In this document: positions 1-64,000 of the stretch, in pieces | Layout of the letters: each line of letters opens with the position of its first letter | Position numbering within the stretch: position 1 is the first letter of the stretch | Sequence record: NC_028840.1 | Source: Escherichia phage slur09 | Strand: one strand, 5' to 3' | DNA length: 64,000 nucleotides | The notes under the pieces: generated by a model | Told to the model about the DNA's origin: nothing | Databases searched by the model: none | What the model saw: only the letters and a program-made list of their open reading frames with translations | Program-made: the position numbers and the translations under genes

Positions 1-3000
1 ACCGCAGCTAAAACTTCAGAAACTAATGCTAATAGTAGCAAAACTGCTGCGGCTGCTTCTGCTTCAGCAGCTAAAACATCAGAAACTAATGCCAGTGCTT
101 CGGCTGCTGCGGCTAAAACATCAGAAACTAATGCTAATAATAGTAAAAATGCTGCTGCTAATAGTGCTAATGCTGCTAAAGCATCAGAAACCAATGCTAA
201 AACATCAGAAACTAATGCGGCGGCATCTGCTACTAAAGCTGAAAATGTAGCTTCTGGTATGCGAGATTCTATAGGTCTTGGTTCATCACAACGTGAGTGT
301 ACTGATATTTCCGGCGATCCATCAGGATATATCGGATTTATGCGTATTAGGAGTAGCGCAAAAGGCTTCCCGTCGATCGCATCCGGTGAAAACAGTATTA
401 CAGGGTTTATTAGTCAGGTAGATGGAACTCCAGCGTATGCAGGTGTATTTCAGGGATGGGATACGTTCTCGCTTTATACTTATCGCTGGAATCCGACAAT
501 AGGTCCGCAATGGCAGCGCCATGCTCGCAAAAATGAAGTTGACAAACTTGTACAGCTTAATTCTGAGACCCAGCTGTTAAACCCAGGTGATAATGCTAAA
601 ATTATTATTACTAGTAATAAACTTTGGGGAGCTTATGATATAGAAAATAGATCATATATACCACTTGCAGTAGGACAAGGAGGTACTGGCGGTAGGTCAG
701 CTGCTGAAGCTAGAAATAATCTACAGCTAAACCGTTTTCAGCGTTCTAGTGATACAAGAACTATCATTTTATCTACAGACGTCCAGAAGGATGGTTGTTA
801 CTTACAGGTTGATGCTGATGGTCAATGGGGTGCGTTTAACCCTAAAATCGGTAAATGGCAAGCGCTTGCCATTCCGCAGGGTGGTACTGGGGCTAATGAT
901 ACCAGCACGGCACGCACAAATTTGCAGGTTATGTATGAGGCAAAAACTGGCCTTGATGAGAATACGAACTTAAACGATATAAAAGGTACTACAGCTGGTT
1001 TTTATTACCAACCAATGTCTGCCAATGCAAAGCCAGAACTAAATTACCCTATACAGCTTGCGGGTGCACTGAGGGTTTTAAAGGACGGGGCTAATGTTGG
1101 GTACTCATGTATTCAGACTTATTATGTATACAATAACCCAAAAATCTCATATAGCCGTGTATACAATGGTGGTTCTGACACATGGTCAGACTGGGTGAGA
1201 AACGTATCAACAGGAAGAATTGAAGAAGGAGAATCGACCACTTATGTTTATTCTGATTATTCTCCATTAGCACCTAGACTTCAAGTGGGAACATCTGGAT
1301 TGTGGGGCTGTCATAATGGATCATCATGGGTTCCATTATCTATTGGTCAAGGTGGCACAGGTGCAACTACACTTCAAGATGCAAAAACCAACTTACAGAT
1401 CCCTGAAGGTGGTTTAACTAAAGCCATGCTCTTGCAAGCTCCCAAAGGTGCAGAGGATGGTAAATACTACCCTGTCATAATCGACGCCTCAGGAATTGAA
1501 GGTAACGGAAACCTTACGTGCCCTATTGATATAAAAACAGCAGGACGCGCATCATCCGATCCGATGAATAGCAATACATTTAGTGGGTATTTTAGATGTG
1601 GTGGCTGGTCTGATACCAAAGATATAGCTTACGGCTCATTTATTACCTATGACAAAAATGAGCTTGGTATACTTTGTCTCAAGGTATCGCAGAAAGACTA
1701 TCCGCAATATGTAGCGTTTTATATTCACAAATCAGCTTTCCCGATATTATTGCAAACAGGCTATAAAGCGCGAGTTATTGTACCAACAGAAGATTATGTG
1801 ATCGGCACAAACGGCGTCAAATATAAATTTGGTGTATCAACGTCAACAGAGGGTAACGCCGAGAACTCTGTTAAAAATGCTCTCGATTTCACCGGTGGTG
1901 AAAGCGGGTTTTATAGCAACCTGCCGTTCCGGCAAGGCTACGCCTATAATGTGGCATTAACAAATGACCTGAATTTTGACAAAAATTTTACCTTCACTAC
2001 TCCTATATTTTTAAACAATGGCCAGATTAAAGCAACACAATCTTTCACCGCGTACGGTACGGATGTTTCAAATAGATCGTTTGTCTCTCAAAGATTACAA
2101 TCCGAAGGAGGTCAGGTTGTCGATCAAACCGAACTAAGGGCCGCTAACGGGTCAGGTGAGATCGTTGTTAGAGACGTAAACAATTCAGGTAATTCTAAAT
2201 GGTTTACTTTTAGTCTCGATGGAACTATGTCATCATACAATGGTATTGCTGTAACCGCGAGCCAAAACTGGGCAATACAACATAATGACAATGTAAATAA
2301 GTTTAAGCCAATAGCAGGGAGCGCAGGCAGTCCTGACGGAACAATGGTTGTTGGCGGATTCCATGCTCAATTTAGTGGTAATTACGCCACACAATTCGCC
2401 GGTCGCAACTCCAGTTTTTGGGCAAGAAGTTTTGAGGCTGGGGTTGATAAGGGATGGAAACGACTATTAACAGTAGACGATCTCAATTCATCTACTAATC
2501 TTACTGTTAACTCATTAACTACCATAAGTTCTGTAAAATCAGGAAGTGGCAATCTGACCATATTAGGTAGCACATCTGATAGCAGTTTAATGAATTGCAC
2601 TCTCCATGGGTATAACAGCGCCGGTTCAAGTCTTGCATGGACAATTGGAACGTCTGCATCTGAAAACAAGATGCTTACAATTAGGAACCTTCATAGCGAA
2701 GCAAAAGTATTACTAAACGGTGTAGATGGAGCAATTCAACTCAAAACAGGTACTGTTGGAGGAGCCGCTGCGCAAGCGATCACTATTAATAAGGATGAGG
2801 TCTACTCAACTGTTGATTTTGCCATTACAAAAGGAGGTAAGAGATTCTCTATACAAAACAGCGCCAACTCCGAACTACCATTCGCTATCAGGGTATGGGG
2901 CTCCAGCACTCGTCAAAACGTTTTTGAGGTTGGCACGTCTGCTGCGTATTTGTTCTATGCTCAAAAAACATCGCAGGGGCAACTGTTTGATGTAAATGGT

Positions 3001-3426
3001 AATATTAACTGTGTAACACTTAACCAGTCCTCGGACCGAAGACTTAAAGAGAATATCAATGTTATTTCTGACGCAACAGGAGCTATCAGAAAGATCAATG
3101 GATATACATACACCCTTAAAGATGGAGGTTCCAATAAGGCTGGTGTTATCGCCCAGGAAGTGATGGAAGCATTACCTGAAGCAGTAGGTTCATTTATCCG
3201 GTACGGTGAAGAACTTCCAGGCCCAACCGAAGATGGGAATACTTTGCGTGAAGAAGCATCATATCTTAACGTCGACTATTCCGCGCTTACTGGTCTTCTT
3301 GTTCAGGTGGCACGCGAAACAGATAACCGAGTCACCGAACTAGAATCAGAAGTATCTGATCTTAAAAAGCAACTTGCAGACCTAACTCTAGTAGTTAACT
3401 CTTTGTTAGCAAATAGGGCACAGTAA
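1..3426 (+). CDS. ltf: L-shaped tail fibre protein (pb1-like), 5'-partial, with C-terminal intramolecular chaperone (peptidase S74-like) domain
   Basis: Frame 1 is open from base 1 into the listed ORF 259..3426, so the start lies upstream of the window; N-terminal AAKTSETNA-type repeats; C-terminal SDRRLKENI...GYTYTLKDG...AQEVMEALPEAV motif typical of self-cleaving fibre chaperone domains. Confidence 0.85.
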   Translation, partial: TAAKTSETNANSSKTAAAASASAAKTSETNASASAAAAKTSETNANNSKNAAANSANAAKASETNAKTSETNAAASATKAENVASGMRDSIGLGSSQRECTDISGDPSGYIGFMRIRSSAKGFPSIASGENSITGFISQVDGTPAYAGVFQGWDTFSLYTYRWNPTIGPQWQRHARKNEVDKLVQLNSETQLLNPGDNAKIIITSNKLWGAYDIENRSYIPLAVGQGGTGGRSAAEARNNLQLNRFQRSSDTRTIILSTDVQKDGCYLQVDADGQWGAFNPKIGKWQALAIPQGGTGANDTSTARTNLQVMYEAKTGLDENTNLNDIKGTTAGFYYQPMSANAKPELNYPIQLAGALRVLKDGANVGYSCIQTYYVYNNPKISYSRVYNGGSDTWSDWVRNVSTGRIEEGESTTYVYSDYSPLAPRLQVGTSGLWGCHNGSSWVPLSIGQGGTGATTLQDAKTNLQIPEGGLTKAMLLQAPKGAEDGKYYPVIIDASGIEGNGNLTCPIDIKTAGRASSDPMNSNTFSGYFRCGGWSDTKDIAYGSFITYDKNELGILCLKVSQKDYPQYVAFYIHKSAFPILLQTGYKARVIVPTEDYVIGTNGVKYKFGVSTSTEGNAENSVKNALDFTGGESGFYSNLPFRQGYAYNVALTNDLNFDKNFTFTTPIFLNNGQIKATQSFTAYGTDVSNRSFVSQRLQSEGGQVVDQTELRAANGSGEIVVRDVNNSGNSKWFTFSLDGTMSSYNGIAVTASQNWAIQHNDNVNKFKPIAGSAGSPDGTMVVGGFHAQFSGNYATQFAGRNSSFWARSFEAGVDKGWKRLLTVDDLNSSTNLTVNSLTTISSVKSGSGNLTILGSTSDSSLMNCTLHGYNSAGSSLAWTIGTSASENKMLTIRNLHSEAKVLLNGVDGAIQLKTGTVGGAAAQAITINKDEVYSTVDFAITKGGKRFSIQNSANSELPFAIRVWGSSTRQNVFEVGTSAAYLFYAQKTSQGQLFDVNGNINCVTLNQSSDRRLKENINVISDATGAIRKINGYTYTLKDGGSNKAGVIAQEVMEALPEAVGSFIRYGEELPGPTEDGNTLREEASYLNVDYSALTGLLVQVARETDNRVTELESEVSDLKKQLADLTLVVNSLLANRAQ

Positions 3427-3433
3427 AAAGAAA

Positions 3434-3465
3434 CCCCAGTGGACAAAATCCACTGGGGTTTTTCT
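3434..3465 (+). terminator. Rho-independent terminator after ltf (hairpin CCCCAGTGG/CCACTGGGG plus T-run)
   Basis: GC hairpin followed by TTTTTCT directly after the ltf stop. Confidence 0.7.
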
Positions 3466-3466
3466 A

Positions 3467-3730
3467 TTATTCGCTTCTACAACCTTCTATAATACCAAGA
3501 TTATAAATAGTTAGTAGTATTTTTAAATGTTCATTATCAGTATTAGTACAAAGCTCTACAAAACCTTCAGGATCCCAGAAAGTAACATTACCTTCTTTAT
3601 CTGTTCTTAGCACAAATGTTTCTGATTCAGTAGTTTTAATCTGATAAGTTGACGTATTAGTATCAATACCTACCATATTAGGATCAGTAAAATTATTTGC
3701 TTCCTGAACTTCCAAATCCGCCTTCCCCAC
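3467..3730 (-). CDS. hypothetical small protein (true start may be the internal Met at 3676)
   Basis: ORF track; the longest ORF overlaps the dut stop, the internal ATG removes the overlap. Confidence 0.4.
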   Translation of the reverse strand: MGKADLEVQEANNFTDPNMVGIDTNTSTYQIKTTESETFVLRTDKEGNVTFWDPEGFVELCTNTDNEHLKILLTIYNLGIIEGCRSE

Positions 3731-4139
3731 GATTAGTCTCCCCTAGTTTGTCGACGATTTCAAAATTATGAGTTGAGTAGTGTGGTACTACTACTAGCTG
3801 ACAAAGTCTTTCAAAATTCTCCAGAGTTTGAATTTCAGAACCGTAGTTGAACAAGTTCATCTTAATAGTTCCACGATAGTCTGAGTCAATCACCCCTGCG
3901 GTGTTTGCAATCATCAGATGACGCTTACCTAAAGAACTACGAGGAACTACCAAACCGAACCAACCTCGCGGAATTTCTACCGCGACACCGGTGTCAATCA
4001 TAAGAGATTTGCCTGGTGCAATAGCACGTAAATCTGCAGCAGGGTTAGTACCAAAGAACGCTCTCAGATCCATACCTGCGGCATCTTCTGAACCAATCTT
4101 AGGCATACAATCTGGATGAGTTAACTTAATTTTAATCAT
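3693..4139 (-). CDS. dut: dUTP pyrophosphatase (dUTPase)
   Basis: 148 aa; AGMDLRA, GLVVPRSSLG, GVIDSDYRG and C-terminal GGFGSSG motifs of trimeric dUTPases. Confidence 0.9.
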   Translation of the reverse strand: MIKIKLTHPDCMPKIGSEDAAGMDLRAFFGTNPAADLRAIAPGKSLMIDTGVAVEIPRGWFGLVVPRSSLGKRHLMIANTAGVIDSDYRGTIKMNLFNYGSEIQTLENFERLCQLVVVPHYSTHNFEIVDKLGETNRGEGGFGSSGSK

Positions 4140-5011
4140 TGTTCTGCAATCTCCAAAATATCTTTTGTAAACTTATCTAATACATCTTGACCTACAGCAG
4201 CAATAGCATCCACACAGTAGGTAGGTAAATCAACCAGAATTAAATTTCGGTAAAGCAATTCTTCCGAAGCATTTAAATTCTGTATATATTTCTGTTTTCC
4301 AGGTAGTGGAAGCTGATCAATAATATCCAGAACGTTACCAAATTCACGAATAATGTTATACCCGCGTTTTGCCCCAATACCCTCAACACCACGGATATTA
4401 TCTCCTAAATCACCCATAATTGCTTTCAGAGAGATAAACTGCTCTACATCGTCAACATTATGATGCTCATACATATCACGAAGATGGTATTCACGACGTG
4501 TTGTGAAAGAGAAGCGAGATATTTTATCTGTTAATAAAGTATCCCAGTCACCGTCAGTAGAAATCAGCCAAACGTGATCATATAGATGCCCGATCAGCTT
4601 AACAATATAAGCTGCCATATCATCTGCTTCTACGCCACGAATAGTGAAGGTTGGGAATGTAGTTTCACATAGTTCGAAAGCATCTTTCAAATACTCGAAG
4701 AACTGCTCATCTAACGCTTTCTCCTCTTCCGTACGCTGTGAGTATTTCTCATCTCGGTTCCCTTTATACTCGGGGAGATGCTCTAGGCGGAATGCAGACT
4801 TCCCTTTATCTCCTAAAACTATTGTAGTTCTAGCAGAATAAGATTTTGCAAGAGACTGGATAGTGGAAACATAACTTGAGGCAAATGGTTTTTTACTATT
4901 GTTATGCTTGAAGCGAAAGCCTAAGTTAGTTCCATCGACAATCATTAGGTTACTACGGGAAGCCATTTCAGCTTCCTCTTCTTCAATAAATTTTCCCCAG
5001 GATTTACTCAT
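4136..5011 (-). CDS. flap endonuclease / 5'-3' exonuclease (T5 D15-like)
   Basis: 291 aa; N-terminal LMIVDGTNLGFR and helix-hairpin-helix GIGAKRG motifs of the FEN/T5 exonuclease family; start overlaps dut stop (ATGA). Confidence 0.9.
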   Translation of the reverse strand: MSKSWGKFIEEEEAEMASRSNLMIVDGTNLGFRFKHNNSKKPFASSYVSTIQSLAKSYSARTTIVLGDKGKSAFRLEHLPEYKGNRDEKYSQRTEEEKALDEQFFEYLKDAFELCETTFPTFTIRGVEADDMAAYIVKLIGHLYDHVWLISTDGDWDTLLTDKISRFSFTTRREYHLRDMYEHHNVDDVEQFISLKAIMGDLGDNIRGVEGIGAKRGYNIIREFGNVLDIIDQLPLPGKQKYIQNLNASEELLYRNLILVDLPTYCVDAIAAVGQDVLDKFTKDILEIAEQ

Positions 5012-5493
5012 TATTTAATTAAGTCCTCAACAGATGCATGATGTAGCCACGGCTCAAATAAACCAATTACGATTTCCATGTCTTTCTTATTTAACACCAT
5101 ATGGGTACGACTCATTAAGTTGTCAACCATCGGGTCTGAGCTATCCAAAGCTATTAACCACTGTCCTCTGTCTTTCTTGAATATTAATGCAGGTTTGGAG
5201 TTCATCTGCTCACCTTCACGTGAGCATTGCTGCCACCACTTCTCTAGAGTGGATTCACCAACATTAAATAAATTACTTGATAATGCGTCATCTTTATACC
5301 ACTTAACTTCGAAGCAGTATTTACTAATGTGTCCGCTTTGTGGTGGAAGGTAGATGTCACCTTTCAGTCCGTGGCTCTGGCCAAAAGCACCAGAGCCAGG
5401 AACACGTTCCCACTCAAGACCTGTACGCTCACGTAGAATATCTCTTACCTGATACTCACCTCGTTTACCTTTCTCTCTACTATCTACAGCCAT
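5011..5493 (-). CDS. putative PD-(D/E)xK-type nuclease (D14-like)
   Basis: 160 aa; GDIY...FEVKW arrangement resembles a D...ExK nuclease core; position between flap endonuclease and SbcC as in T5. Confidence 0.5.
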   Translation of the reverse strand: MAVDSREKGKRGEYQVRDILRERTGLEWERVPGSGAFGQSHGLKGDIYLPPQSGHISKYCFEVKWYKDDALSSNLFNVGESTLEKWWQQCSREGEQMNSKPALIFKKDRGQWLIALDSSDPMVDNLMSRTHMVLNKKDMEIVIGLFEPWLHHASVEDLIK

Positions 5494-5496
5494 GTT

Positions 5497-7335
5497 TTAT
5501 TCTAAGTAGGAAAATCCTTCTGCATCTTTTTTAACAGTAATCTTATGAGCTAATGGATGCGTATGCCCATGAGAAACAATGATAGAATTTAGACTTTCTT
5601 CCTCATTTAATAGTTCAACAAGAGTGTCAAGTCCTTTAGTATCAATAAAGCTAATTACTTCATCAAGGAATAGAAGATTAATATTAACTTTACTAATAGA
5701 TGTTAGTAGCATTCGAATAGCTAACAGAGTTGCTAGGTTGATTCGACTTTGCTGACCAGTAGAGCAATTCTCCATACTAGTACGATTTCCATCATTGAAG
5801 ATTACTACTTGTAATTTTGTTTCATCAAGTTCAAATCCAAGTGCGAACTTACCGCCAGTCATAATGGAAAGGTATTTATTGATAAGCTCTTCAAATACTT
5901 TCACACTATGCTCTAGTTTATATCCTACTAGATTCTTTAATGCAGCGATCAGAATATCGAGATCAGCAACAGCCTCTGATACCTCATCCAGTTTGGAAGT
6001 AATCTCAGACATTTCTGCCTCAGCTTTCTCAATCTGTTCTAGTTTCGCTTTATATTTTGCATTGGCTAATTCGACATTTGCATTATGCTCTTTGGCAATT
6101 GCAACCTTAGAACGGCCATCAGCGATTTCCTGTTCTAATTGTCGGATTTGCACCTGTAGGTTTTGCACATTGAGTTCTTCAAAAGAAGCATCACTCATTG
6201 AACTTTTGAACTCGTCTCTAGCTGCTAATGCTTTATCCAAAGCATCCTTTGCTCTAATATATGCAGTGTATTCAAGTTGTTCTTTCTTCAACTGTTCTAG
6301 CTTAGCTTCAAGAGATTGCTTCTCTTTGAACAGAGGATCATATTCTGTTCTAGCCATATCCATTGCTTTTTGAGCAGCCGTTGTATCCAGATGAGTACCG
6401 CAAGTAGGGCATTCAGTATTTGAAGCCTCTTGCTTGAACTTCTGATAACGTTTCTTAACTTCGCCTGCACGTGAGGTTACAATCGTTAGATCACGCGTAA
6501 CACTTGAGATCTCTTCGTTTTGGTCAATGGGCGCGGGCAAATTTTTGAAAGGCTCGAAAGATTGTTCGGCAACTTGTACAGCTTTGTCCAAATTACGCAA
6601 TTTAGTAATATTAGCCTCTTGAGACTTGGCTAATGCCGCCTTAATTTTCGATTCAGTAAGTTCTTGTGCTAATGGCTCTTCATCAAACTCTGGTACTTCT
6701 ACAGGTTCCTGCAAAGTTCCCAGATTATTCTTTCCATTAAGGATTTTCGTAATTACAGCCATTTGGCCCTGCAAATTATTTAAGGTATTTGCTATTTCTT
6801 TACGGTCAGCCTTAATAGTTTCTGACATTTCTTTGTACTGTTCTTGATTGAACAAGTTAACAAGAAAAGCCTTACGTGTTGCATCTGTTGCTTTTAGAAA
6901 GTCTAGATTGGAACCCACCGATTGATAAATCAGTTTGGTGAATGTTTGGAAGTCACCACCCATAATTTCTTCAATCATCTTGTATGTTTGGGTTGCCGTG
7001 TGTCCACTAATATCTTCCCCATTCTTAATAAGAGTTACTTTAGCAGTTGATTTAACTACTTTATGCAGTTCGTACTCATCTTCATCTTTCGAGAAGTAAG
7101 CGTGCATATCGTATTCTTTTTTCGGAGAAGACCAGGAGAACAGAGCATCCTTCTTAATACCACGTGAGTTCTTGTTATAAAACAATTCCTCGATAACCGT
7201 AGCGATGGTGGATTTTCCTAATCCATTGCCACCAATTAGTTGAGTAACTGGATTCTTATCGAAATGAATTACGATGTCCTTACCGTAAGACATAACGTTA
7301 CTAAATTTTAGTGTCTTAATTGTAATCTTTGACAT
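5497..7335 (-). CDS. SbcC/Rad50-like recombination nuclease ATPase subunit (D13-like)
   Basis: Walker A GGNGLGKST, long coiled-coil, CPTCG zinc hook, C-terminal signature/Walker B LLFLDE; start taken at the internal ATG (MSKITIKTL) to avoid overlap with the upstream gene; ORF track extends to 7416. Confidence 0.8.
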   Translation of the reverse strand: MSKITIKTLKFSNVMSYGKDIVIHFDKNPVTQLIGGNGLGKSTIATVIEELFYNKNSRGIKKDALFSWSSPKKEYDMHAYFSKDEDEYELHKVVKSTAKVTLIKNGEDISGHTATQTYKMIEEIMGGDFQTFTKLIYQSVGSNLDFLKATDATRKAFLVNLFNQEQYKEMSETIKADRKEIANTLNNLQGQMAVITKILNGKNNLGTLQEPVEVPEFDEEPLAQELTESKIKAALAKSQEANITKLRNLDKAVQVAEQSFEPFKNLPAPIDQNEEISSVTRDLTIVTSRAGEVKKRYQKFKQEASNTECPTCGTHLDTTAAQKAMDMARTEYDPLFKEKQSLEAKLEQLKKEQLEYTAYIRAKDALDKALAARDEFKSSMSDASFEELNVQNLQVQIRQLEQEIADGRSKVAIAKEHNANVELANAKYKAKLEQIEKAEAEMSEITSKLDEVSEAVADLDILIAALKNLVGYKLEHSVKVFEELINKYLSIMTGGKFALGFELDETKLQVVIFNDGNRTSMENCSTGQQSRINLATLLAIRMLLTSISKVNINLLFLDEVISFIDTKGLDTLVELLNEEESLNSIIVSHGHTHPLAHKITVKKDAEGFSYLE

Positions 7336-8293
7336 ATTTTGCAGCTCTAGCCAAGATTCTATCAATGTCGCCTTGAGATAGCTTCTCGACTTCACGGAAG
7401 TAAAGTTCAAGTTCACCTAACATATCAAGATCAACAAGATTTAACTTAGCGTCTTTAGTAACTCGATGGTTAATCTTCTTATCTAATAAATCAGAGTCTT
7501 TGATAGACTTTAATTGAACAACGTCACCAGTAACTTCATAGACTACACGATCATAATCACTAGGTTCCATCTCTTCACCAGCCCCGATTGTTTTACGAAT
7601 CAGTTGTGGTAAATCACCGAGTTCAATCCATTCTACTTTTAATGTGTCGGTATCAACGATAAAGCAACCATTTGTACCTTTTGTGCGTTCTCTATGAAAC
7701 GATGTAGTTAATGGAGACCCTGGGTAGAGAAGTCTAGTAGATCCGATAGTCTGGCTATTAGTATAAGAATGTAAATCGCCAGCAATTACAGTATCATAAC
7801 AGTTGTACTTAGTTAGATCAATTTCTGGTTTTACATGTGGAGGGATTTCACCACGAACATGCGTGAAACATAGTTTTGATTCAGATGGTTTCCACTTAGA
7901 TTTATGGATTTCATCATACGGAACAATATCAAATTCAGGGGAACGATATGGTTTGGTAATTACTTCCCACTTACCACTCGTTACCTTATTAATAACTCCT
8001 GCATAATGATATAGACATGAAATGGTTTTAGTTAACATTTCATGATTACCAGTAAAGATTTTGCCTGGATGGTCAAGTCTTGACATGAACTGTTCAAGCA
8101 GTTCTATTTCTTCTGACGACGGGTCGGCAACATCAAGTATATCACCACCAGCAATATGAAGATCACAGTTATGATTATGGAATATATCATTTAACCGTTC
8201 TCCTAGCATCAGGAAGCGACGCTTCTGCCATTCTTTGGGTATCTTATCTTGGCCCAGCTTAATATGATGATCAGCACTAAATAGTATTTTCAC
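7316..8293 (-). CDS. SbcD/Mre11-like nuclease (D12-like), calcineurin-type phosphoesterase
   Basis: 325 aa; N-terminal MKILFSADHH and GNHE metallophosphatase motifs. Confidence 0.85.
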   Translation of the reverse strand: MKILFSADHHIKLGQDKIPKEWQKRRFLMLGERLNDIFHNHNCDLHIAGGDILDVADPSSEEIELLEQFMSRLDHPGKIFTGNHEMLTKTISCLYHYAGVINKVTSGKWEVITKPYRSPEFDIVPYDEIHKSKWKPSESKLCFTHVRGEIPPHVKPEIDLTKYNCYDTVIAGDLHSYTNSQTIGSTRLLYPGSPLTTSFHRERTKGTNGCFIVDTDTLKVEWIELGDLPQLIRKTIGAGEEMEPSDYDRVVYEVTGDVVQLKSIKDSDLLDKKINHRVTKDAKLNLVDLDMLGELELYFREVEKLSQGDIDRILARAAKYVKDYN

Positions 8294-8753
8294 TTAATAG
8301 ACTATCATATACTGCATTTGCTACAGTCTCTGCTTCATGTATGGAATCTGTATATCCATAATGCTTACCTTTAATTTGAACAAAATATCTACCAGTTGAA
8401 TGTTTTAAGAAGACACCTTTTGGTAATTCTTTATTACTATTCTTGTTTCTATTCAACTGATTGCGTGACTTAGAAGAGTCTAGTAAATTATCTATGGCAT
8501 TATTTAATGGATTCCTATCCTTATGGTCAATTTCTTCTGGAATGTACCCATACACATATAAGAAAGCTAACTGATGTGCTTTATACCTTTTACTATCAAT
8601 TCGGATTTCCAATCTGATATAGTTATCAGATACCCGTACTTCCGTCCCTGCTATGGAGCCTTTCGATACTCTTCCTCTTGAGACTTTCCATCTAAATATA
8701 CCAGTTAGAGGATCATAGTCTAATAGCTCTTTAAGTCTATCTTGTGTAATCAT
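8277..8753 (-). CDS. HNH-family homing endonuclease
   Basis: 158 aa; N-terminus MITQDRLKELLDYDPLTGIFRWKV shared with ORFs 15805..16338 and 63464..64000; HKD/RNPLNN motif region. Confidence 0.7.
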   Translation of the reverse strand: MITQDRLKELLDYDPLTGIFRWKVSRGRVSKGSIAGTEVRVSDNYIRLEIRIDSKRYKAHQLAFLYVYGYIPEEIDHKDRNPLNNAIDNLLDSSKSRNQLNRNKNSNKELPKGVFLKHSTGRYFVQIKGKHYGYTDSIHEAETVANAVYDSLLSENTI

Positions 8754-8761
8754 AAAGATAT

Positions 8762-8786
8762 AAGAAAAGGGGCCGAAGCCCCTCTA
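8762..8786 (-). terminator. intrinsic terminator hairpin (GGGGC-CGAA-GCCCC)
   Basis: GC stem with tetraloop and T-run on the minus strand downstream of ORF 8791..9564. Confidence 0.5.
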
Positions 8787-8790
8787 TTTA

Positions 8791-9564
8791 TTAGTCGTCC
8801 AGATCGCTTGCAGCTTCTGTGTCAATACCTTTCTGGGAGCCTGCATTGCTATTACCAGATTTGGCATCGTCATCTTTATTCTCACGACCCTCCATGAAGG
8901 CTAGAATTGCTTCTTTCTGCTCTTCATAGGTAGGAACCGGATAGGTTTGTTCCAGAGAAGGAACTTTTTCGAACTTAATGATGTCGCCATCTTCATCACA
9001 CATAGCTTCACCGATCAGATCTACATCCGCAGCATATTGCTTAGATTCCGCGCTGTTAGGATCTTGCAGCTTAATCTGGAACTGCATAGCAGCAATCTGC
9101 TGTACATCATACTCAGTATCGAAACCTTTACCTTTTTTCTCGATAGAAATATCAATATCAAACGGAGTTGCCAAACTCAACTGCTTCATGATAGACTGGA
9201 TGCCTTTCAGAATAGTAGCCTTGACTTCCATTACTTTCAGTTTGTTATCAGAACGGTCGATAACAAAAGCGATATAGTTTTTCTTCGGTTTCAGCGGAAC
9301 ACGATTACCATCTTTATCCAGTTCTTTCTCGAAGAAGCCCATCTCATGAACCGGATCAGCTTTACCACGAACAAAGCTCTCTTTGTCACGGTTAAAACGG
9401 AGACATTCGAAAGGAGCTACGTTACCCTCTTTATTAGTCAGCCAATAGACATAACGTGGAAGAACACCAGAAACGATACGAACACGAGTGATACCGTTGT
9501 TGAACTTCAGGAATTCGATTTTATCGTTAGAACCGCCAGTAGTTTCGCCCCAAGACTTAGCCAT
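8791..9564 (-). CDS. putative single-stranded DNA-binding protein (D11-like), acidic C-terminal tail
   Basis: 257 aa; acidic C-terminus ...DTEAASDLDD typical of SSB tails; replication-module context. Confidence 0.45.
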   Translation of the reverse strand: MAKSWGETTGGSNDKIEFLKFNNGITRVRIVSGVLPRYVYWLTNKEGNVAPFECLRFNRDKESFVRGKADPVHEMGFFEKELDKDGNRVPLKPKKNYIAFVIDRSDNKLKVMEVKATILKGIQSIMKQLSLATPFDIDISIEKKGKGFDTEYDVQQIAAMQFQIKLQDPNSAESKQYAADVDLIGEAMCDEDGDIIKFEKVPSLEQTYPVPTYEEQKEAILAFMEGRENKDDDAKSGNSNAGSQKGIDTEAASDLDD

Positions 9565-9841
9565 ATTTTATTTCCTCTTTAAAGATTAATTTTGATTTGT
9601 TAATTGCGATTAGTGGGTTAGTGTCGATTACTAAACGTGGTATCCATACTGGAACATATTGCATGTCCAAACTAGGATCGTTTGTAAACTTGTATTCGGC
9701 ATAATTTCGTAGACTTAAAATTCCTAGATATTCTGCCAGTTGTCTATTAGACAATTTATTTGGATTATCAACTATTGTTGATTCATTCAAAATGAATGAG
9801 GAACCGACCAATAATTGGTGAGCATCAGGCTCTGTAAGCAT
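9557..9841 (-). CDS. hypothetical protein
   Basis: ORF track; preceded on the minus strand by tandem promoter-like repeats. Confidence 0.5.
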   Translation of the reverse strand: MLTEPDAHQLLVGSSFILNESTIVDNPNKLSNRQLAEYLGILSLRNYAEYKFTNDPSLDMQYVPVWIPRLVIDTNPLIAINKSKLIFKEEIKYG

Positions 9842-9948
9842 TCTTTTGAATAACTTAATAATTAGGTCGGAATTTCCTCTAGCTAGTAAGTATAGCTTTT
9901 CATAATCGAAGAATTTAATTTTTGTTTTCTCCTCGAATTTATGTATAT

Positions 9949-9978
9949 ATTATACTAGATTTCGAGAGAATTTAGCAA
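9949..9978 (-). promoter_or_regulatory. T5-type early promoter (minus strand), one of two tandem copies
   Basis: rc TTGCTA-N18-TATAAT; 25-bp motif TCTCAAATTTATGTATATATTATAC repeated at about 9931 and 10034. Confidence 0.55.
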
Positions 9979-10061
9979 CTAAAATTTTTATTTTTCTGCT
10001 TCGGACTTTCTTATCAATCCGAAACTTTCTCTCTCAAATTTATGTATATATTATACATCAT

Positions 10062-11414
10062 TTATGAGCTGTTGCCAAATGCAATTTTAGCTAATTGAAC
10101 TGCTTTCTCCGGAGTCATGGTAATAGTTTTCCACCCGTTGTTACGATATACTGCCATACGTCCAGAAGCCTGTCTTAGTCCAGTGCCCCCTTTCATAATT
10201 AGATCTACAACAATAGGGTCGAGTTTACCTTCAACAATACGTTGAACACGACCTGCAAGCTGTTCAATGAGAGACTCATTATTAATAAGACTTCCCATTA
10301 TTAAACAAGATAGCTCATTAAGGGAAATACCTTCAGAGAAGATACTCTGAGCTGCTGCAAGTACACAAGGTCCACCTTTTGCTATATCTTCCTGGATTTT
10401 TAATCGGTCATCTAAGGGGGTTGCCCCTATAATTTCATATGTTGTAACACCACGCTGTGCAAGAGCTTCTAGTACTGTTTGGATTAACTCTGTTCTATCG
10501 CTTACAATGAGTACTTTATGCCCCATATTCACGTATAAATGTGCTAGATTTATAATAGTCTCTCGATATTCAGGATGATTATATACATCGTTAGCACGTA
10601 ATGCCCATGGTACGTTTTGGTTCCCTGATAACTCAACAGGTACGGAGTACCTATGGATTGTAGGTGCAACAGTATTATTAACCGGTGGGCTAAAGATCTT
10701 ATATCCAAAGAAATCTTTGAACATAACTTGTAGACCATCTTTTCTTTTTAATGTTCCAGATAGTCCAATCTTATAGCGAGCACATGATATTTCTAGGAAG
10801 TTAGTGAAAGTTGTAGCCACACAATGGTGAACTTCATCAACTATAACAGTACCGAATACTTTAGAAAGATTATTCGCATGCTTATTCACTGTTTGAATAT
10901 TACTGACCACAATTGGTGGATCAATATTGTATTTCCCAGAACCTATGATACCAGGTTCAAACCCAAACCATTTACGAACTTCTGCTGCCCACATTTCACG
11001 AATGGATGTATTCGTACAGATTACCAAAGTTTTCTGGCCAAATTTATACGCAAGTGCAAGGGCTAGGATAGTTTTACCAAACCCAGGCTTACCATTAATA
11101 ATACAGGTATCATCGCACTCTTCATATATTGGGAGCTGGTCTTCTTCACGCAGCTTGAACTTAGGTTTTGGTATATCTACCGGAGCTAATGTACGTTTAT
11201 CTACTAATTCGTATTTTACTCCTTTAGCATCTAATAAATCCAGACGCGTGATAGGAATCCACTTAATCTCTTTAGCAACAACACCACTATTCTTATACAT
11301 AATAGGGTATTTACTAGTCATTGTCTCTATGTGATAGGTGGTTTGCTTACTACAATAATCCCAAAGTTCATCATCGGGCTTGAAATAGGCTTTATTAGAT
11401 ATAACAACCTTCAT
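10062..11414 (-). CDS. ATP-dependent DNA helicase (D10-like, SF2)
   Basis: 450 aa; Walker A GKPGFGKT, DEVHH box, helicase C-terminal motifs. Confidence 0.85.
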   Translation of the reverse strand: MKVVISNKAYFKPDDELWDYCSKQTTYHIETMTSKYPIMYKNSGVVAKEIKWIPITRLDLLDAKGVKYELVDKRTLAPVDIPKPKFKLREEDQLPIYEECDDTCIINGKPGFGKTILALALAYKFGQKTLVICTNTSIREMWAAEVRKWFGFEPGIIGSGKYNIDPPIVVSNIQTVNKHANNLSKVFGTVIVDEVHHCVATTFTNFLEISCARYKIGLSGTLKRKDGLQVMFKDFFGYKIFSPPVNNTVAPTIHRYSVPVELSGNQNVPWALRANDVYNHPEYRETIINLAHLYVNMGHKVLIVSDRTELIQTVLEALAQRGVTTYEIIGATPLDDRLKIQEDIAKGGPCVLAAAQSIFSEGISLNELSCLIMGSLINNESLIEQLAGRVQRIVEGKLDPIVVDLIMKGGTGLRQASGRMAVYRNNGWKTITMTPEKAVQLAKIAFGNSS

Positions 11415-11908
11415 AATTTTATTCTAAGTCTAGGAATTTCAGGCTCCTCTTGATGGACTTGATAAATAACAGGGCTATTATTTACCAGAATATAGCTTAT
11501 ATAAGCTGGAACATAGGATAATACAAATGGATATGGAACTTTAGCTACATAGCACTGGTATTTTCCGTTATAAATTCTAGCTGAATGCAAAACTTTAGAG
11601 GTAACAACATCATAGAACGTAGTTTTCTTCCAATTAATAAGATTTCCATCAGAATCTATAAATTGGCTACGCTTTGACCCAACTAATTGGGACAACATTG
11701 ATATTCTACCTCTAATAGGATAGAGCTTGTACGGTAATTCTTTCCGTTTCTCAAATAGAATAAGCCTACGTTGAGAAAACGTGCCAGGCAACTTCCTGTT
11801 ATCTAGCACATATTTATTATATCTTGTTGTAATTACGGAATAATCACCTTCTTGCTCAATTGATACAAACGCCCGTAACGCATAGACGGGCAATTTGAAA
11901 TCAAGCAC
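11411..11908 (-). CDS. hypothetical protein
   Basis: ORF track; start/stop overlaps with both neighbours (operon-like). Confidence 0.5.
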   Translation of the reverse strand: MLDFKLPVYALRAFVSIEQEGDYSVITTRYNKYVLDNRKLPGTFSQRRLILFEKRKELPYKLYPIRGRISMLSQLVGSKRSQFIDSDGNLINWKKTTFYDVVTSKVLHSARIYNGKYQCYVAKVPYPFVLSYVPAYISYILVNNSPVIYQVHQEEPEIPRLRIKL

Positions 11909-14468
11909 CGAGAATCCTTCTTACGTTATCCAAATCTTTACATACAGCAATAAACTTATCATCCTTGTATTTGCTATGATCTGGATGCTCTTTATCCATT
12001 GCAGCTAGTTTCTTATACTCGAAATCTGCATCAAGTAACACACCTTTGACATAACGAGTATATTCATCATCATCAATACAAGCGATTGATGGATGCTGCT
12101 TCTTCATCTTACCACAGGAATAGTCACGAGAACCTCCAGCCTCAGAATCAGAATCAATACCAATCGGACAGCCAGGAATACTGATACCACGGTCTTTCTG
12201 AATATTACGAATCAGGATTTCATTGTATTGGTCGATCAAATCCTCACGAACAATAGCAACTACGGAGTCATGAACCAGCATAACAATCTTCATCTCTTGT
12301 TCTAGGCCAAGAGAAATGATCTCATTATCTGCATCTACAGCACCTAAAAGTAGGCTATCAGAAGAAGCAGACTGAATGATTGCGTTAAATCCAGAACGAA
12401 TTTCTTCACCCTGAACACCACGGTCTTCGGAGTGGATATTATGCAGACGACGTTTACGACCAAAGTGACTGTAGATAAATCCATGATTCTTGATCTGATC
12501 ATGGCACTTATCAATCCAACGCTTAAGCTGCGGAAACTGACTGAAGTAAGTTTCAATGTACTCTTTAGCATCTGCAACAGTACACTCTACAAACGGTTCG
12601 CCTGTCTTAGCAGCCTGTTCCAGAAGAGCTTCGTTAACAGAATGAGCTACTTTAGCCGGGCCAGAACCGTACAAAATACCGAAGGTAATTGCCTTAGCAG
12701 CCTGACGCAGAGCTGGGAATAACTTTTTAACATCACGAGGCTCGCATTGGAGCTTAAATACCATGTGCGCGATGTTAGAATGGAAGTCCGGGTACTTATC
12801 AGGTTCATTTCTCATGTTGATAAATACCTGTTGCATATTTCTATCACCAGATAGAACAGCAGCATAATAAACTTCCGCAGTTGTTAAGTCCCACGCGATT
12901 ACACGATACCCTGGAGGAGCTACTACACAACCCTTGATAATAGATTCATCACGAGGTAACTGCTGCAGGTTCAGTTTACCAGAAGAACTCAGACGACCAG
13001 AAGTAGTCATGTGTTCGTGGAAACCAGTACGAATGCAACCATCAGCATCAATGCTCAGAAGAATCTTCTCAACATAAGTAGAGATCAGCTTAGTCAGCTT
13101 ACGAATCTCTAGCAGAGTCTTAGCAATTGGATGCTGCGTAGACAATTCGTTCAGAGCTTCTGCATCTGTAGAGTCTGCTCCAGTATCCGTCAATTTACCT
13201 GTTGGAGTTAAGCCAACATAATCAAACAGAAGAACACGGAGTTGTTTAACAGAGTTTGGGTTAAACGCTTCATTCTGATCTTTCTCTAGCTGAACTACTT
13301 CTGGATAAGTATACAGCTTCTCACGAGCTTTATTCAGATTATGGGTTAACTGGTACTGAGCTTCTTTTAAACGATCAATAGAAATTGGTACACCACGATC
13401 CTCAACACGCTGGAGAAATACACAACCAGGCATCAAAACATCATAATACAGACTGCAAAGTTTTTCGTTCTTCTCAATTTTTGGTAAGAAGAAGTTGTGC
13501 AAACGTATGGTGGCATCGGTATCTTTTGCAGCGTAAGGCCACATAATATCAAACGGAATTAAATCATAGGTGAAATCTTCTTTCTTGATTTTATGTGCTT
13601 TGCAGTAATCCTCTTTGAACTTATCTAGTTCGAAGTCATAGTCACCCATATCGGTGTACTTCATCGCTAGAGATTTCAAGCCATGAGTACCACGACGTTC
13701 ATCTAGAACATAGTGTTGCAACATGGTATCATGGAGCCTGCGTTCTTTATGCGCTTTATCAAAAGTAAGTCCCAGATGGTACTTATAAAAGTGCATATCA
13801 AACTTCAAGTTGTGAAAAACAATAGTGTGGTTTTCACTATCCAGAATTTTCTGGAGATAATATACCGCAACCTCTGTGAGGCAATCAGAATCTATATATA
13901 CACCCTGATACTCTTGGTGAGACATAGAAACACCGAGCAGATAACCATCTCGACAGTATAGTGCTGAGGTTTCGGAGTCGAATGCGACAGGTCCGATAAC
14001 CATATTATACACCATCTTGATATATTCTTCTGCCTCATCAGGGTCAGTAATAGGACGGTAATCACCAGCTTTTGCAATCTTCTCACGACCATTGATAATA
14101 TCGTGGATATTCTCTACTGTTGCATCAAAAACTGGTTTCATTTCAGGTTTAAAGTGTAACTGGGCTGGGCTGATACTCGCAATCCAGTTAGCATATCCAT
14201 TATATTCTACACGTTTACCGGTATAATCACCAATACCTTTCTTACCTGCAAAGTACAGGAAAGGTTCAGCACCTACTAGTATAACAAAATCATAATCATT
14301 CGGATCAAATGGGTTTTCTGGTGTTCCAATAGTAATGTGCTTTTTAAGCAAACGACCAGATAACTTCTCGTTACACATATGGAATACATCAACTTCCTCG
14401 CCGTATAGCTGGAAATGTTTATCATAACGAGTGTTGTTTAGAGCTTTATCAACTACTGCGATTTTCAA
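11901..14468 (-). CDS. DNA polymerase, family A, with 3'-5' exonuclease domain
   Basis: 855 aa; Pol A motifs (RRLHDTMLQHYVLDE..., KAITFGILYGSG, VHDSV) and exonuclease motifs. Confidence 0.92.
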   Translation of the reverse strand: MKIAVVDKALNNTRYDKHFQLYGEEVDVFHMCNEKLSGRLLKKHITIGTPENPFDPNDYDFVILVGAEPFLYFAGKKGIGDYTGKRVEYNGYANWIASISPAQLHFKPEMKPVFDATVENIHDIINGREKIAKAGDYRPITDPDEAEEYIKMVYNMVIGPVAFDSETSALYCRDGYLLGVSMSHQEYQGVYIDSDCLTEVAVYYLQKILDSENHTIVFHNLKFDMHFYKYHLGLTFDKAHKERRLHDTMLQHYVLDERRGTHGLKSLAMKYTDMGDYDFELDKFKEDYCKAHKIKKEDFTYDLIPFDIMWPYAAKDTDATIRLHNFFLPKIEKNEKLCSLYYDVLMPGCVFLQRVEDRGVPISIDRLKEAQYQLTHNLNKAREKLYTYPEVVQLEKDQNEAFNPNSVKQLRVLLFDYVGLTPTGKLTDTGADSTDAEALNELSTQHPIAKTLLEIRKLTKLISTYVEKILLSIDADGCIRTGFHEHMTTSGRLSSSGKLNLQQLPRDESIIKGCVVAPPGYRVIAWDLTTAEVYYAAVLSGDRNMQQVFINMRNEPDKYPDFHSNIAHMVFKLQCEPRDVKKLFPALRQAAKAITFGILYGSGPAKVAHSVNEALLEQAAKTGEPFVECTVADAKEYIETYFSQFPQLKRWIDKCHDQIKNHGFIYSHFGRKRRLHNIHSEDRGVQGEEIRSGFNAIIQSASSDSLLLGAVDADNEIISLGLEQEMKIVMLVHDSVVAIVREDLIDQYNEILIRNIQKDRGISIPGCPIGIDSDSEAGGSRDYSCGKMKKQHPSIACIDDDEYTRYVKGVLLDADFEYKKLAAMDKEHPDHSKYKDDKFIAVCKDLDNVRRILGA

Positions 14469-14529
14469 ATTTAATCTCCTCTTGGTAAGTAAGTATAACT
14501 TCAGTGTTTCTTCTCTAACTTACCAATAT

Positions 14530-14558
14530 ATTATATCAAAATATTGGGATAATAGCAA
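14530..14558 (-). promoter_or_regulatory. T5-type early promoter (minus strand) upstream of the DNA polymerase gene
   Basis: rc TTGCTA-N17-TATAAT. Confidence 0.55.
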
Positions 14559-14561
14559 ATA

Positions 14562-14891
14562 CTATTTATAGGTGTGAAGTAATTTACGCATTTCATTGCG
14601 CTGCTTTTCTAGTACCCGAAATTCTTCATCTATACGCAGAAAAGCATCTAGCGCTTTCATAGATTGCTCAGTATTTTCTACAACAGCCCAATCATATGTT
14701 AGGTATACCTCTTGACCTGTATCTTTTACTTTAAAGTAAATATAAGATGCAGGTAATTTAGGATCACCAAATAAATGGAAATTCTTTCGTTTATTAAGGG
14801 ACTCCAGTGTTGTAAACCGCTCTAGTTTAACCTCTTTGTGTGTTATACTATCATACACTGGAACATCCGCATAAATATATACATATTCCAT
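14562..14891 (-). CDS. hypothetical protein
   Basis: ORF track, 109 aa. Confidence 0.5.
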   Translation of the reverse strand: MEYVYIYADVPVYDSITHKEVKLERFTTLESLNKRKNFHLFGDPKLPASYIYFKVKDTGQEVYLTYDWAVVENTEQSMKALDAFLRIDEEFRVLEKQRNEMRKLLHTYK

Positions 14892-14917
14892 AGTAGCTCC
14901 TCAGTTATTTAGGACTA

Positions 14918-15808
14918 TTATACCAAATCTTTAAGCGATTCAGCAACTAAAATTTCAATACGTTTTGCTAACATATCAATTTCTTCTTTATTTAAGTCAC
15001 CTGGGTCTTTACCTTCAGGCAGAAGAAAGTTAGCAACTACAGGTGTTAAACGCGTTTTTGTACGAATTAGCTTAGCCAGTGCTTGTGCAGCTTTATTACC
15101 AGAAGCATCATTATCTAGTAAGATAACAACAACTTTAACACCAGCAATAATATACGGACTGAACTTATCTGCAATGTTGTCTGAAGTAAACTGATGTGTA
15201 CCAAAGCAACAAGAAGCATAGTCTATACCATTATCCTCTAGATTCAGCATATCAAAGATACCTTCAACTAGAATAAGAACTGGAGTATTATATCGTACAG
15301 GAAAAATTGGCGGTGAAACTTGTTTTGGTTTTACTAGGTATTTAGGAGGGGCAGAACTGTTTATAGAACGACCCAAAAATAGGATATTGCGTCCAACAGC
15401 ATCTGTGATTGGGAATACAATTCTGCCTTCCCAGTCTGCTTGGTGTTGGAAAGCAAAATATTTCTTCAAGGTCTTAGAACTTATACCTCGGAAATCACCT
15501 TCGAAAAGGTAAGCAGATTCAGGAATTGCAAGATTCGTAGATCCATTCCTAATCTCTGAAATCTTTTTACGTACCTGTGCTAGTCTTGGGGACTGTCGGT
15601 ACTGAGTCTCATTAAAATAATGGTAAATGCTCGGTATACCTTTACCGAAGCCACAACTCAAGCAGTGCATAATACCTGTTTCAGGATCAATACGCAAACT
15701 TGGGTGTTTATCGTCATGATCTGGATTGAGACAACAGATTAAAATATCTCCACCAGTATCTTTATACTCAATTCCCTTAAGATCAAGTAATTCTGTTATT
15801 CGACTCAT
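14918..15808 (-). CDS. DNA primase (CHC2 zinc finger plus Toprim)
   Basis: 296 aa; CLNPDHDDKHPSLRIDPETGIMHCLSCG zinc finger; Toprim-like acidic motifs (LVEGIFDMLNL, ILLDNDASG). Confidence 0.8.
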   Translation of the reverse strand: MSRITELLDLKGIEYKDTGGDILICCLNPDHDDKHPSLRIDPETGIMHCLSCGFGKGIPSIYHYFNETQYRQSPRLAQVRKKISEIRNGSTNLAIPESAYLFEGDFRGISSKTLKKYFAFQHQADWEGRIVFPITDAVGRNILFLGRSINSSAPPKYLVKPKQVSPPIFPVRYNTPVLILVEGIFDMLNLEDNGIDYASCCFGTHQFTSDNIADKFSPYIIAGVKVVVILLDNDASGNKAAQALAKLIRTKTRLTPVVANFLLPEGKDPGDLNKEEIDMLAKRIEILVAESLKDLV

Positions 15809-16338
15809 GAATTTAACTCCTCCAGTGAAGGATAATTAGATGTATCAAAAATTTCTATAACAGCACGTTCTCCATGTAACTTAGTCCTTAATATATTTGC
15901 TGAATTTACAGCTAGCTCTAGCTCTTCATGCTTAAATCTGCCACCATTTTTAAGAGTGCTATTAGAGTCTCTTACTTGAACTCTCCATCTTTGTTTTTCG
16001 GTATCCCAAGCAACTCCCAAATATCCAGACTTACTACATGCGGTTTTATTTCTACTATTTTCCTGAGCTGTGGCGTCTCTTAGATTACACCACCTATTAT
16101 CAAAAGGTATTCTGTTTACATGGTCTACTTTTTTCGGCAATGTATTTTCCATAAATAGAAAAGCCATCCGATGGGCTTTGTAATCCTTGCCATCTATACC
16201 AATAATTATATAACCGTTAGAGTCTTTTCTGGTTATTATACTACCAGCTTTCTGATTACCTCTAGATACTTTTCTAGTAAACTCCCCAGTTTCTGGGGAG
16301 TAATCAAATAACTCTTTTAGCCTTTCCTGTGTTATCAT
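15805..16338 (-). CDS. HNH-family homing endonuclease
   Basis: 177 aa; N-terminus MITQERLKELFDYSPETGEFTRKVS homologous to 8277..8753 and 63464..64000. Confidence 0.7.
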   Translation of the reverse strand: MITQERLKELFDYSPETGEFTRKVSRGNQKAGSIITRKDSNGYIIIGIDGKDYKAHRMAFLFMENTLPKKVDHVNRIPFDNRWCNLRDATAQENSRNKTACSKSGYLGVAWDTEKQRWRVQVRDSNSTLKNGGRFKHEELELAVNSANILRTKLHGERAVIEIFDTSNYPSLEELNS

Positions 16339-17807
16339 ATATCGCTGGCCTGTTCACCTGTTGAATTTTCAGCTTTGTCTTTCTTAGCACGTTTAGATTG
16401 AGCCGGCTTATCCTTCTCAATAGGGATAACGAACTCAGCTTCCATTTGAGATATATCTTCCATTGCTAGGTTGGTAGTGTTATCCATCCGCAGGGTTTCC
16501 CAGTTCATTTTAGGCATAAACTTCACGCTATCAGAAGAACGAGTCTTAACGAAGTCAAACATAATAGCACCTTGACCATTATCAGCTTTTGCAGCATTAA
16601 GATTAGCAGCCATGTCTGCGGAATCAAGAATCCCCTTTGACATACGTGTTCTACCATCTTGATCAATCTGGTAAGGAGCTACACCAGCCACGTTATGTTT
16701 CTGGCAGATAGATTTGAAAGACGAGCTAACAACCATCTGTTCTTTCCAGTCATACATATCAATGGTTTTAGAGTCTGGAAGTCGGGTTTGGTTAATATAG
16801 TCCAGTAAAGCTACTGTAACTTTATCCCCATATCTAGCAACTAATTTATTTAATTCTACGTCAACTGTTGTAATAGACAGCTCAGGGTCATAAACAATAA
16901 TCATAGGAGTATGTAGCTCATACCCTTCTATTAGCTTACTCTCCATATCGTAGAAATCACTCATCTTAGCCATTGTATACTGTTTAACGAAGTTATCGAA
17001 AAGCTCTTCACCACCGTTAAACATCCTAGCTCTAGTTCTGGCTAATCTCAACAGAGCTGCACCTTCTAGAGTATTATTACGCATTGCTAGTGCTGATACA
17101 CCAGCTAACATAGCTAGATTACGTCTAAATACTTCATGTTCTTTCATCTCAATTGAGAAGTATGGAGCAATATCTCCATTCAAATATTGCTGAACCTGTA
17201 TGTTTGAACAGATAATGGATTTACCAGTACCACGCCAACCACCAAGCAGTAACGTTTCTGTGCGAGCTAAACCAATTTGAGCGTCGAACTCATTACAAAT
17301 ACCAAGAGCGATTAAGTTCAGTTTGGTATCTTCTTCTCTCTGGAAAATACGCATGTTATCTGCGTTGAATACTTTTCCAGTATTCGTTACTTTCTCTTCT
17401 AATTTTAAGTGAAGGGAGGCAACTCGGTTAAGAATTTCTCCCTGATCCAGCATTGTTAAATCTTGAAGCACGTCTGTTTCTAGAAGCTTCAGGAATAAAT
17501 CCTGTGTATACTCGGCCTCTAGGACTTCAAGTGCCTGTTCCATGCTAACTTCTGGAATTTGAGTGTTAGCTAAAACGACTAGAGCTTGAGAAAGGCGGGC
17601 GTTCCTATTAGCCTCAAGCATCAGTGCGTCAATGGACGGCATTGTGTTATATTTTTTATAATAATTCTGGACGGCTTGGTAAATTGAGGAGAAAGCGTCA
17701 TTAAAATGATCTTTATGCAGTTTTGAGAATGTTTCCAATGCTATTTGCTTCTGTTCAGAAGCGAGAAGCATCTTCAACACTACAGCTTGCACGTTAAACA
17801 AGGTCAT
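16335..17807 (-). CDS. DnaB-like replicative helicase
   Basis: Walker A GGWRGTGKS; start set at the internal ATG preceded by AGGAGA RBS (ORF track extends to 17858). Confidence 0.75.
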   Translation of the reverse strand: MTLFNVQAVVLKMLLASEQKQIALETFSKLHKDHFNDAFSSIYQAVQNYYKKYNTMPSIDALMLEANRNARLSQALVVLANTQIPEVSMEQALEVLEAEYTQDLFLKLLETDVLQDLTMLDQGEILNRVASLHLKLEEKVTNTGKVFNADNMRIFQREEDTKLNLIALGICNEFDAQIGLARTETLLLGGWRGTGKSIICSNIQVQQYLNGDIAPYFSIEMKEHEVFRRNLAMLAGVSALAMRNNTLEGAALLRLARTRARMFNGGEELFDNFVKQYTMAKMSDFYDMESKLIEGYELHTPMIIVYDPELSITTVDVELNKLVARYGDKVTVALLDYINQTRLPDSKTIDMYDWKEQMVVSSSFKSICQKHNVAGVAPYQIDQDGRTRMSKGILDSADMAANLNAAKADNGQGAIMFDFVKTRSSDSVKFMPKMNWETLRMDNTTNLAMEDISQMEAEFVIPIEKDKPAQSKRAKKDKAENSTGEQASDI

Positions 17808-17889
17808 TCTCCTTTGCACGCTTTCGTGCCTTCTAAATGCAAAAAGGGGAAGGAGCATAGCCCCCTCCCCTTAGGTTTAATTTACCAGA

Positions 17890-18657
17890 TTATTCAGCAG
17901 CCGCAGCTTTTGCATCCAGTTTAGCACGCTTAGCGGCACCATCATAGTCCTTAGCAACCAGACCACGACGAGACAGCATAGATTTAACACCGCGCTCAGA
18001 TTTACCAGTTTTCTCAGCGATCTCAGCAACAGTCATGTTAACCAGATCCAGACCTTCTAACAGATCTTCACGAGTTTTAGCACTTGAGGTTTCCTGTACC
18101 GGCATAGCAGCGATACGACCTTCACGAAGCAAACTCAGAGCTTTACCACGGATCTGCTTAATATTGCGACCGAAGTGAGCAGCGATAGCTTCAATAGTAG
18201 CACCAGCAATAACCTGATTAACAAAATCAGTTTCTTCATCCGGAGTGAAGGAACGAACAGCAGCAGCTTTTTCAGTTGGTTTAACAGAAGCAGTCATTTC
18301 CAGACTCAGGATCTTACCCTGTACCTGTTTAGCACCGAACTGACCACCAGCTACAGCAGCAGCGATTTCAGCATAGGTATACTGACCAGCATGAGCGTTC
18401 AGGAAATCAACCAGTTCAGCTTCCTGCTCAGGAGTCCACGGGGATTTCTGTACTTCGTTAGCTTTCTGTACTTCAAAACCTTCTTTACGCAGTTTAGAGC
18501 CAACAGAGCGAGCAGTAACATCTTTGCCAGTTTCAGCAGCCAGTTCAGTAGCGATAGCAGCTACTTGTTCTTGAGAGATTACAGAAACACCCAGAGCAGT
18601 GGCTTTTGCTTTCAGAGACTCGGTTACACCTTCTACGTTCCAGTTCAGTTTAGACAT
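17890..18657 (-). CDS. putative DNA-binding protein (D5-like) with internal repeats
   Basis: 255 aa; Ala/Lys-rich with repeated ...IRGKALSLL... segments. Confidence 0.5.
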   Translation of the reverse strand: MSKLNWNVEGVTESLKAKATALGVSVISQEQVAAIATELAAETGKDVTARSVGSKLRKEGFEVQKANEVQKSPWTPEQEAELVDFLNAHAGQYTYAEIAAAVAGGQFGAKQVQGKILSLEMTASVKPTEKAAAVRSFTPDEETDFVNQVIAGATIEAIAAHFGRNIKQIRGKALSLLREGRIAAMPVQETSSAKTREDLLEGLDLVNMTVAEIAEKTGKSERGVKSMLSRRGLVAKDYDGAAKRAKLDAKAAAAE

Positions 18658-19432
18658 TATTATTTTTCTCCAATAGTTCTTTAATCGACAGGATTTCTAT
18701 CCCATTCATTTCGGCTTTCTTATAAGATGAGGAAGAACGTTTTGATTCATCCTCACAGATTAGGTATTTGACGTCTTTGGTAACGGATTTCTTAACCGTA
18801 TATCCTAGACCTTCTAAATAGTTTGTTGCATCCGTTCTATTTGCAAAACCTTGCAAAGATCCGGTAATACATACTGTGATTCCGTTTGGCTGGGCAACTA
18901 AATCATCAGTAATGATAATATTAGCTTTTGCACCTCTGATACCAGTTGAGAATTTCCACGGTAATTCGATAACATCCTTGCCTTGTGGGGAATTTAGCCA
19001 GGCTTTATAGTTTTCTCCAGCCTTGCCGTCAGCCTTCACATCGTGGAAGCTAGTGCAATTTTGGGATAATTTCTTTGCTGCAACCTCTCCAATTAGAGGG
19101 ATTCCTAAAGAACCGAGAACTGAACCAAAGTCAATGTCTCCGCGAACTTTAGTATTTAATTCGCTAATTAACTTAGCGGCAACCTTGCTACCCACGGCTC
19201 TAACCAAATCTTCTTCGGTTAGGTAAAATAGTTCTGAAATCTTCGTCAGCTCCAGCTTCTCAATAGTTTTTGGACCAAAGCCCTTTAACTTCATTTTTGT
19301 ACAGAAGTTCTCAATTAACTTACTTGATTGCGCTGGACAGTTGGACTTATTCCGACAGAATAATTGTCCGTTGACAAGATCTAGCTTAGAACCACAAGAG
19401 GGACATTGTGTTGGAATTTCGATTTTCATCAA
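18650..19432 (-). CDS. ligB: NAD-dependent DNA ligase, C-terminal subunit (Zn finger-HhH-BRCT)
   Basis: 260 aa; CPSCGSKLDLVNGQLFCRN...CP zinc finger followed by HhH and BRCT-like region. Confidence 0.85.
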   Translation of the reverse strand: MMKIEIPTQCPSCGSKLDLVNGQLFCRNKSNCPAQSSKLIENFCTKMKLKGFGPKTIEKLELTKISELFYLTEEDLVRAVGSKVAAKLISELNTKVRGDIDFGSVLGSLGIPLIGEVAAKKLSQNCTSFHDVKADGKAGENYKAWLNSPQGKDVIELPWKFSTGIRGAKANIIITDDLVAQPNGITVCITGSLQGFANRTDATNYLEGLGYTVKKSVTKDVKYLICEDESKRSSSSYKKAEMNGIEILSIKELLEKNNNV

Positions 19433-19459
19433 ATTTCTTCCTTATCAATTTATATAAAT

Positions 19460-19488
19460 ATTATAGCAAGTATTTAAGCATTTAGCAA
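19460..19488 (-). promoter_or_regulatory. T5-type promoter (minus strand) between the two ligase ORFs
   Basis: rc TTGCTA-N17-TATAAT in the roughly 200-bp spacer. Confidence 0.6.
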
Positions 19489-19631
19489 CTACAATTTTAA
19501 CTAACTTTGCTTACCCTCACCATAACTTTCTATCCCTCAACTGAATGATAATAGTATATACCTAAGCGGCGAAAATGTCAATAACCACTTTATAATTCCG
19601 ATATGGTAGATGGGTAGCAAAGGGTTATGTA

Positions 19632-20603
19632 TTAATCGTATACTCGCTCTACTATGCACGGGATTACACCACCAGCACGAATCACTCGAATCTGGCAACC
19701 GATCTCTAGATCAAGAGAGTTAATATAATCAACGTTATTAAGAGTCGCTTTAACAATTGTAGCATCATCAATAATTACCGGTTCGAAATAACCAACTGGA
19801 GTTACTTTACCAGAAGCCCCTACCTGCCATTCAACTTTAGTAAGAGTTGTAATCTCGCCTTCTTCATCCTCTTTAATAGCGAATGCTCCACGAGGGAATT
19901 TATTAGTCCAGCCTTCGCGGAAGAATTTGTTGTTATCATTAATACGAACAACTTTACCGTCCGTCGGAATCCATTTAAAGAAGGAACGCACATTAACAAC
20001 TGTTAAGAAGTTCTCATTCTCCAGCCAAAGCATATCTTTTAAATATGCTTCTGTAATACCTACAGATTCAGCAGAACACTGGATACCATATGCAACGAAG
20101 ATTAAACCACCTTCCCCGATACGTTGTACGAAATCATCGCTATCTTTTAGGTTAATAGCACCAGAGGCAAAGTTACGTTTATTTTCTACTTCTTTTGTAA
20201 TTAGAACTTCACCAGTGATTTGAGTAGGTATTTTTTGGGAAATCTTTTTAGGGATATTCAGCAATCTTACGTTGCTTGTGACATCATTTCCCAGAATACC
20301 ATTGCCACGAGTTAGTGCTTGAACAAATTCTCCATTAATATATAACAGAGAAATCGCACAACCATCTAACTTATCAGTTTCTACCTGACCTAATGGGTTG
20401 AATGGGGGTTTATCTCCACGATTATAATAAACTTTCTGTAAAGAATACATACGATATAGATGTGGAATATCACCCTTAGGTCCGATCTCTTCTTCTAATG
20501 GGAAGCGTTTTACCAGGCAATCATACTCCTCATCAGAGATTAAAGACATACCTTGATAATATGCTTCTTGACAGCGTTTAATAAAGTCTTTTACATTAGT
20601 CAT
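19632..20603 (-). CDS. ligA: NAD-dependent DNA ligase, N-terminal subunit (adenylation and OB domains)
   Basis: 323 aa; KLDG adenylation motif (ETDKLDGCAISLLY) and LigA-type adenylation domain. Confidence 0.85.
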   Translation of the reverse strand: MTNVKDFIKRCQEAYYQGMSLISDEEYDCLVKRFPLEEEIGPKGDIPHLYRMYSLQKVYYNRGDKPPFNPLGQVETDKLDGCAISLLYINGEFVQALTRGNGILGNDVTSNVRLLNIPKKISQKIPTQITGEVLITKEVENKRNFASGAINLKDSDDFVQRIGEGGLIFVAYGIQCSAESVGITEAYLKDMLWLENENFLTVVNVRSFFKWIPTDGKVVRINDNNKFFREGWTNKFPRGAFAIKEDEEGEITTLTKVEWQVGASGKVTPVGYFEPVIIDDATIVKATLNNVDYINSLDLEIGCQIRVIRAGGVIPCIVERVYD

Positions 20604-20634
20604 TTATTTATATCTCTCATCAATTTATATAAAT

Positions 20635-20663
20635 ATTATATAATAAAACTGAGTTGAAAGCAA
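20635..20663 (-). promoter_or_regulatory. T5-type promoter (minus strand) upstream of ligA
   Basis: rc TTGCTT-N17-TATAAT. Confidence 0.55.
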
Positions 20664-20690
20664 ATACATTTATAAAGAAAAAGCCAAGAA

Positions 20691-20999
20691 CTAGGCATTC
20701 TTGGCTTTGAGTTCTTCAGCTCGTTTCTGTACTTCATGTAAAACCTCAGATTCGCTAAGAATCTGTGTAAACGCATAGAAAAGCTGCGATGTTGTTTCTA
20801 GGGTGTAAGGAAAAGAGAAGCCAGATTTCGTTGGAAACCATTCATCATTAATATCAAGAAGCCAGTAACGAATACCCATGTATAGATTCCCACGAAATTC
20901 AGATACTGTTAGTCTTACTTGTTCTCCCTCCTTCTCCCAAAGTATGATGGACTGGTCATCAACGTGTCCTTCATAGTTTTGATTTACCTGTTCGCTCAT
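20691..20999 (-). CDS. hypothetical protein
   Basis: ORF track, 102 aa. Confidence 0.5.
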   Translation of the reverse strand: MSEQVNQNYEGHVDDQSIILWEKEGEQVRLTVSEFRGNLYMGIRYWLLDINDEWFPTKSGFSFPYTLETTSQLFYAFTQILSESEVLHEVQKRAEELKAKNA

Positions 21000-21018
21000 T
21001 TACATATCCCAAATACAC

Positions 21019-21039
21019 AAAAAGCCCCATATAGGGGCT
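21019..21039 (-). terminator. terminator-like hairpin (GCCCC-ATATA-GGGGC)
   Basis: GC stem-loop with T-run on the minus strand between ORFs. Confidence 0.45.
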
Positions 21040-21049
21040 AATTGGTTTC

Positions 21050-21346
21050 TTATCGGCCTACTGGAGAAGCACGATCTAACTCTGATTGGAGGCTAGTCAC
21101 ACGACGGACTTTTTCGACAGGAATAAAACGGAAGCTATCATTAGTACGAGAGAAGACAAGGATCTCATCATCTTTCGCTTTACGAATACGTTCACGTTTA
21201 ATACGCTCAGCCAGATATTTATCTTGGGCTGGATCAAATTCCATCGTACCCTGAAGGTACGTGGTTCCTTTCTGACGAAGTTTCTCGTAATGAAGATAAA
21301 ACTCACCAAATTTTTCACATTGTGCGATAATTTCAGCTTTGGTCAT
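21050..21346 (-). CDS. hypothetical protein
   Basis: ORF track, 98 aa. Confidence 0.5.
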   Translation of the reverse strand: MTKAEIIAQCEKFGEFYLHYEKLRQKGTTYLQGTMEFDPAQDKYLAERIKRERIRKAKDDEILVFSRTNDSFRFIPVEKVRRVTSLQSELDRASPVGR

Positions 21347-21382
21347 AACTGTAGTTCCTTTTGTTGGTGGATTTATCTAAAA

Positions 21383-21793
21383 TTACTTAGTGATAGCTCG
21401 GATTGCTTCTGCCAGATGAGCAGCCGCTTTACCGGTCAGTTTGTCGATAATTGCATCATCCAGAAAATCTGGGGCTAAGCCAGCATCAGAGAATGCTGAA
21501 CGAAGGTCGGCATGAGCTTGGGCTTTGGAAGTACGAGAACCACCAGAAGCCTTTTCTCCAGTAGATGCGCTAGATTTAGAAGCAGAGCCAGCAGCTTTCT
21601 TGATATATACACCTGCTTTGGTCAACTTCATACGAAAACCGTTCGGAGTTACACCATTTTCCTGAGCAATTTCGCTAACAATTTCCATGCTAACACCCGG
21701 ACGTTCATCCTCTGGGAATTGCTCCATACGAGCAACGTATTCGGAAGACATTTTTTCGAACAGTTCATCAGTCCACTGAGTTGGAGTAGTCAT
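21383..21793 (-). CDS. hypothetical protein
   Basis: ORF track, 136 aa. Confidence 0.5.
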   Translation of the reverse strand: MTTPTQWTDELFEKMSSEYVARMEQFPEDERPGVSMEIVSEIAQENGVTPNGFRMKLTKAGVYIKKAAGSASKSSASTGEKASGGSRTSKAQAHADLRSAFSDAGLAPDFLDDAIIDKLTGKAAAHLAEAIRAITK

Positions 21794-21850
21794 ATTTTAT
21801 ATTTCCTTAATTAAGAATTAAACAGAATAGTTCTTTCAAACTATGAGAAT

Positions 21851-21879
21851 ATTATATCAAGAATTATAGGATTAAGCAA
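21851..21879 (-). promoter_or_regulatory. T5-type promoter (minus strand)
   Basis: rc TTGCTT-N17-TATAAT. Confidence 0.55.
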
Positions 21880-21899
21880 CTGAAATTTTTCGGTAATTG

Positions 21900-22169
21900 C
21901 TACACATCTAGCTCAACAATCTCCCAATCATCCGCTAGAATTTCTTCTAAAGTTAACTCCACATCTTGCTTATGTGATCGTTTAAAATTTTCAAAAATAC
22001 CTGTGGGCAATGGTGCAAAACTTTTGATGGTATCATTGTCAACATTAAACTCAAAAAGAAGCATAAAGTTTTTATCGTTTTTCCAGCAATCTCGCTGGAG
22101 ATATTTTACGTCCCCAGCTTTCAGTAAATCTGTTAGTTTACTCACGGCGTTTTCCTTTTTCTTTATCAA
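21900..22169 (-). CDS. hypothetical protein
   Basis: ORF track, 89 aa. Confidence 0.45.
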   Translation of the reverse strand: MIKKKENAVSKLTDLLKAGDVKYLQRDCWKNDKNFMLLFEFNVDNDTIKSFAPLPTGIFENFKRSHKQDVELTLEEILADDWEIVELDV

Positions 22170-22842
22170 GTTTCAGGGCAGCCTTAACAGCTTCGTTAAT
22201 CAACGAAATTACTTCTTCACGAGTCCACTTGTATCCCAGAGATTTTACATCAACCCCTAGCTTTTCCAGATGTTTAACAGAAGCCAGCTCGTAATTCATA
22301 TAATGAACGTTCTGTTGTTTGCCTTCTGATAGAAGCCATACACGGTAACAACCAACAGGGTTATCCATTGCTTTTTTGATTTCACCAATACACTGGTATC
22401 CAGGAACCCAAACAAGCTCACCAACTGCAAATTCTTCTGCTACAGCATCATCAGGAATAATTGGAGGATTCAATGGATCTACAATATCGTTCAAACGAAG
22501 TAGAGCACCGTAGCGTTCCAGAACAGATTTAACCATTGCTACAGAGCGGTAATTACGATCAGCAATTTCTTCAAAAGAATCACCAGATAAATACTGCTCA
22601 ATAACGTTAGCTAACTCAATGCCTTCAATGAGTGTGCCACGTTTCTTTTTCTTCATTTCGGCAACTTGAATCTGGCGGTCTTGCCATTCTTCAATCATCC
22701 TTTCCATAGTTGGATTGGATGATACGCCGAGCATTTCACATGCTGCTTTCTTAGTACCACCGTTCTCCAGATGCTCTATAACCTTTTTAAAGACTTCATC
22801 CGGGATTTCATGGATGTGTTTCTTTCTACGAGAACCAGCCAT
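22138..22842 (-). CDS. putative DNA-binding protein (helix-turn-helix-like N-terminus)
   Basis: Start set at the internal ATG (MAGSRRKK) downstream of the minus-strand promoter at 22876-22904; ORF track extends to 22947. Confidence 0.5.
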   Translation of the reverse strand: MAGSRRKKHIHEIPDEVFKKVIEHLENGGTKKAACEMLGVSSNPTMERMIEEWQDRQIQVAEMKKKKRGTLIEGIELANVIEQYLSGDSFEEIADRNYRSVAMVKSVLERYGALLRLNDIVDPLNPPIIPDDAVAEEFAVGELVWVPGYQCIGEIKKAMDNPVGCYRVWLLSEGKQQNVHYMNYELASVKHLEKLGVDVKSLGYKWTREEVISLINEAVKAALKLDKEKGKRRE

Positions 22843-22875
22843 ATTTAAACTCCTCTCTCTCAAATTTATGAATCT

Positions 22876-22904
22876 ATTATACAGAAAAATTTTCCTGAAA
22901 GCAA
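22876..22904 (-). promoter_or_regulatory. T5-type promoter (minus strand)
   Basis: rc TTGCTT-N17-TATAAT. Confidence 0.55.
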
Positions 22905-22912
22905 ATAAATTT

Positions 22913-23155
22913 TTACGATTCCTTGAGCAAAGAAGCAAGTTCAGCATAGACTTTATCTAACTCAAAGCCGATGCGAAGAGACACGTTAGTTTTCCGTTGT
23001 TTAAGTAACCACTCGGATATGTTAGGGATGCCAGCTAATCTGTGTGGTACCACCCTACATAGCTTTTCCGAAGTGTCGTAAACAGGAACTTTACGTTCTT
23101 TTACTGGAAACTTCCTTGTCTCCCATTTTTTATTCTTCACTGTCATTTCTAGCAC
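22913..23155 (-). CDS. hypothetical protein
   Basis: ORF track, 80 aa. Confidence 0.4.
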   Translation of the reverse strand: MLEMTVKNKKWETRKFPVKERKVPVYDTSEKLCRVVPHRLAGIPNISEWLLKQRKTNVSLRIGFELDKVYAELASLLKES

Positions 23156-25919
23156 CTAGCTCTGCCATTGCTTCATCATGCATATGTTTCTCCTCATCAG
23201 TCATAAACTTATACGGGATTGGCATACACTCGATTTTACAGTAAGTTCTGTACCAGTCTACAATATTCTCCGTGTTCATATCCTTACCAATACCCATCAT
23301 ACCAAGATACATTCTGGCGTATTTTGGGTTAGCACTCTGACCTGTTTTAAGGAAGAAATCTTTCTTCTTACCTTTCAGAGCTTCTATGAATGGTTTGATA
23401 GTGACATTTGAACACTTCTTAATATCTTCCCAGAACATCTCGTGCATTTTATGGAAGAATGCGGCTCGATCATTCGGTTTATCCTTGATATACTGTTCAA
23501 CATGCTCAACTGTTACATCTTTAATAGACTCAAGATGATAATAGCGAACAAGAAGTAGTTTAGCTTCATACGCATCTGCATGGCGTGGAGCACAATAATC
23601 AGGGGTTGAATACAAAATGGCTTTGATTCGCTCTTCCGTATACTCTTTTCCCGCACCTTCGATAGTTCCCCAGCTTTCACTGAAAATATCAATAGTTGCA
23701 CCCTGATCAAGCAAGTAATAACGTAAAGTACTAGTATATTTTCTAGATTCCAGCTCCCTACGACGTGCGTATAATTGCTGTGCTAACTCCAGCCAACCTT
23801 CATCAATGTTATATTGCTCAGAACCTGCGGAGAATCCACTCGTAGATTTATCAATAAAATAATAAATGTTCTGGGCGCCACGGTCGCGCCTGATTGCTTG
23901 GAAACGCATGTTTGGCGCTTGGTTGCTGGTTCTAGTAATAACGAATACGTTATCAAAATAGTTGAAGTCAACACCACTAGTTACGGATGGACTACATAAT
24001 AAGCAATCAATTTGTTGATCAATTAGCTCATTAGTTGTGTAATCCAGAATACGTCGAATATCTACATCAGACGTAGAGTTTGAGTGGATTTCCTTAACTA
24101 ACGCACCCGTATTACGACGAAGTGCCATACCCTTCTCATTCAGTTCATCCGGCCCACAGTCAGATACTAGGATAGATTTCTCACCCATCTCTAGGGAAGT
24201 CTGAAGTGCAACCCAAATACTGGATTCATCAGGGAACTCATAAGCATGGGCTTTTGAGAGCATTTTACGATGATGATTGTAAAATGCAACCGGTTTATCA
24301 AAATCAATTAGAGAACCGTAGGCTTCAATAGTCTCAGCACTAATATCACCATCGGATAAGATTACAGTTTTAGCTGTCATGAGGATGTCACGTAGAACTT
24401 GAATACATTCGCGACGTTGTTTAACAACTGGGGCGAATAATAGATCATTCATTACAGCGTCACATTCATCAATAAAGATGGTGTCTATTTGACCAATAAA
24501 ACTTTTGAACTTATGCAAAGAGTGAATAGTTGTGGACATACGATCAATAGCTCCACGTTTAAAGTTGAGCATATCTACAGACTTATCATATTGTCCTGCG
24601 CTAAATTTCTTAGCGTTTGAAGATACCAGCGCCCTAGTATTTGTAACTGCTAAAAAGTTGCCAGGAAGAACACCTGCGTCCAGCCATTTAGTTACTGCCG
24701 TAGTTTTGCCAGTACCAAGACTTGCCTTAACAAATGTTATATGGCCTTTTGGGGGCACAATGTTAATCTTCAGGTATGGAACTTCTGGTGGAGAATCCAC
24801 TTCTAATTTCTTAAGAGGAACACCTTTCAGATTTAATGGAATCTCGCGTTTAGAATTATTAACAAACGCTTTGAGAGCCTGCTTACGACCGTTATTAAAG
24901 TAATCTTGAATATTACGACTGTTATCTTTAGTTGCAATATATTCAGATAAAGCGGGTTTAATCTCACGTTCTAGCCATGCGAAATCAACACCATCCTCTA
25001 ATGCTCTATGGTATAGTTTGGGGATAATACGCAAGTACACCCCATCCTCAGCTTCTTCCAATTCGCTGATGGTTTCTTCTACTTTATCAGACGCGATCTT
25101 TTTGCCTTTAATTTGGTCAAGTAAGGAATAGAATTCCTCTTTGAACTCCCCTCTAGTTGTTTCATAGTCAACCAGATTATTAGGCAAATTTACCTTCGAA
25201 CCTTTAACATACACCAGACGTGGCTTACTCTCCGCTTTAAACGGATCAACAATACCATCACTAAATAAAGGGTCGGCAAAATAGTGAAGCTGGACAGATG
25301 AATAATAAGCTAAGTCGGCAATATCAAAACCGAATTTTTGCTTACTACTATCATTGATAGACGTAAATAAGAACTTTAACTGACCTTGAGTTACCTTGAC
25401 GTTAGATTCTAGCATTAAGTGCATTCGGATACCTGGTTTTAGGCCAGCCGAAGACGATGCATGAGCAATAAACCCTGCATCAAGAGGAAACATGTCCTCA
25501 CTAATACTATTCAACATCTTAATAATGTGACGGGCCATACCTACAAGATTAAACTTGTCGTACCCACCGGTATCCAGGATACCATCCACGTCCATAGCAA
25601 TAATATTGCTAGGGTTGGATACATTAAAGTTACCTTTCTTACGTCGCACATTATTTTTAGGTGCAAGACATCGACCTCGCACCGCAACGATATGAGGGTC
25701 AGACGTTAAACGTCTCATAAGTGGTAACATTTCGGCAAGGCTTTGCGGGTCATGCTCTTCTATTACATCAAATTTGAAGGGCATAGAAGCTGGTTTACCT
25801 TCTGGATGCTCTTTCGAGAATCGCTTGGCAAAGGTATAATCTTCCGCTTTGATTTCTCGCCAAATACCTGTTGCTAAATCACGAGAAAATCCGGCGTGAC
25901 CTTGAAGAATAGAAAACAC
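23130..25919 (-). CDS. large replication-associated ATPase/helicase (D2-like, putative origin-binding)
   Basis: 929 aa; Walker A GTGKTTAV and Walker B-like FIDECD. Confidence 0.7.
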   Translation of the reverse strand: MFSILQGHAGFSRDLATGIWREIKAEDYTFAKRFSKEHPEGKPASMPFKFDVIEEHDPQSLAEMLPLMRRLTSDPHIVAVRGRCLAPKNNVRRKKGNFNVSNPSNIIAMDVDGILDTGGYDKFNLVGMARHIIKMLNSISEDMFPLDAGFIAHASSSAGLKPGIRMHLMLESNVKVTQGQLKFLFTSINDSSKQKFGFDIADLAYYSSVQLHYFADPLFSDGIVDPFKAESKPRLVYVKGSKVNLPNNLVDYETTRGEFKEEFYSLLDQIKGKKIASDKVEETISELEEAEDGVYLRIIPKLYHRALEDGVDFAWLEREIKPALSEYIATKDNSRNIQDYFNNGRKQALKAFVNNSKREIPLNLKGVPLKKLEVDSPPEVPYLKINIVPPKGHITFVKASLGTGKTTAVTKWLDAGVLPGNFLAVTNTRALVSSNAKKFSAGQYDKSVDMLNFKRGAIDRMSTTIHSLHKFKSFIGQIDTIFIDECDAVMNDLLFAPVVKQRRECIQVLRDILMTAKTVILSDGDISAETIEAYGSLIDFDKPVAFYNHHRKMLSKAHAYEFPDESSIWVALQTSLEMGEKSILVSDCGPDELNEKGMALRRNTGALVKEIHSNSTSDVDIRRILDYTTNELIDQQIDCLLCSPSVTSGVDFNYFDNVFVITRTSNQAPNMRFQAIRRDRGAQNIYYFIDKSTSGFSAGSEQYNIDEGWLELAQQLYARRRELESRKYTSTLRYYLLDQGATIDIFSESWGTIEGAGKEYTEERIKAILYSTPDYCAPRHADAYEAKLLLVRYYHLESIKDVTVEHVEQYIKDKPNDRAAFFHKMHEMFWEDIKKCSNVTIKPFIEALKGKKKDFFLKTGQSANPKYARMYLGMMGIGKDMNTENIVDWYRTYCKIECMPIPYKFMTDEEKHMHDEAMAELGARNDSEE

Positions 25920-26416
25920 AACAATACTCCTGTGTTGGTTAATCGAAATCTTTTCTTTAGGACTATTCAGAAAGAATAGAACAACTATTACTACTATTTA
26001 CGTAAACATCAATCATCATCAAGCAATATGAATAAGTTATCATATCTCAGTGCTGTGCTCTCTTCGCTCATATACAGAATAGAACCTAGGTCATTGGCCG
26101 CTAAGCCGATTCTATTTGTCCTCACTATCCTATTGGTAGGTGACTACTGTACGTGCCGCCATTCGCTGCTCTTTTCGTTCGCACCCCCATATAAAGCTCT
26201 GCCTATATAACGAGCTAAATATGCACGGTTTGGATTTACCTTTCCGAATTCAGGGTACACAGATCACTTAATTGAAGATTAACTAATGCAATATAAACAC
26301 TAGTAATAGTTAAAACAACCCTTAATGGGGCAGCCTAACTGTTCCGTATCGCGGATTGTAAACAAGAAAAATTAGCAAAATCAATTTTTACTAATGTCTC
26401 TCAATTCAATATAAAT

Positions 26417-26445
26417 ATTATATCAAGATTTTGGGCATCCTGCAA
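26417..26445 (-). promoter_or_regulatory. promoter-like element (minus strand), weaker -35 TTGCAG
   Basis: rc TTGCAG-N17-TATAAT in the 620-bp intergenic region. Confidence 0.4.
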
Positions 26446-26539
26446 GTAAAATTTTCCAGATGGTGCTATCATTGGTCTTGAGTACGGATAAAACCGAGCC
26501 AAAATGACTCGGTAATCAGAGTTCAGCTAATAAAAATCA

Positions 26540-26935
26540 TTAGTCATTTAATCCCGGAACATATATCCCAACACGGTTTAATTGTTCTTTAGCTTCTTTG
26601 AGAATATCTGGAGTGTACTCCCAAATATCATCTTCCACCTGTAAAAGATGGGGCGAACAACCATCATCCGGCACACGACATATGGCCAAACCACGTGGAT
26701 GGAACAAAGAGAAGTTTAGGGCAACAATCAATCCCATAGCAGACAATTCATTCCAATCCAATTCCCATCCCCCGGCGTATCCAGACAGGAAAACGCCAAT
26801 GCATGGATCATCTGTTTGCTGCTCAGGAAAAGTGAAGGAGGCTTGTCTTACCCCCCCCCCCAACCAACGTTGTAGCAGCTTCTCCGCACGTTTCACCAAA
26901 CTAGGATCAATCTGACGCCAATATACTTGTTCCAT
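26540..26935 (-). CDS. hypothetical protein, tandem paralog 1; contains an in-frame G11 homopolymer
   Basis: 131 aa; related to ORF 26945..27373 (shared ...CIG...GW.EL...MGL..ALN..LF.P...VPGL pattern). Confidence 0.5.
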   Translation of the reverse strand: MEQVYWRQIDPSLVKRAEKLLQRWLGGGVRQASFTFPEQQTDDPCIGVFLSGYAGGWELDWNELSAMGLIVALNFSLFHPRGLAICRVPDDGCSPHLLQVEDDIWEYTPDILKEAKEQLNRVGIYVPGLND

Positions 26936-26944
26936 TCTGCCTCC

Positions 26945-27373
26945 TTAAGCAGTTAAACCTGGGATCATATATCCGAAACGTCGAAGTTTTTGGATACCAT
27001 CATTCACTTCTTCTGGTGAGTAAGACCAACCGTAACGTTCATTAACTTGAAAACCAGGAGATTCACTAGTTTTATAGTTAACAACAAGGCGATGCTTAGC
27101 AGGCATAAACAGCTTATAGTTTAACGCAAAAACTAAGCCCATTTCGTCTAACTCTTTCCAGCCCACAATCTCTTCAAGACCATCCTCTACCTGCACAATT
27201 AAACCAATACAGGGGGCCTCATCAATATCATCTTTAAAAGCAAAGGAGATTTCGTTATTCTCACACCATATTTTCAAAGAGTTAATAGCCTCATTATATA
27301 GGCTAGCTGGGAGAGTACGCCAAAAGTTAACCAAAATTGGATTAGCTTCTTTAGAGAATACATTATTGAACAT
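26945..27373 (-). CDS. hypothetical protein, tandem paralog 2
   Basis: 142 aa; paralogous to 26540..26935. Confidence 0.5.
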   Translation of the reverse strand: MFNNVFSKEANPILVNFWRTLPASLYNEAINSLKIWCENNEISFAFKDDIDEAPCIGLIVQVEDGLEEIVGWKELDEMGLVFALNYKLFMPAKHRLVVNYKTSESPGFQVNERYGWSYSPEEVNDGIQKLRRFGYMIPGLTA

Positions 27374-27375
27374 AC

Positions 27376-27882
27376 TTACACCTTAAATTGTTGTAGAGCT
27401 TTACACATTTCAAGATCTGGACTAAATTCTAGCATATAGCTAACAGCTTTTAAATCTTGAAGATTTATCCCAGTCCTACCGTTGACTATAACCGTTGGAT
27501 ACTGATACATCATAGCACCCGCATCATCAAGCACACACCAATGTTTGAGCTTATGCTTTTCAACGAAGCGAAGAACAGAATTACCCCTAGATAATCCACC
27601 ACCAGTAAAATCCGTTGTACCAAGAAAACGATCGATAAGACCTAATCCGGTCATAATCTGAACGTTCTCCATCTCATTTCTGACAGAGAACCAAGATGAT
27701 ACTCCAACAATCATTATCGGAGAAGGACGAATAAAGTCCTGAAAAGCCTTGAGAAGCGGTTTGAAAACCCAGTCACTTCCAAAGAAAATCTTTTCATCAT
27801 CAGGTGCATGATGGTGGGAGATGCTCGAATTAAGCACCCCATCAATGTCTAGAAAAATAATTGGAGTATTACTTATTTCCAT
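27376..27882 (-). CDS. HAD-superfamily hydrolase-like protein
   Basis: 168 aa; N-terminal IIFLDIDGVLN motif. Confidence 0.5.
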   Translation of the reverse strand: MEISNTPIIFLDIDGVLNSSISHHHAPDDEKIFFGSDWVFKPLLKAFQDFIRPSPIMIVGVSSWFSVRNEMENVQIMTGLGLIDRFLGTTDFTGGGLSRGNSVLRFVEKHKLKHWCVLDDAGAMMYQYPTVIVNGRTGINLQDLKAVSYMLEFSPDLEMCKALQQFKV

Positions 27883-28051
27883 TTTTGTTCCTTTCTAAGA
27901 ACGTATCATACTCAACCGTATCAACATATATGACACCATAGTCATCGGATTTATAGTCCATTTCCCATAACTCACATCGATAGCACCAACTACCATCCGC
28001 CCATACAAATATATCATCGGGATGTGTATACACAGATTTAACTATAGACAT
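27869..28051 (-). CDS. hypothetical small protein
   Basis: ORF track, 60 aa, overlapping start/stop chain. Confidence 0.35.
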   Translation of the reverse strand: MSIVKSVYTHPDDIFVWADGSWCYRCELWEMDYKSDDYGVIYVDTVEYDTFLERNKNGNK

Positions 28052-28227
28052 ATCTGTTTCTCCTCATCTCCAGAGGATAACCATATGTTCTCTGTGGTAT
28101 AGATAATTTTATATGTGTATCCCAACCGTTCTCTTACACTAGGAAACCTGTAGGCAAACCTATAACACCAAGTGCCAGACTCAGTTATAAAAATATCCCA
28201 TTCATTATTTCTTGCTTCTCGACACAT
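28042..28227 (-). CDS. hypothetical small protein
   Basis: ORF track, 61 aa. Confidence 0.35.
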   Translation of the reverse strand: MCREARNNEWDIFITESGTWCYRFAYRFPSVRERLGYTYKIIYTTENIWLSSGDEEKQICL

Positions 28228-29023
28228 AAGGTCTACCCTCTAAATGAGCTTCTACACGAGCAATAAAATCAGGATCACTGAAAGCATCTACCGCACCTTT
28301 ACTCCAGTAAGGGATACCACGTTCTTCCAGCTGGTACATCTCATTACGAGTCATACCTTGATAGCCCAGTTCCGCCGCTAGGGCACTATCATAGTAGTTA
28401 ACAACCATAAGTTTCGCAGCAGTCAAATTAAGAACAGGAAATAATTCCCAGTAGAAGTTAATTACTTGGTTAGAGCAACCAACCACAACGATCATATCTT
28501 GACTGGTAATACCATCAAAAACATTGTACATTTCTGCGTATGTAGGAGCATGCTCTCCAAAGAAGATTACATTAGGTTTAACCCATTTATAATTATCTGG
28601 ATCAATAGAATTGTACCCTACATCAATAATCCGTTTATTGCTACTATTGTAGCTATCAGCTACAACAACCTCTTTTAAATATCCGTGAATGTGCAGAATG
28701 TCACTATGTGGAACGCCAGCACGCTCAATAAGGTCATCAACGTTGGTAGTCAAGTTTACTACTTGACCTGGATATTGTTTATACCATTCACCGATACGCA
28801 AATGTGCAAGATTGGGTTCAACAGTTTTTAGCTCTTCACGACGCTTGTTGTAAAACATATGGGTTTTATGATAAAAATTACCACGAAAGGCATGAATATT
28901 ACACACTTCTTCTAGATCATAATCATCCCATAATGCTTTACCATTAGCAGTATCAGTACGGAAGGCTCGTACACCACTTTCAACACTCAAACCTGCACCG
29001 CTAATAATAATTAATCTACGCAT
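28205..29023 (-). CDS. Sir2-family (sirtuin-like) NAD-dependent protein, no Zn ribbon
   Basis: 272 aa; SGAGLSVESGVRAFR, catalytic-type HIHGYL, VIFFGE and VVVGCS motifs; no CxxC pairs. Confidence 0.65.
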   Translation of the reverse strand: MRRLIIISGAGLSVESGVRAFRTDTANGKALWDDYDLEEVCNIHAFRGNFYHKTHMFYNKRREELKTVEPNLAHLRIGEWYKQYPGQVVNLTTNVDDLIERAGVPHSDILHIHGYLKEVVVADSYNSSNKRIIDVGYNSIDPDNYKWVKPNVIFFGEHAPTYAEMYNVFDGITSQDMIVVVGCSNQVINFYWELFPVLNLTAAKLMVVNYYDSALAAELGYQGMTRNEMYQLEERGIPYWSKGAVDAFSDPDFIARVEAHLEGRPYVSRSKK

Positions 29024-29237
29024 TTTTCACCTGTTCTCTGAAGTTTTGCCCAATACTGTCTAATAGCTCAGCTAATTCTTTATTGCCTTTCTCCATTAAG
29101 GTATTAGCAATAACTTCTAGCATAGTAGCACAGGATTCAACACCATCCTTATAGCCAGTTTCCCACTGCTGCATTAATGCATTTTCCAAAGCGGCATTTA
29201 AACCATTATCTGGTAGCATCGGCTTCGAGAATGCCAT
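29016..29237 (-). CDS. hypothetical protein
   Basis: ORF track, 73 aa. Confidence 0.4.
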   Translation of the reverse strand: MAFSKPMLPDNGLNAALENALMQQWETGYKDGVESCATMLEVIANTLMEKGNKELAELLDSIGQNFREQVKNA

Positions 29238-29430
29238 AAAGTTTCTCCTCTAGTTCCATAACACGATTTTCATAAGAGGCACGCAACTTTTCAATTGCCA
29301 GCGCACGCACTGTAACCTCATTAGAATTAATAGCTAATTGGGCCAGATCTTCTGTTTCCATACGTCCGTTGTAGATTAAGCGATATTTAAGGTGTTTCAC
29401 ATTCTTAGTCATTATTAAACTCCACTGCAA
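29206..29430 (-). CDS. hypothetical protein
   Basis: ORF track, 74 aa. Confidence 0.4.
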   Translation of the reverse strand: MQWSLIMTKNVKHLKYRLIYNGRMETEDLAQLAINSNEVTVRALAIEKLRASYENRVMELEEKLYGILEADATR

Positions 29431-29785
29431 CTGTTTCTAGGTCTTCATCAGAAAAATTAGAGTATACATCTTTAAGATATTGTTTAATGTCTTCAGTAAT
29501 ATCTTCGTATCCCTCAGGACTACGTTGGTATACTTTTAGTACTCTATTATAAACAAATTCAATATCATACTTTATTTCCCCCTCATCCTCGTCAAACAAG
29601 CAATCTGAGTTATACGGTGATACATCTAGATTTGTTTCTACCCAATCACCAATAATTGATGAATATCCAATACCCTCTAGATGGGAATAATCTCCAGTAG
29701 ATGCAAAAATAGCTTCCCTAAGATCGTCTACGCCAAGATGGAAATCACCACATGTAGACTCAACTATATAGGGCTTTAATTCCAT
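29405..29785 (-). CDS. hypothetical acidic protein
   Basis: ORF track, 126 aa. Confidence 0.45.
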   Translation of the reverse strand: MELKPYIVESTCGDFHLGVDDLREAIFASTGDYSHLEGIGYSSIIGDWVETNLDVSPYNSDCLFDEDEGEIKYDIEFVYNRVLKVYQRSPEGYEDITEDIKQYLKDVYSNFSDEDLETVAVEFNND

Positions 29786-29813
29786 ATCTTTCTCCTCTCA
29801 AATTTATAAATCT

Positions 29814-29842
29814 ATTATATATAAATTTTTGGCTGAAAGCAA
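29814..29842 (-). promoter_or_regulatory. T5-type promoter (minus strand)
   Basis: rc TTGCTT-N17-TATAAT. Confidence 0.55.
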
Positions 29843-29884
29843 ATAAAATAAAAGCCAGGTCGACTAGCAACCCGGCTGATTAGC

Positions 29885-31759
29885 TTATTTAGCTCGAATA
29901 TCCTGATGTTTCACCCTGCCCATCACCTCGTGCTGTTTGCCAGGGTTAAATGGACGAGCACCCGGATTTCCAAGATACCCACAAACTCGACGAGTTACTT
30001 CAAGAGTTTCGGGGTCATGATTACCACAGATAGGGCACTTAAATCCATCTTCGGATGCTATTGTTTCACCTAAGAATCCACATTTACCACAAGAATCCAC
30101 TGGAGTATTAATACCGAAGTAATGAACCTTACTAGCAGCATAATTAATAACCCATTCCAATGCATCTGGGAATCGTTTCATATCCGGTAATTCTACGTAG
30201 GAAATACACCCACCAGAAGCAATCGGAGTAAAGTTAGACTCATAATCAAATTTCACGTTAGGAGCAACTTTACGTTCCACATCAAGGTGGTGAGAGTTAG
30301 TGTAGTACCCTTTGGACAGAATATCTTCATGCTCCGGGAAATATTCACGGTCTAGACGACAAAAACGGTCACATAGGGATTCTGATGGTGTAGCATACAG
30401 GCTATAACCTAATTTAGTTTCTTCCTTCTTCTGATCGACTCTATCTCGCATGTACTGCAATACACGCTGAACAAACTTGATGCAGGTCTCGGACATTGTG
30501 TCTACATCTTTGCCAAACATGAACTGTAGCATTTCATGGCAACCAATATACCCTAGAGATACAGAAGCACGGTTATAGAAATGATCGAATACATACTCAT
30601 CAGGCCCTAAGCGTAATCCAAAGGCTCCTGACATATAGAGGATGGGTGCGGCTTTAGCTTGAATGTATTTTAAGCGATCAACTCTCCACTCCAATGCTTT
30701 TAACGCTGTATCCACACGTAGCTCAAGCAAATCAAAGAATAGATCAATATTCCCTTCAGCTTCGATAGCAATTCTAGGCAAGTTTACAGAAACAACACCT
30801 AAGTTATTACGGCCGGCAGTTTCACCATCTTCTGTAGCAGCTAGGAATGAACGGCAGCCCATAGAAACTTTGTAGTCTCCAGTAACTTCTACAACCTTGT
30901 CATAGCTGATATAATCTGGATACATACGTTCAGCAGTACATTTCATAGCTAACTTCTTGATGTCATAATTAACATCTCCTGGTTTCATATTTACACCATC
31001 ACGAAGTACAAATACCAGTTTCGGGAAGATAGCTGTACGTTTATTGATACCTAAGCCATCCATGCGTACTTTCAGTATTGCTTTCTGTACTAGACGTGCT
31101 TCCCAAGAAGTTCCTAGACCAAAACCAAAGGTAATAAATGGACTCTGACCATTAGAGTTGAACATGGTATTGATTTCATATTCTAAACCCTGACAAGCGT
31201 CATAGACTTCTTTTTCAGTCATCTCCGTAGCCATTACGGATGCTTTGGCTTCATCCTTAGTCCAACGTTTTGCAAACGCATGATTTTTATCATAGGATTT
31301 ACGAACATAAGGGGCTAATACTTCATCAAGGCGATCCACAGAAGTACCACCATACTGATGGGAGCTAACTTGAGTGATAATCTGAGCAGTAATAGCCGCC
31401 GCAGTAGTGATAGAATTTGGAGTGCTAATTTCAGCATTACCAACCTTCATACCATTCTTTAACATATCTTCCAGAGCTACCAGACAACAATTAGTCATGC
31501 CTAATGCAGCATAATCAGCATCATGGAAATGAATATCCCCAATCATATGAGCATTTCGAATCTGAATTGGCATTTCTTCTAGAATCAGATACTTACTCAA
31601 TTCGCCTGCAAGCATATCCCTTTGTGTAGGGAAACGTTCTGAGGGTTTATTGGCATTATTAAATAGCAGTTCTTCATCTGCTGACCCTTCGATAATCTCT
31701 TTGCAGTTTCTAATTAACGCCTGCATTTCTTTATATTTTAGTTCTTCATTACGATTCAT
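29885..31759 (-). CDS. nrdD: anaerobic ribonucleoside-triphosphate reductase (class III RNR)
   Basis: 624 aa; C-terminal glycyl-radical motif RVCGYLG and CxxC zinc site (CGKCG...CPICG). Confidence 0.92.
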   Translation of the reverse strand: MNRNEELKYKEMQALIRNCKEIIEGSADEELLFNNANKPSERFPTQRDMLAGELSKYLILEEMPIQIRNAHMIGDIHFHDADYAALGMTNCCLVALEDMLKNGMKVGNAEISTPNSITTAAAITAQIITQVSSHQYGGTSVDRLDEVLAPYVRKSYDKNHAFAKRWTKDEAKASVMATEMTEKEVYDACQGLEYEINTMFNSNGQSPFITFGFGLGTSWEARLVQKAILKVRMDGLGINKRTAIFPKLVFVLRDGVNMKPGDVNYDIKKLAMKCTAERMYPDYISYDKVVEVTGDYKVSMGCRSFLAATEDGETAGRNNLGVVSVNLPRIAIEAEGNIDLFFDLLELRVDTALKALEWRVDRLKYIQAKAAPILYMSGAFGLRLGPDEYVFDHFYNRASVSLGYIGCHEMLQFMFGKDVDTMSETCIKFVQRVLQYMRDRVDQKKEETKLGYSLYATPSESLCDRFCRLDREYFPEHEDILSKGYYTNSHHLDVERKVAPNVKFDYESNFTPIASGGCISYVELPDMKRFPDALEWVINYAASKVHYFGINTPVDSCGKCGFLGETIASEDGFKCPICGNHDPETLEVTRRVCGYLGNPGARPFNPGKQHEVMGRVKHQDIRAK

Positions 31760-31788
31760 TATACTCTCCTTCTCTAACTAAGACTACT

Positions 31789-31817
31789 ATTATAACTCAT
31801 TCGAGGGCGGATGTCAA
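31789..31817 (-). promoter_or_regulatory. consensus sigma70 promoter for nrdD (TTGACA-N17-TATAAT, minus strand)
   Basis: Perfect -35 and -10 hexamers with 17-bp spacer, about 30 bp upstream of the nrdD start; RBS AGGAG follows. Confidence 0.65.
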
Positions 31818-32009
31818 CAATATTTTACTGTAAAGTTCTGTAACATGATCTGAGTCAAAAAATTTTATTTGCCAACCTCTATTAAAAATCGTATAATCAC
31901 GCACTCGTGTATGCGATATAAAATGATTATCTAGTATCACACATCTCCCGTTAAAAGCAAGCAAATTTTTTATTTAAATGCAATATCATAGGCTTATTTA
32001 AAATTGTAG

Positions 32010-32038
32010 TTGCTTTTTACTGTATATATTGGTATAAT
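32010..32038 (+). promoter_or_regulatory. T5-type early promoter upstream of phoH
   Basis: TTGCTT-N17-TATAAT. Confidence 0.6.
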
Positions 32039-32111
32039 ATATTTGTAAGTTGATAAACAAGATCTTTTTGTTGATCCTCTGTTAGCGAAGTACACTATAG
32101 GAGTGTTATTT

Positions 32112-32864
32112 ATGGGAAAAGCACGTCAAAAAAGAGAGAACCGCAATGGTTCAAGAAAGCGTGGCAACAAATATGAGAATAACGTAATTCAGGCTGATTT
32201 TTCTAATGATTACGCTAACCCAGTTGCTAAATCCCTAGTAGGTAAAAACCGCGAGCAAAAATCATATATCAATATGATCAAGAACAACACAGTGACTGTG
32301 GGTATCGGTGAGCCAGGTACTGGTAAAACTTTTATTCCGTCCGTTCTTGCAGCTCAGGAACTCGTAGACATTCACTCAGATATTGAGCAAGTGATTCTCG
32401 TACGTCCTAATGAACCTCTAGGTAAGTCTCTTGGTATGCTTCCTGGTGATCTAGCGGAAAAGCTAGAGCCTTGGTTGGAGCCAATAGCTGATGGTATGAA
32501 ATGGGCCATCGGCGATCATGCATATAAAGGATATGTCGAACGTCAGAAAATTAAATTTTTGGCTATCGAACATGCTCGTGGCAGAACTTTCAACAACTCC
32601 TATGTAATTGTCGATGAAGCTCAGAATATTTCCGTTGAGGCAATGATTTGTCTCCTAACTCGTGTAGGACAAGACTGCCGTTTAATTATCTGCGGAGATA
32701 TAGCTCAGAAAGACATTAAAGGTGACTCAGGTCTAGCACTCCTTATGGAAGTCTATGAAAAATACGAAAATGCCCCATTCTCAATGATCGAATTGATTGA
32801 TAACGTTCGTTCTATTGAGTCTAAAGCATTCTATGATATTTTTAAAGACATGGGGAAGGTGTAA
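32112..32864 (+). CDS. phoH: PhoH-like ATPase
   Basis: Walker A GEPGTGKT, Walker B IVDEAQN; start at ATG 32112 after AGGAG RBS (ORF track starts at 32103). Confidence 0.85.
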   Translation: MGKARQKRENRNGSRKRGNKYENNVIQADFSNDYANPVAKSLVGKNREQKSYINMIKNNTVTVGIGEPGTGKTFIPSVLAAQELVDIHSDIEQVILVRPNEPLGKSLGMLPGDLAEKLEPWLEPIADGMKWAIGDHAYKGYVERQKIKFLAIEHARGRTFNNSYVIVDEAQNISVEAMICLLTRVGQDCRLIICGDIAQKDIKGDSGLALLMEVYEKYENAPFSMIELIDNVRSIESKAFYDIFKDMGKV

Positions 32865-32865
32865 T

Positions 32866-33087
32866 ATGGGAAACGTCGTTCATCTGAGCCGTAAAACTAA
32901 AATACATCGTACTTCACTGAGTGCTGCTAATATGATTACACGTAAGGAAGGGGAAGAAAGTCCTAAGACAACCCTAGCGTGGAAAATTGTAACCTCAAAT
33001 CCAAATAAACCATTCAACTATAACGAGCTGAGCACCTCCATAGATATTCTATTAAAAGAAGTAGCTAGAGCTAAAGTAATTGAATAA
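32866..33087 (+). CDS. hypothetical small protein
   Basis: ATG overlapping the phoH stop (TAATATG); longer ORF in track starts inside phoH. Confidence 0.4.
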   Translation: MGNVVHLSRKTKIHRTSLSAANMITRKEGEESPKTTLAWKIVTSNPNKPFNYNELSTSIDILLKEVARAKVIE

Positions 33088-33229
33088 GCTAAAAAGCTAG
33101 ACTGGTAGTATACAGGGCCTGGGTATGAAAATACTCGGGCCTTTTCTATCAGAAAATTTTATTTGCCTAATGACCGATAATAAAGTAGAATATTCCTTAA
33201 ATCCTGATAACTATAAAAAGGAAAGCCAA

Positions 33230-35560
33230 ATGAGCCATCGCATTGAAAAAGTAATTAAACGTGACGGTACTGTAGAAGACTTTGCTCCTGAAAAACTCAA
33301 TGGTTGGGCAGAGTATGGTTGCAAAACAGTTGATGTAAGTTGGTCAGCCATTACTATGGCTGCTCAAAAAACTCTGCCTAAAGGGGTTGTAGATTCCGAC
33401 ACTCTGATGGATGCATTAATTAAAGCTGCTGAAAGTCTTATCAAAGATAATCCAGCATATGATGTGCCGGCAAAGGAATTACGTCTTGCGCAAATGCGTA
33501 AACGCCTTTATGATTCTTTCGAACCACCTTCTCTACGCTTCTTCCATGACCATATGGTTAGCGTAGGTGCATGGGAAGACATGAGTGCATGGATTACCGA
33601 TGAGCAATTTGAAGCTCTGAATCAGGTTATCGACCATGATCGTGACCGTCTTTTTACTAGTGGTGGGCTAAAGCAGTTCTTTGATAAGTATTCCCGTCGT
33701 AACATAGCCACTGGTGAAATTTATGAAACTCCGCAGTTTGCCTACATGGGTATGGCAATGGCGATGCTATCTCAACCTAACTGGACAATTCTAGATGCAA
33801 TCGACCTCTACAACGCAATGTCACTCCACAAAATCAACGTTCCTACGCCGCCACTGGTTGGTCTGCGCTCTAGTGACCGTGGATTTGCTAGTTGCTGCCT
33901 CGTGGATTCCACTGACACGTTGGATTCAATCGACACCGCCGAGCACATCGTCTTCAAAATGGTCGCAGCCAGAGCGGGAATCGGGTATCATCTTGAAAGC
34001 CGATCAATTGCTGATCCGGTGCGAAATGGGGCATTCCCGCATTCCGGAAAACTGCCATATTATCGACACATTGACCGCTCAGTAAAGGCCAATACTCAGC
34101 AAACTCGTGGTGGTTCTGCCACAGTGTCTTATCCGTACTTCGACCCTGAAATCATTCAATTGATGCAGGTTAAGCAACAACGTGCTACAGATGAGAATAA
34201 AATCGATAAGATGGATTATTCTCTGAGCTTTAACAATCTTTTGTTAAAACGTTATCTTAAAAACGAAGATATTACGCTAATGTCATACTTCTATGCTCCA
34301 GAAGTTCATGAAGCGTTTTATAGTGATGACGAGGCTAAATTTGAAGAAATCTACGTGGCAGCGGAGAAACGTGTGGCATCTCTTACAAAGATCGACCACG
34401 AAGGAAAAACAGTTCCTGCAGCTCCTAAAGTCTCTGCAAAAGAAATTCTAGATACTTGGCTACGTATCCGAATGGAAACAGGACGTATGTATGCTCATCA
34501 CATTGGGGAATCTAATCGTCACGGTAACTTTCTTGATCCGATCCGTATGACAAACCTTTGTGTTGAAATTACTCAGCCTACACGCCCGTTCCATCATATC
34601 ACAGAGCTGTATAAGACAAAAGAGCAGCTTGATCAAATGAAGCCGGAGGATATTGGTGAAGTATCTCTGTGTAACTTAGGTGGTGTTGTACTTGGACGCA
34701 TGGAATCTCTGGCTGAGTGGGAAAAAACTTGCTACATCCTTCTGAAATTCGTTGATACAATTATTGAAATTCAGGATTATCCGTTCCCAACTATGGAATA
34801 TACGGCTAAGAAACGTCGTAATGTTGGTATTGGCCTGATGAACGCAGCAGGTGCAATGGCAGCAGAAGGTCTGGCTTATGAAGGTATTGAAGCCCGTAAC
34901 TGGATTCACCGTGAGGCTGAAAAACTGTCTTACTTCCTGCATAAAGCCTCTGTACGCCTAGCTAAAGAACAGGGTGCATGTGAGTGGTTTGATCGTACTA
35001 AACCGTCTAAAGGAATTCTGGTAATCGACACGTACAAGAAAACTGTTGATGAACTGGTATCCGTAGGTCTAGAAATGGATTGGGAGTCTCTGCGTGCAGA
35101 TATTCTGAAATATGGTATGCGTAACTCTGTTCTGACTGCTCAGATGCCAGGAGAAAGTTCTTCTGTTCTGCTAGGAGTTACTAACTCTATCGAACCGCCT
35201 CGTAAGATTGTATCTATCAAGGGTAGTGCAGTAAATAAAGTAATTGCAATTGCTCCAGGTGCAACCGATTGGGAAACGTTAATGAGCTATAAACTGGCTT
35301 ATGACATTGATAGGGTAGAGTATATTAAGTGGAATGCTGTTTACCAGAAGTTCCTGAATCAGTCTTCAAGCTTCCAGTCGTATTATGACTACTCTAAATT
35401 CGAGAATGAAATCATTCCAGGCCCAGTAGTAGTTCGTGACTTCATGATCGCTGTTAAGTATGGTATAAAAACTTGGTATTATGCTAATTTTAACACTGAA
35501 AATGGTGGTGGAGCTGGTGAAGAAGCAGTAGGTTGTGCATCAGGAGGCTGTCAGTTATAA
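33230..35560 (+). CDS. nrdA: ribonucleoside-diphosphate reductase alpha subunit (class Ia)
   Basis: ATP-cone N-terminus (MSHRIEKVIKRDGTVEDF), catalytic Cys motifs (NLCVEI, SLCNLG) and C-terminal Cys pair; start set at the internal ATG after AGGAAAG (ORF track starts at 33125). Confidence 0.9.
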   Translation: MSHRIEKVIKRDGTVEDFAPEKLNGWAEYGCKTVDVSWSAITMAAQKTLPKGVVDSDTLMDALIKAAESLIKDNPAYDVPAKELRLAQMRKRLYDSFEPPSLRFFHDHMVSVGAWEDMSAWITDEQFEALNQVIDHDRDRLFTSGGLKQFFDKYSRRNIATGEIYETPQFAYMGMAMAMLSQPNWTILDAIDLYNAMSLHKINVPTPPLVGLRSSDRGFASCCLVDSTDTLDSIDTAEHIVFKMVAARAGIGYHLESRSIADPVRNGAFPHSGKLPYYRHIDRSVKANTQQTRGGSATVSYPYFDPEIIQLMQVKQQRATDENKIDKMDYSLSFNNLLLKRYLKNEDITLMSYFYAPEVHEAFYSDDEAKFEEIYVAAEKRVASLTKIDHEGKTVPAAPKVSAKEILDTWLRIRMETGRMYAHHIGESNRHGNFLDPIRMTNLCVEITQPTRPFHHITELYKTKEQLDQMKPEDIGEVSLCNLGGVVLGRMESLAEWEKTCYILLKFVDTIIEIQDYPFPTMEYTAKKRRNVGIGLMNAAGAMAAEGLAYEGIEARNWIHREAEKLSYFLHKASVRLAKEQGACEWFDRTKPSKGILVIDTYKKTVDELVSVGLEMDWESLRADILKYGMRNSVLTAQMPGESSSVLLGVTNSIEPPRKIVSIKGSAVNKVIAIAPGATDWETLMSYKLAYDIDRVEYIKWNAVYQKFLNQSSSFQSYYDYSKFENEIIPGPVVVRDFMIAVKYGIKTWYYANFNTENGGGAGEEAVGCASGGCQL

Positions 35561-35568
35561 TAAAAACA

Positions 35569-35594
35569 AGGAGATCTTCGGGTCTCCTTTTTCT
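35569..35594 (+). terminator. Rho-independent terminator after nrdA
   Basis: Hairpin AGGAGATC-TTCG-GGTCTCCT plus T-run. Confidence 0.7.
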
Positions 35595-35606
35595 TTGAAA
35601 TTTTAC

Positions 35607-35635
35607 TTGCTAATCGCTACCAGATTTGCTATAAT
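35607..35635 (+). promoter_or_regulatory. T5-type promoter upstream of nrdB
   Basis: TTGCTA-N17-TATAAT. Confidence 0.6.
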
Positions 35636-35666
35636 ATTCCTGAAATAGTGAGAAAGAGGAAAATCA

Positions 35667-36812
35667 ATGACTACTTTACTAAACCTGAATTGGGATCATA
35701 CTAACGCTGACCTTTTCCTGGGAGATTCTCTCGGTATCGCAGATTATGTACGTGTAGCACATCCAGAACTAGAACGTCTGGCACTTCTGCAACGCTCTCA
35801 ATTTTGGACTGAAACTGAAATCAGTCTGGAAGCAGATAAGAAACAATGGCCTAATCTCCCACGGGAAATTCAGGAAATTACACTCCTGAACTTAGCATGG
35901 CAGACTCAAACAGATTCCTTTATCAGTCGTGCTCCTGAAGCAGCTATTATGCCGCTTGTAAGTCGTCCAGAATTGGAAGGTATGCTCAAGCAGTGGAGCT
36001 ACTTCGAAGATCTGCATAGTCGTGCTTATAGCAATATTATTCGTAATGTGCTAACTGATCCAGCAGAATTTATTGATTCTGTAACCAAAAACCAAGAAGC
36101 ATTCGCCCGTATCGCTGATTCTGTTGAACTATTCGATGAGCTATATCAGTTAGGTCAGTATTTCATCGCAGTACGCGATCATCGTGGCGACAATACATAT
36201 CCAGAAACTGAGTTCCCTGAAGTTAAACGTGAAACTCAGGCTAAGCTATTAGATGCTTACTTTGCGATCTACGGTCTGGAAGCAATGCAGTTTTACGCAT
36301 CCTTTGCATGTACCTTTGCATTAGCAGAGAACGATATTCTGCAAGGTATTGCTAAAAATCTGCAATTAATCGCTAAAGATGAAGCTCTGCACACTCAGAT
36401 GTCCAAAGCAATCATCCAGATTATGTTCCAGCAGTTTGACAAAGATCTGGTGGATGAAGCATTGGCTAAAGCACCAGCACAGCTCCTGAAAACTCTGAAA
36501 ACTGAAATTGAATGGGGTCATTTCATTTTCAAAGGTCGTAGTCTGATTGGTTTGAACGCAGAACTTCTAGAAGAGTACCTATATTTTGTGGGGCGTAATG
36601 CGTTTATGCACATTGGGGTAGAATGGCCTAGTCATTTACCAGTAATCACCAAAAACCCTATTCCGTGGATCATGAACTGGTTGGATACCACTTCTTTACA
36701 GCCTGCTCCACAAGAAATCCAGATTGGTGCAGCCTACCGTGTAGGTCAGGTAACTGAGACCTCTACGGATACTCTGAAAGATCTGGGCAATGAATTTGGA
36801 GATTTCTTATGA
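35667..36812 (+). CDS. nrdB: ribonucleoside-diphosphate reductase beta subunit
   Basis: 381 aa; di-iron ligand pattern (EALH, ENDILQ) and tyrosyl radical region. Confidence 0.9.
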   Translation: MTTLLNLNWDHTNADLFLGDSLGIADYVRVAHPELERLALLQRSQFWTETEISLEADKKQWPNLPREIQEITLLNLAWQTQTDSFISRAPEAAIMPLVSRPELEGMLKQWSYFEDLHSRAYSNIIRNVLTDPAEFIDSVTKNQEAFARIADSVELFDELYQLGQYFIAVRDHRGDNTYPETEFPEVKRETQAKLLDAYFAIYGLEAMQFYASFACTFALAENDILQGIAKNLQLIAKDEALHTQMSKAIIQIMFQQFDKDLVDEALAKAPAQLLKTLKTEIEWGHFIFKGRSLIGLNAELLEEYLYFVGRNAFMHIGVEWPSHLPVITKNPIPWIMNWLDTTSLQPAPQEIQIGAAYRVGQVTETSTDTLKDLGNEFGDFL

Positions 36813-37342
36813 TAACGGCATTATATGCAGTTGGGCCGAATGGGGAGTTCGGCCTCCGAGGTAAACTCCCCTGGGGTTCCTTCAAAGAAGAACTAGATGC
36901 TTTCTACTCCCAACTGGACGTGTTGAACCCAGATAACATCATCATTGGTGCGGGTACTTATTTAGCACTTCCAGAAGTTGTTCGGCAACGTATGATTGGA
37001 GAATCTGACCTCTTTATTCGTGCGGATCGTCCTCTGCCTGATGATATTAAACATGGTATCTATACCCCGATTTCAAAGATTGGGGATACATTACCTACTT
37101 TCTTAAAAGATCAGCAGACAGTGGTTTTAGGTGGCGCAACATTACTATACGAAATGTATATTCATGGACATATTGAAAGTGCTTTTGTATCCACAATCTT
37201 TAGTAATCAAAAACTAGAGGCAGATGTACATCTGGATAATATGATTCTAGATTACAACTATGAATCTACTCGTTTAGTTTACGCAACTGGCGCAAACAGT
37301 GATAACAGCCTGCGATTTGTACAGGAATTGGTTACTTATTAA
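36809..37342 (+). CDS. frd: dihydrofolate reductase
   Basis: 177 aa; position between nrdB and thyA, DHFR-like N-terminus (ITALYAVGPNGEFG); overlaps the nrdB stop (ATGA). Confidence 0.75.
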   Translation: MITALYAVGPNGEFGLRGKLPWGSFKEELDAFYSQLDVLNPDNIIIGAGTYLALPEVVRQRMIGESDLFIRADRPLPDDIKHGIYTPISKIGDTLPTFLKDQQTVVLGGATLLYEMYIHGHIESAFVSTIFSNQKLEADVHLDNMILDYNYESTRLVYATGANSDNSLRFVQELVTY

Positions 37343-38181
37343 TGCAACAATATTTAAAAATTCTAACAGATGTAATTCTACTAGGTGAACCACGTAACGA
37401 TCGTACAGGAACAGGCACAGTTTCAATTTTTGATTCCTATGCTAAGTTCGATTTACGTGAGGGATTCCCAGCTGTAACTACTAAACGTCTAGCTTGGAAA
37501 TCGGTAGTTGGAGAACTCTTATGGTTTTTATCTGGATCTACAAATCTCCATGATCTACGAGTATTCACATTTGGGCGTGACGAAGGACAGTGGACTATCT
37601 GGACTCCAAATTATGAAGACCAAGCCATAAGCATGGGTTATGACAGAGGTAATCTGGGGCCAGTATATGGTAAACAATGGCGCAACTTTGGTGGACGAGA
37701 TCAGATCCTAGAACTCATTGAGGGTCTCAAGAATAATCCACATGGTCGTAGACACCTAGTATCTGCATGGAACGTAGCTGAACTGGATAAGATGGCATTA
37801 CCACCATGTCACTATGGTTTCCAATGTTACGTAAGTAATGATGGATACTTAGATCTTAAATGGACACAACGTTCTGTAGACTGTTTTCTAGGTCTGCCTT
37901 TCAATATTGCTAGCTATGCTTTATTAACACATATCCTGGCAAAACTGACTGGATTAAAACCCCGTTATCTTATCTTTAGTGGGGGAGATACGCATATTTA
38001 TAGTGATCATATAGAGCAAGTAGAGGAGCAAATGAAACGTAAACCACGTCCTTTGCCAACTCTAGTAATGCCAGAATTTGTAGATCTCTATGATTTATTA
38101 GAGAATAATACTGCGGCTTGGTCCTTCCAACTTGAAGGATATGATCCACATCCAGCTCTTAAAGCTAAAATGTCCTCTTAA
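37342..38181 (+). CDS. thyA: thymidylate synthase
   Basis: 279 aa; active-site LPPCHYGFQCYV motif and DRTGTGT N-terminal motif. Confidence 0.92.
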   Translation: MQQYLKILTDVILLGEPRNDRTGTGTVSIFDSYAKFDLREGFPAVTTKRLAWKSVVGELLWFLSGSTNLHDLRVFTFGRDEGQWTIWTPNYEDQAISMGYDRGNLGPVYGKQWRNFGGRDQILELIEGLKNNPHGRRHLVSAWNVAELDKMALPPCHYGFQCYVSNDGYLDLKWTQRSVDCFLGLPFNIASYALLTHILAKLTGLKPRYLIFSGGDTHIYSDHIEQVEEQMKRKPRPLPTLVMPEFVDLYDLLENNTAAWSFQLEGYDPHPALKAKMSS

Positions 38182-38187
38182 CTTAAG

Positions 38188-38212
38188 TAGCCCTTCGGGG
38201 CTATTATATTTA
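38188..38212 (+). terminator. terminator hairpin after thyA (AGCCC-TTCG-GGGCT)
   Basis: GC stem with TTCG loop followed by T-rich tract. Confidence 0.6.
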
Positions 38213-38220
38213 AATTTCAT

Positions 38221-38249
38221 TTGCTTATTTAGTGAAATTTAAATATAAT
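38221..38249 (+). promoter_or_regulatory. T5-type promoter
   Basis: TTGCTT-N17-TATAAT. Confidence 0.6.
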
Positions 38250-38274
38250 ATATTTTATAAATTGGAGGTATATA

Positions 38275-38556
38275 ATGATCTCAGCCAAAGAAGCTCAAGA
38301 ACTTGCAGGATTAACAGAAGTACCCGCATTTCTAAAGTTTATAGAAGAAAAGATTGTAGAAGCTGCTAAGTCTGGAAATACAGAAGTAATTATTCGAGAT
38401 AATCCTTACGCTAGGTGGCTATATAATCCTAGAGAAATGCCAGGAGCAGCTAAATCGGTACTAAAAACCTTATCGGATAAGGGGTATCATCTCTCACAAT
38501 ACTACCGAGAAGCCGCCTTTGTAGACATGGGTCTTAAAATTAGTTGGGAGGTATAA
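38275..38556 (+). CDS. hypothetical protein
   Basis: ORF track, 93 aa, GGAGG RBS. Confidence 0.5.
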   Translation: MISAKEAQELAGLTEVPAFLKFIEEKIVEAAKSGNTEVIIRDNPYARWLYNPREMPGAAKSVLKTLSDKGYHLSQYYREAAFVDMGLKISWEV

Positions 38557-39032
38557 TGTCGGTTTTCCACATTTACACAGATGGTGCTTGTAAGTCTAAC
38601 CCAGGTCCAGGTGCTTGGGGTTTTATTGTCTATGATGATAACGACGATCGTTTAGGTTCTAAATCTGGTTATAGTCCTAAAACTACAAATAATGAGATGG
38701 AACTCACAGCTATTGTAGAAGCTCTACGTTGGTCTGTTAAAAAAGATAATAGACCAATTGCTATCTATACTGACTCTGCTTATTGCAAAAATGGCATGGA
38801 AAGTTGGATGTTTTCTTGGCAAAGGAAAGGCTGGAAGAAAGCAGATGGTGAAGCTCCTCTTAATCTAGAACTTTGGCAGGAAGCATTTAAATTAACACAG
38901 CAGTATATCAACTTTCATAATACTAACCCTACATTTATTAAGGTTAAAGGACATTCTGGTATTAGTGGTAATGAAGCTGTAGATGCCTTATGTAATACAG
39001 TTATTACTGAAGCTGAAATGGCTGAGATGTGA
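38556..39032 (+). CDS. rnh: ribonuclease H
   Basis: RNase H motifs (IYTDGAC, ELTAI, YTDSAY, GHSG...NE.VD); start at ATG after GGGAGG (ORF track starts at 38544). Confidence 0.85.
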   Translation: MSVFHIYTDGACKSNPGPGAWGFIVYDDNDDRLGSKSGYSPKTTNNEMELTAIVEALRWSVKKDNRPIAIYTDSAYCKNGMESWMFSWQRKGWKKADGEAPLNLELWQEAFKLTQQYINFHNTNPTFIKVKGHSGISGNEAVDALCNTVITEAEMAEM

Positions 39033-39052
39033 TAAATAAATTAAAAATTTTC

Positions 39053-39081
39053 TTGCTTAAAGCCCTCTAATTTAGTATAAT
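39053..39081 (+). promoter_or_regulatory. T5-type promoter, -10 region enclosed by an inverted repeat (AAGCCCTC / GAGGGCTT)
   Basis: TTGCTT-N17-TATAAT; 8-bp inverted repeat arms at about 39060 and 39092. Confidence 0.55.
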
Positions 39082-39108
39082 ATTCGTATTGAAAGTGAGG
39101 AGGGCTTT

Positions 39109-39393
39109 ATGCGGATTTATAACTCAAATTCATTAGGATTTAAACCATTGAGAAAACGTGCACAATCACCTCGTCAAATAAGAAAGGCTAATATTGGTGA
39201 GCCAGAAACACGTCTTCCACCCCCTCCAGAACAACGTTTAGTTTATCTGGACGAAGAATTAGCTGAACGCGAAAGAAAAGCTCAAGAAGAGATTGAGCGT
39301 AAGAAAATGTGTACTGCTCCAGCCTACTCCAAAGGGGCTTATCAGTATATCTATACAGCCGAGGAGGCTAAAGATGCGGGGCGTAAAAAATGA
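39109..39393 (+). CDS. hypothetical protein
   Basis: ORF track, 94 aa. Confidence 0.5.
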   Translation: MRIYNSNSLGFKPLRKRAQSPRQIRKANIGEPETRLPPPPEQRLVYLDEELAERERKAQEEIERKKMCTAPAYSKGAYQYIYTAEEAKDAGRKK

Positions 39394-39839
39394 AGATTAC
39401 TGAATTTAAAGGTGCTTATAGTTTCTTATCAAACTTTTATTTATCACCAATTACTTTCGAATATCTAAATGAAATATGGCATGCTGATACTGTAGAACAT
39501 GCTTTTCAGGCTATGAAATCCGACCAAAAAGATGATGTAGCTCATGTACTGCGCTCCCTAAATGCAGGTGTTGCCAAACGTAGAGGACGTAAATTAACTC
39601 TGCGCTCTGACTGGGATAAGGTAAAAGATGATGTAATGCTAGAGCTTTTACGGTTAAAGTTTGCAATCCCTGATTTGAGAGACAAACTGTTAGCAACAAA
39701 AAATGCAACTTTGATCGAAGGAAATACCTGGGGAGATACATATTGGGGTGTTTGCCGAGGCATCGGGGATAATACTTTAGGAGTTCTTTTGATGCAGGTA
39801 AGGTCTGAAATTAAAAGAAGCTTACAGTTAATAAATTAA
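39390..39839 (+). CDS. NADAR-domain (YbiA/DUF1768-like) protein
   Basis: 149 aa; YSFLSNFY, EHAFQAMK and GNTWGD...YWGV motifs resemble the NADAR family. Confidence 0.6.
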   Translation: MKITEFKGAYSFLSNFYLSPITFEYLNEIWHADTVEHAFQAMKSDQKDDVAHVLRSLNAGVAKRRGRKLTLRSDWDKVKDDVMLELLRLKFAIPDLRDKLLATKNATLIEGNTWGDTYWGVCRGIGDNTLGVLLMQVRSEIKRSLQLIN

Positions 39840-39847
39840 AAATTCAT

Positions 39848-39876
39848 TTGCTAAACGCTTCAAATTCTCGTATAAT
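39848..39876 (+). promoter_or_regulatory. T5-type promoter
   Basis: TTGCTA-N17-TATAAT with downstream CATAAATT. Confidence 0.65.
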
Positions 39877-39914
39877 ATACTTCATAAATTGATAAACAAA
39901 AAGGAAAACAAATA

Positions 39915-49194: not shown

Positions 49195-49383
49195 GTGGAA
49201 TTATACATAGTTTATGTTGTGTTTATTCAAGATAGAGAATACCCTGATGAATATAAACAAGGATATAGGTTAGCCAGAGCTACTTCTGAAGCCCAAGCTA
49301 TGGATAAGGTGGCAGATTATATGATTACAGTAGAAAACGTACACTATATCGACTACCTTGAAGCCTCAAAAGTAATTGACTAA
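49195..49383 (+). CDS. hypothetical small protein (GTG start)
   Basis: ORF-track ORF 49048..49383 overlaps two tRNAs at its 5' end; in-frame GTG after AGGGGA lies downstream of the tRNAs. Confidence 0.3.
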   Translation: MELYIVYVVFIQDREYPDEYKQGYRLARATSEAQAMDKVADYMITVENVHYIDYLEASKVID

Positions 49384-49392
49384 GGAGACTAT

Positions 49393-49578
49393 ATGTCTAA
49401 GTTTCAAGAACTCAAGCAAGAGCTAGAAGAGTGTGCCTGCCCTGAGTGTAGAGGAATTGGTGAAAGTTCTGATGCAGAAGCAGGAGATACTTTTTGCAAT
49501 ATCTGGGTTTGCCCAAATTGCAATGGTACAGGTATTAATCCTAACTGTGGTATTTCCCTAGATATTGAACGAGGATAA
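49393..49578 (+). CDS. hypothetical zinc-ribbon mini-protein
   Basis: 61 aa; CACPEC...CPNC. Confidence 0.45.
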   Translation: MSKFQELKQELEECACPECRGIGESSDAEAGDTFCNIWVCPNCNGTGINPNCGISLDIERG

Positions 49579-49679
49579 TACCTGTGAAACTAAAAGATTA
49601 TTATATTGGTTGGTTTGTGGGACTAGTAGTAGGATTTTCACTAGGCTATAATATGTATCAACTAATAAACTGATTACAT

Positions 49680-49756
49680 GGGGGTGTAATCGAATTGGCA
49701 TAGGTACTGGACTTAAAATTCAGGTTTTGTGGGTTCGAATCCCACCACCCCTACCA
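49680..49756 (+). tRNA. tRNA with Leu anticodon TAA on a short-variable-arm (type I) scaffold
   Basis: Acceptor GGGGGTG/CACCCCT, A73, D-loop AATTGGCAT, anticodon arm CTGGA-CTTAAAA-TTCAG, 5-nt variable loop, T-arm GTGGG-TTCGAAT-CCCAC. Confidence 0.6.
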
Positions 49757-49772
49757 AATTAAGGAAATAAGA

Positions 49773-49943
49773 TGTATAGACATCCACCTCCGCCAACACG
49801 TCGTTCTAGAGAAGTTATTCTCATGGAATTGACTAAAAACTTCAAGGCAACTCTTGAAGATAGAGATCTAGGCACGGATGAAGACATTGATTTTATTTGT
49901 AGACTATTAAAGATGAAACTGGAGAAACAACATGGCTAATCCT
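49773..49943 (+). CDS. hypothetical small protein (56 aa)
   Basis: ATG after AAGGAAATAAG; below ORF-track length cutoff; stop overlaps the next ORF start. Confidence 0.4.
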
Positions 49944-50138
49944 GAAATTACCGCACAACGTTTCATGCTTAAAGGCATGATTGCTGAGGCAGGTATAACT
50001 CAAGAGGTTGCAGATTTTCATAAGCAATTTCTTGACATTATAACTCTAGCTAAAGAGACTGGAGAAAAAGAACACGGAGCAGCAATTATGGCTATATCTC
50101 TTATTAGTCTAGACTTGGCTGAAGAGTCTGGAGTTTAG
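49932..50138 (+). CDS. hypothetical protein
   Basis: ORF track, 68 aa. Confidence 0.45.
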   Translation: MANPEITAQRFMLKGMIAEAGITQEVADFHKQFLDIITLAKETGEKEHGAAIMAISLISLDLAEESGV

Positions 50139-50168
50139 CTCCTCCAAACAGAATTTTTAAAAATGTAC

Positions 50169-50198
50169 TTGCCTTTTGCTTTAAATTTCTGGTATAAT
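50169..50198 (+). promoter_or_regulatory. T5-type promoter (TTGCCT -35)
   Basis: TTGCCT-N18-TATAAT. Confidence 0.5.
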
Positions 50199-50228
50199 AG
50201 TTATATAAATTGATGAAGGAGTTAACGA

Positions 50229-50504
50229 ATGCAAAATCGTGTTATAGCAACTGGTATTGAAAGTGCAATCTGTAAATCCTGGGAAGGCTGGGAAGGTGAG
50301 ATTGAATGGCTTTATTTCTACGATGTAGAACTTCTGCCGGAAGTTAAAACTAAATGTGTTGAAGCTGGCATGGCTCCAGATGCAAAAGCTGATATTGATA
50401 TTTCAATGTCTGAACTTAAAGGTCGTGTAATTACTGTTAGTGATGAGGGTGAAGAAGTTTTCGAACTTCCATTCTCCTTAACTGTCACTCCTAAGTTCGA
50501 CTAA
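50229..50504 (+). CDS. hypothetical protein
   Basis: ORF track, 91 aa. Confidence 0.5.
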   Translation: MQNRVIATGIESAICKSWEGWEGEIEWLYFYDVELLPEVKTKCVEAGMAPDAKADIDISMSELKGRVITVSDEGEEVFELPFSLTVTPKFD

Positions 50505-50527
50505 CTAATACAGCACTGAGCAAGTTC

Positions 50528-50567
50528 TTTAAAATTTGACTTGCTCAGTGCCATAAAACTTGATATA
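50528..50567 (+). terminator. long hairpin (13-bp stem GCACTGAGCAAGT/ACTTGCTCAGTGC) whose 3' arm overlaps the -35 of the next promoter
   Basis: Perfect 13-bp inverted repeat; TTGACT -35 lies inside the 3' arm; TATAAT follows 17-18 bp later. Confidence 0.55.
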
Positions 50568-50634
50568 ATATTTATCTAATTTGGAAACATATTTAAAAGT
50601 GTTTAAATGAGGCTTTTTGAATACTTCTAAATAT

Positions 50635-50722
50635 GGGCGTTTATTCCGTAAGTGGTAGCGGAGGGGATTGTAAATCCCTGGTCATTGCGACTCGAGTGGT
50701 TCGACTCCATTAACGCCCACCA
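50635..50722 (+). tRNA. tRNA-Tyr (anticodon GTA), long variable arm
   Basis: Acceptor GGGCGTT/AACGCCC, A73, anticodon arm GGGGA-TTGTAAA-TCCCT, long variable arm, encoded CCA. Confidence 0.75.
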
Positions 50723-50739
50723 AATTAAAGGTAAAGGAT

Positions 50740-51231
50740 ATGTATATTGATCGGATAATTCAAGAAGCTGCAAATAGGGGTATTATACAGTTGGGTTCAC
50801 CCGCTGATATAAACAAAGATCTAATATTAGAAAGCCTCACATTTGGTACAGCTAACTTTGGTCGCGATAGTAATCGTCGATATAGCTTGAAGTTATCTGC
50901 ACTATCTTTTATCAAGTATAACAAAAGTATTGGAGAAAAATCCAGCTGTGGTTTTATTTACGCAATAACTAACCCAGCTTGGGATAACTATGTAAAAATT
51001 GGTATGTCTTCTGATCCTAAAACAAGATTAGGAAATTACCAAACCTATTCTCCTTTACGTGATTATAAGTTAATACATTGGTCATTTTGGTTTAATGCTA
51101 GAGAAGCGGAGAAAATGCTTCATAATAGCTTTCCTGAACGGCTTAATGAATGGGTAGTGTTAGACAGAGGTGTAGACGAAATACTTTCCGAGTTTAACAA
51201 TCTATCCAATAAGCAATTTAAGTCCTGTTAG
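50740..51231 (+). CDS. T5orf172-domain protein (GIY-YIG-like, putative homing endonuclease family)
   Basis: 163 aa; GFIYAITNPAWDNYVKIGMS...RL.NYQTYSP motif shared with ORF 54257..54730. Confidence 0.6.
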   Translation: MYIDRIIQEAANRGIIQLGSPADINKDLILESLTFGTANFGRDSNRRYSLKLSALSFIKYNKSIGEKSSCGFIYAITNPAWDNYVKIGMSSDPKTRLGNYQTYSPLRDYKLIHWSFWFNAREAEKMLHNSFPERLNEWVVLDRGVDEILSEFNNLSNKQFKSC

Positions 51232-51298
51232 ACAAACTGGTAAAGTCACTACCCTTTCAAGGTAGGATTTGCGGGTTCGATCCCCGCACAGGACGCCA
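51222..51298 (+). tRNA. tRNA-Glu (anticodon TTC)
   Basis: Acceptor GTCCTGT/ACAGGAC, anticodon arm CTACC-CTTTCAA-GGTAG, T-arm GCGGG-TTCGATC-CCCGC; 5' end overlaps the last codons of ORF 50740..51231. Confidence 0.75.
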
Positions 51299-51306
51299 AT
51301 TTCTGC

Positions 51307-51383
51307 ATTCCTAGAGTGTTACTGGACAGCATGTCGGTCTCCAAAACCGTACGGTCTAGGTTCGAGTCCTAGTAGGTTTGCCA
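51307..51383 (+). tRNA. tRNA-Trp-like (anticodon CCA) with two U-U mismatches in the acceptor stem
   Basis: Anticodon arm CGGT-CTCCAAA-ACCG, T-arm CTAGG-TTCGAGT-CCTAG, acceptor ATTCCTA/TAGGTTT pairs 5 of 7. Confidence 0.45.
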
Positions 51384-51389
51384 AAATTT

Positions 51390-51464
51390 GCACCTTTAGC
51401 TGAGATGGATTAGCGCTTGCCTGAAGAGCTTGAGAGGTTCGTTCGATTCGAACAGGGTGCACCA
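51390..51464 (+). tRNA. tRNA-Phe (anticodon GAA)
   Basis: Acceptor GCACCTT/AGGGTGC, anticodon loop CTGAAGA, T-arm GTTCG-TTCGATT-CGAAC; anticodon stem has two U-U mismatches. Confidence 0.6.
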
Positions 51465-51481
51465 ATTTGAAGGAGCTGCTG

Positions 51482-51754
51482 ATGCATCCTGAAAACTTCT
51501 TTATTTACTGCGCTGATAAGTCGCTGAAACGTAGAATTAACAAAGTCTATCATTATCGTGCTAGTCAACAGCCTTATGTATATGCTTTTGACGGTGATCA
51601 CATTCCATTAGAACAATTATCCTGTGATTACATGATATTGAAGAACTTTGATGAGACAAAGATCTCAAGCGTTCATAATCGACAGAATCCATTAACGTGG
51701 AAATATAAGAAGAAAAAGAAAGGCATCAAATTCTTAAAAAATGTAGTTGCTTAG
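51482..51754 (+). CDS. hypothetical protein
   Basis: ATG after AAGGAG RBS (ORF track starts at 51467). Confidence 0.45.
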   Translation: MHPENFFIYCADKSLKRRINKVYHYRASQQPYVYAFDGDHIPLEQLSCDYMILKNFDETKISSVHNRQNPLTWKYKKKKKGIKFLKNVVA

Positions 51755-51775
51755 TTTCCAAAAGTTCTGTATAAT
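51747..51775 (+). promoter_or_regulatory. T5-type promoter
   Basis: TTGCTT-N17-TATAAT. Confidence 0.6.
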
Positions 51776-51804
51776 AATTACATAAATTGAACTGGAGAAG
51801 CAAC

Positions 51805-52029
51805 ATGACAGAACAAGAATTGAATGAACGTAAGCTGGTAATGCTTCGCTTACTAAATATTTTCTCTGGTATGGACGGTGGAATTGACTTTGTTCATCTA
51901 CGTTCTTTCGTAGAAGAAGCCGAAGGCGAATCTATCACTAAAATCCTTAAACACATGGGATTACTTTTAGATGCTGCTAATGTGGCTACTGAATATAAAC
52001 TAGAAGATCTACCGAAGCGTGTTAAATGA
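51805..52029 (+). CDS. hypothetical protein
   Basis: ATG after GGAGAAG (ORF track starts at 51787). Confidence 0.45.
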   Translation: MTEQELNERKLVMLRLLNIFSGMDGGIDFVHLRSFVEEAEGESITKILKHMGLLLDAANVATEYKLEDLPKRVK

Positions 52030-52217
52030 AACGATTAGTTAGATTTAAGTGTTGTGGTTCTGAACATATTTTCACATATCTTCGTGAATTTAAAATGTGT
52101 GATTGTGGTAAATCAGGCTATGACTCAGGAGACGGGTTCTACACCCGTACTCTAGGGAACTTCAATGATCTAGAATTTGAAGATCTCGAAAAACAAGATA
52201 AATCGACCGTTGGCTGA
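52026..52217 (+). CDS. hypothetical zinc-ribbon mini-protein
   Basis: 63 aa; CC...CDC pattern; 3' end overlaps the start of tRNA-Cys. Confidence 0.45.
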   Translation: MKRLVRFKCCGSEHIFTYLREFKMCDCGKSGYDSGDGFYTRTLGNFNDLEFEDLEKQDKSTVG

Positions 52218-52279
52218 ATGGCTTAGGCGAAGGATTGCAAATCCTTTTTATGTGAGTTCAAATCTCATGCGGTCGTCCA
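52204..52279 (+). tRNA. tRNA-Cys (anticodon GCA)
   Basis: Acceptor CGACCGT/GCGGTCG, anticodon arm AAGGA-TTGCAAA-TCCTT, T-arm GTGAG-TTCAAAT-CTCAT, encoded CCA. Confidence 0.75.
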
Positions 52280-52281
52280 AT

Positions 52282-52422
52282 TTGCTGAAAGAATTGTTAA
52301 ATCAATTCAGGCACGCGTAGGAACACTGTCTCCGTAATTGAAAGATGAGGCACGGTTTGGAGAGGTATGCTGCTACACGCTACGGTGCTAACTCCGTCTA
52401 GGTGAAAATCCTAGTCAGCAAT
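52282..52422 (+). ncRNA. tRNA-like RNA (about 141 nt) with 7-bp acceptor stem, D-like arm, T-arm and a roughly 59-nt insertion enclosed by an extended anticodon-type stem
   Basis: Perfect acceptor TTGCTGA/TCAGCAA; T-arm CTAGG-TGAAAAT-CCTAG; D-like hairpin GAATT...AATTC; 9-bp stem GCACGCGTAG/CTACGGTGC enclosing 52321-52379; no encoded CCA. Confidence 0.4.
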
Positions 52423-52431
52423 ATAAATTTA

Positions 52432-52514
52432 GGGTCGTTAGCCAAGCGGTTTGGCGGTGGACTGTTAATCCATGTCGAAAGACAACGTAGGTTCGAATCC
52501 TACACGGCCCGCCA
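52432..52514 (+). tRNA. tRNA with Asn anticodon GTT on a long-variable-arm (type II) scaffold
   Basis: Acceptor GGGTCGT/ACGGCCC, G73, D-arm GCCA/TGGC, anticodon arm GTGGA-CTGTTAA-TCCAT, 13-nt variable arm with GTC-GAAA-GAC hairpin, T-arm GTAGG-TTCGAAT-CCTAC. Confidence 0.6.
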
Positions 52515-52616
52515 AATTCTGTGTAGAGTTAAGTAAACCGGTAGCCAACCAGCTATCATTGCTGACATCGAATTCAGCCACAGATACCATTTTCATTAAT
52601 AACTGAGGAAACAAGC

Positions 52617-52802
52617 ATGTCCAAGAATGTAATTGCACAGTTAGAAGTTCATCGTGATAGCACTATCAACAATATTGAAGTTGAGAAGAAATACATCGAA
52701 GAACTTAAACATGATATACTAGTAAGTCTTAATCGTCTTAATGTACGAAAAGACTTTCTTAAAGAACTTAATGCAGCTATTGAAAAACTCAAAGCTGAGT
52801 AA
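52617..52802 (+). CDS. hypothetical protein
   Basis: ORF track, 61 aa. Confidence 0.45.
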   Translation: MSKNVIAQLEVHRDSTINNIEVEKKYIEELKHDILVSLNRLNVRKDFLKELNAAIEKLKAE

Positions 52803-52811
52803 ATGAATTAT

Positions 52812-52888
52812 GCGACCGGGGCTGGCTTGGTAATGGTACTCCCCTGTCACGGGAGAGAATGTGGGTTCGAATCCCATCGGTCGCGCCA
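52812..52888 (+). tRNA. tRNA-Asp (anticodon GTC)
   Basis: Acceptor GCGACCG/CGGTCGC, anticodon arm CTCCC-CTGTCAC-GGGAG, T-arm GTGGG-TTCGAAT-CCCAT, encoded CCA. Confidence 0.75.
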
Positions 52889-52914
52889 AACTAAACTAGC
52901 ACGAGAAATATGCT

Positions 52915-53262
52915 ATGATTAATGCTAAAGAAGAATTGTTACTTGCCCTAAAGAATACTAATTCTGAAGTTAAGTGTATTAAGATAGAATTCGGTTATTA
53001 TGGGGACAAAGAAGTTTGGGTATTACCCGTAGGTTATACAGAAAAAGATATTGAAGATTTTCTAAATAATCTAGACTTTAAATATGATTCTGGTTTCGGT
53101 GGACAATTGCTTTATGGTAACGTATGGTTTACTGATGGAACTTGGTTAGAACGTGGTGAATATGATGGTTCTGAATGGTGGGAATATAAGACTACACCAG
53201 CAATTCCAGAGGAATGTCGAACAATTAATGGTGAAGTAGATCATACATTACTATTAAATTAA
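52915..53262 (+). CDS. hypothetical protein
   Basis: ORF track, 115 aa. Confidence 0.5.
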   Translation: MINAKEELLLALKNTNSEVKCIKIEFGYYGDKEVWVLPVGYTEKDIEDFLNNLDFKYDSGFGGQLLYGNVWFTDGTWLERGEYDGSEWWEYKTTPAIPEECRTINGEVDHTLLLN

Positions 53263-53384
53263 CAAAATTTCAGTGCAGAACACGGAGCTAGCAATTCGGA
53301 AGTGCCGACTCATGATAGGCTGCCTATGTACTTGCGAAGCGGTCGTGTCCAAGACTCGGACTCTTGCACTGAAAACAATCAAAC

Positions 53385-53505
53385 ATTCTAGCGTGGTTGA
53401 TGGGGAAACCAGCTTGGCTAGGGCAGAAGCTCGTTCGATTCGAGTGAAAGAATGGTTCTCGTAAGTCCGCACAAGTGATAACAGGTTCGAGTCCTGTCTA
53501 GAATG
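53385..53505 (+). ncRNA. tRNA-like RNA (about 121 nt) with a roughly 53-nt insertion in the anticodon arm
   Basis: Perfect 7-bp acceptor ATTCTAG/CTAGAAT; D-arm TGGT/ACCA with GG-containing loop; anticodon-type stem CTTG/CAAG enclosing 53418-53470; T-arm ACAGG-TTCGAGT-CCTGT. Confidence 0.4.
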
Positions 53506-53514
53506 ACACTATAA

Positions 53515-53637
53515 AGTTTACTTATTATGTAGGTTCCGATAGATCGGCGGGTCTATTCTGGCATTTAAGAGAGGTCTCGCAAACTTCTTTGTCAGCCGTG
53601 GGGTTGATAGCCTCCAGGTGGCCTACACAATAAGTAA
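53515..53637 (+). repeat. 17-bp inverted repeat (TTTACTTATTATGTAGG / CCTACACAATAAGTAAA, one mismatch) flanking an 89-bp core
   Basis: Arms at 53515-53531 and 53621-53637 are reverse complements with a single mismatch; no ORF inside. Confidence 0.6.
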
Positions 53638-53654
53638 ATTTATTAAAAATTCAT

Positions 53655-53683
53655 TTGCTATTCTGCTTAATTATCTGTATAAT
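53655..53683 (+). promoter_or_regulatory. T5-type promoter
   Basis: TTGCTA-N17-TATAAT. Confidence 0.6.
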
Positions 53684-53715
53684 ATATTTTATAAAGTGAA
53701 GAGAAGGAAAGCAAA

Positions 53716-53913
53716 ATGAAAAAAGTTTTACTGCTGTCTGTATTCCTACTCACTGGTTGTTTTAAACTTGACTCAACCATTAATAAAGAGTATGAATTTG
53801 CTAAAAATTTCTGTGGCGGAGAGAGTAATATAAAGAATTTCTACATATATAGTACAATTCCTAGTACCGTTTATTGTGTAGACGGACGAATTATTAATAT
53901 TCCTCCACAATAA
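53716..53913 (+). CDS. small lipoprotein (lipobox LLTGC)
   Basis: 65 aa; MKKVLLLSVFLLTGC signal peptide with lipobox Cys. Confidence 0.55.
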   Translation: MKKVLLLSVFLLTGCFKLDSTINKEYEFAKNFCGGESNIKNFYIYSTIPSTVYCVDGRIINIPPQ

Positions 53914-53922
53914 AAGAATTAA

Positions 53923-53998
53923 CAGTGCGTAGCGCAGTTGGTAGCGTGGGAGCCTTGGATGCTTCGGGTCGCAGGTTCGAGTCCTGCCGCACTGACCA
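53923..53998 (+). tRNA. tRNA-Pro (anticodon TGG)
   Basis: Acceptor CAGTGCG/CGCACTG, D-arm GCGC/GCGT, anticodon arm GGAGC-CTTGGAT-GCTTC, T-arm GCAGG-TTCGAGT-CCTGC, encoded CCA. Confidence 0.8.
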
Positions 53999-54004
53999 AA
54001 CAAT

Positions 54005-54082
54005 TGCGGGTTAGATCTCTGGTAGAGATCGCTAGTCTCATAAGCTAGAAAGAGGTAGGTTCGATTCCTGCACCCGCTTCCA
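54005..54082 (+). tRNA. tRNA with CAT anticodon (Met/Ile2/initiator candidate), U1-U72 mismatch
   Basis: Acceptor TGCGGGT/ACCCGCT (first pair U-U), D-arm GATC/GATC, anticodon arm CTAGT-CTCATAA-GCTAG, T-arm GTAGG-TTCGATT-CCTGC. Confidence 0.6.
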
Positions 54083-54102
54083 TTTTAATAGAGGATTTCG
54101 AA

Positions 54103-54267
54103 ATGAAAGTATTTCGATTAGTAGTAAGTGACAAACGTTTAGGTAAGAATACCTCAAAATCCTTACTTGCTCATTATGGAAAAGACGAGAAAGAAGTAAT
54201 GGCGGAGTTTGGGATTAATCACCCTTACTTGAAAGTTCACTCTATTAAGGAAGTTTATGCTTATTAA
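54103..54267 (+). CDS. hypothetical small protein (54 aa)
   Basis: ATG shortly after the tRNA; below ORF-track cutoff; stop overlaps the start of ORF 54257. Confidence 0.35.
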   Translation: MKVFRLVVSDKRLGKNTSKSLLAHYGKDEKEVMAEFGINHPYLKVHSIKEVYAY

Positions 54268-54730
54268 CAAGGTGCTTCAAGCTCTAGATCTTCCAGAGCT
54301 CTTTACTATTACCGACTCCTTAATACATCGGTATATGGAAAAGTATAATGAAATCTCTGGTAAAAAAGGGAAACTAAAATCCTCAGAATTTAAGTTCTGT
54401 TATAGAATGGCAGCATTAAACCTCTTAAAGTATAAGAGGGAGCATAAAATTCCTATAACAGAAGGATTTGTCTATGTAATAGGTAATCCAGCATGGCCTG
54501 GACTATATAAGATAGGCATGACAGTAGATGTGAACGAAAGACTGTCTAGTTATCAAACATATTCGCCTTATCGTGATTACAAGTTATACCATTTCAGATT
54601 CTCCTCAGACAAGAGAAGAACTGAAAAAGCATTACATAACCTTCTGAAAGACTACAAAATATCAGGAGAATGGTTTGAAGTACCTCTGTTAGACGCCTTC
54701 AAACTATTAGTAGAAAATTTGGATTGCTAA
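54257..54730 (+). CDS. T5orf172-domain protein (GIY-YIG-like, putative homing endonuclease family)
   Basis: 157 aa; GFVYVIGNPAWPGLYKIGMT...RLSSYQTYSP motif, paralog of 50740..51231. Confidence 0.6.
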   Translation: MLINKVLQALDLPELFTITDSLIHRYMEKYNEISGKKGKLKSSEFKFCYRMAALNLLKYKREHKIPITEGFVYVIGNPAWPGLYKIGMTVDVNERLSSYQTYSPYRDYKLYHFRFSSDKRRTEKALHNLLKDYKISGEWFEVPLLDAFKLLVENLDC

Positions 54731-54798
54731 CTCAACTGGATAAGAGTACCGGACCTTTAATCCGTCAGTTCTGGGTTCGAATCCCAGGCAATCCACCA
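54721..54798 (+). tRNA. tRNA-Lys (anticodon TTT)
   Basis: Acceptor GGATTGC/GCAATCC, D-arm ACTC/GAGT, anticodon loop CCTTTAA, T-arm CTGGG-TTCGAAT-CCCAG, encoded CCA. Confidence 0.8.
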
Positions 54799-54816
54799 AT
54801 TTCAAGAAAAACTCAG

Positions 54817-54845
54817 TTGCTTGATGCTTAATTTCTTGTTATAAT
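54817..54845 (+). promoter_or_regulatory. T5-type promoter driving a 1.2-kb ORF-free tRNA/ncRNA transcript
   Basis: TTGCTT-N17-TATAAT; no ORF of 60 aa or more until 56023. Confidence 0.6.
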
Positions 54846-55083
54846 ATTTATATAAATTGATGAGGAGAAATCCTCATCATAGTTCACTAAGGTATTAGCT
54901 CGACCTAGGACTGGCTGCCAAAAAGCACGATCCCTTCTACTTGGGAGGAGTTCTAGATTAGTCCACTAGATTCAGTGGCAACTGAGTAGTGTATCGGGTT
55001 TGCGAGATGACGTAGTTCCTTCCGCTCGAAGCGAAGGTGCTGTAGTTACGCCGAGCTAATAGCCTTAGTAAACTAAAGAATTT

Positions 55084-55162
55084 GGGGAATGGGTCTGCAT
55101 GGAGTGGACACCTCGCTTGCACCGAGGACATCAGGACGGTTCGATTCCGTTATTCTCCACCA
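55084..55162 (+). tRNA. tRNA-Ala (anticodon TGC)
   Basis: Acceptor GGGGAAT/ATTCTCC (G3-U70 wobble), anticodon arm CCTCG-CTTGCAC-CGAGG, T-arm GACGG-TTCGATT-CCGTT, encoded CCA. Confidence 0.65.
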
Positions 55163-55167
55163 AATAC

Positions 55168-55244
55168 GCGTGATTGATGGAATTGGCATACATACCGTCC
55201 TTAGAAGTCGGGTTTTGAGGGTTCGAATCCCTTGTCACGCACCA
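55168..55244 (+). tRNA. tRNA with Leu anticodon TAG on a short-variable-arm (type I) scaffold
   Basis: Acceptor GCGTGAT/GTCACGC, A73, D-loop AATTGGCAT, anticodon arm CCGTC-CTTAGAA-GTCGG (one U-U), T-arm GAGGG-TTCGAAT-CCCTT; paralogous to the tRNA at 49680. Confidence 0.6.
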
Positions 55245-55356
55245 AATTTGATGGTCAGAGTAAATTAAACCTACTATCTCGGTTGAGCTGTTTTAATGGG
55301 TTCGAATCCCAGCGAGGCGTAACTGCCTGGTGTGATAGAGGCATCATCTTATTATT

Positions 55357-55447
55357 GGAAGAGCAAATCGAATTGGCGACGAAAACCGCTTGGAAAGTGG
55401 CTGACTGGTAAAACGGCTTGAGAGTTCAAATCTCTCCTCTTCCGCCA
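55357..55447 (+). tRNA. tRNA-Ser (anticodon GGA), long variable arm
   Basis: Acceptor GGAAGAG/CTCTTCC, G73, anticodon arm CCGC-TTGGAAA-GTGG, long variable arm, T-arm GAGAG-TTCAAAT-CTCTC, encoded CCA. Confidence 0.65.
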
Positions 55448-55459
55448 AACAATTTATAT

Positions 55460-55554
55460 GGTAGGTCAATCCAATGGCTGGCGCTGGACTCCGACTTGAA
55501 ATCGGTTGATCGTAGTGATACGGTGTAAGGGTTCGATCCCCTTACCTACCTCCA
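55460..55554 (+). tRNA. tRNA-Ser (anticodon TGA), long variable arm
   Basis: Acceptor GGTAGGT/ACCTACC, anticodon arm CCGA-CTTGAAA-TCGG, long variable arm, T-arm AAGGG-TTCGATC-CCCTT, encoded CCA. Confidence 0.65.
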
Positions 55555-55559
55555 AGTCT

Positions 55560-55691
55560 TGAAGTATGCCGGAATCGGTAGACGGGGCTGCCTAAAAGGT
55601 TTACAGGGAACATCCACTCCTTGCAACATACCTCATAAAGCGGCTGAGATAAATGGTCTATCTCGTGAAGGTTCAAGTCCTTCTGCTTCTT
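55560..55691 (+). ncRNA. tRNA-like RNA (about 132 nt): type II-like scaffold with a roughly 48-nt insertion in the anticodon arm
   Basis: Acceptor TGAAGTA/TGCTTCT (6 of 7 pairs, U1-U72), D-arm CCG-GAATCGGTAGA-CGG, anticodon-type stem GCTGC/GCGGC enclosing 55592-55639, variable hairpin GAGATA/TATCTC, T-arm GAAGG-TTCAAGT-CCTTC; no CCA. Confidence 0.35.
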
Positions 55692-55802
55692 GATACATCT
55701 ATGGCTCAAAGTGTAACGGTGCTATTTGATGCTCTTAGTAAGACTTTCCCGACATGCGTTCGGGAGTAAGCTGCTAAGGCTAGAGTAGAAGAGTTTCTGA
55801 GA

Positions 55803-55925
55803 GCCGCCACAATTGAAAATTCGTACTCGTCTTGAGCTGCGTGCAATAGGAGATAACTTGATTAGTATTCTAGAACATGCTAATTGAGGATGGTTTCGCT
55901 AACCCTGCGAGTTTTCAATTGTGGC
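55803..55925 (+). repeat. 14-bp perfect inverted repeat (GCCACAATTGAAAA / TTTTCAATTGTGGC, extendable to about 18 bp with one mismatch) flanking a 95-bp core; 3' arm overlaps the 5' end of tRNA-His
   Basis: Arms at 55803-55816 and 55912-55925 are exact reverse complements. Confidence 0.55.
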
Positions 55926-55997
55926 TATATCATAATTGGTTAATGATCCTGATTGTGAATCAGGCCTATGTGGATTCGAATTCCACTAGCCACCCCA
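55921..55997 (+). tRNA. tRNA-His (anticodon GTG)
   Basis: Acceptor GTGGCTA/TAGCCAC, anticodon arm CCTGA-TTGTGAA-TCAGG, T-arm GTGGA-TTCGAAT-TCCAC, encoded CCA. Confidence 0.8.
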
Positions 55998-56022
55998 AAT
56001 TAACTTAAATAGGAAATAAAAT

Positions 56023-56220
56023 ATGGCTGATTTCTGCAAACAATGCTCCATTGATATGTGGGGCAGAGATACTGGTGATCTTTCTGGTTTGATTACAGAA
56101 GCTGAGGTCAAAGAAGGTTATGGTGCAGTTGTGATTTGCGAAGGGTGCGGAGTTATTCGAGTAGATCATGAAGGCAAACGTTTAGAAGAACCGGAAAACT
56201 TAGGAGAAACAAATGAGTAA
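56023..56220 (+). CDS. hypothetical zinc-ribbon mini-protein
   Basis: 65 aa; CKQCS...CEGCG. Confidence 0.45.
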   Translation: MADFCKQCSIDMWGRDTGDLSGLITEAEVKEGYGAVVICEGCGVIRVDHEGKRLEEPENLGETNE

Positions 56221-56449
56221 TGCTTTAATTAGTGAAATTATGTTAACACGTCTTGCAGAACTGCAAACTCTTCGAGATGAATCTCAGAATAACTTATCCT
56301 ACCATAAACAAATGGTAGATACTCTTACTACTCGTATTGATACTTACGAGCGTGATATTGCAGCATTACAAGCTCTCTTCTCTGTATCAGCACCAGATAC
56401 GTTAGAACAGCCTGCTGTATCCCAGCCAGTAGAAACAGCGTCTAGTTAA
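56213..56449 (+). CDS. hypothetical protein
   Basis: ORF track, 78 aa. Confidence 0.45.
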   Translation: MSNALISEIMLTRLAELQTLRDESQNNLSYHKQMVDTLTTRIDTYERDIAALQALFSVSAPDTLEQPAVSQPVETASS

Positions 56450-56458
56450 TAGCATTCT

Positions 56459-56534
56459 TGGGATGTAGATCAATTGGCAGATCGTCGGCCCCTGACTCCG
56501 AAGGTTCCTGGTTCGATCCCAGGCACTCCAGCCA
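56459..56534 (+). tRNA. tRNA-Gln (anticodon CTG), non-canonical anticodon arm
   Basis: Acceptor TGGGATG/CACTCCA (one A-C mismatch), D-arm GATC/GATC, anticodon region TCGGC-CCCTGAC-TCCGA (C at position 33), T-arm CCTGG-TTCGATC-CCAGG, encoded CCA. Confidence 0.5.
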
Positions 56535-56540
56535 AATAAT

Positions 56541-56616
56541 TGGAGAGTAGTGTAACGGTTAGCACAACGGCCTTTGACTCCGTTAATGGTAGGTTCGATT
56601 CCTCCTTCTCCAGCCA
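56541..56616 (+). tRNA. tRNA-Gln (anticodon TTG)
   Basis: Acceptor TGGAGAG/TTCTCCA, anticodon arm ACGGC-CTTTGAC-TCCGT, T-loop TTCGATT, encoded CCA. Confidence 0.65.
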
Positions 56617-56624
56617 AATAATAA

Positions 56625-56700
56625 GCGGTTAAGCACACGGGTTGTGTCGCAGGCCTTCCAAGCCTCGCTGAGTAGGGTTCGATTCCCTCTAGCCGCTCCA
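56625..56700 (+). tRNA. tRNA-Gly (anticodon TCC)
   Basis: Acceptor GCGGTTA/TAGCCGC, D-arm CACA/TGTG, anticodon arm AGGC-CTTCCAA-GCCT, T-loop TTCGATT, encoded CCA. Confidence 0.7.
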
Positions 56701-56716
56701 ACTTTAAGGAAACATT

Positions 56717-56968
56717 ATGCACGTTTTTGAGTTTCGTAATAAAAGTACCGATAAACGGGTTATTGTTATTGGAGAAACATACCGAGCATACGAACAAACT
56801 GACGGCTCTGTTATCCTGAATGATGAGAAAGGAGGTTTTAGCTTTTATCCAGAAGAACCTTATGAAGAGTTTCGAAAACAATTTAACCTAGACTGGAGAA
56901 AGCATTTAAACACTGTTGCTTCATCTGTAGTATTGCCAACTACCAGTACTGTACTCTCTAATGGCTGA
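56717..56968 (+). CDS. hypothetical protein
   Basis: ORF track, 83 aa. Confidence 0.45.
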   Translation: MHVFEFRNKSTDKRVIVIGETYRAYEQTDGSVILNDEKGGFSFYPEEPYEEFRKQFNLDWRKHLNTVASSVVLPTTSTVLSNG

Positions 56969-57125
56969 TAACCTAAAAGTCAAGATCGATAAACAAAAGA
57001 AACGTGTAGAAGTAGAGATTGGTGAAGAACGTGTAGCCTTCACCTTTGAATTTCTACAACAAATGGCAATGACAGTTATGACTGATAAGTCCCCTGTTAT
57101 TGAAAAAGAAATCCCGTTGAAATAA
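56961..57125 (+). CDS. hypothetical small protein (54 aa)
   Basis: ATG overlapping the previous stop region; below ORF-track cutoff. Confidence 0.35.
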   Translation: MADNLKVKIDKQKKRVEVEIGEERVAFTFEFLQQMAMTVMTDKSPVIEKEIPLK

Positions 57126-57133
57126 CGGGTTCT

Positions 57134-57220
57134 GCTGGGTTGGCAGAATGGTTGAATGCACCTGATTTGTAATCAGGAGGAGTAATCCCGTTGCAGGTTC
57201 GAATCCTGTGCCCAGCACCA
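57134..57220 (+). tRNA. tRNA with Thr anticodon TGT on a long-variable-arm (type II, Leu-like) scaffold
   Basis: Acceptor GCTGGGT/GCCCAGC (G1-C72, C2-G71), A73, D-arm GCA-GAATGGTTGAA-TGC, anticodon arm CCTGA-TTTGTAA-TCAGG, 15-nt variable arm, T-arm GCAGG-TTCGAAT-CCTGT, encoded CCA. Confidence 0.6.
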
Positions 57221-57234
57221 ATTTAAGGACTATT

Positions 57235-57402
57235 ATGTTTAAATTATTAGTAGTTATCTGGTATAGTCAATCAAATAGAGCGAATACCTCCCACGTTATA
57301 GACTTTAATACTAAAAATGAAGCTGAAAAAGCATATGCTAATTTAATAGAACGTAATAAAGAATCTCGTAGTATAGTTTATGAAGTGACTAAACTTTATT
57401 AA
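57235..57402 (+). CDS. hypothetical small membrane-like protein
   Basis: ATG after AAGGA RBS; ORF-track version 57208..57402 overlaps the preceding tRNA. Confidence 0.45.
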   Translation: MFKLLVVIWYSQSNRANTSHVIDFNTKNEAEKAYANLIERNKESRSIVYEVTKLY

Positions 57403-57410
57403 AAATTCAT

Positions 57411-57439
57411 TTGCTTTCTCTCTTATTTATTGTTATAAT
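57411..57439 (+). promoter_or_regulatory. T5-type promoter
   Basis: TTGCTT-N17-TATAAT. Confidence 0.6.
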
Positions 57440-57469
57440 ATTTATATAAATTAATGAGAGGGAAGCCAA

Positions 57470-57763
57470 ATGAAACGTTATCTTTCTGTTGTGTTCCAAA
57501 CTGGTGGTCAACACTATACCTATGAATTTCCTGGCTCTTGGAAGATCAAAGAAGGTGATCAAGTAGTAGTGTTAACACCGCGTGAGGGTTTCAAGGTAGT
57601 AACGGTTAAGCAAGTATTTCCAAAAGATCATGAACCAGCTAAAGGCATTCGCTATAAGATGATTCATGGTGTAGTTCGTCAAGTACCACGAGCGGAAGTC
57701 GAAATCAAAGTAGATAAAGATGGTAAACTTAAATATACCTCTTGCTTAGACGAGTTGCTATAA
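57470..57763 (+). CDS. hypothetical protein
   Basis: ORF track, 97 aa. Confidence 0.5.
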   Translation: MKRYLSVVFQTGGQHYTYEFPGSWKIKEGDQVVVLTPREGFKVVTVKQVFPKDHEPAKGIRYKMIHGVVRQVPRAEVEIKVDKDGKLKYTSCLDELL

Positions 57764-57969
57764 TGAGGATTACTTTCACAGAAAAGATCATGAGTAATGG
57801 TGTTATGATCATTACCGCATGGGATGGTAATCAGTGGTGTAGTGTTTCAGGTATTAAGCCTGAAGAACAAACACTAGAAAATATCTCAAAGATTAAGCGA
57901 AGAATGGCAGAACGTGCACGACTTCCAGGTGCACCTAGAAATGGCAAACGTTCTGCTGTAAAATGTTAA
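57763..57969 (+). CDS. hypothetical protein
   Basis: ATG overlapping the upstream stop (TAATG); ORF track starts at 57742. Confidence 0.45.
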   Translation: MRITFTEKIMSNGVMIITAWDGNQWCSVSGIKPEEQTLENISKIKRRMAERARLPGAPRNGKRSAVKC

Positions 57970-57970
57970 T

Positions 57971-58047
57971 GCTTCGGTAGCTTAGCGATCTAAAGCACTC
58001 GGCCGATAACCGAGAGATCGGGGGTTTAAATCCCTCCCGGAGTACCA
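57971..58047 (+). tRNA. tRNA-Ile (anticodon GAT)
   Basis: Acceptor GCTTCGG/CCGGAGT (two G-U), D-arm GCTT/AAGC, anticodon arm CTCGG-CCGATAA-CCGAG (C at position 33), T-arm GGGGG-TTTAAAT-CCCTC, encoded CCA. Confidence 0.65.
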
Positions 58048-58143
58048 AATTTAGGAACTAAGACTATGCGTCCAGGAAAGTTTAAAAAAGCTAATTGGTC
58101 TAAAGAGTATAAAGAATACTTACTTAGTCTAGTAAAACATAAT

Positions 58144-58219
58144 AGTTAGTTGGCAGAGTGGTTATGCACCTCCTTCATACGGAGCGACTACAGTGGTTCA
58201 AATCCACTACTAACTACCA
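58144..58219 (+). tRNA. tRNA with CAT anticodon (Met/initiator/Ile2 candidate)
   Basis: Acceptor AGTTAGT/ACTAACT, anticodon arm CTCC-TTCATAC-GGAG, T-arm AGTGG-TTCAAAT-CCACT, encoded CCA. Confidence 0.65.
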
Positions 58220-58256
58220 TTAAAAGAGCTAGAGATAGCCAAATTTAGGAGCAGCT

Positions 58257-58451
58257 ATGTTAACAATTAAAATAATGTCAGCCAAGAATGGGGAGCAGAT
58301 TCATACAGGCAAAAGTGTAAGCTTTAATCCTAGAAATAAAAGATTGGCTATAGTTGGAGTAGACCAAGCCATCTTTTTAAAAGAAGATGAAGTAGCATAT
58401 GTCATGAACCAAACTGGTAAGACAGTTTCCGTATACTATGGAAAAGTATAA
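58257..58451 (+). CDS. hypothetical protein
   Basis: ORF track, 64 aa. Confidence 0.45.
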   Translation: MLTIKIMSAKNGEQIHTGKSVSFNPRNKRLAIVGVDQAIFLKEDEVAYVMNQTGKTVSVYYGKV

Positions 58452-58637
58452 AGAATAAAAAGATCAGGCCTTTGTGCCAGATCTCTATGTTTATTAAGCT
58501 GAATGGGACTATCAATCCACGAGCCGGACTACGAGCGATTATCGGGTATTCACTTAATAAATAGCCTGCCTCCCAGTTTTTATCTTGCTTCTGGGTTAAC
58601 AAAAAGCTGAGCCAAATTCTAACATCGGGGAGATCTA

Positions 58638-59006
58638 ATGAAAGCGTATCAAAATATTAAATCTGGCGTAATTAACCTTGTTCATGAAAATCAGATTATT
58701 CAGCTATACTCCGACAACGGTGAACTTAAACAGAAAGTTCTAGTTGAAGATCTAGAAGGTATCACACCACAATTCGATCCCGAAGCCTTCCGTGAAGTCA
58801 AAGTGGAAGTCGCCCCTCAAATTGAAGGTGGTCAACACCTAAATGTCAATGTGTTAAGTCGTGATCAGCTTTTGGATGCACAGAAACATCCTGAAAAATA
58901 CCCTCAATTAACTATCCGTGTTTCAGGATACGCTGTACGTTTTAATGCACTGACGCGTGAACAACAGAACGACGTTATTAGTCGTACATTTACTCAGGCG
59001 ATGTAA
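58638..59006 (+). CDS. hypothetical protein
   Basis: ORF track, 122 aa. Confidence 0.5.
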
Positions 59007-59087
59007 TGGGGTTTGGGTACGATTTCTCCGAACTACGTGAGGTAGTCGAGCAAACTCCATTTATCTCCCAAGTTTTAGGAGAAATGT

Positions 59088-59402
59088 GTGGATCGAGCAT
59101 TAAGACGCCATCACCGGCAACGTGTGAAGAACAACCGCAGGAAGTATTGGACAGTCTTCCCACATGAAGAAAGCCCTAAGCGGTTAGGTATTATCACTAC
59201 TACTCCTTGCATCTGTTCTTGTTGGATGTGTGGGAACCCTCGCAAGTACTATAAGAATAGTAAAGCAGGCATGAAAATTTCGGAGATTAGAAAAATGGAA
59301 GCAATGATTATGGGCATCTCAAATGATGAATTTGATGGCTTTGTAGGATTCGGAGAAGGAATCAGTTCAGGCTGTTTCGAAGATGAACGCCCCGATCTGT
59401 GA
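59088..59402 (+). CDS. hypothetical Cys-rich basic protein
   Basis: 104 aa; basic N-terminus and CICSCWMCGNP cluster. Confidence 0.45.
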   Translation: MDRALRRHHRQRVKNNRRKYWTVFPHEESPKRLGIITTTPCICSCWMCGNPRKYYKNSKAGMKISEIRKMEAMIMGISNDEFDGFVGFGEGISSGCFEDERPDL

Positions 59403-59411
59403 TTAATAACA

Positions 59412-59447
59412 AACCCCAGCTATTGAATAAGTAGTCTGGGGTTTTTC
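59412..59447 (+). terminator. Rho-independent terminator (ACCCCAG ... CTGGGGT plus T-run)
   Basis: GC stem followed by TTTTTCT. Confidence 0.65.
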
Positions 59448-59523
59448 TGTATATAGGTAAATAGTTTATGTATAATAAAATTCATCCACATTAGGTTAAT
59501 TTAAAAGACTTAATGGAGGTAAT

Positions 59524-59871
59524 ATGAGCCGTACTTATCGTAAACAATCTGGTGATCAGTGGTGGAAGTCTAAAGAACAATTCTCTCAAGAATATTCTTT
59601 CCTTAAAGAAAATGGCTACTGGATTCGTGTTATTTATGCTAAATCCTGGGATGATGTAGAACAGGAAATGAAGGAAGCAACCATTCGTAATGAGAAAAAG
59701 GATGGTTATAACTGGAATTCTATTAGTAAGAATGTTAAGTGGCATTCTAATAAAATGGTTCGTCAAGGGAATCGTCAAGAACTCCACCGCGTGATGAAAG
59801 ATCCAGAAAATTACGACTATAATCGCGATCATGACATGCGTAAGCGTGGATTATGGTGGTGCTATGACTAA
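59524..59871 (+). CDS. hypothetical protein
   Basis: ORF track, 115 aa. Confidence 0.5.
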   Translation: MSRTYRKQSGDQWWKSKEQFSQEYSFLKENGYWIRVIYAKSWDDVEQEMKEATIRNEKKDGYNWNSISKNVKWHSNKMVRQGNRQELHRVMKDPENYDYNRDHDMRKRGLWWCYD

Positions 59872-59888
59872 ATTCTGAAATAATTCAT

Positions 59889-59917
59889 TTGCTAAACCTC
59901 TCTTTTCTTGATATAAT
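59889..59917 (+). promoter_or_regulatory. T5-type promoter
   Basis: TTGCTA-N17-TATAAT. Confidence 0.6.
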
Positions 59918-59947
59918 ATATTTATAAATTGATGAGAGAGGTTTGAA

Positions 59948-60229
59948 ATGAAAAATCGCCTAGACTGTGCTGTTCATGTTCTTGAACATGATGTTGCGGG
60001 AACCTGTATGTCTTACCACGAAGCAGGTCGTTTAATTAAAGAACGTGTGGCAGATGTGTGCGGATTGAAGATTACTGCTGAGGAAGCTGATGATCTTTTA
60101 GGTCAAGCACTGGAGAAAACCGAAATGTTCCTCTGCGATTCTTGTTCTTGGTGGTGTGAAGCTCACGAACGTTCTTTCAACGATTATGATGTATGTCGTG
60201 ATTGTAGTGGGGAGGATGAAGATGAATAA
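59948..60229 (+). CDS. hypothetical Cys-rich acidic protein
   Basis: 93 aa; CDSCSWWC...CRDCSG. Confidence 0.45.
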   Translation: MKNRLDCAVHVLEHDVAGTCMSYHEAGRLIKERVADVCGLKITAEEADDLLGQALEKTEMFLCDSCSWWCEAHERSFNDYDVCRDCSGEDEDE

Positions 60230-60521
60230 GTTTATTATTGCACTGATGATCTCCACAGTTAGTTTCGGTTCTCTGGCATCTACCAAAGTTTCTATGAAAA
60301 ATGGTAATGTTAAAGTTCAACAGAATGGCATTATTACCGAGTATGGTAAAGTTCGTGATGTTAAGGAACGTAATGGTAAAGTAGAAATATATACTAATAA
60401 AAACTTCTCTACTCCAGCCGTTACTATTAGTAAACATGGTGAAATAACTACTCAACGTACTAATAGCTCTAGTTCTTTTACTTGTCGTTATGATTGCGAC
60501 TTTGAAGGTGAAGATGAATAA
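60222..60521 (+). CDS. hypothetical secreted protein (signal peptide)
   Basis: ATG overlapping the upstream stop after GGGGAGGA; N-terminus MNKFIIALMISTVSFGSLAS; ORF track starts at 60156. Confidence 0.5.
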   Translation: MNKFIIALMISTVSFGSLASTKVSMKNGNVKVQQNGIITEYGKVRDVKERNGKVEIYTNKNFSTPAVTISKHGEITTQRTNSSSSFTCRYDCDFEGEDE

Positions 60522-60933
60522 TTTAGACCCTAGAATTAAATTTGCAATTACAGAAATCCAAGATCAAATTGATGAGGACTTCACTGTTTGGTCAAGGTCT
60601 GGTAATGGAGAATATTGCCAGCTTTATAGCATGAAAATGGGTATCTCAATTGAGCTTAATATCAACTCTGAAGGTAGAGTAGAAGCCCAACCCATGTTCA
60701 GTGTTCCAGGCTTCTCTGGATTTGTTTCAGGTATAAAATTGTGTCTACCAAATAACCATCTTCATCGAGTTATTTGTCAGCTAGAGACTATCAAGCATTT
60801 CTTGCCAGAAGATAACATTAATGACTACTACCACGAAGTTGTAGCAGCTCATATGATGAAAGAATGTAAACGTCGGAGAGAAGAACGTGAAAAGGCTAAA
60901 CATCAACAGCACGGTGCAGATTCCAGCAACTAA
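60514..60933 (+). CDS. hypothetical protein
   Basis: ATG overlapping the upstream stop (ATGAATAA); ORF track starts at 60490. Confidence 0.5.
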   Translation: MNNLDPRIKFAITEIQDQIDEDFTVWSRSGNGEYCQLYSMKMGISIELNINSEGRVEAQPMFSVPGFSGFVSGIKLCLPNNHLHRVICQLETIKHFLPEDNINDYYHEVVAAHMMKECKRRREEREKAKHQQHGADSSN

Positions 60934-61183
60934 GGATATTTTAACATTCCTACGTAGTGAGAATACCCAGTTTTGGCATGACTATATTCAGGAAAATAAA
61001 AATAATCCAGATGTAGTTGCTTTTGCCAAGAAACGTATTGGGGAGTATAAAGATCCAGAGATTAAAGATGGGATGATTACTATGCAGTTATGGATAGCTA
61101 TGAAAACCTTTGGACCCACTATGAGTCTAGGATTTACTCCACTGTTTACTGATATTCTAATTAATGAAAAGGATCTGAAATGA
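60887..61183 (+). CDS. hypothetical protein (overlaps upstream gene by 47 nt)
   Basis: ORF track; no alternative in-frame start downstream of the upstream stop. Confidence 0.4.
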   Translation: MKRLNINSTVQIPATKDILTFLRSENTQFWHDYIQENKNNPDVVAFAKKRIGEYKDPEIKDGMITMQLWIAMKTFGPTMSLGFTPLFTDILINEKDLK

Positions 61184-61464
61184 TTATCTCTCCCTTTGCT
61201 CTTTGGTTCGTCATCGGGTCTGTGGTTGCTATTTACAGCTTGATTGATGATCTATATATTTCTAAGAATAAAGATGTAATATTATACGTTATACATAAAA
61301 CCCGACCATTAGACCTACCACCTCTTGATGATAAAACATTACTCAGGTGTGCTAGATCTATGATATTTATTATGGATATTCTTTTAGGGCCAGCATCTGT
61401 ACTTTTCTTTTATAGAAAAACTCGTAATATGAAAAAGTTTAAAGCTGAAATGCGGAATATTTAA
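61180..61464 (+). CDS. hypothetical membrane protein
   Basis: 94 aa; hydrophobic N-terminus. Confidence 0.45.
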   Translation: MIISPFALWFVIGSVVAIYSLIDDLYISKNKDVILYVIHKTRPLDLPPLDDKTLLRCARSMIFIMDILLGPASVLFFYRKTRNMKKFKAEMRNI

Positions 61465-61574
61465 AGAACTCGCGTAGGACCGAGTTGCGTCACCTGCAAC
61501 TGTTACGGATAAGGGAGTCGTGCCCCTTAGTGCGGTAAGTGGTGAGGTGGCTGCTAGCCATAACTGGAGATGAT

Positions 61575-61919
61575 ATGACTATATTACTAATTCTTGTTAC
61601 AACTTGGTTTTTAATTGGTGCTGGATATGCGATAGCTATTATTAGACATTTGGACGAATATTCTGCTGAATGGTTTGTTAAGTATCTACGTATTGATGAT
61701 CAGGAACATGAATTTAAGGATGAAAAGCAGAAAAAGGCAGTAGAGAAAATGACAGGCAAAGAATGTTTATTCTACATGCGTATTGTAGGATTCTTTGGGT
61801 TATTAATTGCTGGCCCAATTGGTTCTACTATTGCTCCGTACAAAGAAACAGTTGCTGACATCAAATTATGGAGAAATTCAGGGGTACTACGCAAAGCTAG
61901 AGAAACTAATATCACATAA
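61575..61919 (+). CDS. hypothetical membrane protein
   Basis: ATG after GGAG (ORF track starts at 61539); two hydrophobic segments. Confidence 0.45.
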   Translation: MTILLILVTTWFLIGAGYAIAIIRHLDEYSAEWFVKYLRIDDQEHEFKDEKQKKAVEKMTGKECLFYMRIVGFFGLLIAGPIGSTIAPYKETVADIKLWRNSGVLRKARETNIT

Positions 61920-61962
61920 GATTGACACTAAGTCAACTTACTAGCAAAAGCAAATAATGACA

Positions 61963-61999
61963 AAGCCCAGCCTGCACTTTTGCGACTGGGCTATTTTTG
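61963..61999 (+). terminator. Rho-independent terminator (AGCCCAG ... CTGGGCT plus T-run)
   Basis: Stem-loop followed by ATTTTTGT. Confidence 0.6.
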
Positions 62000-62013
62000 T
62001 AATAAAATTTTAG

Positions 62014-62042
62014 TTGCATAGATGCCCGAACTTTTGTATAAT
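62014..62042 (+). promoter_or_regulatory. T5-type promoter (TTGCAT -35)
   Basis: TTGCAT-N17-TATAAT. Confidence 0.55.
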
Positions 62043-62073
62043 ATATTCATAGATTGAGGCAAGAGGATTAAAT

Positions 62074-62772
62074 ATGAGGATTATTTCTAAATTCGCAGAT
62101 GTATATGATTTGCAGAACAGTTTGTTTGATCCCGATCGTGTTTGGGAGCGTAAAACTGAAGAGCTACTGGTTAAAGTAACTGATGATGCAGAAAAGAACA
62201 TCGTGCATAGTCGCCAGGTATTTCGTGAAGATTCACTATCTTTCCGTGGCGACTTCGAATACTTTGTAAATCCATTGTTCGTTGCAGGTGAAGTTTACTG
62301 GTTACACGAGCTGTACTGCTGGCATCCAGAGTTTAGCTTCAAAACGTTCGACCTCGACACTATGTTCGATAAAATGGAAGAGATGGGATTGCATGCTCGC
62401 TCTTACTTAATGGATAAGAGTCGTGGAGATGTTCGTGAAACAATGCGTGATTTGCTCGTTGAAGCAAAACCTAAAGCAGAACGTATCTTGTCCGAACTGC
62501 GTGTACCGATTGCATATGTGAAAGGTATCAAGAAGAACGATAACGATGATGTCCGTAACTTCGTGATTCAGACTAACATTCGTTTCCATCAGTCAGGTAT
62601 TCCGTGGCAGGAAATTGAAAGTAACTTATACCGTTTACACCAAGTTCTCGAACAGTATATCTTCGGTGTACTAGGAACTGGTGAGCCTGATATGATTAAA
62701 GTATCAGATAAAGATAGGTTAGCAGCGCATGGATTTGATACAAAAACTTCTTTCAGGAATATGGCACGGTAA
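62074..62772 (+). CDS. hypothetical protein
   Basis: ORF track, 232 aa. Confidence 0.5.
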   Translation: MRIISKFADVYDLQNSLFDPDRVWERKTEELLVKVTDDAEKNIVHSRQVFREDSLSFRGDFEYFVNPLFVAGEVYWLHELYCWHPEFSFKTFDLDTMFDKMEEMGLHARSYLMDKSRGDVRETMRDLLVEAKPKAERILSELRVPIAYVKGIKKNDNDDVRNFVIQTNIRFHQSGIPWQEIESNLYRLHQVLEQYIFGVLGTGEPDMIKVSDKDRLAAHGFDTKTSFRNMAR

Positions 62773-63157
62773 GTGGTATATCCTGGGAGCAGGTCTAGCG
62801 ATAGGCATCGGGTTCGGTGCTTATCACTTAGTTAATAAGGTTGAGACTCTAGCAGGTGATCTTGCAGTAGCTACTAAAAAGATTTCTTCTCTAGAGACTT
62901 CCCTTAATAAGGTGAAAGCTGAAAGCGAACTTCGTGAGACTAGAATGAATCAGTATTTCACGATGAATAATATTTCGCAAGCAGATCTAGACAAAAAGAT
63001 TAAGCAGTTAGACAAAGCTCTTAGTCGCCAAGATATTATAGCTGCAAAGCCTGGATTGGTAACATTAATTGCTAAAAAGCAGAATAAAGAGTTCGAGGAA
63101 AGATTAGCGTGTTTAACTGGAAACTTGGAATACTGCTCGCAGCCGCAATCACAATAA
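62729..63157 (+). CDS. hypothetical membrane-anchored coiled-coil protein (overlaps upstream gene)
   Basis: ORF track; N-terminal hydrophobic segment. Confidence 0.4.
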   Translation: MDLIQKLLSGIWHGKWYILGAGLAIGIGFGAYHLVNKVETLAGDLAVATKKISSLETSLNKVKAESELRETRMNQYFTMNNISQADLDKKIKQLDKALSRQDIIAAKPGLVTLIAKKQNKEFEERLACLTGNLEYCSQPQSQ

Positions 63158-63462
63158 CAGGCTGTGCAGAAGAAATAAAACCAGAGCCATCTCATGAGTT
63201 AAAGCAAGCTCATGTAGACTGGCCTAAAGGACTTCAACCTTGTAGCTTTGACTTTAAGTTTGAAAAGAAACTAGCTACAAATGGAGAAGATGGCGTAGTA
63301 GTTGTTGTACCATATAAAGATTGGAATGCAAAAGCAAAATGTGAGGAAGCAGTTTACTCTTACATTTCACGACTGACTGGTATGGTTTGCTTCTATCGCC
63401 AAGATTTACAAGAAAAACGTTGCTTAGTTTACTATCCACCAATTAACAATAGGAAAGATTAA
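63109..63462 (+). CDS. putative lipoprotein (lipobox ITGC)
   Basis: 117 aa; MFNWKLGILLAAAITITGC signal/lipobox. Confidence 0.5.
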   Translation: MFNWKLGILLAAAITITGCAEEIKPEPSHELKQAHVDWPKGLQPCSFDFKFEKKLATNGEDGVVVVVPYKDWNAKAKCEEAVYSYISRLTGMVCFYRQDLQEKRCLVYYPPINNRKD

Positions 63463-63463
63463 T

Positions 63464-64000
63464 GTGGTGACACAAGAAAGATTAAAGGAATTACTTGAAT
63501 ATACCCCTGATACTGGATTATTTACTAGATTAGTGAGTGTTGGTAATCAAAAAGCGGGTAATATTGCAGGTACACTTAGGAAAGATGGGTATATACAAAT
63601 AAAGGTAGATGGAAAACCTTACCTAGCACATCAGCTAGCATTCCTTTATATGGAGGGCTATTTTCCTGAGATGGTGGATCACATAAACCGCGTAGGTGGT
63701 GACAATCGTTGGCTAAATCTTAGAGAGTCCAATAACCAAGAAAACCAGAGAAATAAAGCTGCCAGAAGTAAATCTGGTTATCTAGGAGTTAGCTGGAAGA
63801 AACGTGACCAGAAGTGGGAAGTAAACGTTGCTAATTCTAAGGGTAATAATATATACGGAGGTCACTTTGATTACCTATATCTAGGATCCGCCGTTAAAAG
63901 AGCCAATGAACTTCGTTTACAATTGCACGGTGAAAATGCTGTTATAGAAACTTTTGATTCTACAAAATCTTTACCAACTTTAGAGGAACTTAATAAATGA
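63464..64000 (+). CDS. HNH-family homing endonuclease
   Basis: 178 aa; N-terminus MVTQERLKELLEYTPDTGLFTRLVS homologous to 8277..8753 and 15805..16338; ends with a stop at the window edge. Confidence 0.7.
   Translation: MVTQERLKELLEYTPDTGLFTRLVSVGNQKAGNIAGTLRKDGYIQIKVDGKPYLAHQLAFLYMEGYFPEMVDHINRVGGDNRWLNLRESNNQENQRNKAARSKSGYLGVSWKKRDQKWEVNVANSKGNNIYGGHFDYLYLGSAVKRANELRLQLHGENAVIETFDSTKSLPTLEELNK

What the first reader, a model, noticed from the sequence alone, without database searches (positions are those of the whole stretch)
18650..20603. NAD-dependent DNA ligase split into two ORFs with an internal promoter
The adenylation/OB half (19632..20603) and the Zn-finger/HhH/BRCT half (18650..19432) are separate ORFs about 200 bp apart, with a consensus promoter in the spacer. 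This implies a two-subunit ligase or a disrupted gene and may mark an excised or decayed mobile insertion.
Basis: partly seen in the sequence, partly recalled or inferred. Interest (0 to 1): 0.35.

Follow-up and report, generated by a model that had tools for sequence, protein, structure and literature searches.

The report
Phage T5's known two-part DNA ligase
This is the well-known ligA/ligB gene pair of T5-like phages, a DNA-sealing enzyme made as two separate proteins with strong promoters between the genes; it is intact, conserved and already described, not a broken gene.

Summary
On the minus strand, ligA (19632..20603, 323 aa: domain Ia, adenylation, OB) and ligB (18650..19429, 259 aa: Zn finger, HhH, BRCT) are separated by a 202-bp non-coding spacer. 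The spacer holds two sigma-70 promoters, not one. The window is a T5-like phage, and its spacer is 99.5% identical to T5, whose GenBank record annotates ligA, ligB and promoters "P-K 28b" and "P-K 28a" at these positions.

The split is not decay or an artefact.
- More than 420 phage genomes share it.
- It lies at the same OB/Zn-finger linker in every Demerecviridae genus sampled and in distant metagenomic relatives.
- Both halves are under purifying selection (dN/dS 0.02-0.22).
- PDB 9HU3, [quoted passage not shown], matches LigA at E=3e-103 and LigB at E=2e-80.

I found no intron, intein, inverted repeat or homing-endonuclease remnant in the spacer.

Extra findings:
- A T5-type promoter lies directly before ligB in all 10 split lineages read.
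- About 10 fused ligases of 555-578 aa exist. The two whose contigs I looked up (P0160, P0225) sit in T5-like gene context.

Verdict: already known, low interest.

The parts
19632..20603 (-). [quoted passage not shown] Contains domain Ia (YY..ISDEEYD), the nucleotidyltransferase domain with KLDG motif I (K78) and the OB fold.
   Evidence: ORF. Pfam PF01653 and PF03120. K78 aligns with E. coli LigA K115, and residues 214-320 align with E. coli 284-390. Matches 9HU3 chain A at E 3e-103. Annotated ligA in T5 and BF23.
18650..19429 (-). ligB: NAD-dependent DNA ligase subunit B (259 aa). Contains the Cys4 Zn finger (C9, C12, C25, C31), the HhH domain and BRCT. The start is the ATG at 19429.
   Evidence: Residues 3-122 align with E. 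coli LigA 402-529, and 169-253 with 585-666. Matches 9HU3 chain B at E 2.2e-80. An AF2 model (pLDDT 87.6) has 9hu3_B and 2owo among its best PDB matches.
19430..19631 (-). 202-bp non-coding spacer between ligA and ligB, filled mostly by two tandem promoters and their leaders.
   Evidence: 97-99.5% identical across Markadamsvirinae, where the flanking CDS are 83-98% identical and dS reaches 0.65. Alignment. No significant RNA fold (z -0.67). No Rfam hit.
19553..19581 (-). Upstream spacer promoter TTGACA-17-TATACT, corresponding to T5 'promoter P-K 28b'.
   Evidence: 11/12. T5 annotation. The hexamers and initial transcribed sequence are conserved in Tequintavirus, Epseptimavirus, Sugarlandvirus and Myunavirus.
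19460..19488 (-). Proximal ligB promoter TTGCTA-17-TATAAT with extended -10 TG, corresponding to T5 'promoter P-K 28a'.
   Evidence: T5 and AKFV33 annotations. An equivalent TTGCTn-17/18-TATAAT site lies at the same distance from ligB in all 10 split lineages read.
19437..19443 (-). Shine-Dalgarno AAGGAAG of ligB, 7 nt before the ATG.
   Evidence: Read directly from the sequence. Conserved in the alignment.
20635..20663 (-). ligA promoter TTGCTT-17-TATAAT. It is followed by the same 22-25-nt leader (TATAATATTTATATAAATTGAT) as the ligB promoter.
   Evidence: Sequence. Direct repeat 19441-19465 / 20616-20640. The motif occurs 8 times in the window against 0 expected. A promoter is annotated here in T5, AKFV33 and BF23.
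20680..20708 (-). Terminator-like hairpin at the end of the PC4-like gene, just upstream of the ligA promoter. It marks the start of the ligA transcription unit.
   Evidence: A terminator is annotated at the equivalent place in AKFV33.
17890..18657 (-). D5 gene (DNA-binding transcription/replication factor). It overlaps the ligB stop by 8 nt (ATGTCTAA), so it is co-transcribed with ligB and probably translationally coupled to it.
   Evidence: Annotation in T5 and BF23.
17844..17872 (-). Strong terminator-like hairpin (13 pairs, 8 GC) after D5, the probable end of the ligB-D5 unit.

Best explanation
This is the ligA/ligB locus of a T5-like phage (Tequintavirus). It encodes a heterodimeric NAD+-dependent DNA ligase. 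The ancestral one-chain enzyme is cut in the linker between the OB fold and the Zn finger.

LigA (domain Ia, adenylation, OB) carries the catalytic lysine and the NAD+-binding residues. LigB (Zn finger, HhH, BRCT) supplies the DNA-binding half of the clamp. By inference, the two polypeptides assemble on nicked DNA to do what E. coli LigA does as one chain: seal Okazaki fragments and possibly the characteristic T5 genome nicks.

Transcription, also by inference, runs as follows. The ligA promoter (20663..20635) gives a transcript that can read through into ligB, since there is no terminator between them. The two tandem strong T5 promoters in the spacer (P-K 28b and P-K 28a) add transcripts that start at ligB and continue into the overlapping D5 gene, ending at the hairpin 17872..17844. 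LigB and D5 can therefore be made at a different level from LigA.

Shown here: gene structure, domain content, conservation, purifying selection, and homology to a solved heterodimer. Inferred: that the window's own proteins dimerise and ligate, and that the promoters fire as described.
For: [quoted passage not shown]
- The spacer is 99.5% identical to T5, where ligA T5.116, ligB T5.117 and promoters P-K 28b and P-K 28a are annotated at the same places.
- The same split with the same synteny (ligA, ligB, D5, helicase, primase) occurs in Sugarlandvirus, Myunavirus, Novosibvirus, Thalassavirus, Pogseptimavirus, Shenzhenvirus and other Vibrio phages, and in distant metagenomic contigs.
- There are no internal stops in 17 genomes. 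dN/dS is 0.02-0.16 for ligA and 0.05-0.22 for ligB.
- The break lies at one alignment column in the OB/Zn linker.
- Catalytic K78 aligns with E. coli K115, and the Cys4 Zn finger is invariant.
- PDB 9HU3/9I5I chains A and B match LigA (E 3e-103) and LigB (E 2.2e-80). Chain B is 100% identical to Providencia phage PR1. The entry is titled 'PR1 phage heterodimeric DNA ligase in complex with 21-mer nicked DNA containing phage nick sequence'.
Against: - No biochemical data for the T5 or window proteins were found in the searchable literature.
- The paper behind 9HU3 could not be read, so the dimer interface and any requirement for both subunits are taken from the entry title only.
- Promoter activity is not measured here. 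The names P-K 28a/b come from the T5 GenBank record. I believe from memory that they derive from functional promoter cloning by the Bujard laboratory, but I did not verify this.
- HhH matches in Pfam fall below the curated cut-off.
Confidence: 0.9

Rival explanations
1. The gene is disrupted: a once-continuous ligase gene was broken and is decaying, or only one half is still functional.
For: Two ORFs with a non-coding gap look like a broken gene at first sight. Fused relatives of 555-578 aa exist.
Against: Both halves are intact in every one of 17 genomes compared, spanning about 45-99% protein identity, with dN/dS well below 1. More than 100 clusters at 50% identity of stand-alone LigB proteins exist. 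Each half has its own promoter, SD and start codon. A homologous pair was crystallised as a heterodimer on DNA.
Confidence: 0.02
2. The spacer is the scar of a mobile element (homing endonuclease gene, group I intron or intein) that inserted into the ligase gene and was later lost or decayed, leaving the gene split.
For: T5-like phages carry many homing endonucleases (PMC4319617). Klebsiella phage Roth50 has a homing-endonuclease-like ORF a few hundred bp upstream of ligA. The gap accepts inserted genes in other genera: 1-3 small ORFs in RP7, PG07, 70E37, River4 and bastian.
Against: There is no Rfam intron or other RNA family in the region, no significant fold and no inverted repeats. LigA ends 4-7 residues after the OB fold and LigB begins 6-8 residues before the first Zn-finger Cys, so no intein remnant fits. 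None of the gap ORFs in other genera hits an endonuclease family: they are of unknown function or DprA-like. The most distant split relatives have gaps of only 49-65 bp that hold little more than a promoter.
Confidence: 0.07
3. The two proteins have partly independent jobs. LigB (Zn-HhH-BRCT), expressed from its own strong promoters together with D5, acts as a nick- or DNA-binding or recruitment factor on its own, in addition to or instead of completing the ligase.
For: A dedicated promoter lies directly before ligB in all 10 split lineages read. ligB overlaps D5 and shares its transcript. The spacer is more conserved than the coding flanks. In a homologous archaeal ligase (LigN), a C-terminally truncated form comprising only domain Ia, adenylation and OB still self-adenylates (PMC1684257).
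Against: ligA and ligB are always adjacent in the contigs inspected. The solved PR1 entry is a heterodimer on nicked DNA. There are no data showing a LigA-independent activity.
Confidence: 0.1
4. Sequencing or assembly artefact: the gene is really continuous.
For: None found.
Against: The same 202-bp spacer occurs in more than 420 independently sequenced phage genomes at 95-99.6% identity. The spacer length is not a multiple of three, and it carries its own promoters and RBS.
Confidence: 0.005

Closest known systems
Bacteriophage T5 ligA (T5.116) / ligB (T5.117), NAD-dependent DNA ligase subunits A and B, with promoters P-K 28b and P-K 28a between them (GenBank AY543070; Wang et al. 2005, cited in PMC1684257)
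   Same: Same genes, same order, same 202-bp spacer (201/202 identical) and same two promoters. The flanking PC4-like gene and D5 are also the same.
   Different: Only a few percent nucleotide divergence in the coding parts (96% identity; LigA 99.1% and LigB 96.9% at the protein level). Some close relatives (T5_ev212, SSP1, bobsandoy) carry an extra 62-90-aa ORF just upstream of ligA that this window lacks.
PR1 phage heterodimeric DNA ligase (PDB 9HU3, 9I5I; Providencia phage vB_PreS_PR1, Demerecviridae)
   Same: Two chains with the same domain partition. Chain A is 339 aa (LigA match E 3e-103). Chain B is 248 aa (54% identity to LigB in the structural alignment). It was solved bound to nicked DNA.
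   Different: It comes from a different genus. PR1 LigA has small insertions in the adenylation domain and LigB has a shorter HhH-BRCT linker. The window's proteins have not been studied themselves.
Bacterial one-chain LigA (E. coli LigA, PDB 2OWO; T. filiformis 1DGS/1V9P)
   Same: Same domain order (Ia, NTase, OB, Zn, HhH, BRCT), the KxDG catalytic lysine and the Cys4 Zn finger.
   Different: A single 671-aa polypeptide, against 323 + 259 aa here. The phage adenylation domain is about 30 aa shorter. The chain is broken between the residues equivalent to E. coli about 393 and 400.
Fused compact ligases of 555-578 aa from metagenomes (e.g. P0225, P0160)
   Same: 33-41% identical over the LigB part and of compact size. 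For the two looked up (P0160, P0225), the genomic neighbourhood is T5-like; on the P0225 contig the order is ligase, D5-sized gene, DnaB, primase, PolA.
   Different: One ORF with a 5-20-aa OB/Zn linker and no intergenic promoter gap. Contexts of the other eight fused forms were not checked.

Membership tests
NAD+-dependent DNA ligase (LigA family, EC 6.5.1.2) | Nucleotidyltransferase domain with motif I KxDG catalytic lysine | tested here: met
   KLDG at LigA 78-81 aligns with E. coli LigA K115-G118. Pfam PF01653 E 2.7e-23.
NAD+-dependent DNA ligase (LigA family, EC 6.5.1.2) | N-terminal domain Ia with NMN-binding residues (the feature that gives NAD+ specificity) | tested here: met
   LigA 15-28 reads YYQGMSLISDEEYD and aligns with T. 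filiformis YRYYV..ISDAEYD (local alignment of low score). The identity of the essential residues (E. coli Y22, D32, Y35, D36) is from my own knowledge.
NAD+-dependent DNA ligase (LigA family, EC 6.5.1.2) | OB-fold domain following the NTase domain | tested here: met
   PF03120 E 3.8e-22, LigA 252-321.
NAD+-dependent DNA ligase (LigA family, EC 6.5.1.2) | Cys4 zinc finger, HhH domain and BRCT domain | tested here: met
   C9, C12, C25 and C31 are invariant in 29 homologues. BRCT PF00533 scores 35 bits against a cut-off of 21.3. HHH_2 scores 24.3 bits, below its cut-off of 27, but the AF2 model matches the 2OWO C-terminal half.
NAD+-dependent DNA ligase (LigA family, EC 6.5.1.2) | All domains on one polypeptide | tested here: not met
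   Two ORFs separated by 202 bp, with a stop codon, promoters, an RBS and a new start.
NAD+-dependent DNA ligase (LigA family, EC 6.5.1.2) | NAD+-dependent nick-sealing activity | not testable with these tools
   Needs an enzyme assay.
T5-type heterodimeric phage DNA ligase (LigA/LigB; PR1 9HU3) | Adjacent ligA and ligB genes broken at the OB/Zn-finger linker | tested here: met
   Same alignment column as in 7 other Demerecviridae genera.
T5-type heterodimeric phage DNA ligase (LigA/LigB; PR1 9HU3) | Full-length homology of each subunit to the corresponding chain of the solved heterodimer | tested here: met
   LigA 4-323 aligns with 9hu3_A 11-339 at E 3e-103. LigB 1-255 aligns with 9hu3_B 1-244 at E 2.2e-80.
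T5-type heterodimeric phage DNA ligase (LigA/LigB; PR1 9HU3) | Synteny in the T5 early replication module (PC4-like, ligA, ligB, D5, helicase) | tested here: met
T5-type heterodimeric phage DNA ligase (LigA/LigB; PR1 9HU3) | Physical heterodimer on nicked DNA | not testable with these tools
   Shown for the PR1 homologue by the PDB entry title. Not shown for this phage.
Gene interrupted by a mobile element (group I intron, intein or homing endonuclease gene) | Intron RNA structure, intein blocks or an endonuclease ORF/remnant at the break | tested here: not met
   No Rfam hit, fold z -0.67, no inverted repeats, no extra residues at the junction, and no endonuclease family in the gap ORFs of relatives.

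The most novel reading that the evidence does not exclude
The split is not a frozen accident but an adaptive and evolutionarily labile arrangement. The OB/Zn linker serves as a landing pad for a promoter that heads the ligB-D5 transcription unit. Such a promoter is present in all 10 split lineages read, even where the gap is only 49 bp.

The split or fused state has changed several times within the T5-like ligase family. At least 6 changes were needed in 100 of 100 NJ bootstrap trees of the LigB region, although the tree is poorly resolved.

This would let the phage set LigB (with D5) at a level or timing different from LigA, possibly giving LigB a nick-binding role of its own.
Probability: 0.2. 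Interest if true: 0.35.

Novelty: already known. Interest (0 to 1): 0.1.

Why it matters
For genome annotation it matters only as a caution. The two ORFs should be called ligA and ligB, subunits of one enzyme, not a pseudogene. The spacer should be annotated as tandem promoters.

Biologically, the T5 ligase is one of the few natural examples of a DNA ligase divided into a catalytic and a DNA-binding polypeptide. That has already been recognised since the T5 genome paper and now has a solved structure from a relative.

The parts I found no description of in the sources searched are minor:
- the promoter before ligB is universal in the split lineages read;
- the spacer is unusually well conserved;
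- fused relatives exist, two of them confirmed in T5-like gene context.

Tried and rejected
- An Rfam scan of 18000..21200 at a permissive threshold gave only a sub-threshold sRNA hit at a terminator outside the locus.
- Folding the spacer RNA gave no significant structure.
- The repeat search found only the shared promoter/leader repeat and no inverted repeats.
- The mini-ORF in the spacer (ATG GTG AGG GTA AGC AAA GTT AGT TAA, 8 codons) after the P-K 28b-like promoter is rejected as a gene. It is not conserved in Klebsiella or Pectobacterium relatives although the promoter is.
- Pfam and PHROGs searches of ORFs found in the ligA-ligB gap, or just upstream of ligA, in other phages found no homing endonuclease. 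There was one DprA-like protein; the rest are of unknown function.
- Literature searches for a paper on the heterodimeric ligase, for 9HU3/9I5I, for promoters PK28a/b and for T5 transcriptomes found nothing usable in the held library.
- The NJ tree of the LigB region is star-like and could not decide whether there was one fission event or several.
- The fused relative P0225 is only about 40% identical to the nearest split pair inspected, so no recent fission or fusion event was caught.
- An 11/12 promoter-like site inside the fused gene of L018 may be chance.
Full report
**What is there.** On the minus strand, the region holds two ORFs.
- The first, 19632..20603 (323 aa), matches the Pfam NAD-dependent ligase adenylation domain (E 2.7e-23) and the ligase OB fold (E 3.8e-22).
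- The second, 18650..19432 as listed mechanically, matches BRCT and, weakly, HhH families. It opens with a Cys-x2-Cys...Cys-x5-Cys zinc finger.
- The likely start of the second ORF is the ATG at 19429, 7 nt after AAGGAAG. This gives the 780-nt gene annotated in T5 and BF23. The spacer is therefore 19430..19631, 202 bp.
- The promoter scan finds two coding-strand sites in the spacer: TTGACA-17-TATACT at 19581..19553 (11/12) and TTGCTA-17-TATAAT with an extended -10 at 19488..19460 (10/12). It finds no terminator between the genes.

**Identity of the locus.**
- A 2.5-kb query around the locus matches 469 phage records, and 427 of them cover at least 80% of the query. [quoted passage not shown]
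- The spacer alone is 95-99.6% identical in more than 420 records, including phage T5 itself.
- In T5 (AY543070) the genes are ligA (T5.116) and ligB (T5.117). The two spacer promoters are annotated as 'promoter P-K 28b' and 'promoter P-K 28a'. AKFV33 and BF23 also annotate promoters there.

**The split is functional, not decay.**
- tblastn with LigB finds about 1000 phage records.
- I opened one representative each of Sugarlandvirus, Myunavirus, Novosibvirus, Thalassavirus, Pogseptimavirus, Shenzhenvirus and another Vibrio phage group. All have ligA, a gap, ligB, D5, then helicase and primase.
- The gap ranges from 170 bp to 1.36 kb. In some genera it holds 1-3 small ORFs.
- None of the 17 genomes compared has an internal stop in either gene.
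- Nei-Gojobori dN/dS against the window is 0.02-0.16 for ligA and 0.05-0.22 for ligB.
- In a joint alignment with fused ligases, the break falls at one column. It lies in the linker between the end of the OB fold (IRAGGxIPxI) and the zinc finger (IxIPTxCPxCGS), with no extra residues on either side.

Mapping on solved structures gives the following.
- LigA K78 (KLDG) corresponds to E. coli LigA K115.
- LigA 214-320 corresponds to E. coli 284-390.
- LigB 3-122 corresponds to E. coli 402-529.
- LigB 169-253 corresponds to E. coli 585-666.

The decisive comparison is with PDB 9HU3/9I5I.
- Chain A (339 aa) matches LigA at E 3e-103, and chain B ('DNA ligase subunit B', 248 aa) matches LigB at E 2.2e-80.
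- Chain B is 100% identical to Providencia phage PR1 / PSTCR5, another member of the Demerecviridae.
- An AF2 model of the window's LigB (pLDDT 87.6) has 9hu3_B as its best PDB match.
- The entry title is 'PR1 phage heterodimeric DNA ligase in complex with 21-mer nicked DNA containing phage nick sequence', released 2026-01-14.

The two-subunit reading is thus established for the family. For this phage it is an inference from 54% (LigB) and comparably high (LigA) sequence similarity.

**The spacer.**
- Within Markadamsvirinae the spacer is 97-99.5% identical to the window. The flanking coding DNA is 83-98% identical, and synonymous divergence reaches 0.2-0.65. The spacer is therefore under constraint.
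- The alignment shows that the constraint sits on both promoters, including their AT-rich upstream parts and initial transcribed sequences. These are also conserved in Klebsiella Sugarlandvirus and, more loosely, Pectobacterium My1.
- The first 60 nt or so after the ligA stop is variable. In phage bastian it is replaced by a 64-aa ORF.
- The proximal ligB promoter and the ligA promoter (TTGCTT-17-TATAAT, 20663..20635) are followed by the same 22-nt leader. That leader occurs 8 times in the window against none expected. It fits the T5 promoter consensus quoted in the AKFV33 record.
- There is no Rfam family, no significant RNA fold and no inverted repeat.
- The locus is bounded by a hairpin terminator upstream of the ligA promoter (20708..20680) and another after D5 (17872..17844). 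D5 overlaps the ligB stop by 8 nt.

The most economical reading has two parts. Transcripts from the ligA promoter read through into ligB. The two spacer promoters add ligB-D5 transcripts. This is inferred, not measured.

**Beyond the known facts.**
- An exhaustive search of 1.8 billion cluster representatives with LigB returned the best 150. Of those covering most of the query, 117 are stand-alone LigB-sized proteins (about 230-270 aa), at identities down to about 31% in the list.
- About 10 of the hits are fused proteins of 555-578 aa, the size expected for LigA plus LigB.
- Two fused examples lie in T5-like neighbourhoods. On the P0225 contig the order is ligase, a D5-sized gene, DnaB, primase and PolA.
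- Two distant split examples have ligA directly upstream, with gaps of only 65 and 49 bp.
- Reading the 95 nt before ligB in 10 split lineages shows a TTGCTn-17/18-(TG)nTATAAT promoter ending about 30 nt before the start codon in every one. This includes the lineages with the shortest gaps, and Vibrio phage River4, where three genes lie between ligA and ligB.
- A promoter heading ligB therefore seems as old as the split itself.
- NJ bootstraps of the LigB region required at least 6 split/fused state changes in all 100 replicates. However, the tree is star-like at 30-40% identity, so this is only a lead.

**Mobile-element hypothesis.** I found nothing in its favour at the break.
- There is no intron-like RNA and no space for intein blocks.
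- The gap ORFs of other genera match no endonuclease family. They have no family match, match PHROG families of unknown function, or are DprA-like.
- A homing-endonuclease-like ORF exists near ligA in Klebsiella phage Roth50, but it is upstream of ligA, not in the gap.
- An ancient insertion event as the origin cannot be excluded.

**Verdict.** The feature is real, correctly located, and correctly suspected to be a two-subunit ligase with an internal promoter. It is the textbook T5 ligA/ligB locus, annotated in hundreds of genomes, noted in the literature since 2005 and now backed by a solved heterodimer structure. Novelty: already known. Interest: low.

Noticed in passing
window 17844..17872 (minus strand): The strong terminator-like hairpin after D5 (13 pairs) contains, in its loop, the ATG at 17858 that opens the 507-aa helicase (D6) ORF. 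Its G-rich 5' arm looks like that gene's Shine-Dalgarno sequence. Either the helicase RBS is sequestered in the hairpin, or the true start lies further downstream.
   Followed up: no
window 19444-19465, 20619-20640, 43075-43096, 50193-50214, 51770-51791, 54840-54861, 57434-57455, 59912-59933: The 22-nt motif TATAATATTTATATAAATTGAT (-10 box plus initial transcribed region) occurs 8 times with at most 3 mismatches, against 0 expected. Two copies are on the minus strand (ligA, ligB) and six on the plus strand in the tRNA region. This is consistent with a shared T5 early-promoter/leader cassette.
   Followed up: partly
window 20604..20690; L002 2696-2968, L003 2697-2885, L014 162-362: Between the PC4-like gene and ligA, some close relatives (T5_ev212, SSP1, bobsandoy) carry an extra small ORF of 62-90 aa. 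Those of T5_ev212 and SSP1 match phrog_35018 and phrog_8267, both of unknown function. The ORF overlaps the ligA start. The window, T5 and BF23 lack it. This indel explains the two-piece megablast hits.
   Followed up: partly
L007 1141-2344 (Vibrio phage River4); L015 1303-1497 (Salmonella phage bastian); L006 2149-2316; L008 1903-2349; L010 2051-2511: The ligA-ligB gap is an insertion hot spot in other genera. River4 has three genes there (88 aa phrog_7775, 126 aa, and a 186-aa DprA-like protein, phrog_768). The others have 1-2 small ORFs with no family match. In every lineage whose upstream region was read (RP7, River4, PG07, 70E37), the promoter before ligB is retained downstream of the inserts.
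   Followed up: partly
L018 7177-7205 (fused ligase gene 6001-7731): The fused metagenomic ligase P0225 has an 11/12 sigma-70-like site with extended -10 inside its HhH-coding part, on the coding strand, about 540 nt before the D5-sized downstream gene. It could be an internal promoter or chance.
   Followed up: no
window 45391..58219 (plus strand): A cluster of 21 tRNA genes, typical of T5-like phages.
   Followed up: no
(database records): T5-like ligB or spacer sequence appears in records labelled 'Listeria phage LM 4-14-1' and 'Klebsiella phage KPP2018', and in proteins labelled Brucella melitensis, Salmonella enterica or Escherichia coli. These are probably contamination or phage reads in bacterial assemblies, or mislabelled hosts.
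   Followed up: no
L004 378-902 (Klebsiella phage Roth50): An ORF annotated 'zinc-binding loop region of homing endonuclease' lies between the PC4-like gene and ligA. This shows mobile endonuclease genes near, but not inside, the ligase split.
   Followed up: no

What the first reader, a model, noticed from the sequence alone, without database searches (positions are those of the whole stretch)
26851..26861. In-frame G11 homopolymer inside one of two tandem paralogs
An 11-nt C run on the plus strand (G11 in the coding strand of ORF 26540..26935) encodes Gly-Gly-Gly. Tracts this long are prone to slipped-strand mispairing, so this may be a phase-variable switch or a sequencing-error hotspot. 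The neighbouring paralog 26945..27373 lacks it.
Basis: seen in the sequence. Interest (0 to 1): 0.4.

Follow-up and report, generated by a model that had tools for sequence, protein, structure and literature searches.

The report
Strain-specific G11 run, T5-like phage gene
One T5-like coliphage (slur09) carries an 11-G run that grew, in frame, from a 5-G run kept by essentially all of its more than 230 sequenced relatives; it is most likely a recent replication-slippage accident, not an evolved on/off switch.

Summary
There is a C11 run at 26851-26861, which is G11 on the coding strand. It lies at codons 25-29 of ORF 26540-26935(-) and encodes Leu-Gly-Gly-Gly-Val.

The window is Escherichia phage slur09, a Tequintavirus. 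The ORF is the homologue of T5.107, and its upstream neighbour is a true paralogue, the T5.106 homologue. Both are DUF7415 proteins.

The run is the only homopolymer of 7 or more bases in 64 kb, in a genome that otherwise caps runs at A6/T6 and G5/C5. Relatives carry G5 at this site:
- 36 of 37 loci read directly have G5.
- None of 210 fully covered GenBank records has G7 or longer.
- Two sister records, Kenya-K38 and K45, have a frameshifting G6.

So slur09 has a private +6 expansion. It adds two glycines to a loop between a helix and a strand in a confident model. The gene is under purifying selection (dN/dS 0.05-0.22). Any change of one or two bases would truncate it at 28-37 residues.

The anatomy of a switch is therefore present, but nothing shows an evolved, conserved phase-variable locus. 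A sequencing artefact is less likely but cannot be excluded without the reads. This is an ordinary, low-interest finding.

The parts
26851..26861 (-). G11 homopolymer (C11 on the + strand), covering codons 25-29 (L-G-G-G-V) of the T5.107-like gene. It equals the family-wide G5 run plus six G.
26540..26935 (-). SLUR09_00095, a 131-aa DUF7415 protein and the homologue of T5.107. It is the last gene of its transcription unit.
   Evidence: Exact match to CUR48981.1/YP_009202141.1. Pfam PF24187 at 99 bits against a cut-off of 27. phrog_2502. T5 annotation. dN/dS 0.05-0.22. AF2 model with pLDDT 91.
26945..27373 (-). Upstream tandem paralogue, 142 aa, DUF7415, the homologue of T5.106. It has no homopolymer.
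26489..26513 (-). Hairpin followed by a T-run (ACCGAGTCATTTTGGCTCGGTTTTAT). It is identical to the terminator annotated after T5.107 in phage T5, so a frameshift in the gene has no downstream gene in the operon to affect.
   Evidence: Alignment. T5 annotation. The consensus scan missed it because the loop is 9 nt.

Best explanation
The G11 run is a real mutation private to phage slur09. A G5 run (TTG GGG GTA, Leu-Gly-Val) is conserved across Tequintavirus. In slur09 it has been lengthened by six G through slipped-strand mispairing during replication, probably in steps.

The gene is under purifying selection, so only lengths that keep the frame (G8, G11) would persist. That explains why the one long allele seen is in frame. 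The two extra glycines sit in the turn between the N-terminal helix and the first strand of the DUF7415 protein and are probably tolerated.

As a by-product, the tract is now long enough to slip often. A slur09 lysate should therefore contain a minority of G10 and G12 genomes in which the protein stops after 28 or 37 residues. This is de facto hypermutability of one accessory gene, not an evolved switch.

Shown:
- the tract and its uniqueness among relatives;
- its derivation from G5;
- the consequences of each tract length for the reading frame;
- its position in a loop of the model;
- purifying selection on the gene.

Inferred:
- slippage as the mechanism;
- tolerance of the insertion;
- instability within the phage population.
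For: - The tract differs from relatives only by six extra G, and the flanks are identical.
- G5 is present in 36 of 37 loci read directly.
- No fully covered GenBank record (210) is more than 90% identical to a 57-nt G11 probe. That excludes G7 or longer. Only Kenya-K38 and K45 carry G6.
- The RWLG[VA] motif is invariant in homologues down to 61% identity.
- G10 gives a 28-aa product and G12 a 37-aa product, while G5, G8, G11 and G14 are in frame.
- In the AF2 model (pLDDT 91), residues 26-28 lie between helix 11-25 and strand 29-35.
- dN/dS against five relatives is 0.05-0.22.
- The C6 insertion is the only homopolymer indel in 25 kb compared with phage MET_P1_100_107.
- The genome was sequenced on a MiSeq at 2x250 and reads were remapped to correct the assembly.
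- In C. jejuni reporter constructs, changing a G8 tract to G11 raised mutability 10-fold and shifted the pattern toward deletions (PMC3401435).
Against: - No read-level data could be inspected, so the tract length in the phage stock is unverified.
- A net +6 change from a run as short as G5 is unusual for slippage. A stepwise route must pass through out-of-frame intermediates.
- The genome is a draft assembled without read error correction.
- The allele is seen in one record only, and no contig encoding it could be retrieved.
Confidence: 0.62

Rival explanations
1. Sequencing, library or assembly artefact. The phage really has G5 (or some other length), and the G11 in the deposited draft comes from PCR stutter in the Nextera XT library, from miscalls in a G-rich homopolymer, or from the assembler's choice of path.
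For: - The allele is unique among more than 230 relatives.
- It is a draft genome made with SPAdes 'only-assembler', and Nextera XT includes PCR.
- The rest of the genome has no run longer than 6, so this is the one place where such an error could occur.
Against: - The MiSeq uses four-colour chemistry, so the two-colour poly-G artefact does not apply (established knowledge).
- Illumina and PCR homopolymer errors are mainly plus or minus 1 on runs that are already long. A G5 template should not give a +6 consensus.
- Both flanks continue correctly and the frame is kept.
- Reads were remapped to correct the assembly.
- No other homopolymer indel appears in 25 kb.
- 'Logan', an independent assembly of public reads, is listed as a source of the exact 131-aa protein. 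The contig could not be retrieved.
Confidence: 0.2
2. A true contingency locus. slur09 uses the G11 tract to switch the DUF7415 protein on and off at high frequency as bet-hedging, for example against a host defence that senses or needs this protein.
For: - The anatomy fits. The tract is 11 long and lies in the first fifth of the ORF, with immediate stops in both other frames. The gene is the last in its operon, so there are no polar effects.
- A G6 OFF allele exists in Kenya-K38 and K45.
- Phage contingency loci have been claimed for A-runs in T2 and T4 (bioRxiv 10.1101/2025.10.21.683753).
Against: - No long tract occurs in any relative.
- The family purges homopolymers rather than keeping them.
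- The gene is under purifying selection.
- No phenotype or function is known.
- No population data are available.
Confidence: 0.1
3. A recoding or regulatory element. The run would promote transcriptional slippage or ribosomal frameshifting to make a second product, or it would strengthen an mRNA hairpin that tunes expression.
For: - The G-run pairs with the downstream CCUCCUU.
- The predicted local hairpin strengthens from -20.7 kcal/mol with G5 to -26.6 kcal/mol with G11.
- The consensus scan flagged it as terminator-like.
Against: - Both alternative frames stop within 0-9 codons, so no second product is available.
- The terminator-like count equals the shuffle expectation, 2 against 1.9.
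- The long tract is not conserved.
- The z-scores of both folds are modest, -2.2 and -2.6.
Confidence: 0.03

Closest known systems
PolyG/C phase-variable (contingency) genes of Campylobacter jejuni (Bayliss et al. 2012, PMC3401435)
   Same: Both are in-ORF G/C homopolymers of 8-11 bases in which a change of one base switches the reading frame. In that work a G11 tract was 10-fold more mutable than G8 and biased toward deletions.
   Different: The C. jejuni tracts have a modal length of nine across genomes, occur at many loci, and have measured switching rates and phenotypes. Here a single isolate has the long tract and all relatives have G5. Nothing has been measured.
Phage contingency loci proposed for T2 agt and T4 rIIA (Gomez, Barrick and Waters 2025, bioRxiv 10.1101/2025.10.21.683753)
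   Same: Both are homopolymers inside a coliphage ORF whose one-base slippage inactivates and restores a non-essential gene.
   Different: Those are A-runs of 6-9 bases in the wild-type reference genomes. They have demonstrated reversion rates and defence-related trade-offs. Here the run is G11, it is private to one isolate, and the gene has no known function or phenotype.
Hypermutable polyG tracts of Campylobacter phages (known to me from Sørensen et al. 2021, Cell Reports; the phrase is cited in papers listed but that paper was not read here)
   Same: A polyG run inside a phage protein-coding gene.
   Different: From memory, those tracts recur across a phage genus in receptor-binding genes and vary within lysates. 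Neither recurrence nor within-lysate variation is shown here.
T5.107 / T5.106 (DUF7415, PF24187; phrog_2502)
   Same: The gene carrying the tract matches PF24187 at 99 bits, is about 94% identical to T5.107, and has the same neighbours: Sir2, HAD_SAK_2, the two DUF7415 genes, a terminator, then the origin-binding helicase.
   Different: Only the two extra glycines and a few substitutions, for example E56G.

Membership tests
SSR-mediated phase-variable (contingency) locus | Homopolymer long enough to be hypermutable (about 7-8 or more G/C) | tested here: met
   The run is eleven G.
SSR-mediated phase-variable (contingency) locus | Tract placed so that out-of-frame lengths abolish the product | tested here: met
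   The tract lies at codons 25-29 of 131. G10 gives 28 aa and G12 gives 37 aa.
SSR-mediated phase-variable (contingency) locus | Long tract maintained, with varying ON and OFF lengths, among related strains | tested here: not met
   36 of 37 loci read directly have G5 and one has G6. None of 210 fully covered GenBank records has G7 or longer.
SSR-mediated phase-variable (contingency) locus | Length heterogeneity within one population, and reversible high-rate switching | not testable with these tools
   Raw reads exist in the SRA (PMC5557969) but cannot be read here.
SSR-mediated phase-variable (contingency) locus | Gene whose ON and OFF states trade off under fluctuating selection | not testable with these tools
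   Function is unknown. There were no hits in PDB, PADLOC, NCBIfam or the literature.
DUF7415 (Pfam PF24187) | Score above the Pfam gathering threshold | tested here: met
   99 bits and 120.8 bits for the two paralogues, against a cut-off of 27.
Programmed frameshift / transcriptional-slippage recoding site | Slippery run conserved among relatives, with an extended ORF in the alternative frame | tested here: not met
   The long run is private to slur09. The alternative frames stop after 0-9 codons.
Platform or assembly artefact | Other homopolymer-length errors or broken ORFs in the same assembly | tested here: not met
   No other homopolymer indel in 25 kb against a relative 96.5% identical overall. 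The platform was a MiSeq and reads were remapped.
Platform or assembly artefact | Read support that disagrees with the consensus | not testable with these tools

The most novel reading that the evidence does not exclude
slur09 has recently acquired a working contingency locus. The G11 tract would toggle a conserved DUF7415 accessory protein, possibly linked to nucleotide metabolism, at rates of about 1e-3 or higher per replication. That would let a T5-like phage hedge against a host factor or defence that acts through this protein. It would be the first polyG switch described in Demerecviridae, and it would give a handle on the function of DUF7415.
Probability: 0.1. Interest if true: 0.5.

Novelty: new member of a known kind. 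Interest (0 to 1): 0.2.

Why it matters
If the tract is real, slur09 stocks are predicted to be a mixture of phages with and without a functional T5.107-like protein. That would be a natural near-isogenic pair for finding out what DUF7415 proteins do.

It also matters for anyone using the slur09 RefSeq protein, since its GGG insertion is atypical of the family.

More generally, it shows how a conserved short run can grow into a hypermutable tract in a genome that otherwise avoids homopolymers. Beyond that, it is an ordinary strain-specific indel.

Tried and rejected
- Exact-protein lookup of the G11 allele found no contig on record.
- A lookup with the neighbouring paralogue returned only assemblies in which the adjacent DUF7415 gene is 129-130 aa. 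Six of the eight matched the G5 pattern when read, and two did not match the pattern used. None was the slur09 run.
- Pattern scans of GTDB genome contigs and of E. coli complete genomes found nothing.
- One extra IMG/VR hit, L032, was a chance match through the 20-nt gap.
- PADLOC and NCBIfam gave nothing for either paralogue.
- Literature searches for DUF7415, T5.106/T5.107 and Tequintavirus with homopolymer found nothing relevant.
- Gene conversion from the paralogue was rejected as a source, because the paralogue has no G-run at that position.
- The terminator-like call made by the G-run was treated as chance, because the count equals the shuffle expectation.

Full report
**Observation**

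The + strand carries exactly eleven C at 26851-26861. On the coding (-) strand this reads CGT TGG TTG GGG GGG GGG GTA AGA, which is R-W-L-G-G-G-V-R. It lies inside the 131-aa ORF 26540-26935(-).

A first-order Markov model of the window predicts about 0.002 G or C runs of this length. The run is also the only homopolymer of 7 or more bases of any kind in the 64 kb. The next longest runs are A6/T6 and G5/C5, although about 15 A-runs and 12 T-runs of 7 or more are expected.

**Identity of the locus**

The 131-aa product is an exact match to CUR48981.1/YP_009202141.1, which is SLUR09_00095 of Escherichia phage slur09, a 111,751-bp genome. DNA similarity places the window in Tequintavirus.

slur09 was isolated on E. 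coli MG1655 from cattle slurry. It was sequenced with Nextera XT on a MiSeq (2x250), assembled with SPAdes 'only-assembler', and corrected by remapping reads. It was released as a draft (PMC4698387).

The ORF is the homologue of T5.107, and the upstream ORF 26945-27373(-) is the homologue of T5.106.
- The two are paralogues, with 32% identity and E = 3e-19.
- Both match Pfam DUF7415 (99 and 121 bits, cut-off 27) and phrog_2502.
- The gene order is Sir2, small ORFs, HAD_SAK_2, DUF7415, DUF7415, terminator, then the 929-aa origin-binding helicase. This order is conserved in T5 and in independent assemblies.
- The hairpin and T-run that T5 annotates as a terminator are identical in the window at 26489-26513(-). 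The tract-bearing gene therefore ends its operon.

**Tract length in relatives**

Alignments show that relatives differ at this site only by lacking six G. They read TTG GGG GTA (L-G-V), and the flanks are identical.
- Gapped pattern scans allowing tracts up to about 25 G returned 19 genuine IMG/VR matches and 5 metagenome contigs, all G5. One further hit was a chance match.
- Of 37 loci read directly, 36 have G5 and one has G6.
- A 57-nt probe centred on the tract matched 213 GenBank phage records. Of these, 210 are covered in full and all of them are below 90% identity. That excludes any tract of 7 or more.
- Rows sampled from the top and across the whole ranking all span 51 nt (G5), apart from one 50-nt row whose alignment stops one base short of the probe's end and Kenya-K45, which spans 52 nt.
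- A probe built from the G6 allele matched perfectly only Kenya-K38 and Kenya-K45, two sister records from one study. Their gene is frameshifted and annotated as truncated.
- At protein level the motif RWLG[VA] is invariant down to 61% identity, and slur09 alone has GGG.

The long tract is therefore private to slur09, and it derives from a G5 run that is conserved across the family.

**Consequences for the gene and protein**

- Editing the tract in silico shows that G5, G8, G11 and G14 are in frame.
- One base fewer runs straight into TAA and gives a 28-aa product. One base more gives 37 aa.
- The gene is under purifying selection, with dN/dS of 0.05-0.22 against five relatives. It is intact in nearly all relatives.
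- The exceptions are the G6 allele and a metagenome contig with a 1-nt deletion elsewhere in the gene.
- An AlphaFold2 model built from 23 sequences is confident (pLDDT 91.1, pTM 0.85). It places residues 26-28 in the turn between helix 11-25 and strand 29-35. A two-glycine insertion there is plausibly tolerated.

**Function of the protein**

Function remains unknown.
- There was no fold match in the PDB, and BFVD returned only DUF7415 proteins of T5-like and T4-like phages.
- PADLOC, NCBIfam and the literature gave nothing.
- An exhaustive profile search found 159 representative clusters. The conserved core maps to residues about 57-110, so the N-terminal helix that carries the tract is specific to a subfamily.
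- In a few proteins the core is fused to thymidylate kinase or to dATP/dGTP pyrophosphohydrolase. This hints at a role in nucleotide metabolism, which fits the neighbourhood: nrdD, nrdAB, dhfr and thyA lie nearby.

**Real or artefact?**

Against an artefact:
- The MiSeq uses four-colour chemistry, so the two-colour poly-G artefact does not apply (established knowledge).
- The change is +6 and in frame, with correct flanks.
- Reads were remapped by the authors.
- A 25-kb comparison with a relative 96.5% identical overall shows no other homopolymer indel.
- 'Logan' is listed as a source of the exact protein. The contig could not be retrieved, so this point is weak.

For an artefact:
- The allele is unique.
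- The genome is a draft made from a PCR-based library.
- This is the only place in the genome where homopolymer error could arise at all.

I put the artefact reading at about 0.2.

**Mechanism**

The most likely history is slipped-strand mispairing that lengthened G5. Purifying selection would then filter out the out-of-frame lengths, so that an in-frame long allele is the one observed.

Once a tract reaches 8-11 G, slippage becomes far more frequent. In C. jejuni reporters, G11 was 10-fold more mutable than G8 and biased toward deletions (PMC3401435). Slippage at A-runs in T2 and T4 gives read-level variant frequencies near 1e-4 to 1e-3 (bioRxiv 10.1101/2025.10.21.683753).

slur09 lysates should therefore contain frameshifted, protein-null variants, mostly G10. 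That is the behaviour of a contingency locus. Membership of that class fails on a tested criterion, because the long tract is neither conserved nor variable among relatives. The remaining criteria, within-population heterogeneity and a phenotype, cannot be tested here.

A recoding role is unlikely, because both alternative frames stop at once. The G-run does pair with the downstream CCUCCUU. The expansion strengthens the predicted local mRNA hairpin from -20.7 to -26.6 kcal/mol, but both z-scores are modest and the effect is unproven.

**Verdict**

It is a new, single-isolate example of a known kind of feature and is of low general interest. Inspecting the public slur09 reads would settle it.

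Noticed in passing
window 1-64000; also loci L001-L028: Homopolymers appear to be capped. The window has no A or T run longer than 6, although a first-order Markov model expects about 15 A-runs and 12 T-runs of 7 or more. Apart from the tract, it has no G or C run longer than 5. In 214 kb of related T5-like loci (partly overlapping) the longest G/C run is 6 and the longest A/T run is 7. This suggests family-wide selection against slippage-prone runs.
   Followed up: partly
L021 676-681 (Salmonella phage Kenya-K38, OQ291035.1; the same in Kenya-K45, OQ291061.1): A G6 allele at the same site frameshifts the T5.107 homologue, and the record annotates a truncated CDS from an alternative start. It is either a natural null allele or a one-base sequencing error shared by two sister records.
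   Followed up: partly
L026 about 3240-3250 (metagenome contig SKEH01000150.1): A 1-nt deletion (GGAGAAG to GGA-AAG) frameshifts the same gene upstream of the G5 run. This is a second independent disrupted allele, or an assembly error.
   Followed up: partly
P0010 (Escherichia phage OSYSP, 132 aa), aligned to window residues about 54-58: An in-frame two-residue duplication (YAREWEWELDW against YAREWELDW) occurs in the variable middle of the same protein. It is another tolerated, slippage-type in-frame indel.
   Followed up: no
window 26769-26773 (- strand): Within the close relatives (92% identity or more), only slur09 has Gly in place of Glu at residue 56 (GGGGAA to GGGGGA); more distant homologues vary at this position. 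The change creates a second G5 run 80 nt downstream of the tract in the same gene.
   Followed up: no
P0088, P0132, P0136 (hits of the profile search): The DUF7415 core is fused to thymidylate kinase (PF02223) in one protein and to dATP/dGTP pyrophosphohydrolase (PF04447) in two. This is a lead that the domain acts in nucleotide metabolism.
   Followed up: partly
window 25920-26539: About 620 nt without a convincing ORF lie between the DUF7415 gene and the 929-aa origin-binding-like helicase. T5 annotates a terminator and a promoter there. There was no Rfam hit. Some relatives carry an HNH endonuclease gene in this gap (L035 and L037).
   Followed up: partly
window 26815-26880 (- strand): The predicted mRNA hairpin pairs the G-run with the downstream CCUCCUU, inside an outer GCUGCU/AGCAGC stem. 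Its free energy is -20.7 kcal/mol with G5 and -26.6 kcal/mol with G11. The consensus scan also flagged it as terminator-like.
   Followed up: partly
public records listed: Annotation of the two DUF7415 genes and their neighbour is inconsistent. Names include 'tail tube protein', 'exonuclease' and 'Phage exonuclease (ACLAME 70)'. In RefSeq T5 the HAD_SAK_2 gene T5.105 is labelled 'Sir2'. None of these names is supported by the Pfam results.
   Followed up: no
window 44817-58216 (+ strand): A cluster of 21 tRNA genes, which is typical of T5-like phages.
   Followed up: no

Follow-up and report, generated by a model that had tools for sequence, protein, structure and literature searches.

Why do about 2% of sequenced phages, spread over several families, carry a canonical sirtuin without zinc? 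This question is posed by a gene of the T5-like phage slur09, which we followed up in a 64-kb stretch of its genome (NC_028840.1; hereafter, the window). The gene is a single ATG-to-stop ORF of 272 aa at 28205..29023, encoding a zinc-free protein of the class III type, and lies between nrdD and the gene for the replication-origin-binding protein. It is on the minus strand, a point on which the original prediction was silent. The gene itself is already known: it is the ortholog of T5.102, annotated as Sir2-like in T5 since 2005, and both the loss of zinc ligands and an RNA-repair hypothesis have been published for phage sirtuins (PMC5107563; PMC9503650). Our literature search found no experimental work on the T5-type sirtuin, and the phage gene-essentiality papers that we checked do not mention the gene.

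Such a protein had been thought unusual in a phage, a view that did not survive a wider count: homologs are encoded by 1006 of 50,697 phage records, and the gene was syntenic in all T5-like loci examined. When 185,579 reference genomes were searched by sequence patterns for cellular members of the clade, four weak loci came up, suggesting that the clade is essentially phage-restricted; the best cellular-genome match, on a MAG contig, had 41% identity. Distant relatives include domain fusions with WG repeats, GIY-YIG, and RHS, none of them informative on function.

The assignment to the Sir2 family was borne out. The ORF matched Pfam PF02146 (SIR2) with E=5.9e-25 and 88.7 bits, against a curated cutoff of 24 bits, and covered profile positions 1-178 of 180; it also matched PHROG 2162 (E=2e-120) and, among PDB sequences, E. 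coli CobB (1s5p, E=6e-17). Judged by sequence, these matches far exceed chance. The score against the CobB equivalog NCBIfam NF040867 was 90.6 bits, under the cutoff of 320, and by this measure the slur09 protein is a CobB relative, not a CobB ortholog. The structure prediction that had been suggested as a check likewise yielded a sirtuin fold: the AlphaFold (AF2) model (pLDDT 91.7, pTM 0.90) combines a Rossmann fold with a small domain, its best Foldseek match was CobB (1s5p, E=1.3e-17, TM 0.85), followed by Af-Sir2 and SIRT5, and the top 50 matches were canonical sirtuins throughout. The gene is under purifying selection (dN/dS ~0.11). The pI of the protein, a crude proxy for surface electrostatics, is 5.7, and the median among 120 homologs is 5.2.

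All of the motifs named in advance could be read in the protein, as G9-A-G-L-S13, F21-R22, H113-G114, F154-F155-G156-E157, and V180-V-G-C-S184, and the sirtuin (T/Q)N(I/V)D motif is present as T93-N94-V95-D96. Across 47 homologs, G9AG, S13, F21-R22, N94, D96, H113, FGE, and GxS were invariant, and the catalytic residues were all invariant among homologs of 49-95% identity. Alignment of the catalytic His, another suggested check, gave a clear result: His113, whose codon (28685..28687, minus strand) was read directly from the sequence, is retained in 146 of 150 cluster representatives, the other four being two that lack the column and two fragments. Y58-N-K-R61 (28841..28852, minus strand), which aligns with CobB 'FYNARR', corresponds to the class III YxxR pocket motif (Y102/R105 in SIRT5, Y92/R95 in CobB). 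Y58, R61, and R62 are invariant across the phage clade, and the conserved Y58/R61 pocket suggests an anionic group on the substrate. The residues that form the acyl-lysine tunnel of CobB are V152, F155, and V187 here and are invariant as well; the CobB 'VYP' substrate loop reads 'VIN'. The protein is apparently an active CobB/SIRT5-type NAD-using enzyme.

The absence of a CxxC zinc module was confirmed. The protein has two cysteines only, C41 and C183, and therefore lacks the Cys4 zinc site (CxxC...CxxC); no Cys occurs between H113 and F155. In canonical sirtuins, zinc is considered a structural requirement. By alignment and AF2 model, a Cys-free remnant of the zinc-ribbon module spans residues 114-152 (28568..28684, minus strand). 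In the alignment, the position of zinc ligand C1 is taken by V121 and that of C2 by about N129, and an aromatic D-x-Y-x-W stretch occupies the place of the second CxxC knuckle. The former module was modelled as strands 114-122, 131-134, and 147-152 with pLDDT 90-97, and is confidently predicted to persist as a three-stranded, Cys-free beta-sheet. Among the 120 closest homologs, the module could be delimited in 85, all of which have 0-2 Cys in it. The zinc-free state was found in 38 of 41 cluster representatives of the phage clade, which suggests that it has been retained over long evolution, and CxxC...CxxC is kept by 88 of 146 more distant representatives. Since zinc-binding relatives occur at 36-48% identity, zinc loss is derived, and it is common to the whole clade. 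That the sirtuins of the Vibrio phages KVP40 and phi-ST2 have lost their zinc ligands was reported in 2016, with salt bridges proposed as a substitute (PMC5107563). These Sir2/CobB proteins are homologous to the slur09 sirtuin (41-42% identity over 76% of the protein) and likewise miss the ligands, but they belong to phages of a different family (Straboviridae) and have a different gene neighbourhood.

The original prediction went on to take the zinc-less state as the mark of a defence-effector-like NADase, and this step was not upheld. Defence SIR2 NADases (ThsA, DSR1/2, SIR2-HerA, and SPARSA; SIR2_2) belong to the same Sir2 superfamily and likewise have no zinc ribbon, but they are host-encoded, whereas the slur09 sirtuin is phage-encoded, single-domain, and matched by PF02146 rather than SIR2_2. 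No PADLOC family matched it at E<=1, and no defence-SIR2 structure was among its top 50 Foldseek matches. No HerA, TIR, SLOG, pAgo, or DSR C-terminal partner is fused to it or nearby, the neighbours being a HAD phosphatase, DUF7415 proteins, and small ORFs. Identity as a defence-type NADase is ruled out because PADLOC gave no match and the PDB matches, in sequence and in fold, were all canonical sirtuins; the retained YxxR motif and the folded remnant of the zinc module also speak against it. With CobB and SIRT5 (1s5p, 6rxj, 3riy), the protein shares its fold, the NAD and catalytic motifs, the YxxR pocket for acidic acyl groups, and a small domain of comparable length. It differs from them in its low identity of only 20-25%, in lacking all four zinc ligands, and in being encoded by a phage, beside a phosphatase gene.

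We then turned to the operon, whose upstream boundary is a terminator-like hairpin after nrdD (29853..29877); at the equivalent place, the T5 record annotates a terminator, then a promoter. All genes of the operon, like the hairpin, are on the minus strand. The first encodes the T5.100 ortholog (29405..29785; 126 aa, PHROG 11748), a very acidic protein with a pI of 4.05. We considered it as a homolog of cREC, cREC_REC being a 'cyclic-phosphate processing' domain, and ruled this out on finding no similarity and no Pfam match. It is followed by a T5.101-like ORF (29206..29430; 74 aa, PHROG 5236) and by a 73-aa ORF (29016..29237; PHROG 5827) whose stop overlaps the sirtuin start. Downstream of the sirtuin lie two paralogous small ORFs of PHROG 5116, of 61 aa (28042..28227) and 60 aa (27869..28051). 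Presence of the former varies among T5-like loci; the latter is absent in four loci, where the HAD gene abuts the sirtuin stop codon.

This HAD gene (27376..27882; 168 aa), the T5.105 ortholog, lies 0.5 kb downstream of the sirtuin and encodes a HAD_SAK_2 phosphatase (Pfam PF18143, E=4e-20) with invariant DxD, S, R, and DD motifs. Its AF2 model (pLDDT 94.3) has a capless HAD fold; by sequence, no PDB entry matched at E<=10, and the fold matches were weak and confined to capless HADs (KdsC and MDP-1, with the PNKP phosphatase at rank 36). Two DUF7415 proteins complete the operon, the T5.106 ortholog (26945..27373; two repeats, Pfam PF24187 E=2.6e-35, PHROG 2502) and the T5.107 ortholog (26540..26935; Pfam E=1.7e-28), which are paralogs with 31-32% identity. 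The same operon, T5.100 to T5.107, stands in T5, likewise between nrdD and the gene for the origin-binding protein. T5.102 ('putative Sir2-like protein', AY543070; PHROG 2162) has 94% amino acid identity with the slur09 sirtuin and equal length, and nothing of substance differs, T5 being a sister Tequintavirus with the same gene. Overall, Salmonella phage SP01 is the closest record, with 98% nucleotide identity.

A full-length HAD gene adjoins the sirtuin in 33 of 33 Tequintavirus, Epseptimavirus, and L040 loci; since entire genomes are collinear inside a single phage family, such synteny counts for little as evidence. The two genes are also adjacent, with gene order inverted, in the divergent T5-like contigs L073, L076/L077, and L081, and a T5.100 homolog lies between them in L076 and L081. 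In the viable phage DT57C, sirtuin and HAD have been destroyed together, leaving a fragment of the sirtuin, which indicates that the sirtuin gene is dispensable. The sirtuin, HAD, and DUF7415 genes lie in a dispensable early operon. Elsewhere in the window we located the predicted NAD-dependent DNA ligase, which is split (19632..20603 and 18650..19432, minus strand), and the predicted NADAR protein (39390..39839). In the whole 64-kb window we found no homologs of RNA ligase, kinase, phosphoesterase, MazG, Nampt, Nmnat, or Nudix and no 2H, cREC, or NARP1 genes; a Macro domain, by which a SirTM (a macrodomain-linked, ADP-ribosylating sirtuin) would be recognised, was found in none of the eight ORFs flanking the sirtuin.

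A role in RNA repair was proposed for a phage sirtuin clade on computational grounds by Iyer, Burroughs, Anantharaman, and Aravind in 2022 (PMC9503650, section 3.7.3). Of their neighbourhood types, the window shows the third, a sirtuin with a 'Swiss-army-knife' HAD, for which T5-like SP15 is the type case, and we confirmed their second type (Rnl, cREC, kinase, and MazG) in other phages. In 14 Vequintavirinae-like and Mydovirus-like loci, sirtuins cluster with an Rnl1-type RNA ligase, cREC_REC, a Pnk-like kinase, a metallophosphoesterase, and MazG. In Aeh1, which is T4-like, rnlA has a HAD homolog on one side and a DUF7415 homolog on the other, within 2.6 kb, with ORF299c, a homolog of the DUF7415 protein at 26540..26935, directly downstream of rnlA. 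Together, these loci tie the sirtuin, HAD, and DUF7415 families each separately to T4-type RNA ligase 1, which supports the published proposal. Serratia phage ChuuTotoro and a 152-kb JGI contig also have HAD_SAK_2 homologs without a sirtuin; these lie immediately upstream of a Prs-like and NAPRTase-like (Nampt-like) gene pair, which is the NARP1 architecture. To the earlier survey, our analysis adds the inversion of the HAD-sirtuin order, the DT57C co-deletion, the flanking of rnlA in Aeh1, and the HAD gene beside the NARP1-type pair.

We tentatively favour the view, to which we give a little less than an even chance, that the operon is an accessory module for RNA (tRNA) damage repair or end healing and that the sirtuin is an intact, zinc-free class III enzyme that transfers ADP-ribose. 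In this inferred RNA-repair pathway, an RNA phosphate, rather than acyl-lysine, would be the nucleophile. The sirtuin would cleave NAD+ and transfer ADP-ribose, as class III enzymes would be expected to do, and would ADP-ribosylate, and thereby remove, a phosphate on damaged RNA. Its target may be the 2'-phosphate left once a 2',3'-cyclic end has been opened, with chemistry like that of Tpt1/KptA, and the HAD phosphatase could then clean the remaining terminal phosphate or a phospho-ADP-ribose by-product. The RNA 2'-phosphotransferase Tpt1/KptA, the proposed functional analogue, is NAD+-dependent, releases nicotinamide, and works in two steps via an ADP-ribosylated intermediate: an oxygen nucleophile attacks C1'' with loss of nicotinamide, and the ribose 2''-OH then attacks (PMC11417386). 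The two enzymes have unrelated folds (ART versus Rossmann) and no homology. Sirtuins also use an oxygen nucleophile at C1'', with loss of nicotinamide followed by attack of the ribose 2''-OH, and the two-step chemistries are formally parallel. The anionic substrate group implied by the Y58/R61 pocket also speaks for this view. Against it, we know of no sirtuin with demonstrated activity on RNA phosphates. The sharper version of this proposal, in which the phage sirtuin is not a deacylase and places ADP-ribose on a phosphate oxygen (for example, of an RNA 2'-phosphate, as Tpt1 does) while HAD_SAK_2 processes phospho-ADP-ribose or the RNA end, we consider unlikely, at perhaps one chance in four.

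Almost as likely as RNA repair is that the protein is a plain CobB-like lysine deacylase, a role argued for in PMC5107563, which, early in infection, would remove acetyl or, given YxxR, succinyl and malonyl groups from proteins of the host or the phage. Its candidate targets would be enzymes of translation and transcription and ligases inactivated by acylation, and the proximity to HAD and RNA ligase genes would reflect general early-gene clustering, or the ligases would themselves be deacylated; in Mydovirus, a DNA ligase gene directly adjoins the sirtuin. The closest sequences and folds (CobB, Af-Sir2, SIRT5) are deacylases, the catalytic and NAD-binding residues are those of class III sirtuins, and the invariant acyl-lysine tunnel is what a plain deacylase needs, which counts against RNA repair. 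So does the acidic pI, which is unusual for an RNA-binding enzyme and is matched by the CobB fragment with which we compared it, which is similarly acidic. In Phi92-like phages the sirtuin has no HAD, DUF7415, or RNA-repair partners, in KVP40-like phages none of HAD, RNA ligase, and DUF7415 lies within 5 kb of it, and three T5-like loci lack the HAD gene. T5-like phages, with no RNA ligase, 2H, or cREC found in the window, would have to use host ligases for repair. A deacylase, however, gives no role to a HAD phosphatase that is kept adjacent through rearrangement and lost together with the sirtuin, and it leaves unexplained why sirtuin, HAD, and DUF7415 recur beside RNA ligase 1. The equivalog score is far under the CobB cutoff, and the host already has CobB, which is reported to restrict rather than help phage (PMC4271551).

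The proposed link to NAD and ADP-ribose metabolism fared better than the NADase inference and is reasonable, since related phages, jumbo phages included, carry NAD-salvage or NAD-reconstitution genes near the sirtuin; such neighbours would suit any NAD-consuming enzyme, a deacylase included. It is improbable, in our estimate, that sirtuin and HAD serve counter-defence, an option raised in the original prediction, by acting on NAD+, phospho-ADP-ribose, or ADPR immune signals to blunt NAD-centred defences. In several lineages, Nampt-like genes are found 1.6-8 kb away from the sirtuin, T5-like phages are NAD+-dependent by their ligase and NADAR, and T5-like Bas30 carries NARP3 (PMC13464706). The HAD homologs at NARP1-type pairs point to ADP-ribose metabolites rather than RNA ends, and NARP1 operons recruit an accessory ADPR-1''-phosphate phosphatase (10.64898/2026.01.28.702374), but that enzyme is a Macro domain, not a HAD, and we found no NARP1 genes in the window. 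A free NADase would, moreover, leave the NAD-dependent ligase of the phage short of NAD+, canonical sirtuins turn over NAD+ only with a substrate nucleophile, PADLOC gave no match, and we found no literature linking a canonical sirtuin to counter-defence. Least probable by far is a decayed protein, left inactive or as a scaffold by loss of the zinc site. The structural requirement for zinc and the dispensability seen in DT57C would fit such a remnant, but the purifying selection, the invariant catalytic residues, the confident model, former zinc module included, and the long retention of the zinc-free state in the clade argue against it.

Taken together, the original prediction was sound in what it observed and partly supported in its interpretation. 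Whichever function holds, the model indicates that the sirtuin small domain can fold without zinc. The partner genes (HAD_SAK_2, DUF7415, and the RNA ligase 1 clusters), the natural double knockout DT57C, and the published chemistry make the function directly testable. A deacylase would be a clear example of a virus that rewrites the acylome of its host. If the phosphate-directed reading is true, the phage enzyme would become the first sirtuin of canonical fold to use a nucleic acid or a phosphate as its substrate, and phage tRNA repair would be tied to the NAD+/ADPR arms race, as would fit the presence of the HAD family in NARP1-type operons. Should it remove RNA 2'-phosphates, nucleic acids would come within the reach of sirtuin chemistry, and a new anti-defence repair route would be open to phages.

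The sirtuin gene is a single ATG-to-stop ORF on the minus strand (28205..29023; 272 aa), and its translation carries G9-A-G-L-S13, F21-R22, T93-N94-V95-D96, H113-G114, F154-F155-G156-E157, and V180-V-G-C-S184, which include every motif listed in the original prediction; the codon of the catalytic His113 was read directly from the sequence at 28685-28687 on the minus strand. Matches to Pfam SIR2 PF02146 (E=5.9e-25, 88.7 bits, cutoff 24), PHROG 2162 'Sir2' (E=2e-120), and E. coli CobB 1s5p (E=6e-17) bore out the sirtuin identity, and by these sequence comparisons a chance match is ruled out for the SIR2 family assignment. By megablast, the gene was present in 232 phage records, led by Salmonella phage SP01 (Tequintavirus; 98% nucleotide identity), and nearly all are annotated as Sir2 or NAD-dependent deacetylase. 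The phage T5 ortholog, T5.102 ('putative Sir2-like protein'), is 94% identical in amino acid sequence.

We checked the fold with an AlphaFold2 model (pLDDT 91.7, pTM 0.90; 47-sequence input). The best 50 Foldseek matches in the PDB were all canonical sirtuins, with CobB first (E=1e-17, TM 0.85), followed by Archaeoglobus Sir2 and SIRT5. The Y-x-x-R motif of CobB and SIRT5 aligned to Y58 and R61, which are invariant across the phage relatives of this sirtuin (the phage clade), as are all of the NAD-binding and catalytic residues; in some divergent alleles of the clade, an insert of about 25 aa follows residue 50. The nearest NCBIfam models are CobB-type deacylases, but the scores fall far below the equivalog cutoffs. 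Compared to five other Tequintavirus alleles, dN/dS was 0.10-0.12. The protein is thus a class III-type sirtuin under purifying selection. A defence-type SIR2 identity was ruled out, since the PADLOC defence-system model library gave no match and the top 50 folds were canonical sirtuins only; the proposed analogy to defence NADases was therefore wrong.

The predicted absence of zinc ligands was confirmed. The whole protein has only two cysteines, C41 and C183, so a Cys4 site is impossible. Motif search fixed the limits of the stretch from the catalytic His to FGE in 85 of the 120 nearest homologs (49-95% identity), each of which had 0-2 cysteines there. Among the best 146 50%-identity cluster representatives, 88 kept CxxC...CxxC around the same [DE][IV]GY strand and 48 had 0-1 cysteines in this stretch. 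In the alignment, V121 occupies the position of the first zinc ligand and approximately N129 that of the second, and a D-x-Y-x-W stretch stands where the second zinc knuckle was; residues 114-152 were modelled as three strands (block pLDDT 90-97). With the columns of this stretch removed, a rough neighbour-joining tree placed the query in a clade where 38 of 41 representatives lacked zinc ligands, and from this tree we infer a zinc-binding ancestor. An earlier study, which also named T5 as a carrier of the gene, had recorded the loss of the ligands in the homologs of KVP40 and phi-ST2 and proposed that salt bridges take the place of zinc (PMC5107563).

The gene had been regarded as unusual in phages, but of 50,697 phage records searched by tblastn, 1006 contained a homolog, among them T5-like, Vequintavirinae, Mydovirus, phi92-like, KVP40-like Vibrio, and jumbo phages. 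When 185,579 bacterial and archaeal reference genomes were scanned by sequence pattern, no more than four loci came up, all of them weak. This makes the clade a common one in phages and essentially exclusive to them. The best of the four, and the sole fairly close relative (41% identity), lies at 6001-6546 of a 43-kb 'Bacilli bacterium' MAG contig (L069), which may be phage sequence binned into the MAG. We found no experimental work on any T5-type sirtuin in the literature. Published work already covers the gene, the absence of its zinc ligands, and a hypothesis for its mechanism.

In the T5 record, a promoter precedes T5.100 and a terminator follows T5.107, so T5.100-T5.107 form one operon. 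Three ORFs without assigned function lie upstream of the sirtuin, and downstream are two small paralogous ORFs (PHROG 5116), a 168-aa HAD_SAK_2 protein (HAD; 27376-27882, minus strand), and two paralogous DUF7415 proteins. The operon thus holds two tandem duplications, at 26540-27373 (DUF7415; 31-32% identical) and 27869-28227 (PHROG 5116, of variable presence among T5-like phages). HAD matched Pfam PF18143 ('HAD domain in Swiss Army Knife RNA repair proteins'; E=4e-20), keeps the catalytic motifs DxD, S, R, and DD, and was modelled as a capless HAD (pLDDT 94.3) with weak PDB matches. A full-length HAD adjoined the sirtuin in 33/33 Tequintavirus, Epseptimavirus, and L040 loci examined (L040 being a compared locus), abutting its stop codon in four. 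Divergent T5-like contigs showed the inverted order HAD, T5.100-like gene, sirtuin, with the genes still together; three T5-like loci had no HAD. In DT57C, a viable, laboratory-studied T5-like phage, a natural double deletion destroyed both genes, leaving a 90-aa ORF (L083, 2354-2626) in which residues 169-216 of the sirtuin are joined to residues 128-168 of HAD; laboratory growth therefore does not require the module, which was lost in one piece.

Between Tequintavirus and Epseptimavirus (L009 and L048-L051 against 26540-29430 of the window), identity was only 51-52% for the sirtuin, compared to 90-91% for HAD and 71-75% for DUF7415, which suggests, from sequence divergence, that the sirtuin was swapped at a fixed locus by allelic replacement or mosaicism. 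PHROG 18062, labelled 'Sir2 (NAD-dependent deacetylase)', is in fact the C-terminal half of HAD_SAK_2 (E=4e-58, HAD residues 77-168; sites at 27376-27882 here and L002 21141-21644). The label probably arose from fusion remnants like that of DT57C, and from it many RefSeq records came to name HAD 'Sir2'. In SP01 a 92-aa piece of HAD is annotated alone, with the 168-aa ORF intact.

The main phage sirtuin clade has been proposed to remove RNA 2'-phosphates by KptA/Tpt1-like ADP-ribosyl transfer, with three gene neighbourhoods cited in support, one of them the T5-like pairing of sirtuin and HAD (Iyer et al. 2022, PMC9503650). We confirm the published RNA-ligase/cREC neighbourhood: Bas55 has an Rnl1-type RNA ligase (PF09511), cREC_REC (PF20274), and the sirtuin in that order, clustered with a divergent AAA_33 kinase and a calcineurin-like phosphoesterase and close to tRNA genes, and 14 loci, with sirtuins that share 47-62% identity with the query, show this set again with MazG added. 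New here is the arrangement in the T4-like Aeromonas phage Aeh1, where rnlA (RNA ligase 1) is bracketed by the HAD homolog ORF303c and the DUF7415 homolog ORF299c (L084, 3968-6529). This makes DUF7415 a possible RNA-ligase-associated factor, and across separate phage families the sirtuin, HAD, and DUF7415 families each have a tie to RNA ligase 1. The window also carries a cluster of 21 plus-strand tRNA genes (45391-58219), which is typical of T5-like phages and relevant to tRNA-targeting host defences.

Links to NAD metabolism were also found. Nampt/NadR-like genes and a Nudix gene flank the sirtuin of jumbo phage Muenster, and Nampt-like genes lie 7-8 kb from it in Mydovirus-like loci. In a Vequintavirinae phage (Serratia phage ChuuTotoro; L074, 6001-9217) and a 152-kb JGI contig (L075, 6001-9569), a HAD_SAK_2 homolog directly precedes a Prs-like and NAPRTase-like pair with the architecture of NARP1; the sirtuin is absent from this cluster. 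NARP1 operons recruit an accessory ADPR-1''-phosphate phosphatase, which, unlike HAD, has a Macro domain (10.64898/2026.01.28.702374). By analogy to this Macro-domain Adpp, the HAD_SAK_2 homolog beside the gene pair may serve NAD+ reconstitution as an accessory phosphatase not described before. The NARP3 pathway is present in a T5-like phage (PMC13464706). Both further NAD-related genes that had been predicted are present: the NAD-dependent DNA ligase at 18650-20603, split (as annotated in SP01) into two ORFs about 200 bp apart encoding adenylation plus OB (323 aa) and HhH plus BRCT (260 aa) portions, and a NADAR-domain protein (39390-39839, plus strand; E=7e-22) in a nucleotide-metabolism block with an Rv2179c-like 3'-5' exoribonuclease-type protein (41015-41716, plus strand). 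Of the original interpretation, a zinc-less sirtuin related to NAD biology stood; the defence-NADase analogy and rarity in phages did not. Upstream of nrdD, on the minus strand, lies a sigma-70 promoter that matches the consensus perfectly (TTGACA-17-TATAAT), and a divergent 11/12 match on the plus strand points toward a PhoH-like gene (both within 31789-31897).

Taken together, these data lead us to favour, tentatively and at somewhat under an even chance, an RNA-repair module as the pathway served by the operon. The sirtuin and HAD would act in RNA end-healing or in the processing of phosphorylated ADP-ribose, a role favoured because the sirtuin-phosphatase pairing persists through rearrangement, because the two genes were lost jointly, and because three families associate with RNA ligase 1. 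The specific phosphate-directed chemistry of the sirtuin, taken alone, is rather unlikely. That the protein is a plain deacylase is a serious possibility, only slightly less probable than the repair pathway: its fold and conserved residues are exactly as required, its acidic pI speaks against direct RNA binding, and repair partners are missing beside the gene in some lineages. Counter-defence through small-molecule NAD/ADPR is improbable, and an inactive remnant highly so. The partner genes and natural mutants described above make the function of the sirtuin easy to test.

What the first reader, a model, noticed from the sequence alone, without database searches (positions are those of the whole stretch)
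39390..39839. NADAR-domain protein in the early nucleotide-metabolism operon
The YSFLSNFY, EHAFQAMK and GNTWGD motifs match the NADAR (YbiA-like) family, members of which hydrolyse ADP-ribose adducts including ADP-ribosylated guanine produced by DarT-type toxins. A phage copy could be an anti-DarTG or anti-ADP-ribosylation factor, or act in riboflavin/NAD salvage.
Basis: partly seen in the sequence, partly recalled or inferred. Interest (0 to 1): 0.55.

Follow-up and report, generated by a model that had tools for sequence, protein, structure and literature searches.

The report
Known anti-DarTG1 NADAR gene (AdfN)

Summary
The ORF at 39390..39839 (+), 149 aa, is real and carries all three quoted motifs. 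It is a clear NADAR domain: Pfam PF08719 scores 78.9 bits against a cutoff of 35.1. An AlphaFold model (pLDDT 97.8) matches only E. coli YbiA and the ADP-ribose-bound Phytophthora NADAR. The window is a T5-like Tequintavirus, 98% identical to phage HK6. The protein is 148/149 identical to bas32_0066 and bas33_0070, each the only NADAR found in its genome. These are AdfN-Bas32 of Johannesman et al. (Nat Commun 2025). In that study, ectopic expression neutralised the DarT1 toxin and restored plaquing of RB69, T5 and Bas25 on DarTG1 hosts, but did not rescue T5 on DarTG2. The anti-DarTG reading is therefore supported and narrowed to DarTG1 (guanine-ADPr). New details here are minor. The gene is a clean one-ORF accessory cassette present in about 20% of T5-like genomes and absent from T5. 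It is translationally coupled to the T5.090 homologue and sits between two early promoters. It is a minimal, Glu-type (YbiA-like) NADAR, unrelated at sequence level to T4 AdfN and lacking DarG1's N-terminal extension. A natural in-frame deletion allele exists. Already known; low interest.

The parts
39390..39839 (+). adfN: a 149-aa minimal NADAR-domain ADP-ribosylglycohydrolase, orthologue of AdfN-Bas32. Predicted ADP-ribose-binding and catalytic residues are E36, K43, K63, G66, R67, W75, E110, D116 and W119.
   Evidence: ORF. Pfam NADAR 78.9 bits. 148/149 identical to bas32_0066 and bas33_0070. AF2 pLDDT 97.8 with fold matches to 2b3w and 8bau only. Residue mapping comes from the HMMER alignments and the residue roles in PMC11543638. 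E36, K43, E110, D116 and W119 are invariant in 40 homologues.
39109..39393 (+). Upstream 94-aa ORF (T5.090 homologue, no Pfam family). Its stop overlaps the adfN start (ATGA at 39390-39393), so adfN is probably translationally coupled to it. It is not a dedicated partner, because it is retained in phages that lack adfN.
   Evidence: Searches show the overlap. One search finds no Pfam hit. Searches show a 92-aa version in DaisyDussoix, ECOP18, Seafire and T5, all without adfN.
39053..39081 (+). Sigma-70-type early promoter (TTGCTT, 17 nt, TATAAT, with an A/T-rich upstream stretch) that would drive the two-gene unit T5.090-homologue + adfN.
   Evidence: Read directly from the sequence. T5's record annotates a promoter at the equivalent place between rnh and T5.090. 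The consensus scan did not list it, because only 3 of 6 bases match in the -35 hexamer.
39848..39876 (+). Conserved downstream promoter (TTGCTA, 17 nt, TATAAT), homologous to T5 promoter P-H207. It marks the right-hand boundary of the adfN cassette and drives the next gene (DUF7022, 39915..40430).
   Evidence: 10 of 12 match. One search shows it invariant in adfN+ and adfN- phages. One search shows the T5 annotation 'promoter P-H 207' between T5.090 and T5.089.

Best explanation
The gene is adfN, a phage-encoded 'orphan antitoxin'. It encodes a minimal NADAR-fold N-glycosidase that binds the ADP-ribose attached to the N2 of guanine in DNA and hydrolyses the ribose-base bond. It is expressed early, from a T5-type early promoter and coupled to the preceding small ORF. 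The host DarT1 toxin ADP-ribosylates phage DNA during infection, and this enzyme strips those adducts off so that replication can proceed on DarTG1-carrying hosts. It does not act on the thymidine adducts made by DarT2. Shown here: gene, fold, conserved active site, one-residue difference from the tested protein, and accessory-cassette anatomy. Shown in the literature for the one-residue-different protein: DarT1 neutralisation and rescue of three phages on DarTG1 hosts, with no rescue on DarTG2. Inferred: direct glycohydrolase chemistry for this particular protein (by analogy with other NADARs assayed in vitro), early timing, and necessity in the native phage.
For: The protein is 148/149 identical to bas33_0070 (A9T) and to bas32_0066 (K104E), and sits at the same locus. 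An HMM scan of the whole Bas32 genome and the whole window finds exactly one NADAR gene in each, so AdfN-Bas32 must be this orthologue. PMC11825919 reports that AdfN-Bas32 neutralises DarT1 in uninfected E. coli. It also restores RB69, T5 and Bas25 to full titre on DarTG1 hosts and gives no rescue of T5 on DarTG2. NADAR membership. Fold: pLDDT 97.8, TMq 0.82 to YbiA and 0.77 to ADPr-bound PnNADAR. The positions equivalent to PnNADAR E43/K50/K75/G78/R79/W89/E125/D130/W133 are E36/K43/K63/G66/R67/W75/E110/D116/W119. Most of these are invariant or at least 90% conserved in 40 homologues. T5 lacks the gene and is reported to be DarTG1-sensitive. The patchy distribution as a single-gene cassette is typical of counter-defence genes: 91 of 440 T5-like records carry the full region and 94 records carry a protein at least 95% identical. 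Relatives in Lachnospiraceae sit among the Macro, DUF3990/ART-like, LPD11 and YodL payload genes of mobile elements.
Against: The published evidence that I could read is from ectopic expression. I found no deletion of the gene in Bas32/Bas33, no DarTG1 plaquing data for those phages, and no in vitro assay of this particular protein in the main text. No supplement text was held. E. coli YbiA shares the Glu-type active site and is the closest solved relative, yet it does not rescue cells from DarT1 (PMC11125620). Sequence class alone would therefore not have predicted the activity. The window protein differs by one residue from each tested allele, and neither change is at a conserved position. 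The paper calls the Bas32 and Bas33 proteins identical, whereas the RefSeq records differ at two residues.
Confidence: 0.9

Rival explanations
1. It is a broader nucleic-acid ADP-ribose eraser. Besides DarT1 adducts on DNA guanine, it would remove cytidine-ADPr and RNA guanine-ADPr, and so protect the phage against other ADP-ribosyltransferase toxins (pierisin/ScARP-like, YarT-like). DarTG1 would be only one of its targets.
For: The diagnostic active-site residue is Glu (E110), as in YbiA-type and 'NADAR'-type enzymes. PMC12945103 reports that NADAR- and YbiA-family members remove C-ADPr from DNA and RNA, whereas DarG1s and T4 AdfN cannot. Unlike T4 AdfN, AdfN-Bas32 works without other phage factors and on several unrelated phages.
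Against: No data exist for this protein on C-ADPr or RNA substrates. No such toxin is known to restrict T5-like phages. This reading extends the best explanation and does not replace it.
Confidence: 0.3
2. It is a YbiA-like metabolite N-glycosidase that clears reactive riboflavin-pathway intermediates, or acts in NAD/ADP-ribose salvage, as part of the phage's nucleotide-metabolism module.
For: The closest solved relative is E. coli YbiA (E = 3.5e-15; TMq 0.82). TIGR02464 'riboflavin biosynthesis intermediates N-glycosidase' scores 66.5 bits. The gene lies among nrdAB, frd, thy and rnh.
Against: The TIGR02464 score is below its 73.7-bit cutoff. There are no rib or NAD-salvage genes nearby. The gene is missing from about 80% of T5-like phages that keep the whole nucleotide-metabolism block, so it is not part of that module's function. 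The anti-DarT1 phenotype is demonstrated.
Confidence: 0.05
3. It reverses or tunes ADP-ribosylation carried out by the phage itself, for example by the Sir2-family protein encoded about 10 kb away.
For: A Sir2-family gene lies at 28205..29023 (-) (PF02146, 88.7 bits), and T5's record annotates its homologue as 'deacetylase, ADP-ribosylase'.
Against: T5 and most relatives keep the Sir2 gene but lack the NADAR, so the two are not coupled. They lie on opposite strands in different transcription units. Sir2 enzymes are not known to ADP-ribosylate guanine.
Confidence: 0.03

Closest known systems
AdfN-Bas32 (bas32_0066 / bas33_0070), anti-DarT factor NADAR of T5-like BASEL phages (Johannesman et al., Nat Commun 2025, PMC11825919)
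   Same: 148/149 residues identical to each. Same locus between the T5.090 homologue and the P-H207-type promoter, same length, and the only NADAR in the genome. It is the same gene.
   Different: One substitution relative to each allele (A9 versus T9 in Bas33; K104 versus E104 in Bas32). Neither is at a conserved or catalytic position.
AdfN-T4 (gp30.3, Pfam PF08010 Phage_30_3)
   Same: Same job (phage orphan NADAR that reverses DarT1 guanine ADP-ribosylation), similar size (152 aa) and the same superfamily. My NADAR HMM detects gp30.3 weakly (19.1 bits, E = 6.8e-5).
   Different: No pairwise similarity (BLASTP E = 1.1) and a different Pfam family. The subfamily-diagnostic residue is His in T4-type phage NADARs and Glu here. 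AdfN-T4 cannot neutralise DarT1 outside T-even infection, whereas AdfN-Bas32 can. The two appear to have been recruited independently.
DarG1 (DarT1-associated NADAR antitoxin, BC4488 subfamily; E. coli C7 and G. lovleyi)
   Same: Same substrate and chemistry (guanine-ADPr hydrolysis), and both neutralise DarT1 in vivo. Both conserve the Glu and Lys equivalent to C7 E88 and K95 (E36 and K43 here).
   Different: DarG1 is about 230 aa with a basic N-terminal extension proposed to bind ssDNA, uses Asp at the diagnostic position, and is encoded next to darT. This protein is 149 aa with the domain starting at residue 9, has Glu110, is an orphan in a phage, and gives no DarG hit in PADLOC.
E. coli YbiA (PDB 2b3w), riboflavin-intermediate N-glycosidase / YbiA subfamily
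   Same: Closest solved structure (37% identity, TMq 0.82). Same minimal fold without extensions and the same Glu-type active site.
   Different: YbiA hydrolyses G-ADPr in vitro but does not protect cells from DarT1, whereas AdfN-Bas32 does. This protein is below the TIGR02464 cutoff. It was not captured from the host gene, since the closest cellular relatives are only 44-53% identical and lie in other phyla.

Membership tests
NADAR superfamily (Pfam PF08719) | Profile score above the curated gathering threshold over the whole domain | tested here: met
   78.9 bits against 35.1; residues 9-142 cover profile positions 9-163 of 163.
NADAR superfamily (Pfam PF08719) | YbiA-like fold | tested here: met
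   AF2 pLDDT 97.8 and pTM 0.91. The only significant PDB matches are 2b3w YbiA (TMq 0.82) and 8bau PnNADAR-ADPr (TMq 0.77).
NADAR superfamily (Pfam PF08719) | Conserved ADP-ribose-binding/catalytic residues (PnNADAR E43, K50, R79, W89, D130, W133) | tested here: met
   The equivalents are E36, K43, R67, W75, D116 and W119, from the alignments and the residue roles. E36, K43, D116 and W119 are invariant and W75 is at least 90% conserved in 40 homologues.
AdfN-Bas32 orthologous group (T5-like phage anti-DarTG1 NADAR) | Near-identity to, and synteny with, the experimentally tested protein | tested here: met
   148/149 identical to bas32_0066 and bas33_0070, with the same flanking genes. It is the only NADAR in the Bas32 genome and in the window.
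AdfN-Bas32 orthologous group (T5-like phage anti-DarTG1 NADAR) | Neutralises DarT1 and rescues phages on DarTG1 hosts but not on DarTG2 hosts | not testable with these tools
   Reported for AdfN-Bas32 in PMC11825919. Not tested for this exact allele.
YbiA subfamily / riboflavin-intermediate N-glycosidase (TIGR02464) | Glu at the position of PnNADAR E125 | tested here: met
   E110 aligns with E125 of 8bau and the equivalent Glu of YbiA, and is invariant in homologues.
YbiA subfamily / riboflavin-intermediate N-glycosidase (TIGR02464) | Score above the NCBIfam equivalog-domain cutoff | tested here: not met
   66.5 bits against a cutoff of 73.7.
DarG1 / BC4488 subfamily (DarT1-linked antitoxin NADAR) | Asp at the diagnostic position (E. 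coli C7 D171) | tested here: not met
   The residue is Glu110, not Asp.
DarG1 / BC4488 subfamily (DarT1-linked antitoxin NADAR) | [quoted passage not shown] | tested here: not met
   The protein is 149 aa and the domain starts at residue 9. The neighbours are the T5.090 homologue and a DUF7022 gene, with no ART. PADLOC gives no DarG hit.
T4-type phage NADAR (Pfam PF08010 Phage_30_3) | Match to PF08010, with His at the diagnostic position | tested here: not met
   No PF08010 hit. BLASTP against T4 gp30.3 gives E = 1.1. The diagnostic residue is Glu.

The most novel reading that the evidence does not exclude
This minimal Glu-type phage NADAR may be a broad-spectrum nucleic-acid ADP-ribose eraser. 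Besides DarT1 guanine adducts, it would remove cytidine-ADPr and RNA adducts, giving T5-like phages protection against ADP-ribosyltransferase defences other than DarTG1. It would also show what lets a bare YbiA-like core, without DarG1's DNA-binding extension, work as an in vivo antitoxin when E. coli YbiA cannot.
Probability: 0.25. Interest if true: 0.4.

Novelty: already known. Interest (0 to 1): 0.15.

Why it matters
This is a correct call on a real counter-defence gene, but the function was published in 2025 for a protein that differs by one residue. The residual value is practical. Public records of this gene are mostly labelled 'hypothetical protein', 'swarming motility protein' or 'GTP cyclohydrolase II', and they could be re-annotated as adfN. 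Presence or absence of this 450-bp cassette should predict which T5-like therapeutic or environmental phages can grow on DarTG1-carrying E. coli and Salmonella. Comparing this protein with YbiA (same active-site type, opposite in vivo result) offers a compact system for asking what makes a NADAR an effective antitoxin.

Tried and rejected
1. Upstream 94-aa ORF as a dedicated partner. Rejected: a 92-aa version is kept in T5, DaisyDussoix, ECOP18 and Seafire, all of which lack adfN.
2. Capture from the host's ybiA. Rejected: only 37% identity to YbiA, and the best cellular relatives are 44-53% identical and lie in unrelated phyla.
3. Recent horizontal arrival visible in base composition. Not seen: GC is 0.37-0.39 against 0.33-0.46 in the flanks.
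4. A recurring neighbour in cellular homologues that would suggest another role. All-against-all clustering of ORFs within 2.5 kb in 80 loci gave no universal partner. Only a Lachnospiraceae subgroup had repeated neighbours, and those were mobile-element payload genes.
5. Antisense ORFs inside the gene (39511..39741 and 39542..39763, minus strand). There is no evidence for them; they are treated as chance ORFs.
6. DarG membership through PADLOC. Only a weak PDC-M42C hit at 27.7 bits.
7. Confirming the AdfN-Bas32 accession from the paper's supplement. No supplement text is held. This was replaced by a whole-genome HMM scan of Bas32.
8. HIDEN-SEQ preprint as a source of native-phage evidence. 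It covers only T4 adfN/adfM, not T5-like phages.

Full report
**Observation.** An ATG-to-TAA ORF lies exactly at 39390..39839 on the + strand and encodes 149 aa. It contains YSFLSNFY (residues 10-17), EHAFQAMK (36-43) and GNTWGD (111-116). Profile searches leave no doubt about the family. Pfam NADAR (PF08719) scores 78.9 bits against a gathering cutoff of 35.1 and covers almost the whole model. PHROG 1017 gives E = 8e-45. phmmer against PDB sequences finds E. coli YbiA (2b3w, E = 3.5e-15) and the Phytophthora nicotianae NADAR (8bau, E = 6.7e-7). An AlphaFold2 model built on 40 homologues has pLDDT 97.8 and pTM 0.91. Its only significant Foldseek matches in the PDB are those same two structures, with TMq 0.82 and 0.77.

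**Genome and context.** The window is a T5-like phage (Demerecviridae, Tequintavirus). Five kilobases around the gene are 98.2% identical to Escherichia phage HK6, and about 450 T5-like records match the region. The gene lies in a co-directional block of phoH, nrdA, nrdB, frd, thy and rnh, which corresponds to T5.098-T5.087. By established knowledge of T5 this is the early region, and T5's record marks the well-known early promoter P-H207 here. 'Operon' is too strong, however, because T5's annotation places promoters every one to three genes. In the window, a TTGCTT-17-TATAAT promoter at 39053..39081 sits where T5 annotates one. It is followed by a Shine-Dalgarno sequence and a 94-aa ORF (39109..39393, the T5.090 homologue, no Pfam hit). 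The stop codon of that ORF overlaps the NADAR start codon (ATGA). Directly after the NADAR stop comes the conserved TTGCTA-17-TATAAT promoter at 39848..39876, the P-H207 homologue, which drives the next gene (DUF7022, 39915..40430).

**Identity with a characterised protein.** A literature search led to Johannesman, Carlson and LeRoux, Nat Commun 2025 (PMC11825919; preprint PMC11257639). They name T4 gp30.3 'anti-DarT factor NADAR' (AdfN). They also report a distinct NADAR in the T5-like BASEL phages Bas32 (IrisVonRoten) and Bas33 (HildyBeyeler), which they call AdfN-Bas32. Expressed ectopically, AdfN-Bas32 neutralised the DarT1 toxin in uninfected E. coli. It restored RB69, T5 and Bas25 to full titre on DarTG1 hosts and did not rescue T5 from DarTG2, which modifies thymidine.

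I fetched both phage loci. The window protein is 148/149 identical to bas33_0070 (A9T) and to bas32_0066 (K104E), with identical flanking genes. An HMM built from my homologue alignment finds exactly one NADAR gene in the complete Bas32 genome (bas32_0066) and exactly one in the window. AdfN-Bas32 can therefore only be this orthologue. The finding is thus an already characterised gene.

**Mechanism.** Schuller et al. 2023 (PMC11543638) defined the residues that hold ADP-ribose and catalyse guanine-ADPr hydrolysis. In PnNADAR numbering these are E43, K50, K75, G78, R79, W89, E125, D130 and W133, with C7 DarG1 equivalents E88, K95, K115 and D171. From the HMMER alignments, the equivalents in this protein are E36, K43, K63, G66, R67, W75, E110, D116 and W119. 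E36, K43, E110, D116 and W119 are invariant, and K63, G66 and W75 are at least 90% conserved, across 40 homologues of 46-59% identity.

The most likely mechanism is therefore as follows. The enzyme is made early in infection, binds ADP-ribose attached to guanine N2 in phage DNA, cleaves the glycosidic bond, and so undoes DarT1's block on replication. The chemistry for this particular protein is inferred. The published evidence I could read for it is in vivo and from ectopic expression. I found no knockout in Bas32/Bas33 and no DarTG1 plating data for those phages, and no supplement text was held.

**Position within the NADAR superfamily.** The subfamily-diagnostic residue is Glu in YbiA-type proteins, Asp in DarG1/BC4488-type proteins and His in T4-type phage NADARs. 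Here it is Glu110. The protein is a bare core: 149 aa, with the domain starting at residue 9 and no N-terminal DNA-binding extension like that of DarG1. It gives no DarG hit in PADLOC. T4 gp30.3 belongs to a different Pfam family (PF08010) and shows no pairwise similarity to it (E = 1.1), although my NADAR HMM detects gp30.3 weakly (19.1 bits). This supports the paper's view that phages recruited NADARs independently.

The protein scores below NCBIfam's cutoff for the riboflavin N-glycosidase domain (66.5 against 73.7 bits). E. coli YbiA has the same active-site type and hydrolyses G-ADPr in vitro, yet it does not protect cells from DarT1 (PMC11125620). What makes this core-only NADAR an effective antitoxin remains unexplained. 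YbiA- and NADAR-type enzymes, but not DarG1 or T4 AdfN, also remove cytidine-ADPr (PMC12945103). A wider substrate range for this protein is therefore possible but untested.

**Distribution and anatomy (small additions to the literature).**
- The gene is accessory. Of 440 T5-like records matching the rnh-to-DUF7022 stretch, 91 carry the full region, and 94 records encode a protein at least 95% identical.
- Most of the remaining records match in two pieces with a span about 445 nt shorter. Alignment with DaisyDussoix (Bas31), ECOP18 and Seafire shows a clean one-ORF presence/absence between the small upstream ORF and the conserved promoter. The last ~45 nt of the upstream ORF have also diverged.
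- T5 itself has the empty site, which matches its reported DarTG1 sensitivity.
- An Epseptimavirus, UTK0009, carries a 59.7%-identical NADAR one slot upstream, between rnh and the small ORF. This looks like a second, independent placement.
- A 117-aa allele lacking residues 51-82 is present at the same locus in three ~107-109-kb T5-like contigs. The deletion lies between two 13-nt direct repeats at 39527..39539 and 39623..39635 and removes K63, G66, R67 and W75. It is probably a natural loss-of-function allele.
- Base composition of the gene matches its flanks.

**Origin.** The closest cellular relatives are 44-53% identical and are scattered over Lachnospiraceae, Planctomycetota, Pseudomonadales, Myxococcales, Deinococcus and one Pacearchaeota genome. 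None is enterobacterial. Clustering of their neighbours shows no universal partner. In one Lachnospiraceae subgroup the NADAR sits beside LPD11, YodL-like, Macro and DUF3990/ART-PolyVal-like genes. That is the payload typical of conjugative elements and phages, and it fits a conflict-related role for this clade.

**Verdict.** The novelty class is 'already known'. Interest is low for discovery purposes. The remaining open points are necessity in the native phage, direct biochemistry, the breadth of substrates, and why this minimal NADAR succeeds in vivo where YbiA fails.

Noticed in passing
window 39527..39539 and 39623..39635; L091:1501-1854: A natural 117-aa in-frame deletion allele of adfN lacks residues 51-82. 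The deletion lies between two 13-nt direct repeats (aaaagatgatgta, both encoding KDDV). It occurs at the same locus in three ~107-109-kb T5-like contigs and removes K63, G66, R67 and W75, so it is probably inactive.
   Followed up: partly
L007:2989-3438 (Salmonella phage vB_SenS_UTK0009): A second NADAR allele, 59.7% identical and also 149 aa, sits one gene slot upstream (between rnh and the 92-aa ORF) in an Epseptimavirus. This suggests independent insertion of related cassettes in the same region.
   Followed up: partly
window 39915..40430 (+): This 171-aa DUF7022 protein (255 bits) is labelled 'swarming motility protein' in ECOP18, ESCO40 and SE11-type records, although it is not a NADAR. 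The YbiA label has slipped onto the neighbouring gene, even in phages that lack adfN. Public labels on adfN itself vary: hypothetical protein, swarming motility protein, GTP cyclohydrolase II, N-glycosidase and DUF1768.
   Followed up: partly
window 28205..29023 (-) and 27376..27882 (-): The phage encodes a Sir2-family protein (PF02146, 88.7 bits). The nearby 168-aa gene, annotated 'Sir2 NAD-dependent deacetylase' in HK6 and T5 (T5.105), is actually a HAD_SAK_2 domain (PF18143, 73.1 bits; the HAD domain of 'Swiss army knife' RNA-repair proteins). Both are also present in adfN-lacking T5.
   Followed up: partly
window 26540..26935 (-) and 26945..27373 (-): Two adjacent paralogous genes each carry two copies of DUF7415 (99 and 121 bits). 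Their function is unknown.
   Followed up: no
window 41015..41716 (+): This 233-aa protein is annotated 'metallopeptidase' in some records and 'exonuclease' in others. Pfam supports an Rv2179c-like 3'-5' exoribonuclease domain (32.7 bits against a cutoff of 27).
   Followed up: no
L002:3001-3447 and L003:2887-3333: The paper states that Bas32 and Bas33 encode identical NADARs, but the RefSeq records differ at two residues (position 9 A/T and position 104 K/E). The window protein has A9 and K104, like HK6.
   Followed up: yes
L022-L025, L045, L047, L053 (Lachnospiraceae/Clostridia genomes): NADAR relatives of 47-49% identity sit beside LPD11, YodL-like, Macro-domain and DUF3990/DUF3791 (weak ART-PolyVal) genes. 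This looks like an ADP-ribose-centred anti-defence payload of conjugative elements or prophages.
   Followed up: partly
public records OR848833.1 and others (H26; organism counts): Short records labelled 'Listeria phage' and 'Campylobacter phage' carry sequence 98-100% identical to this Escherichia/Salmonella T5-like region. They are probably mislabelled or contaminant fragments.
   Followed up: no
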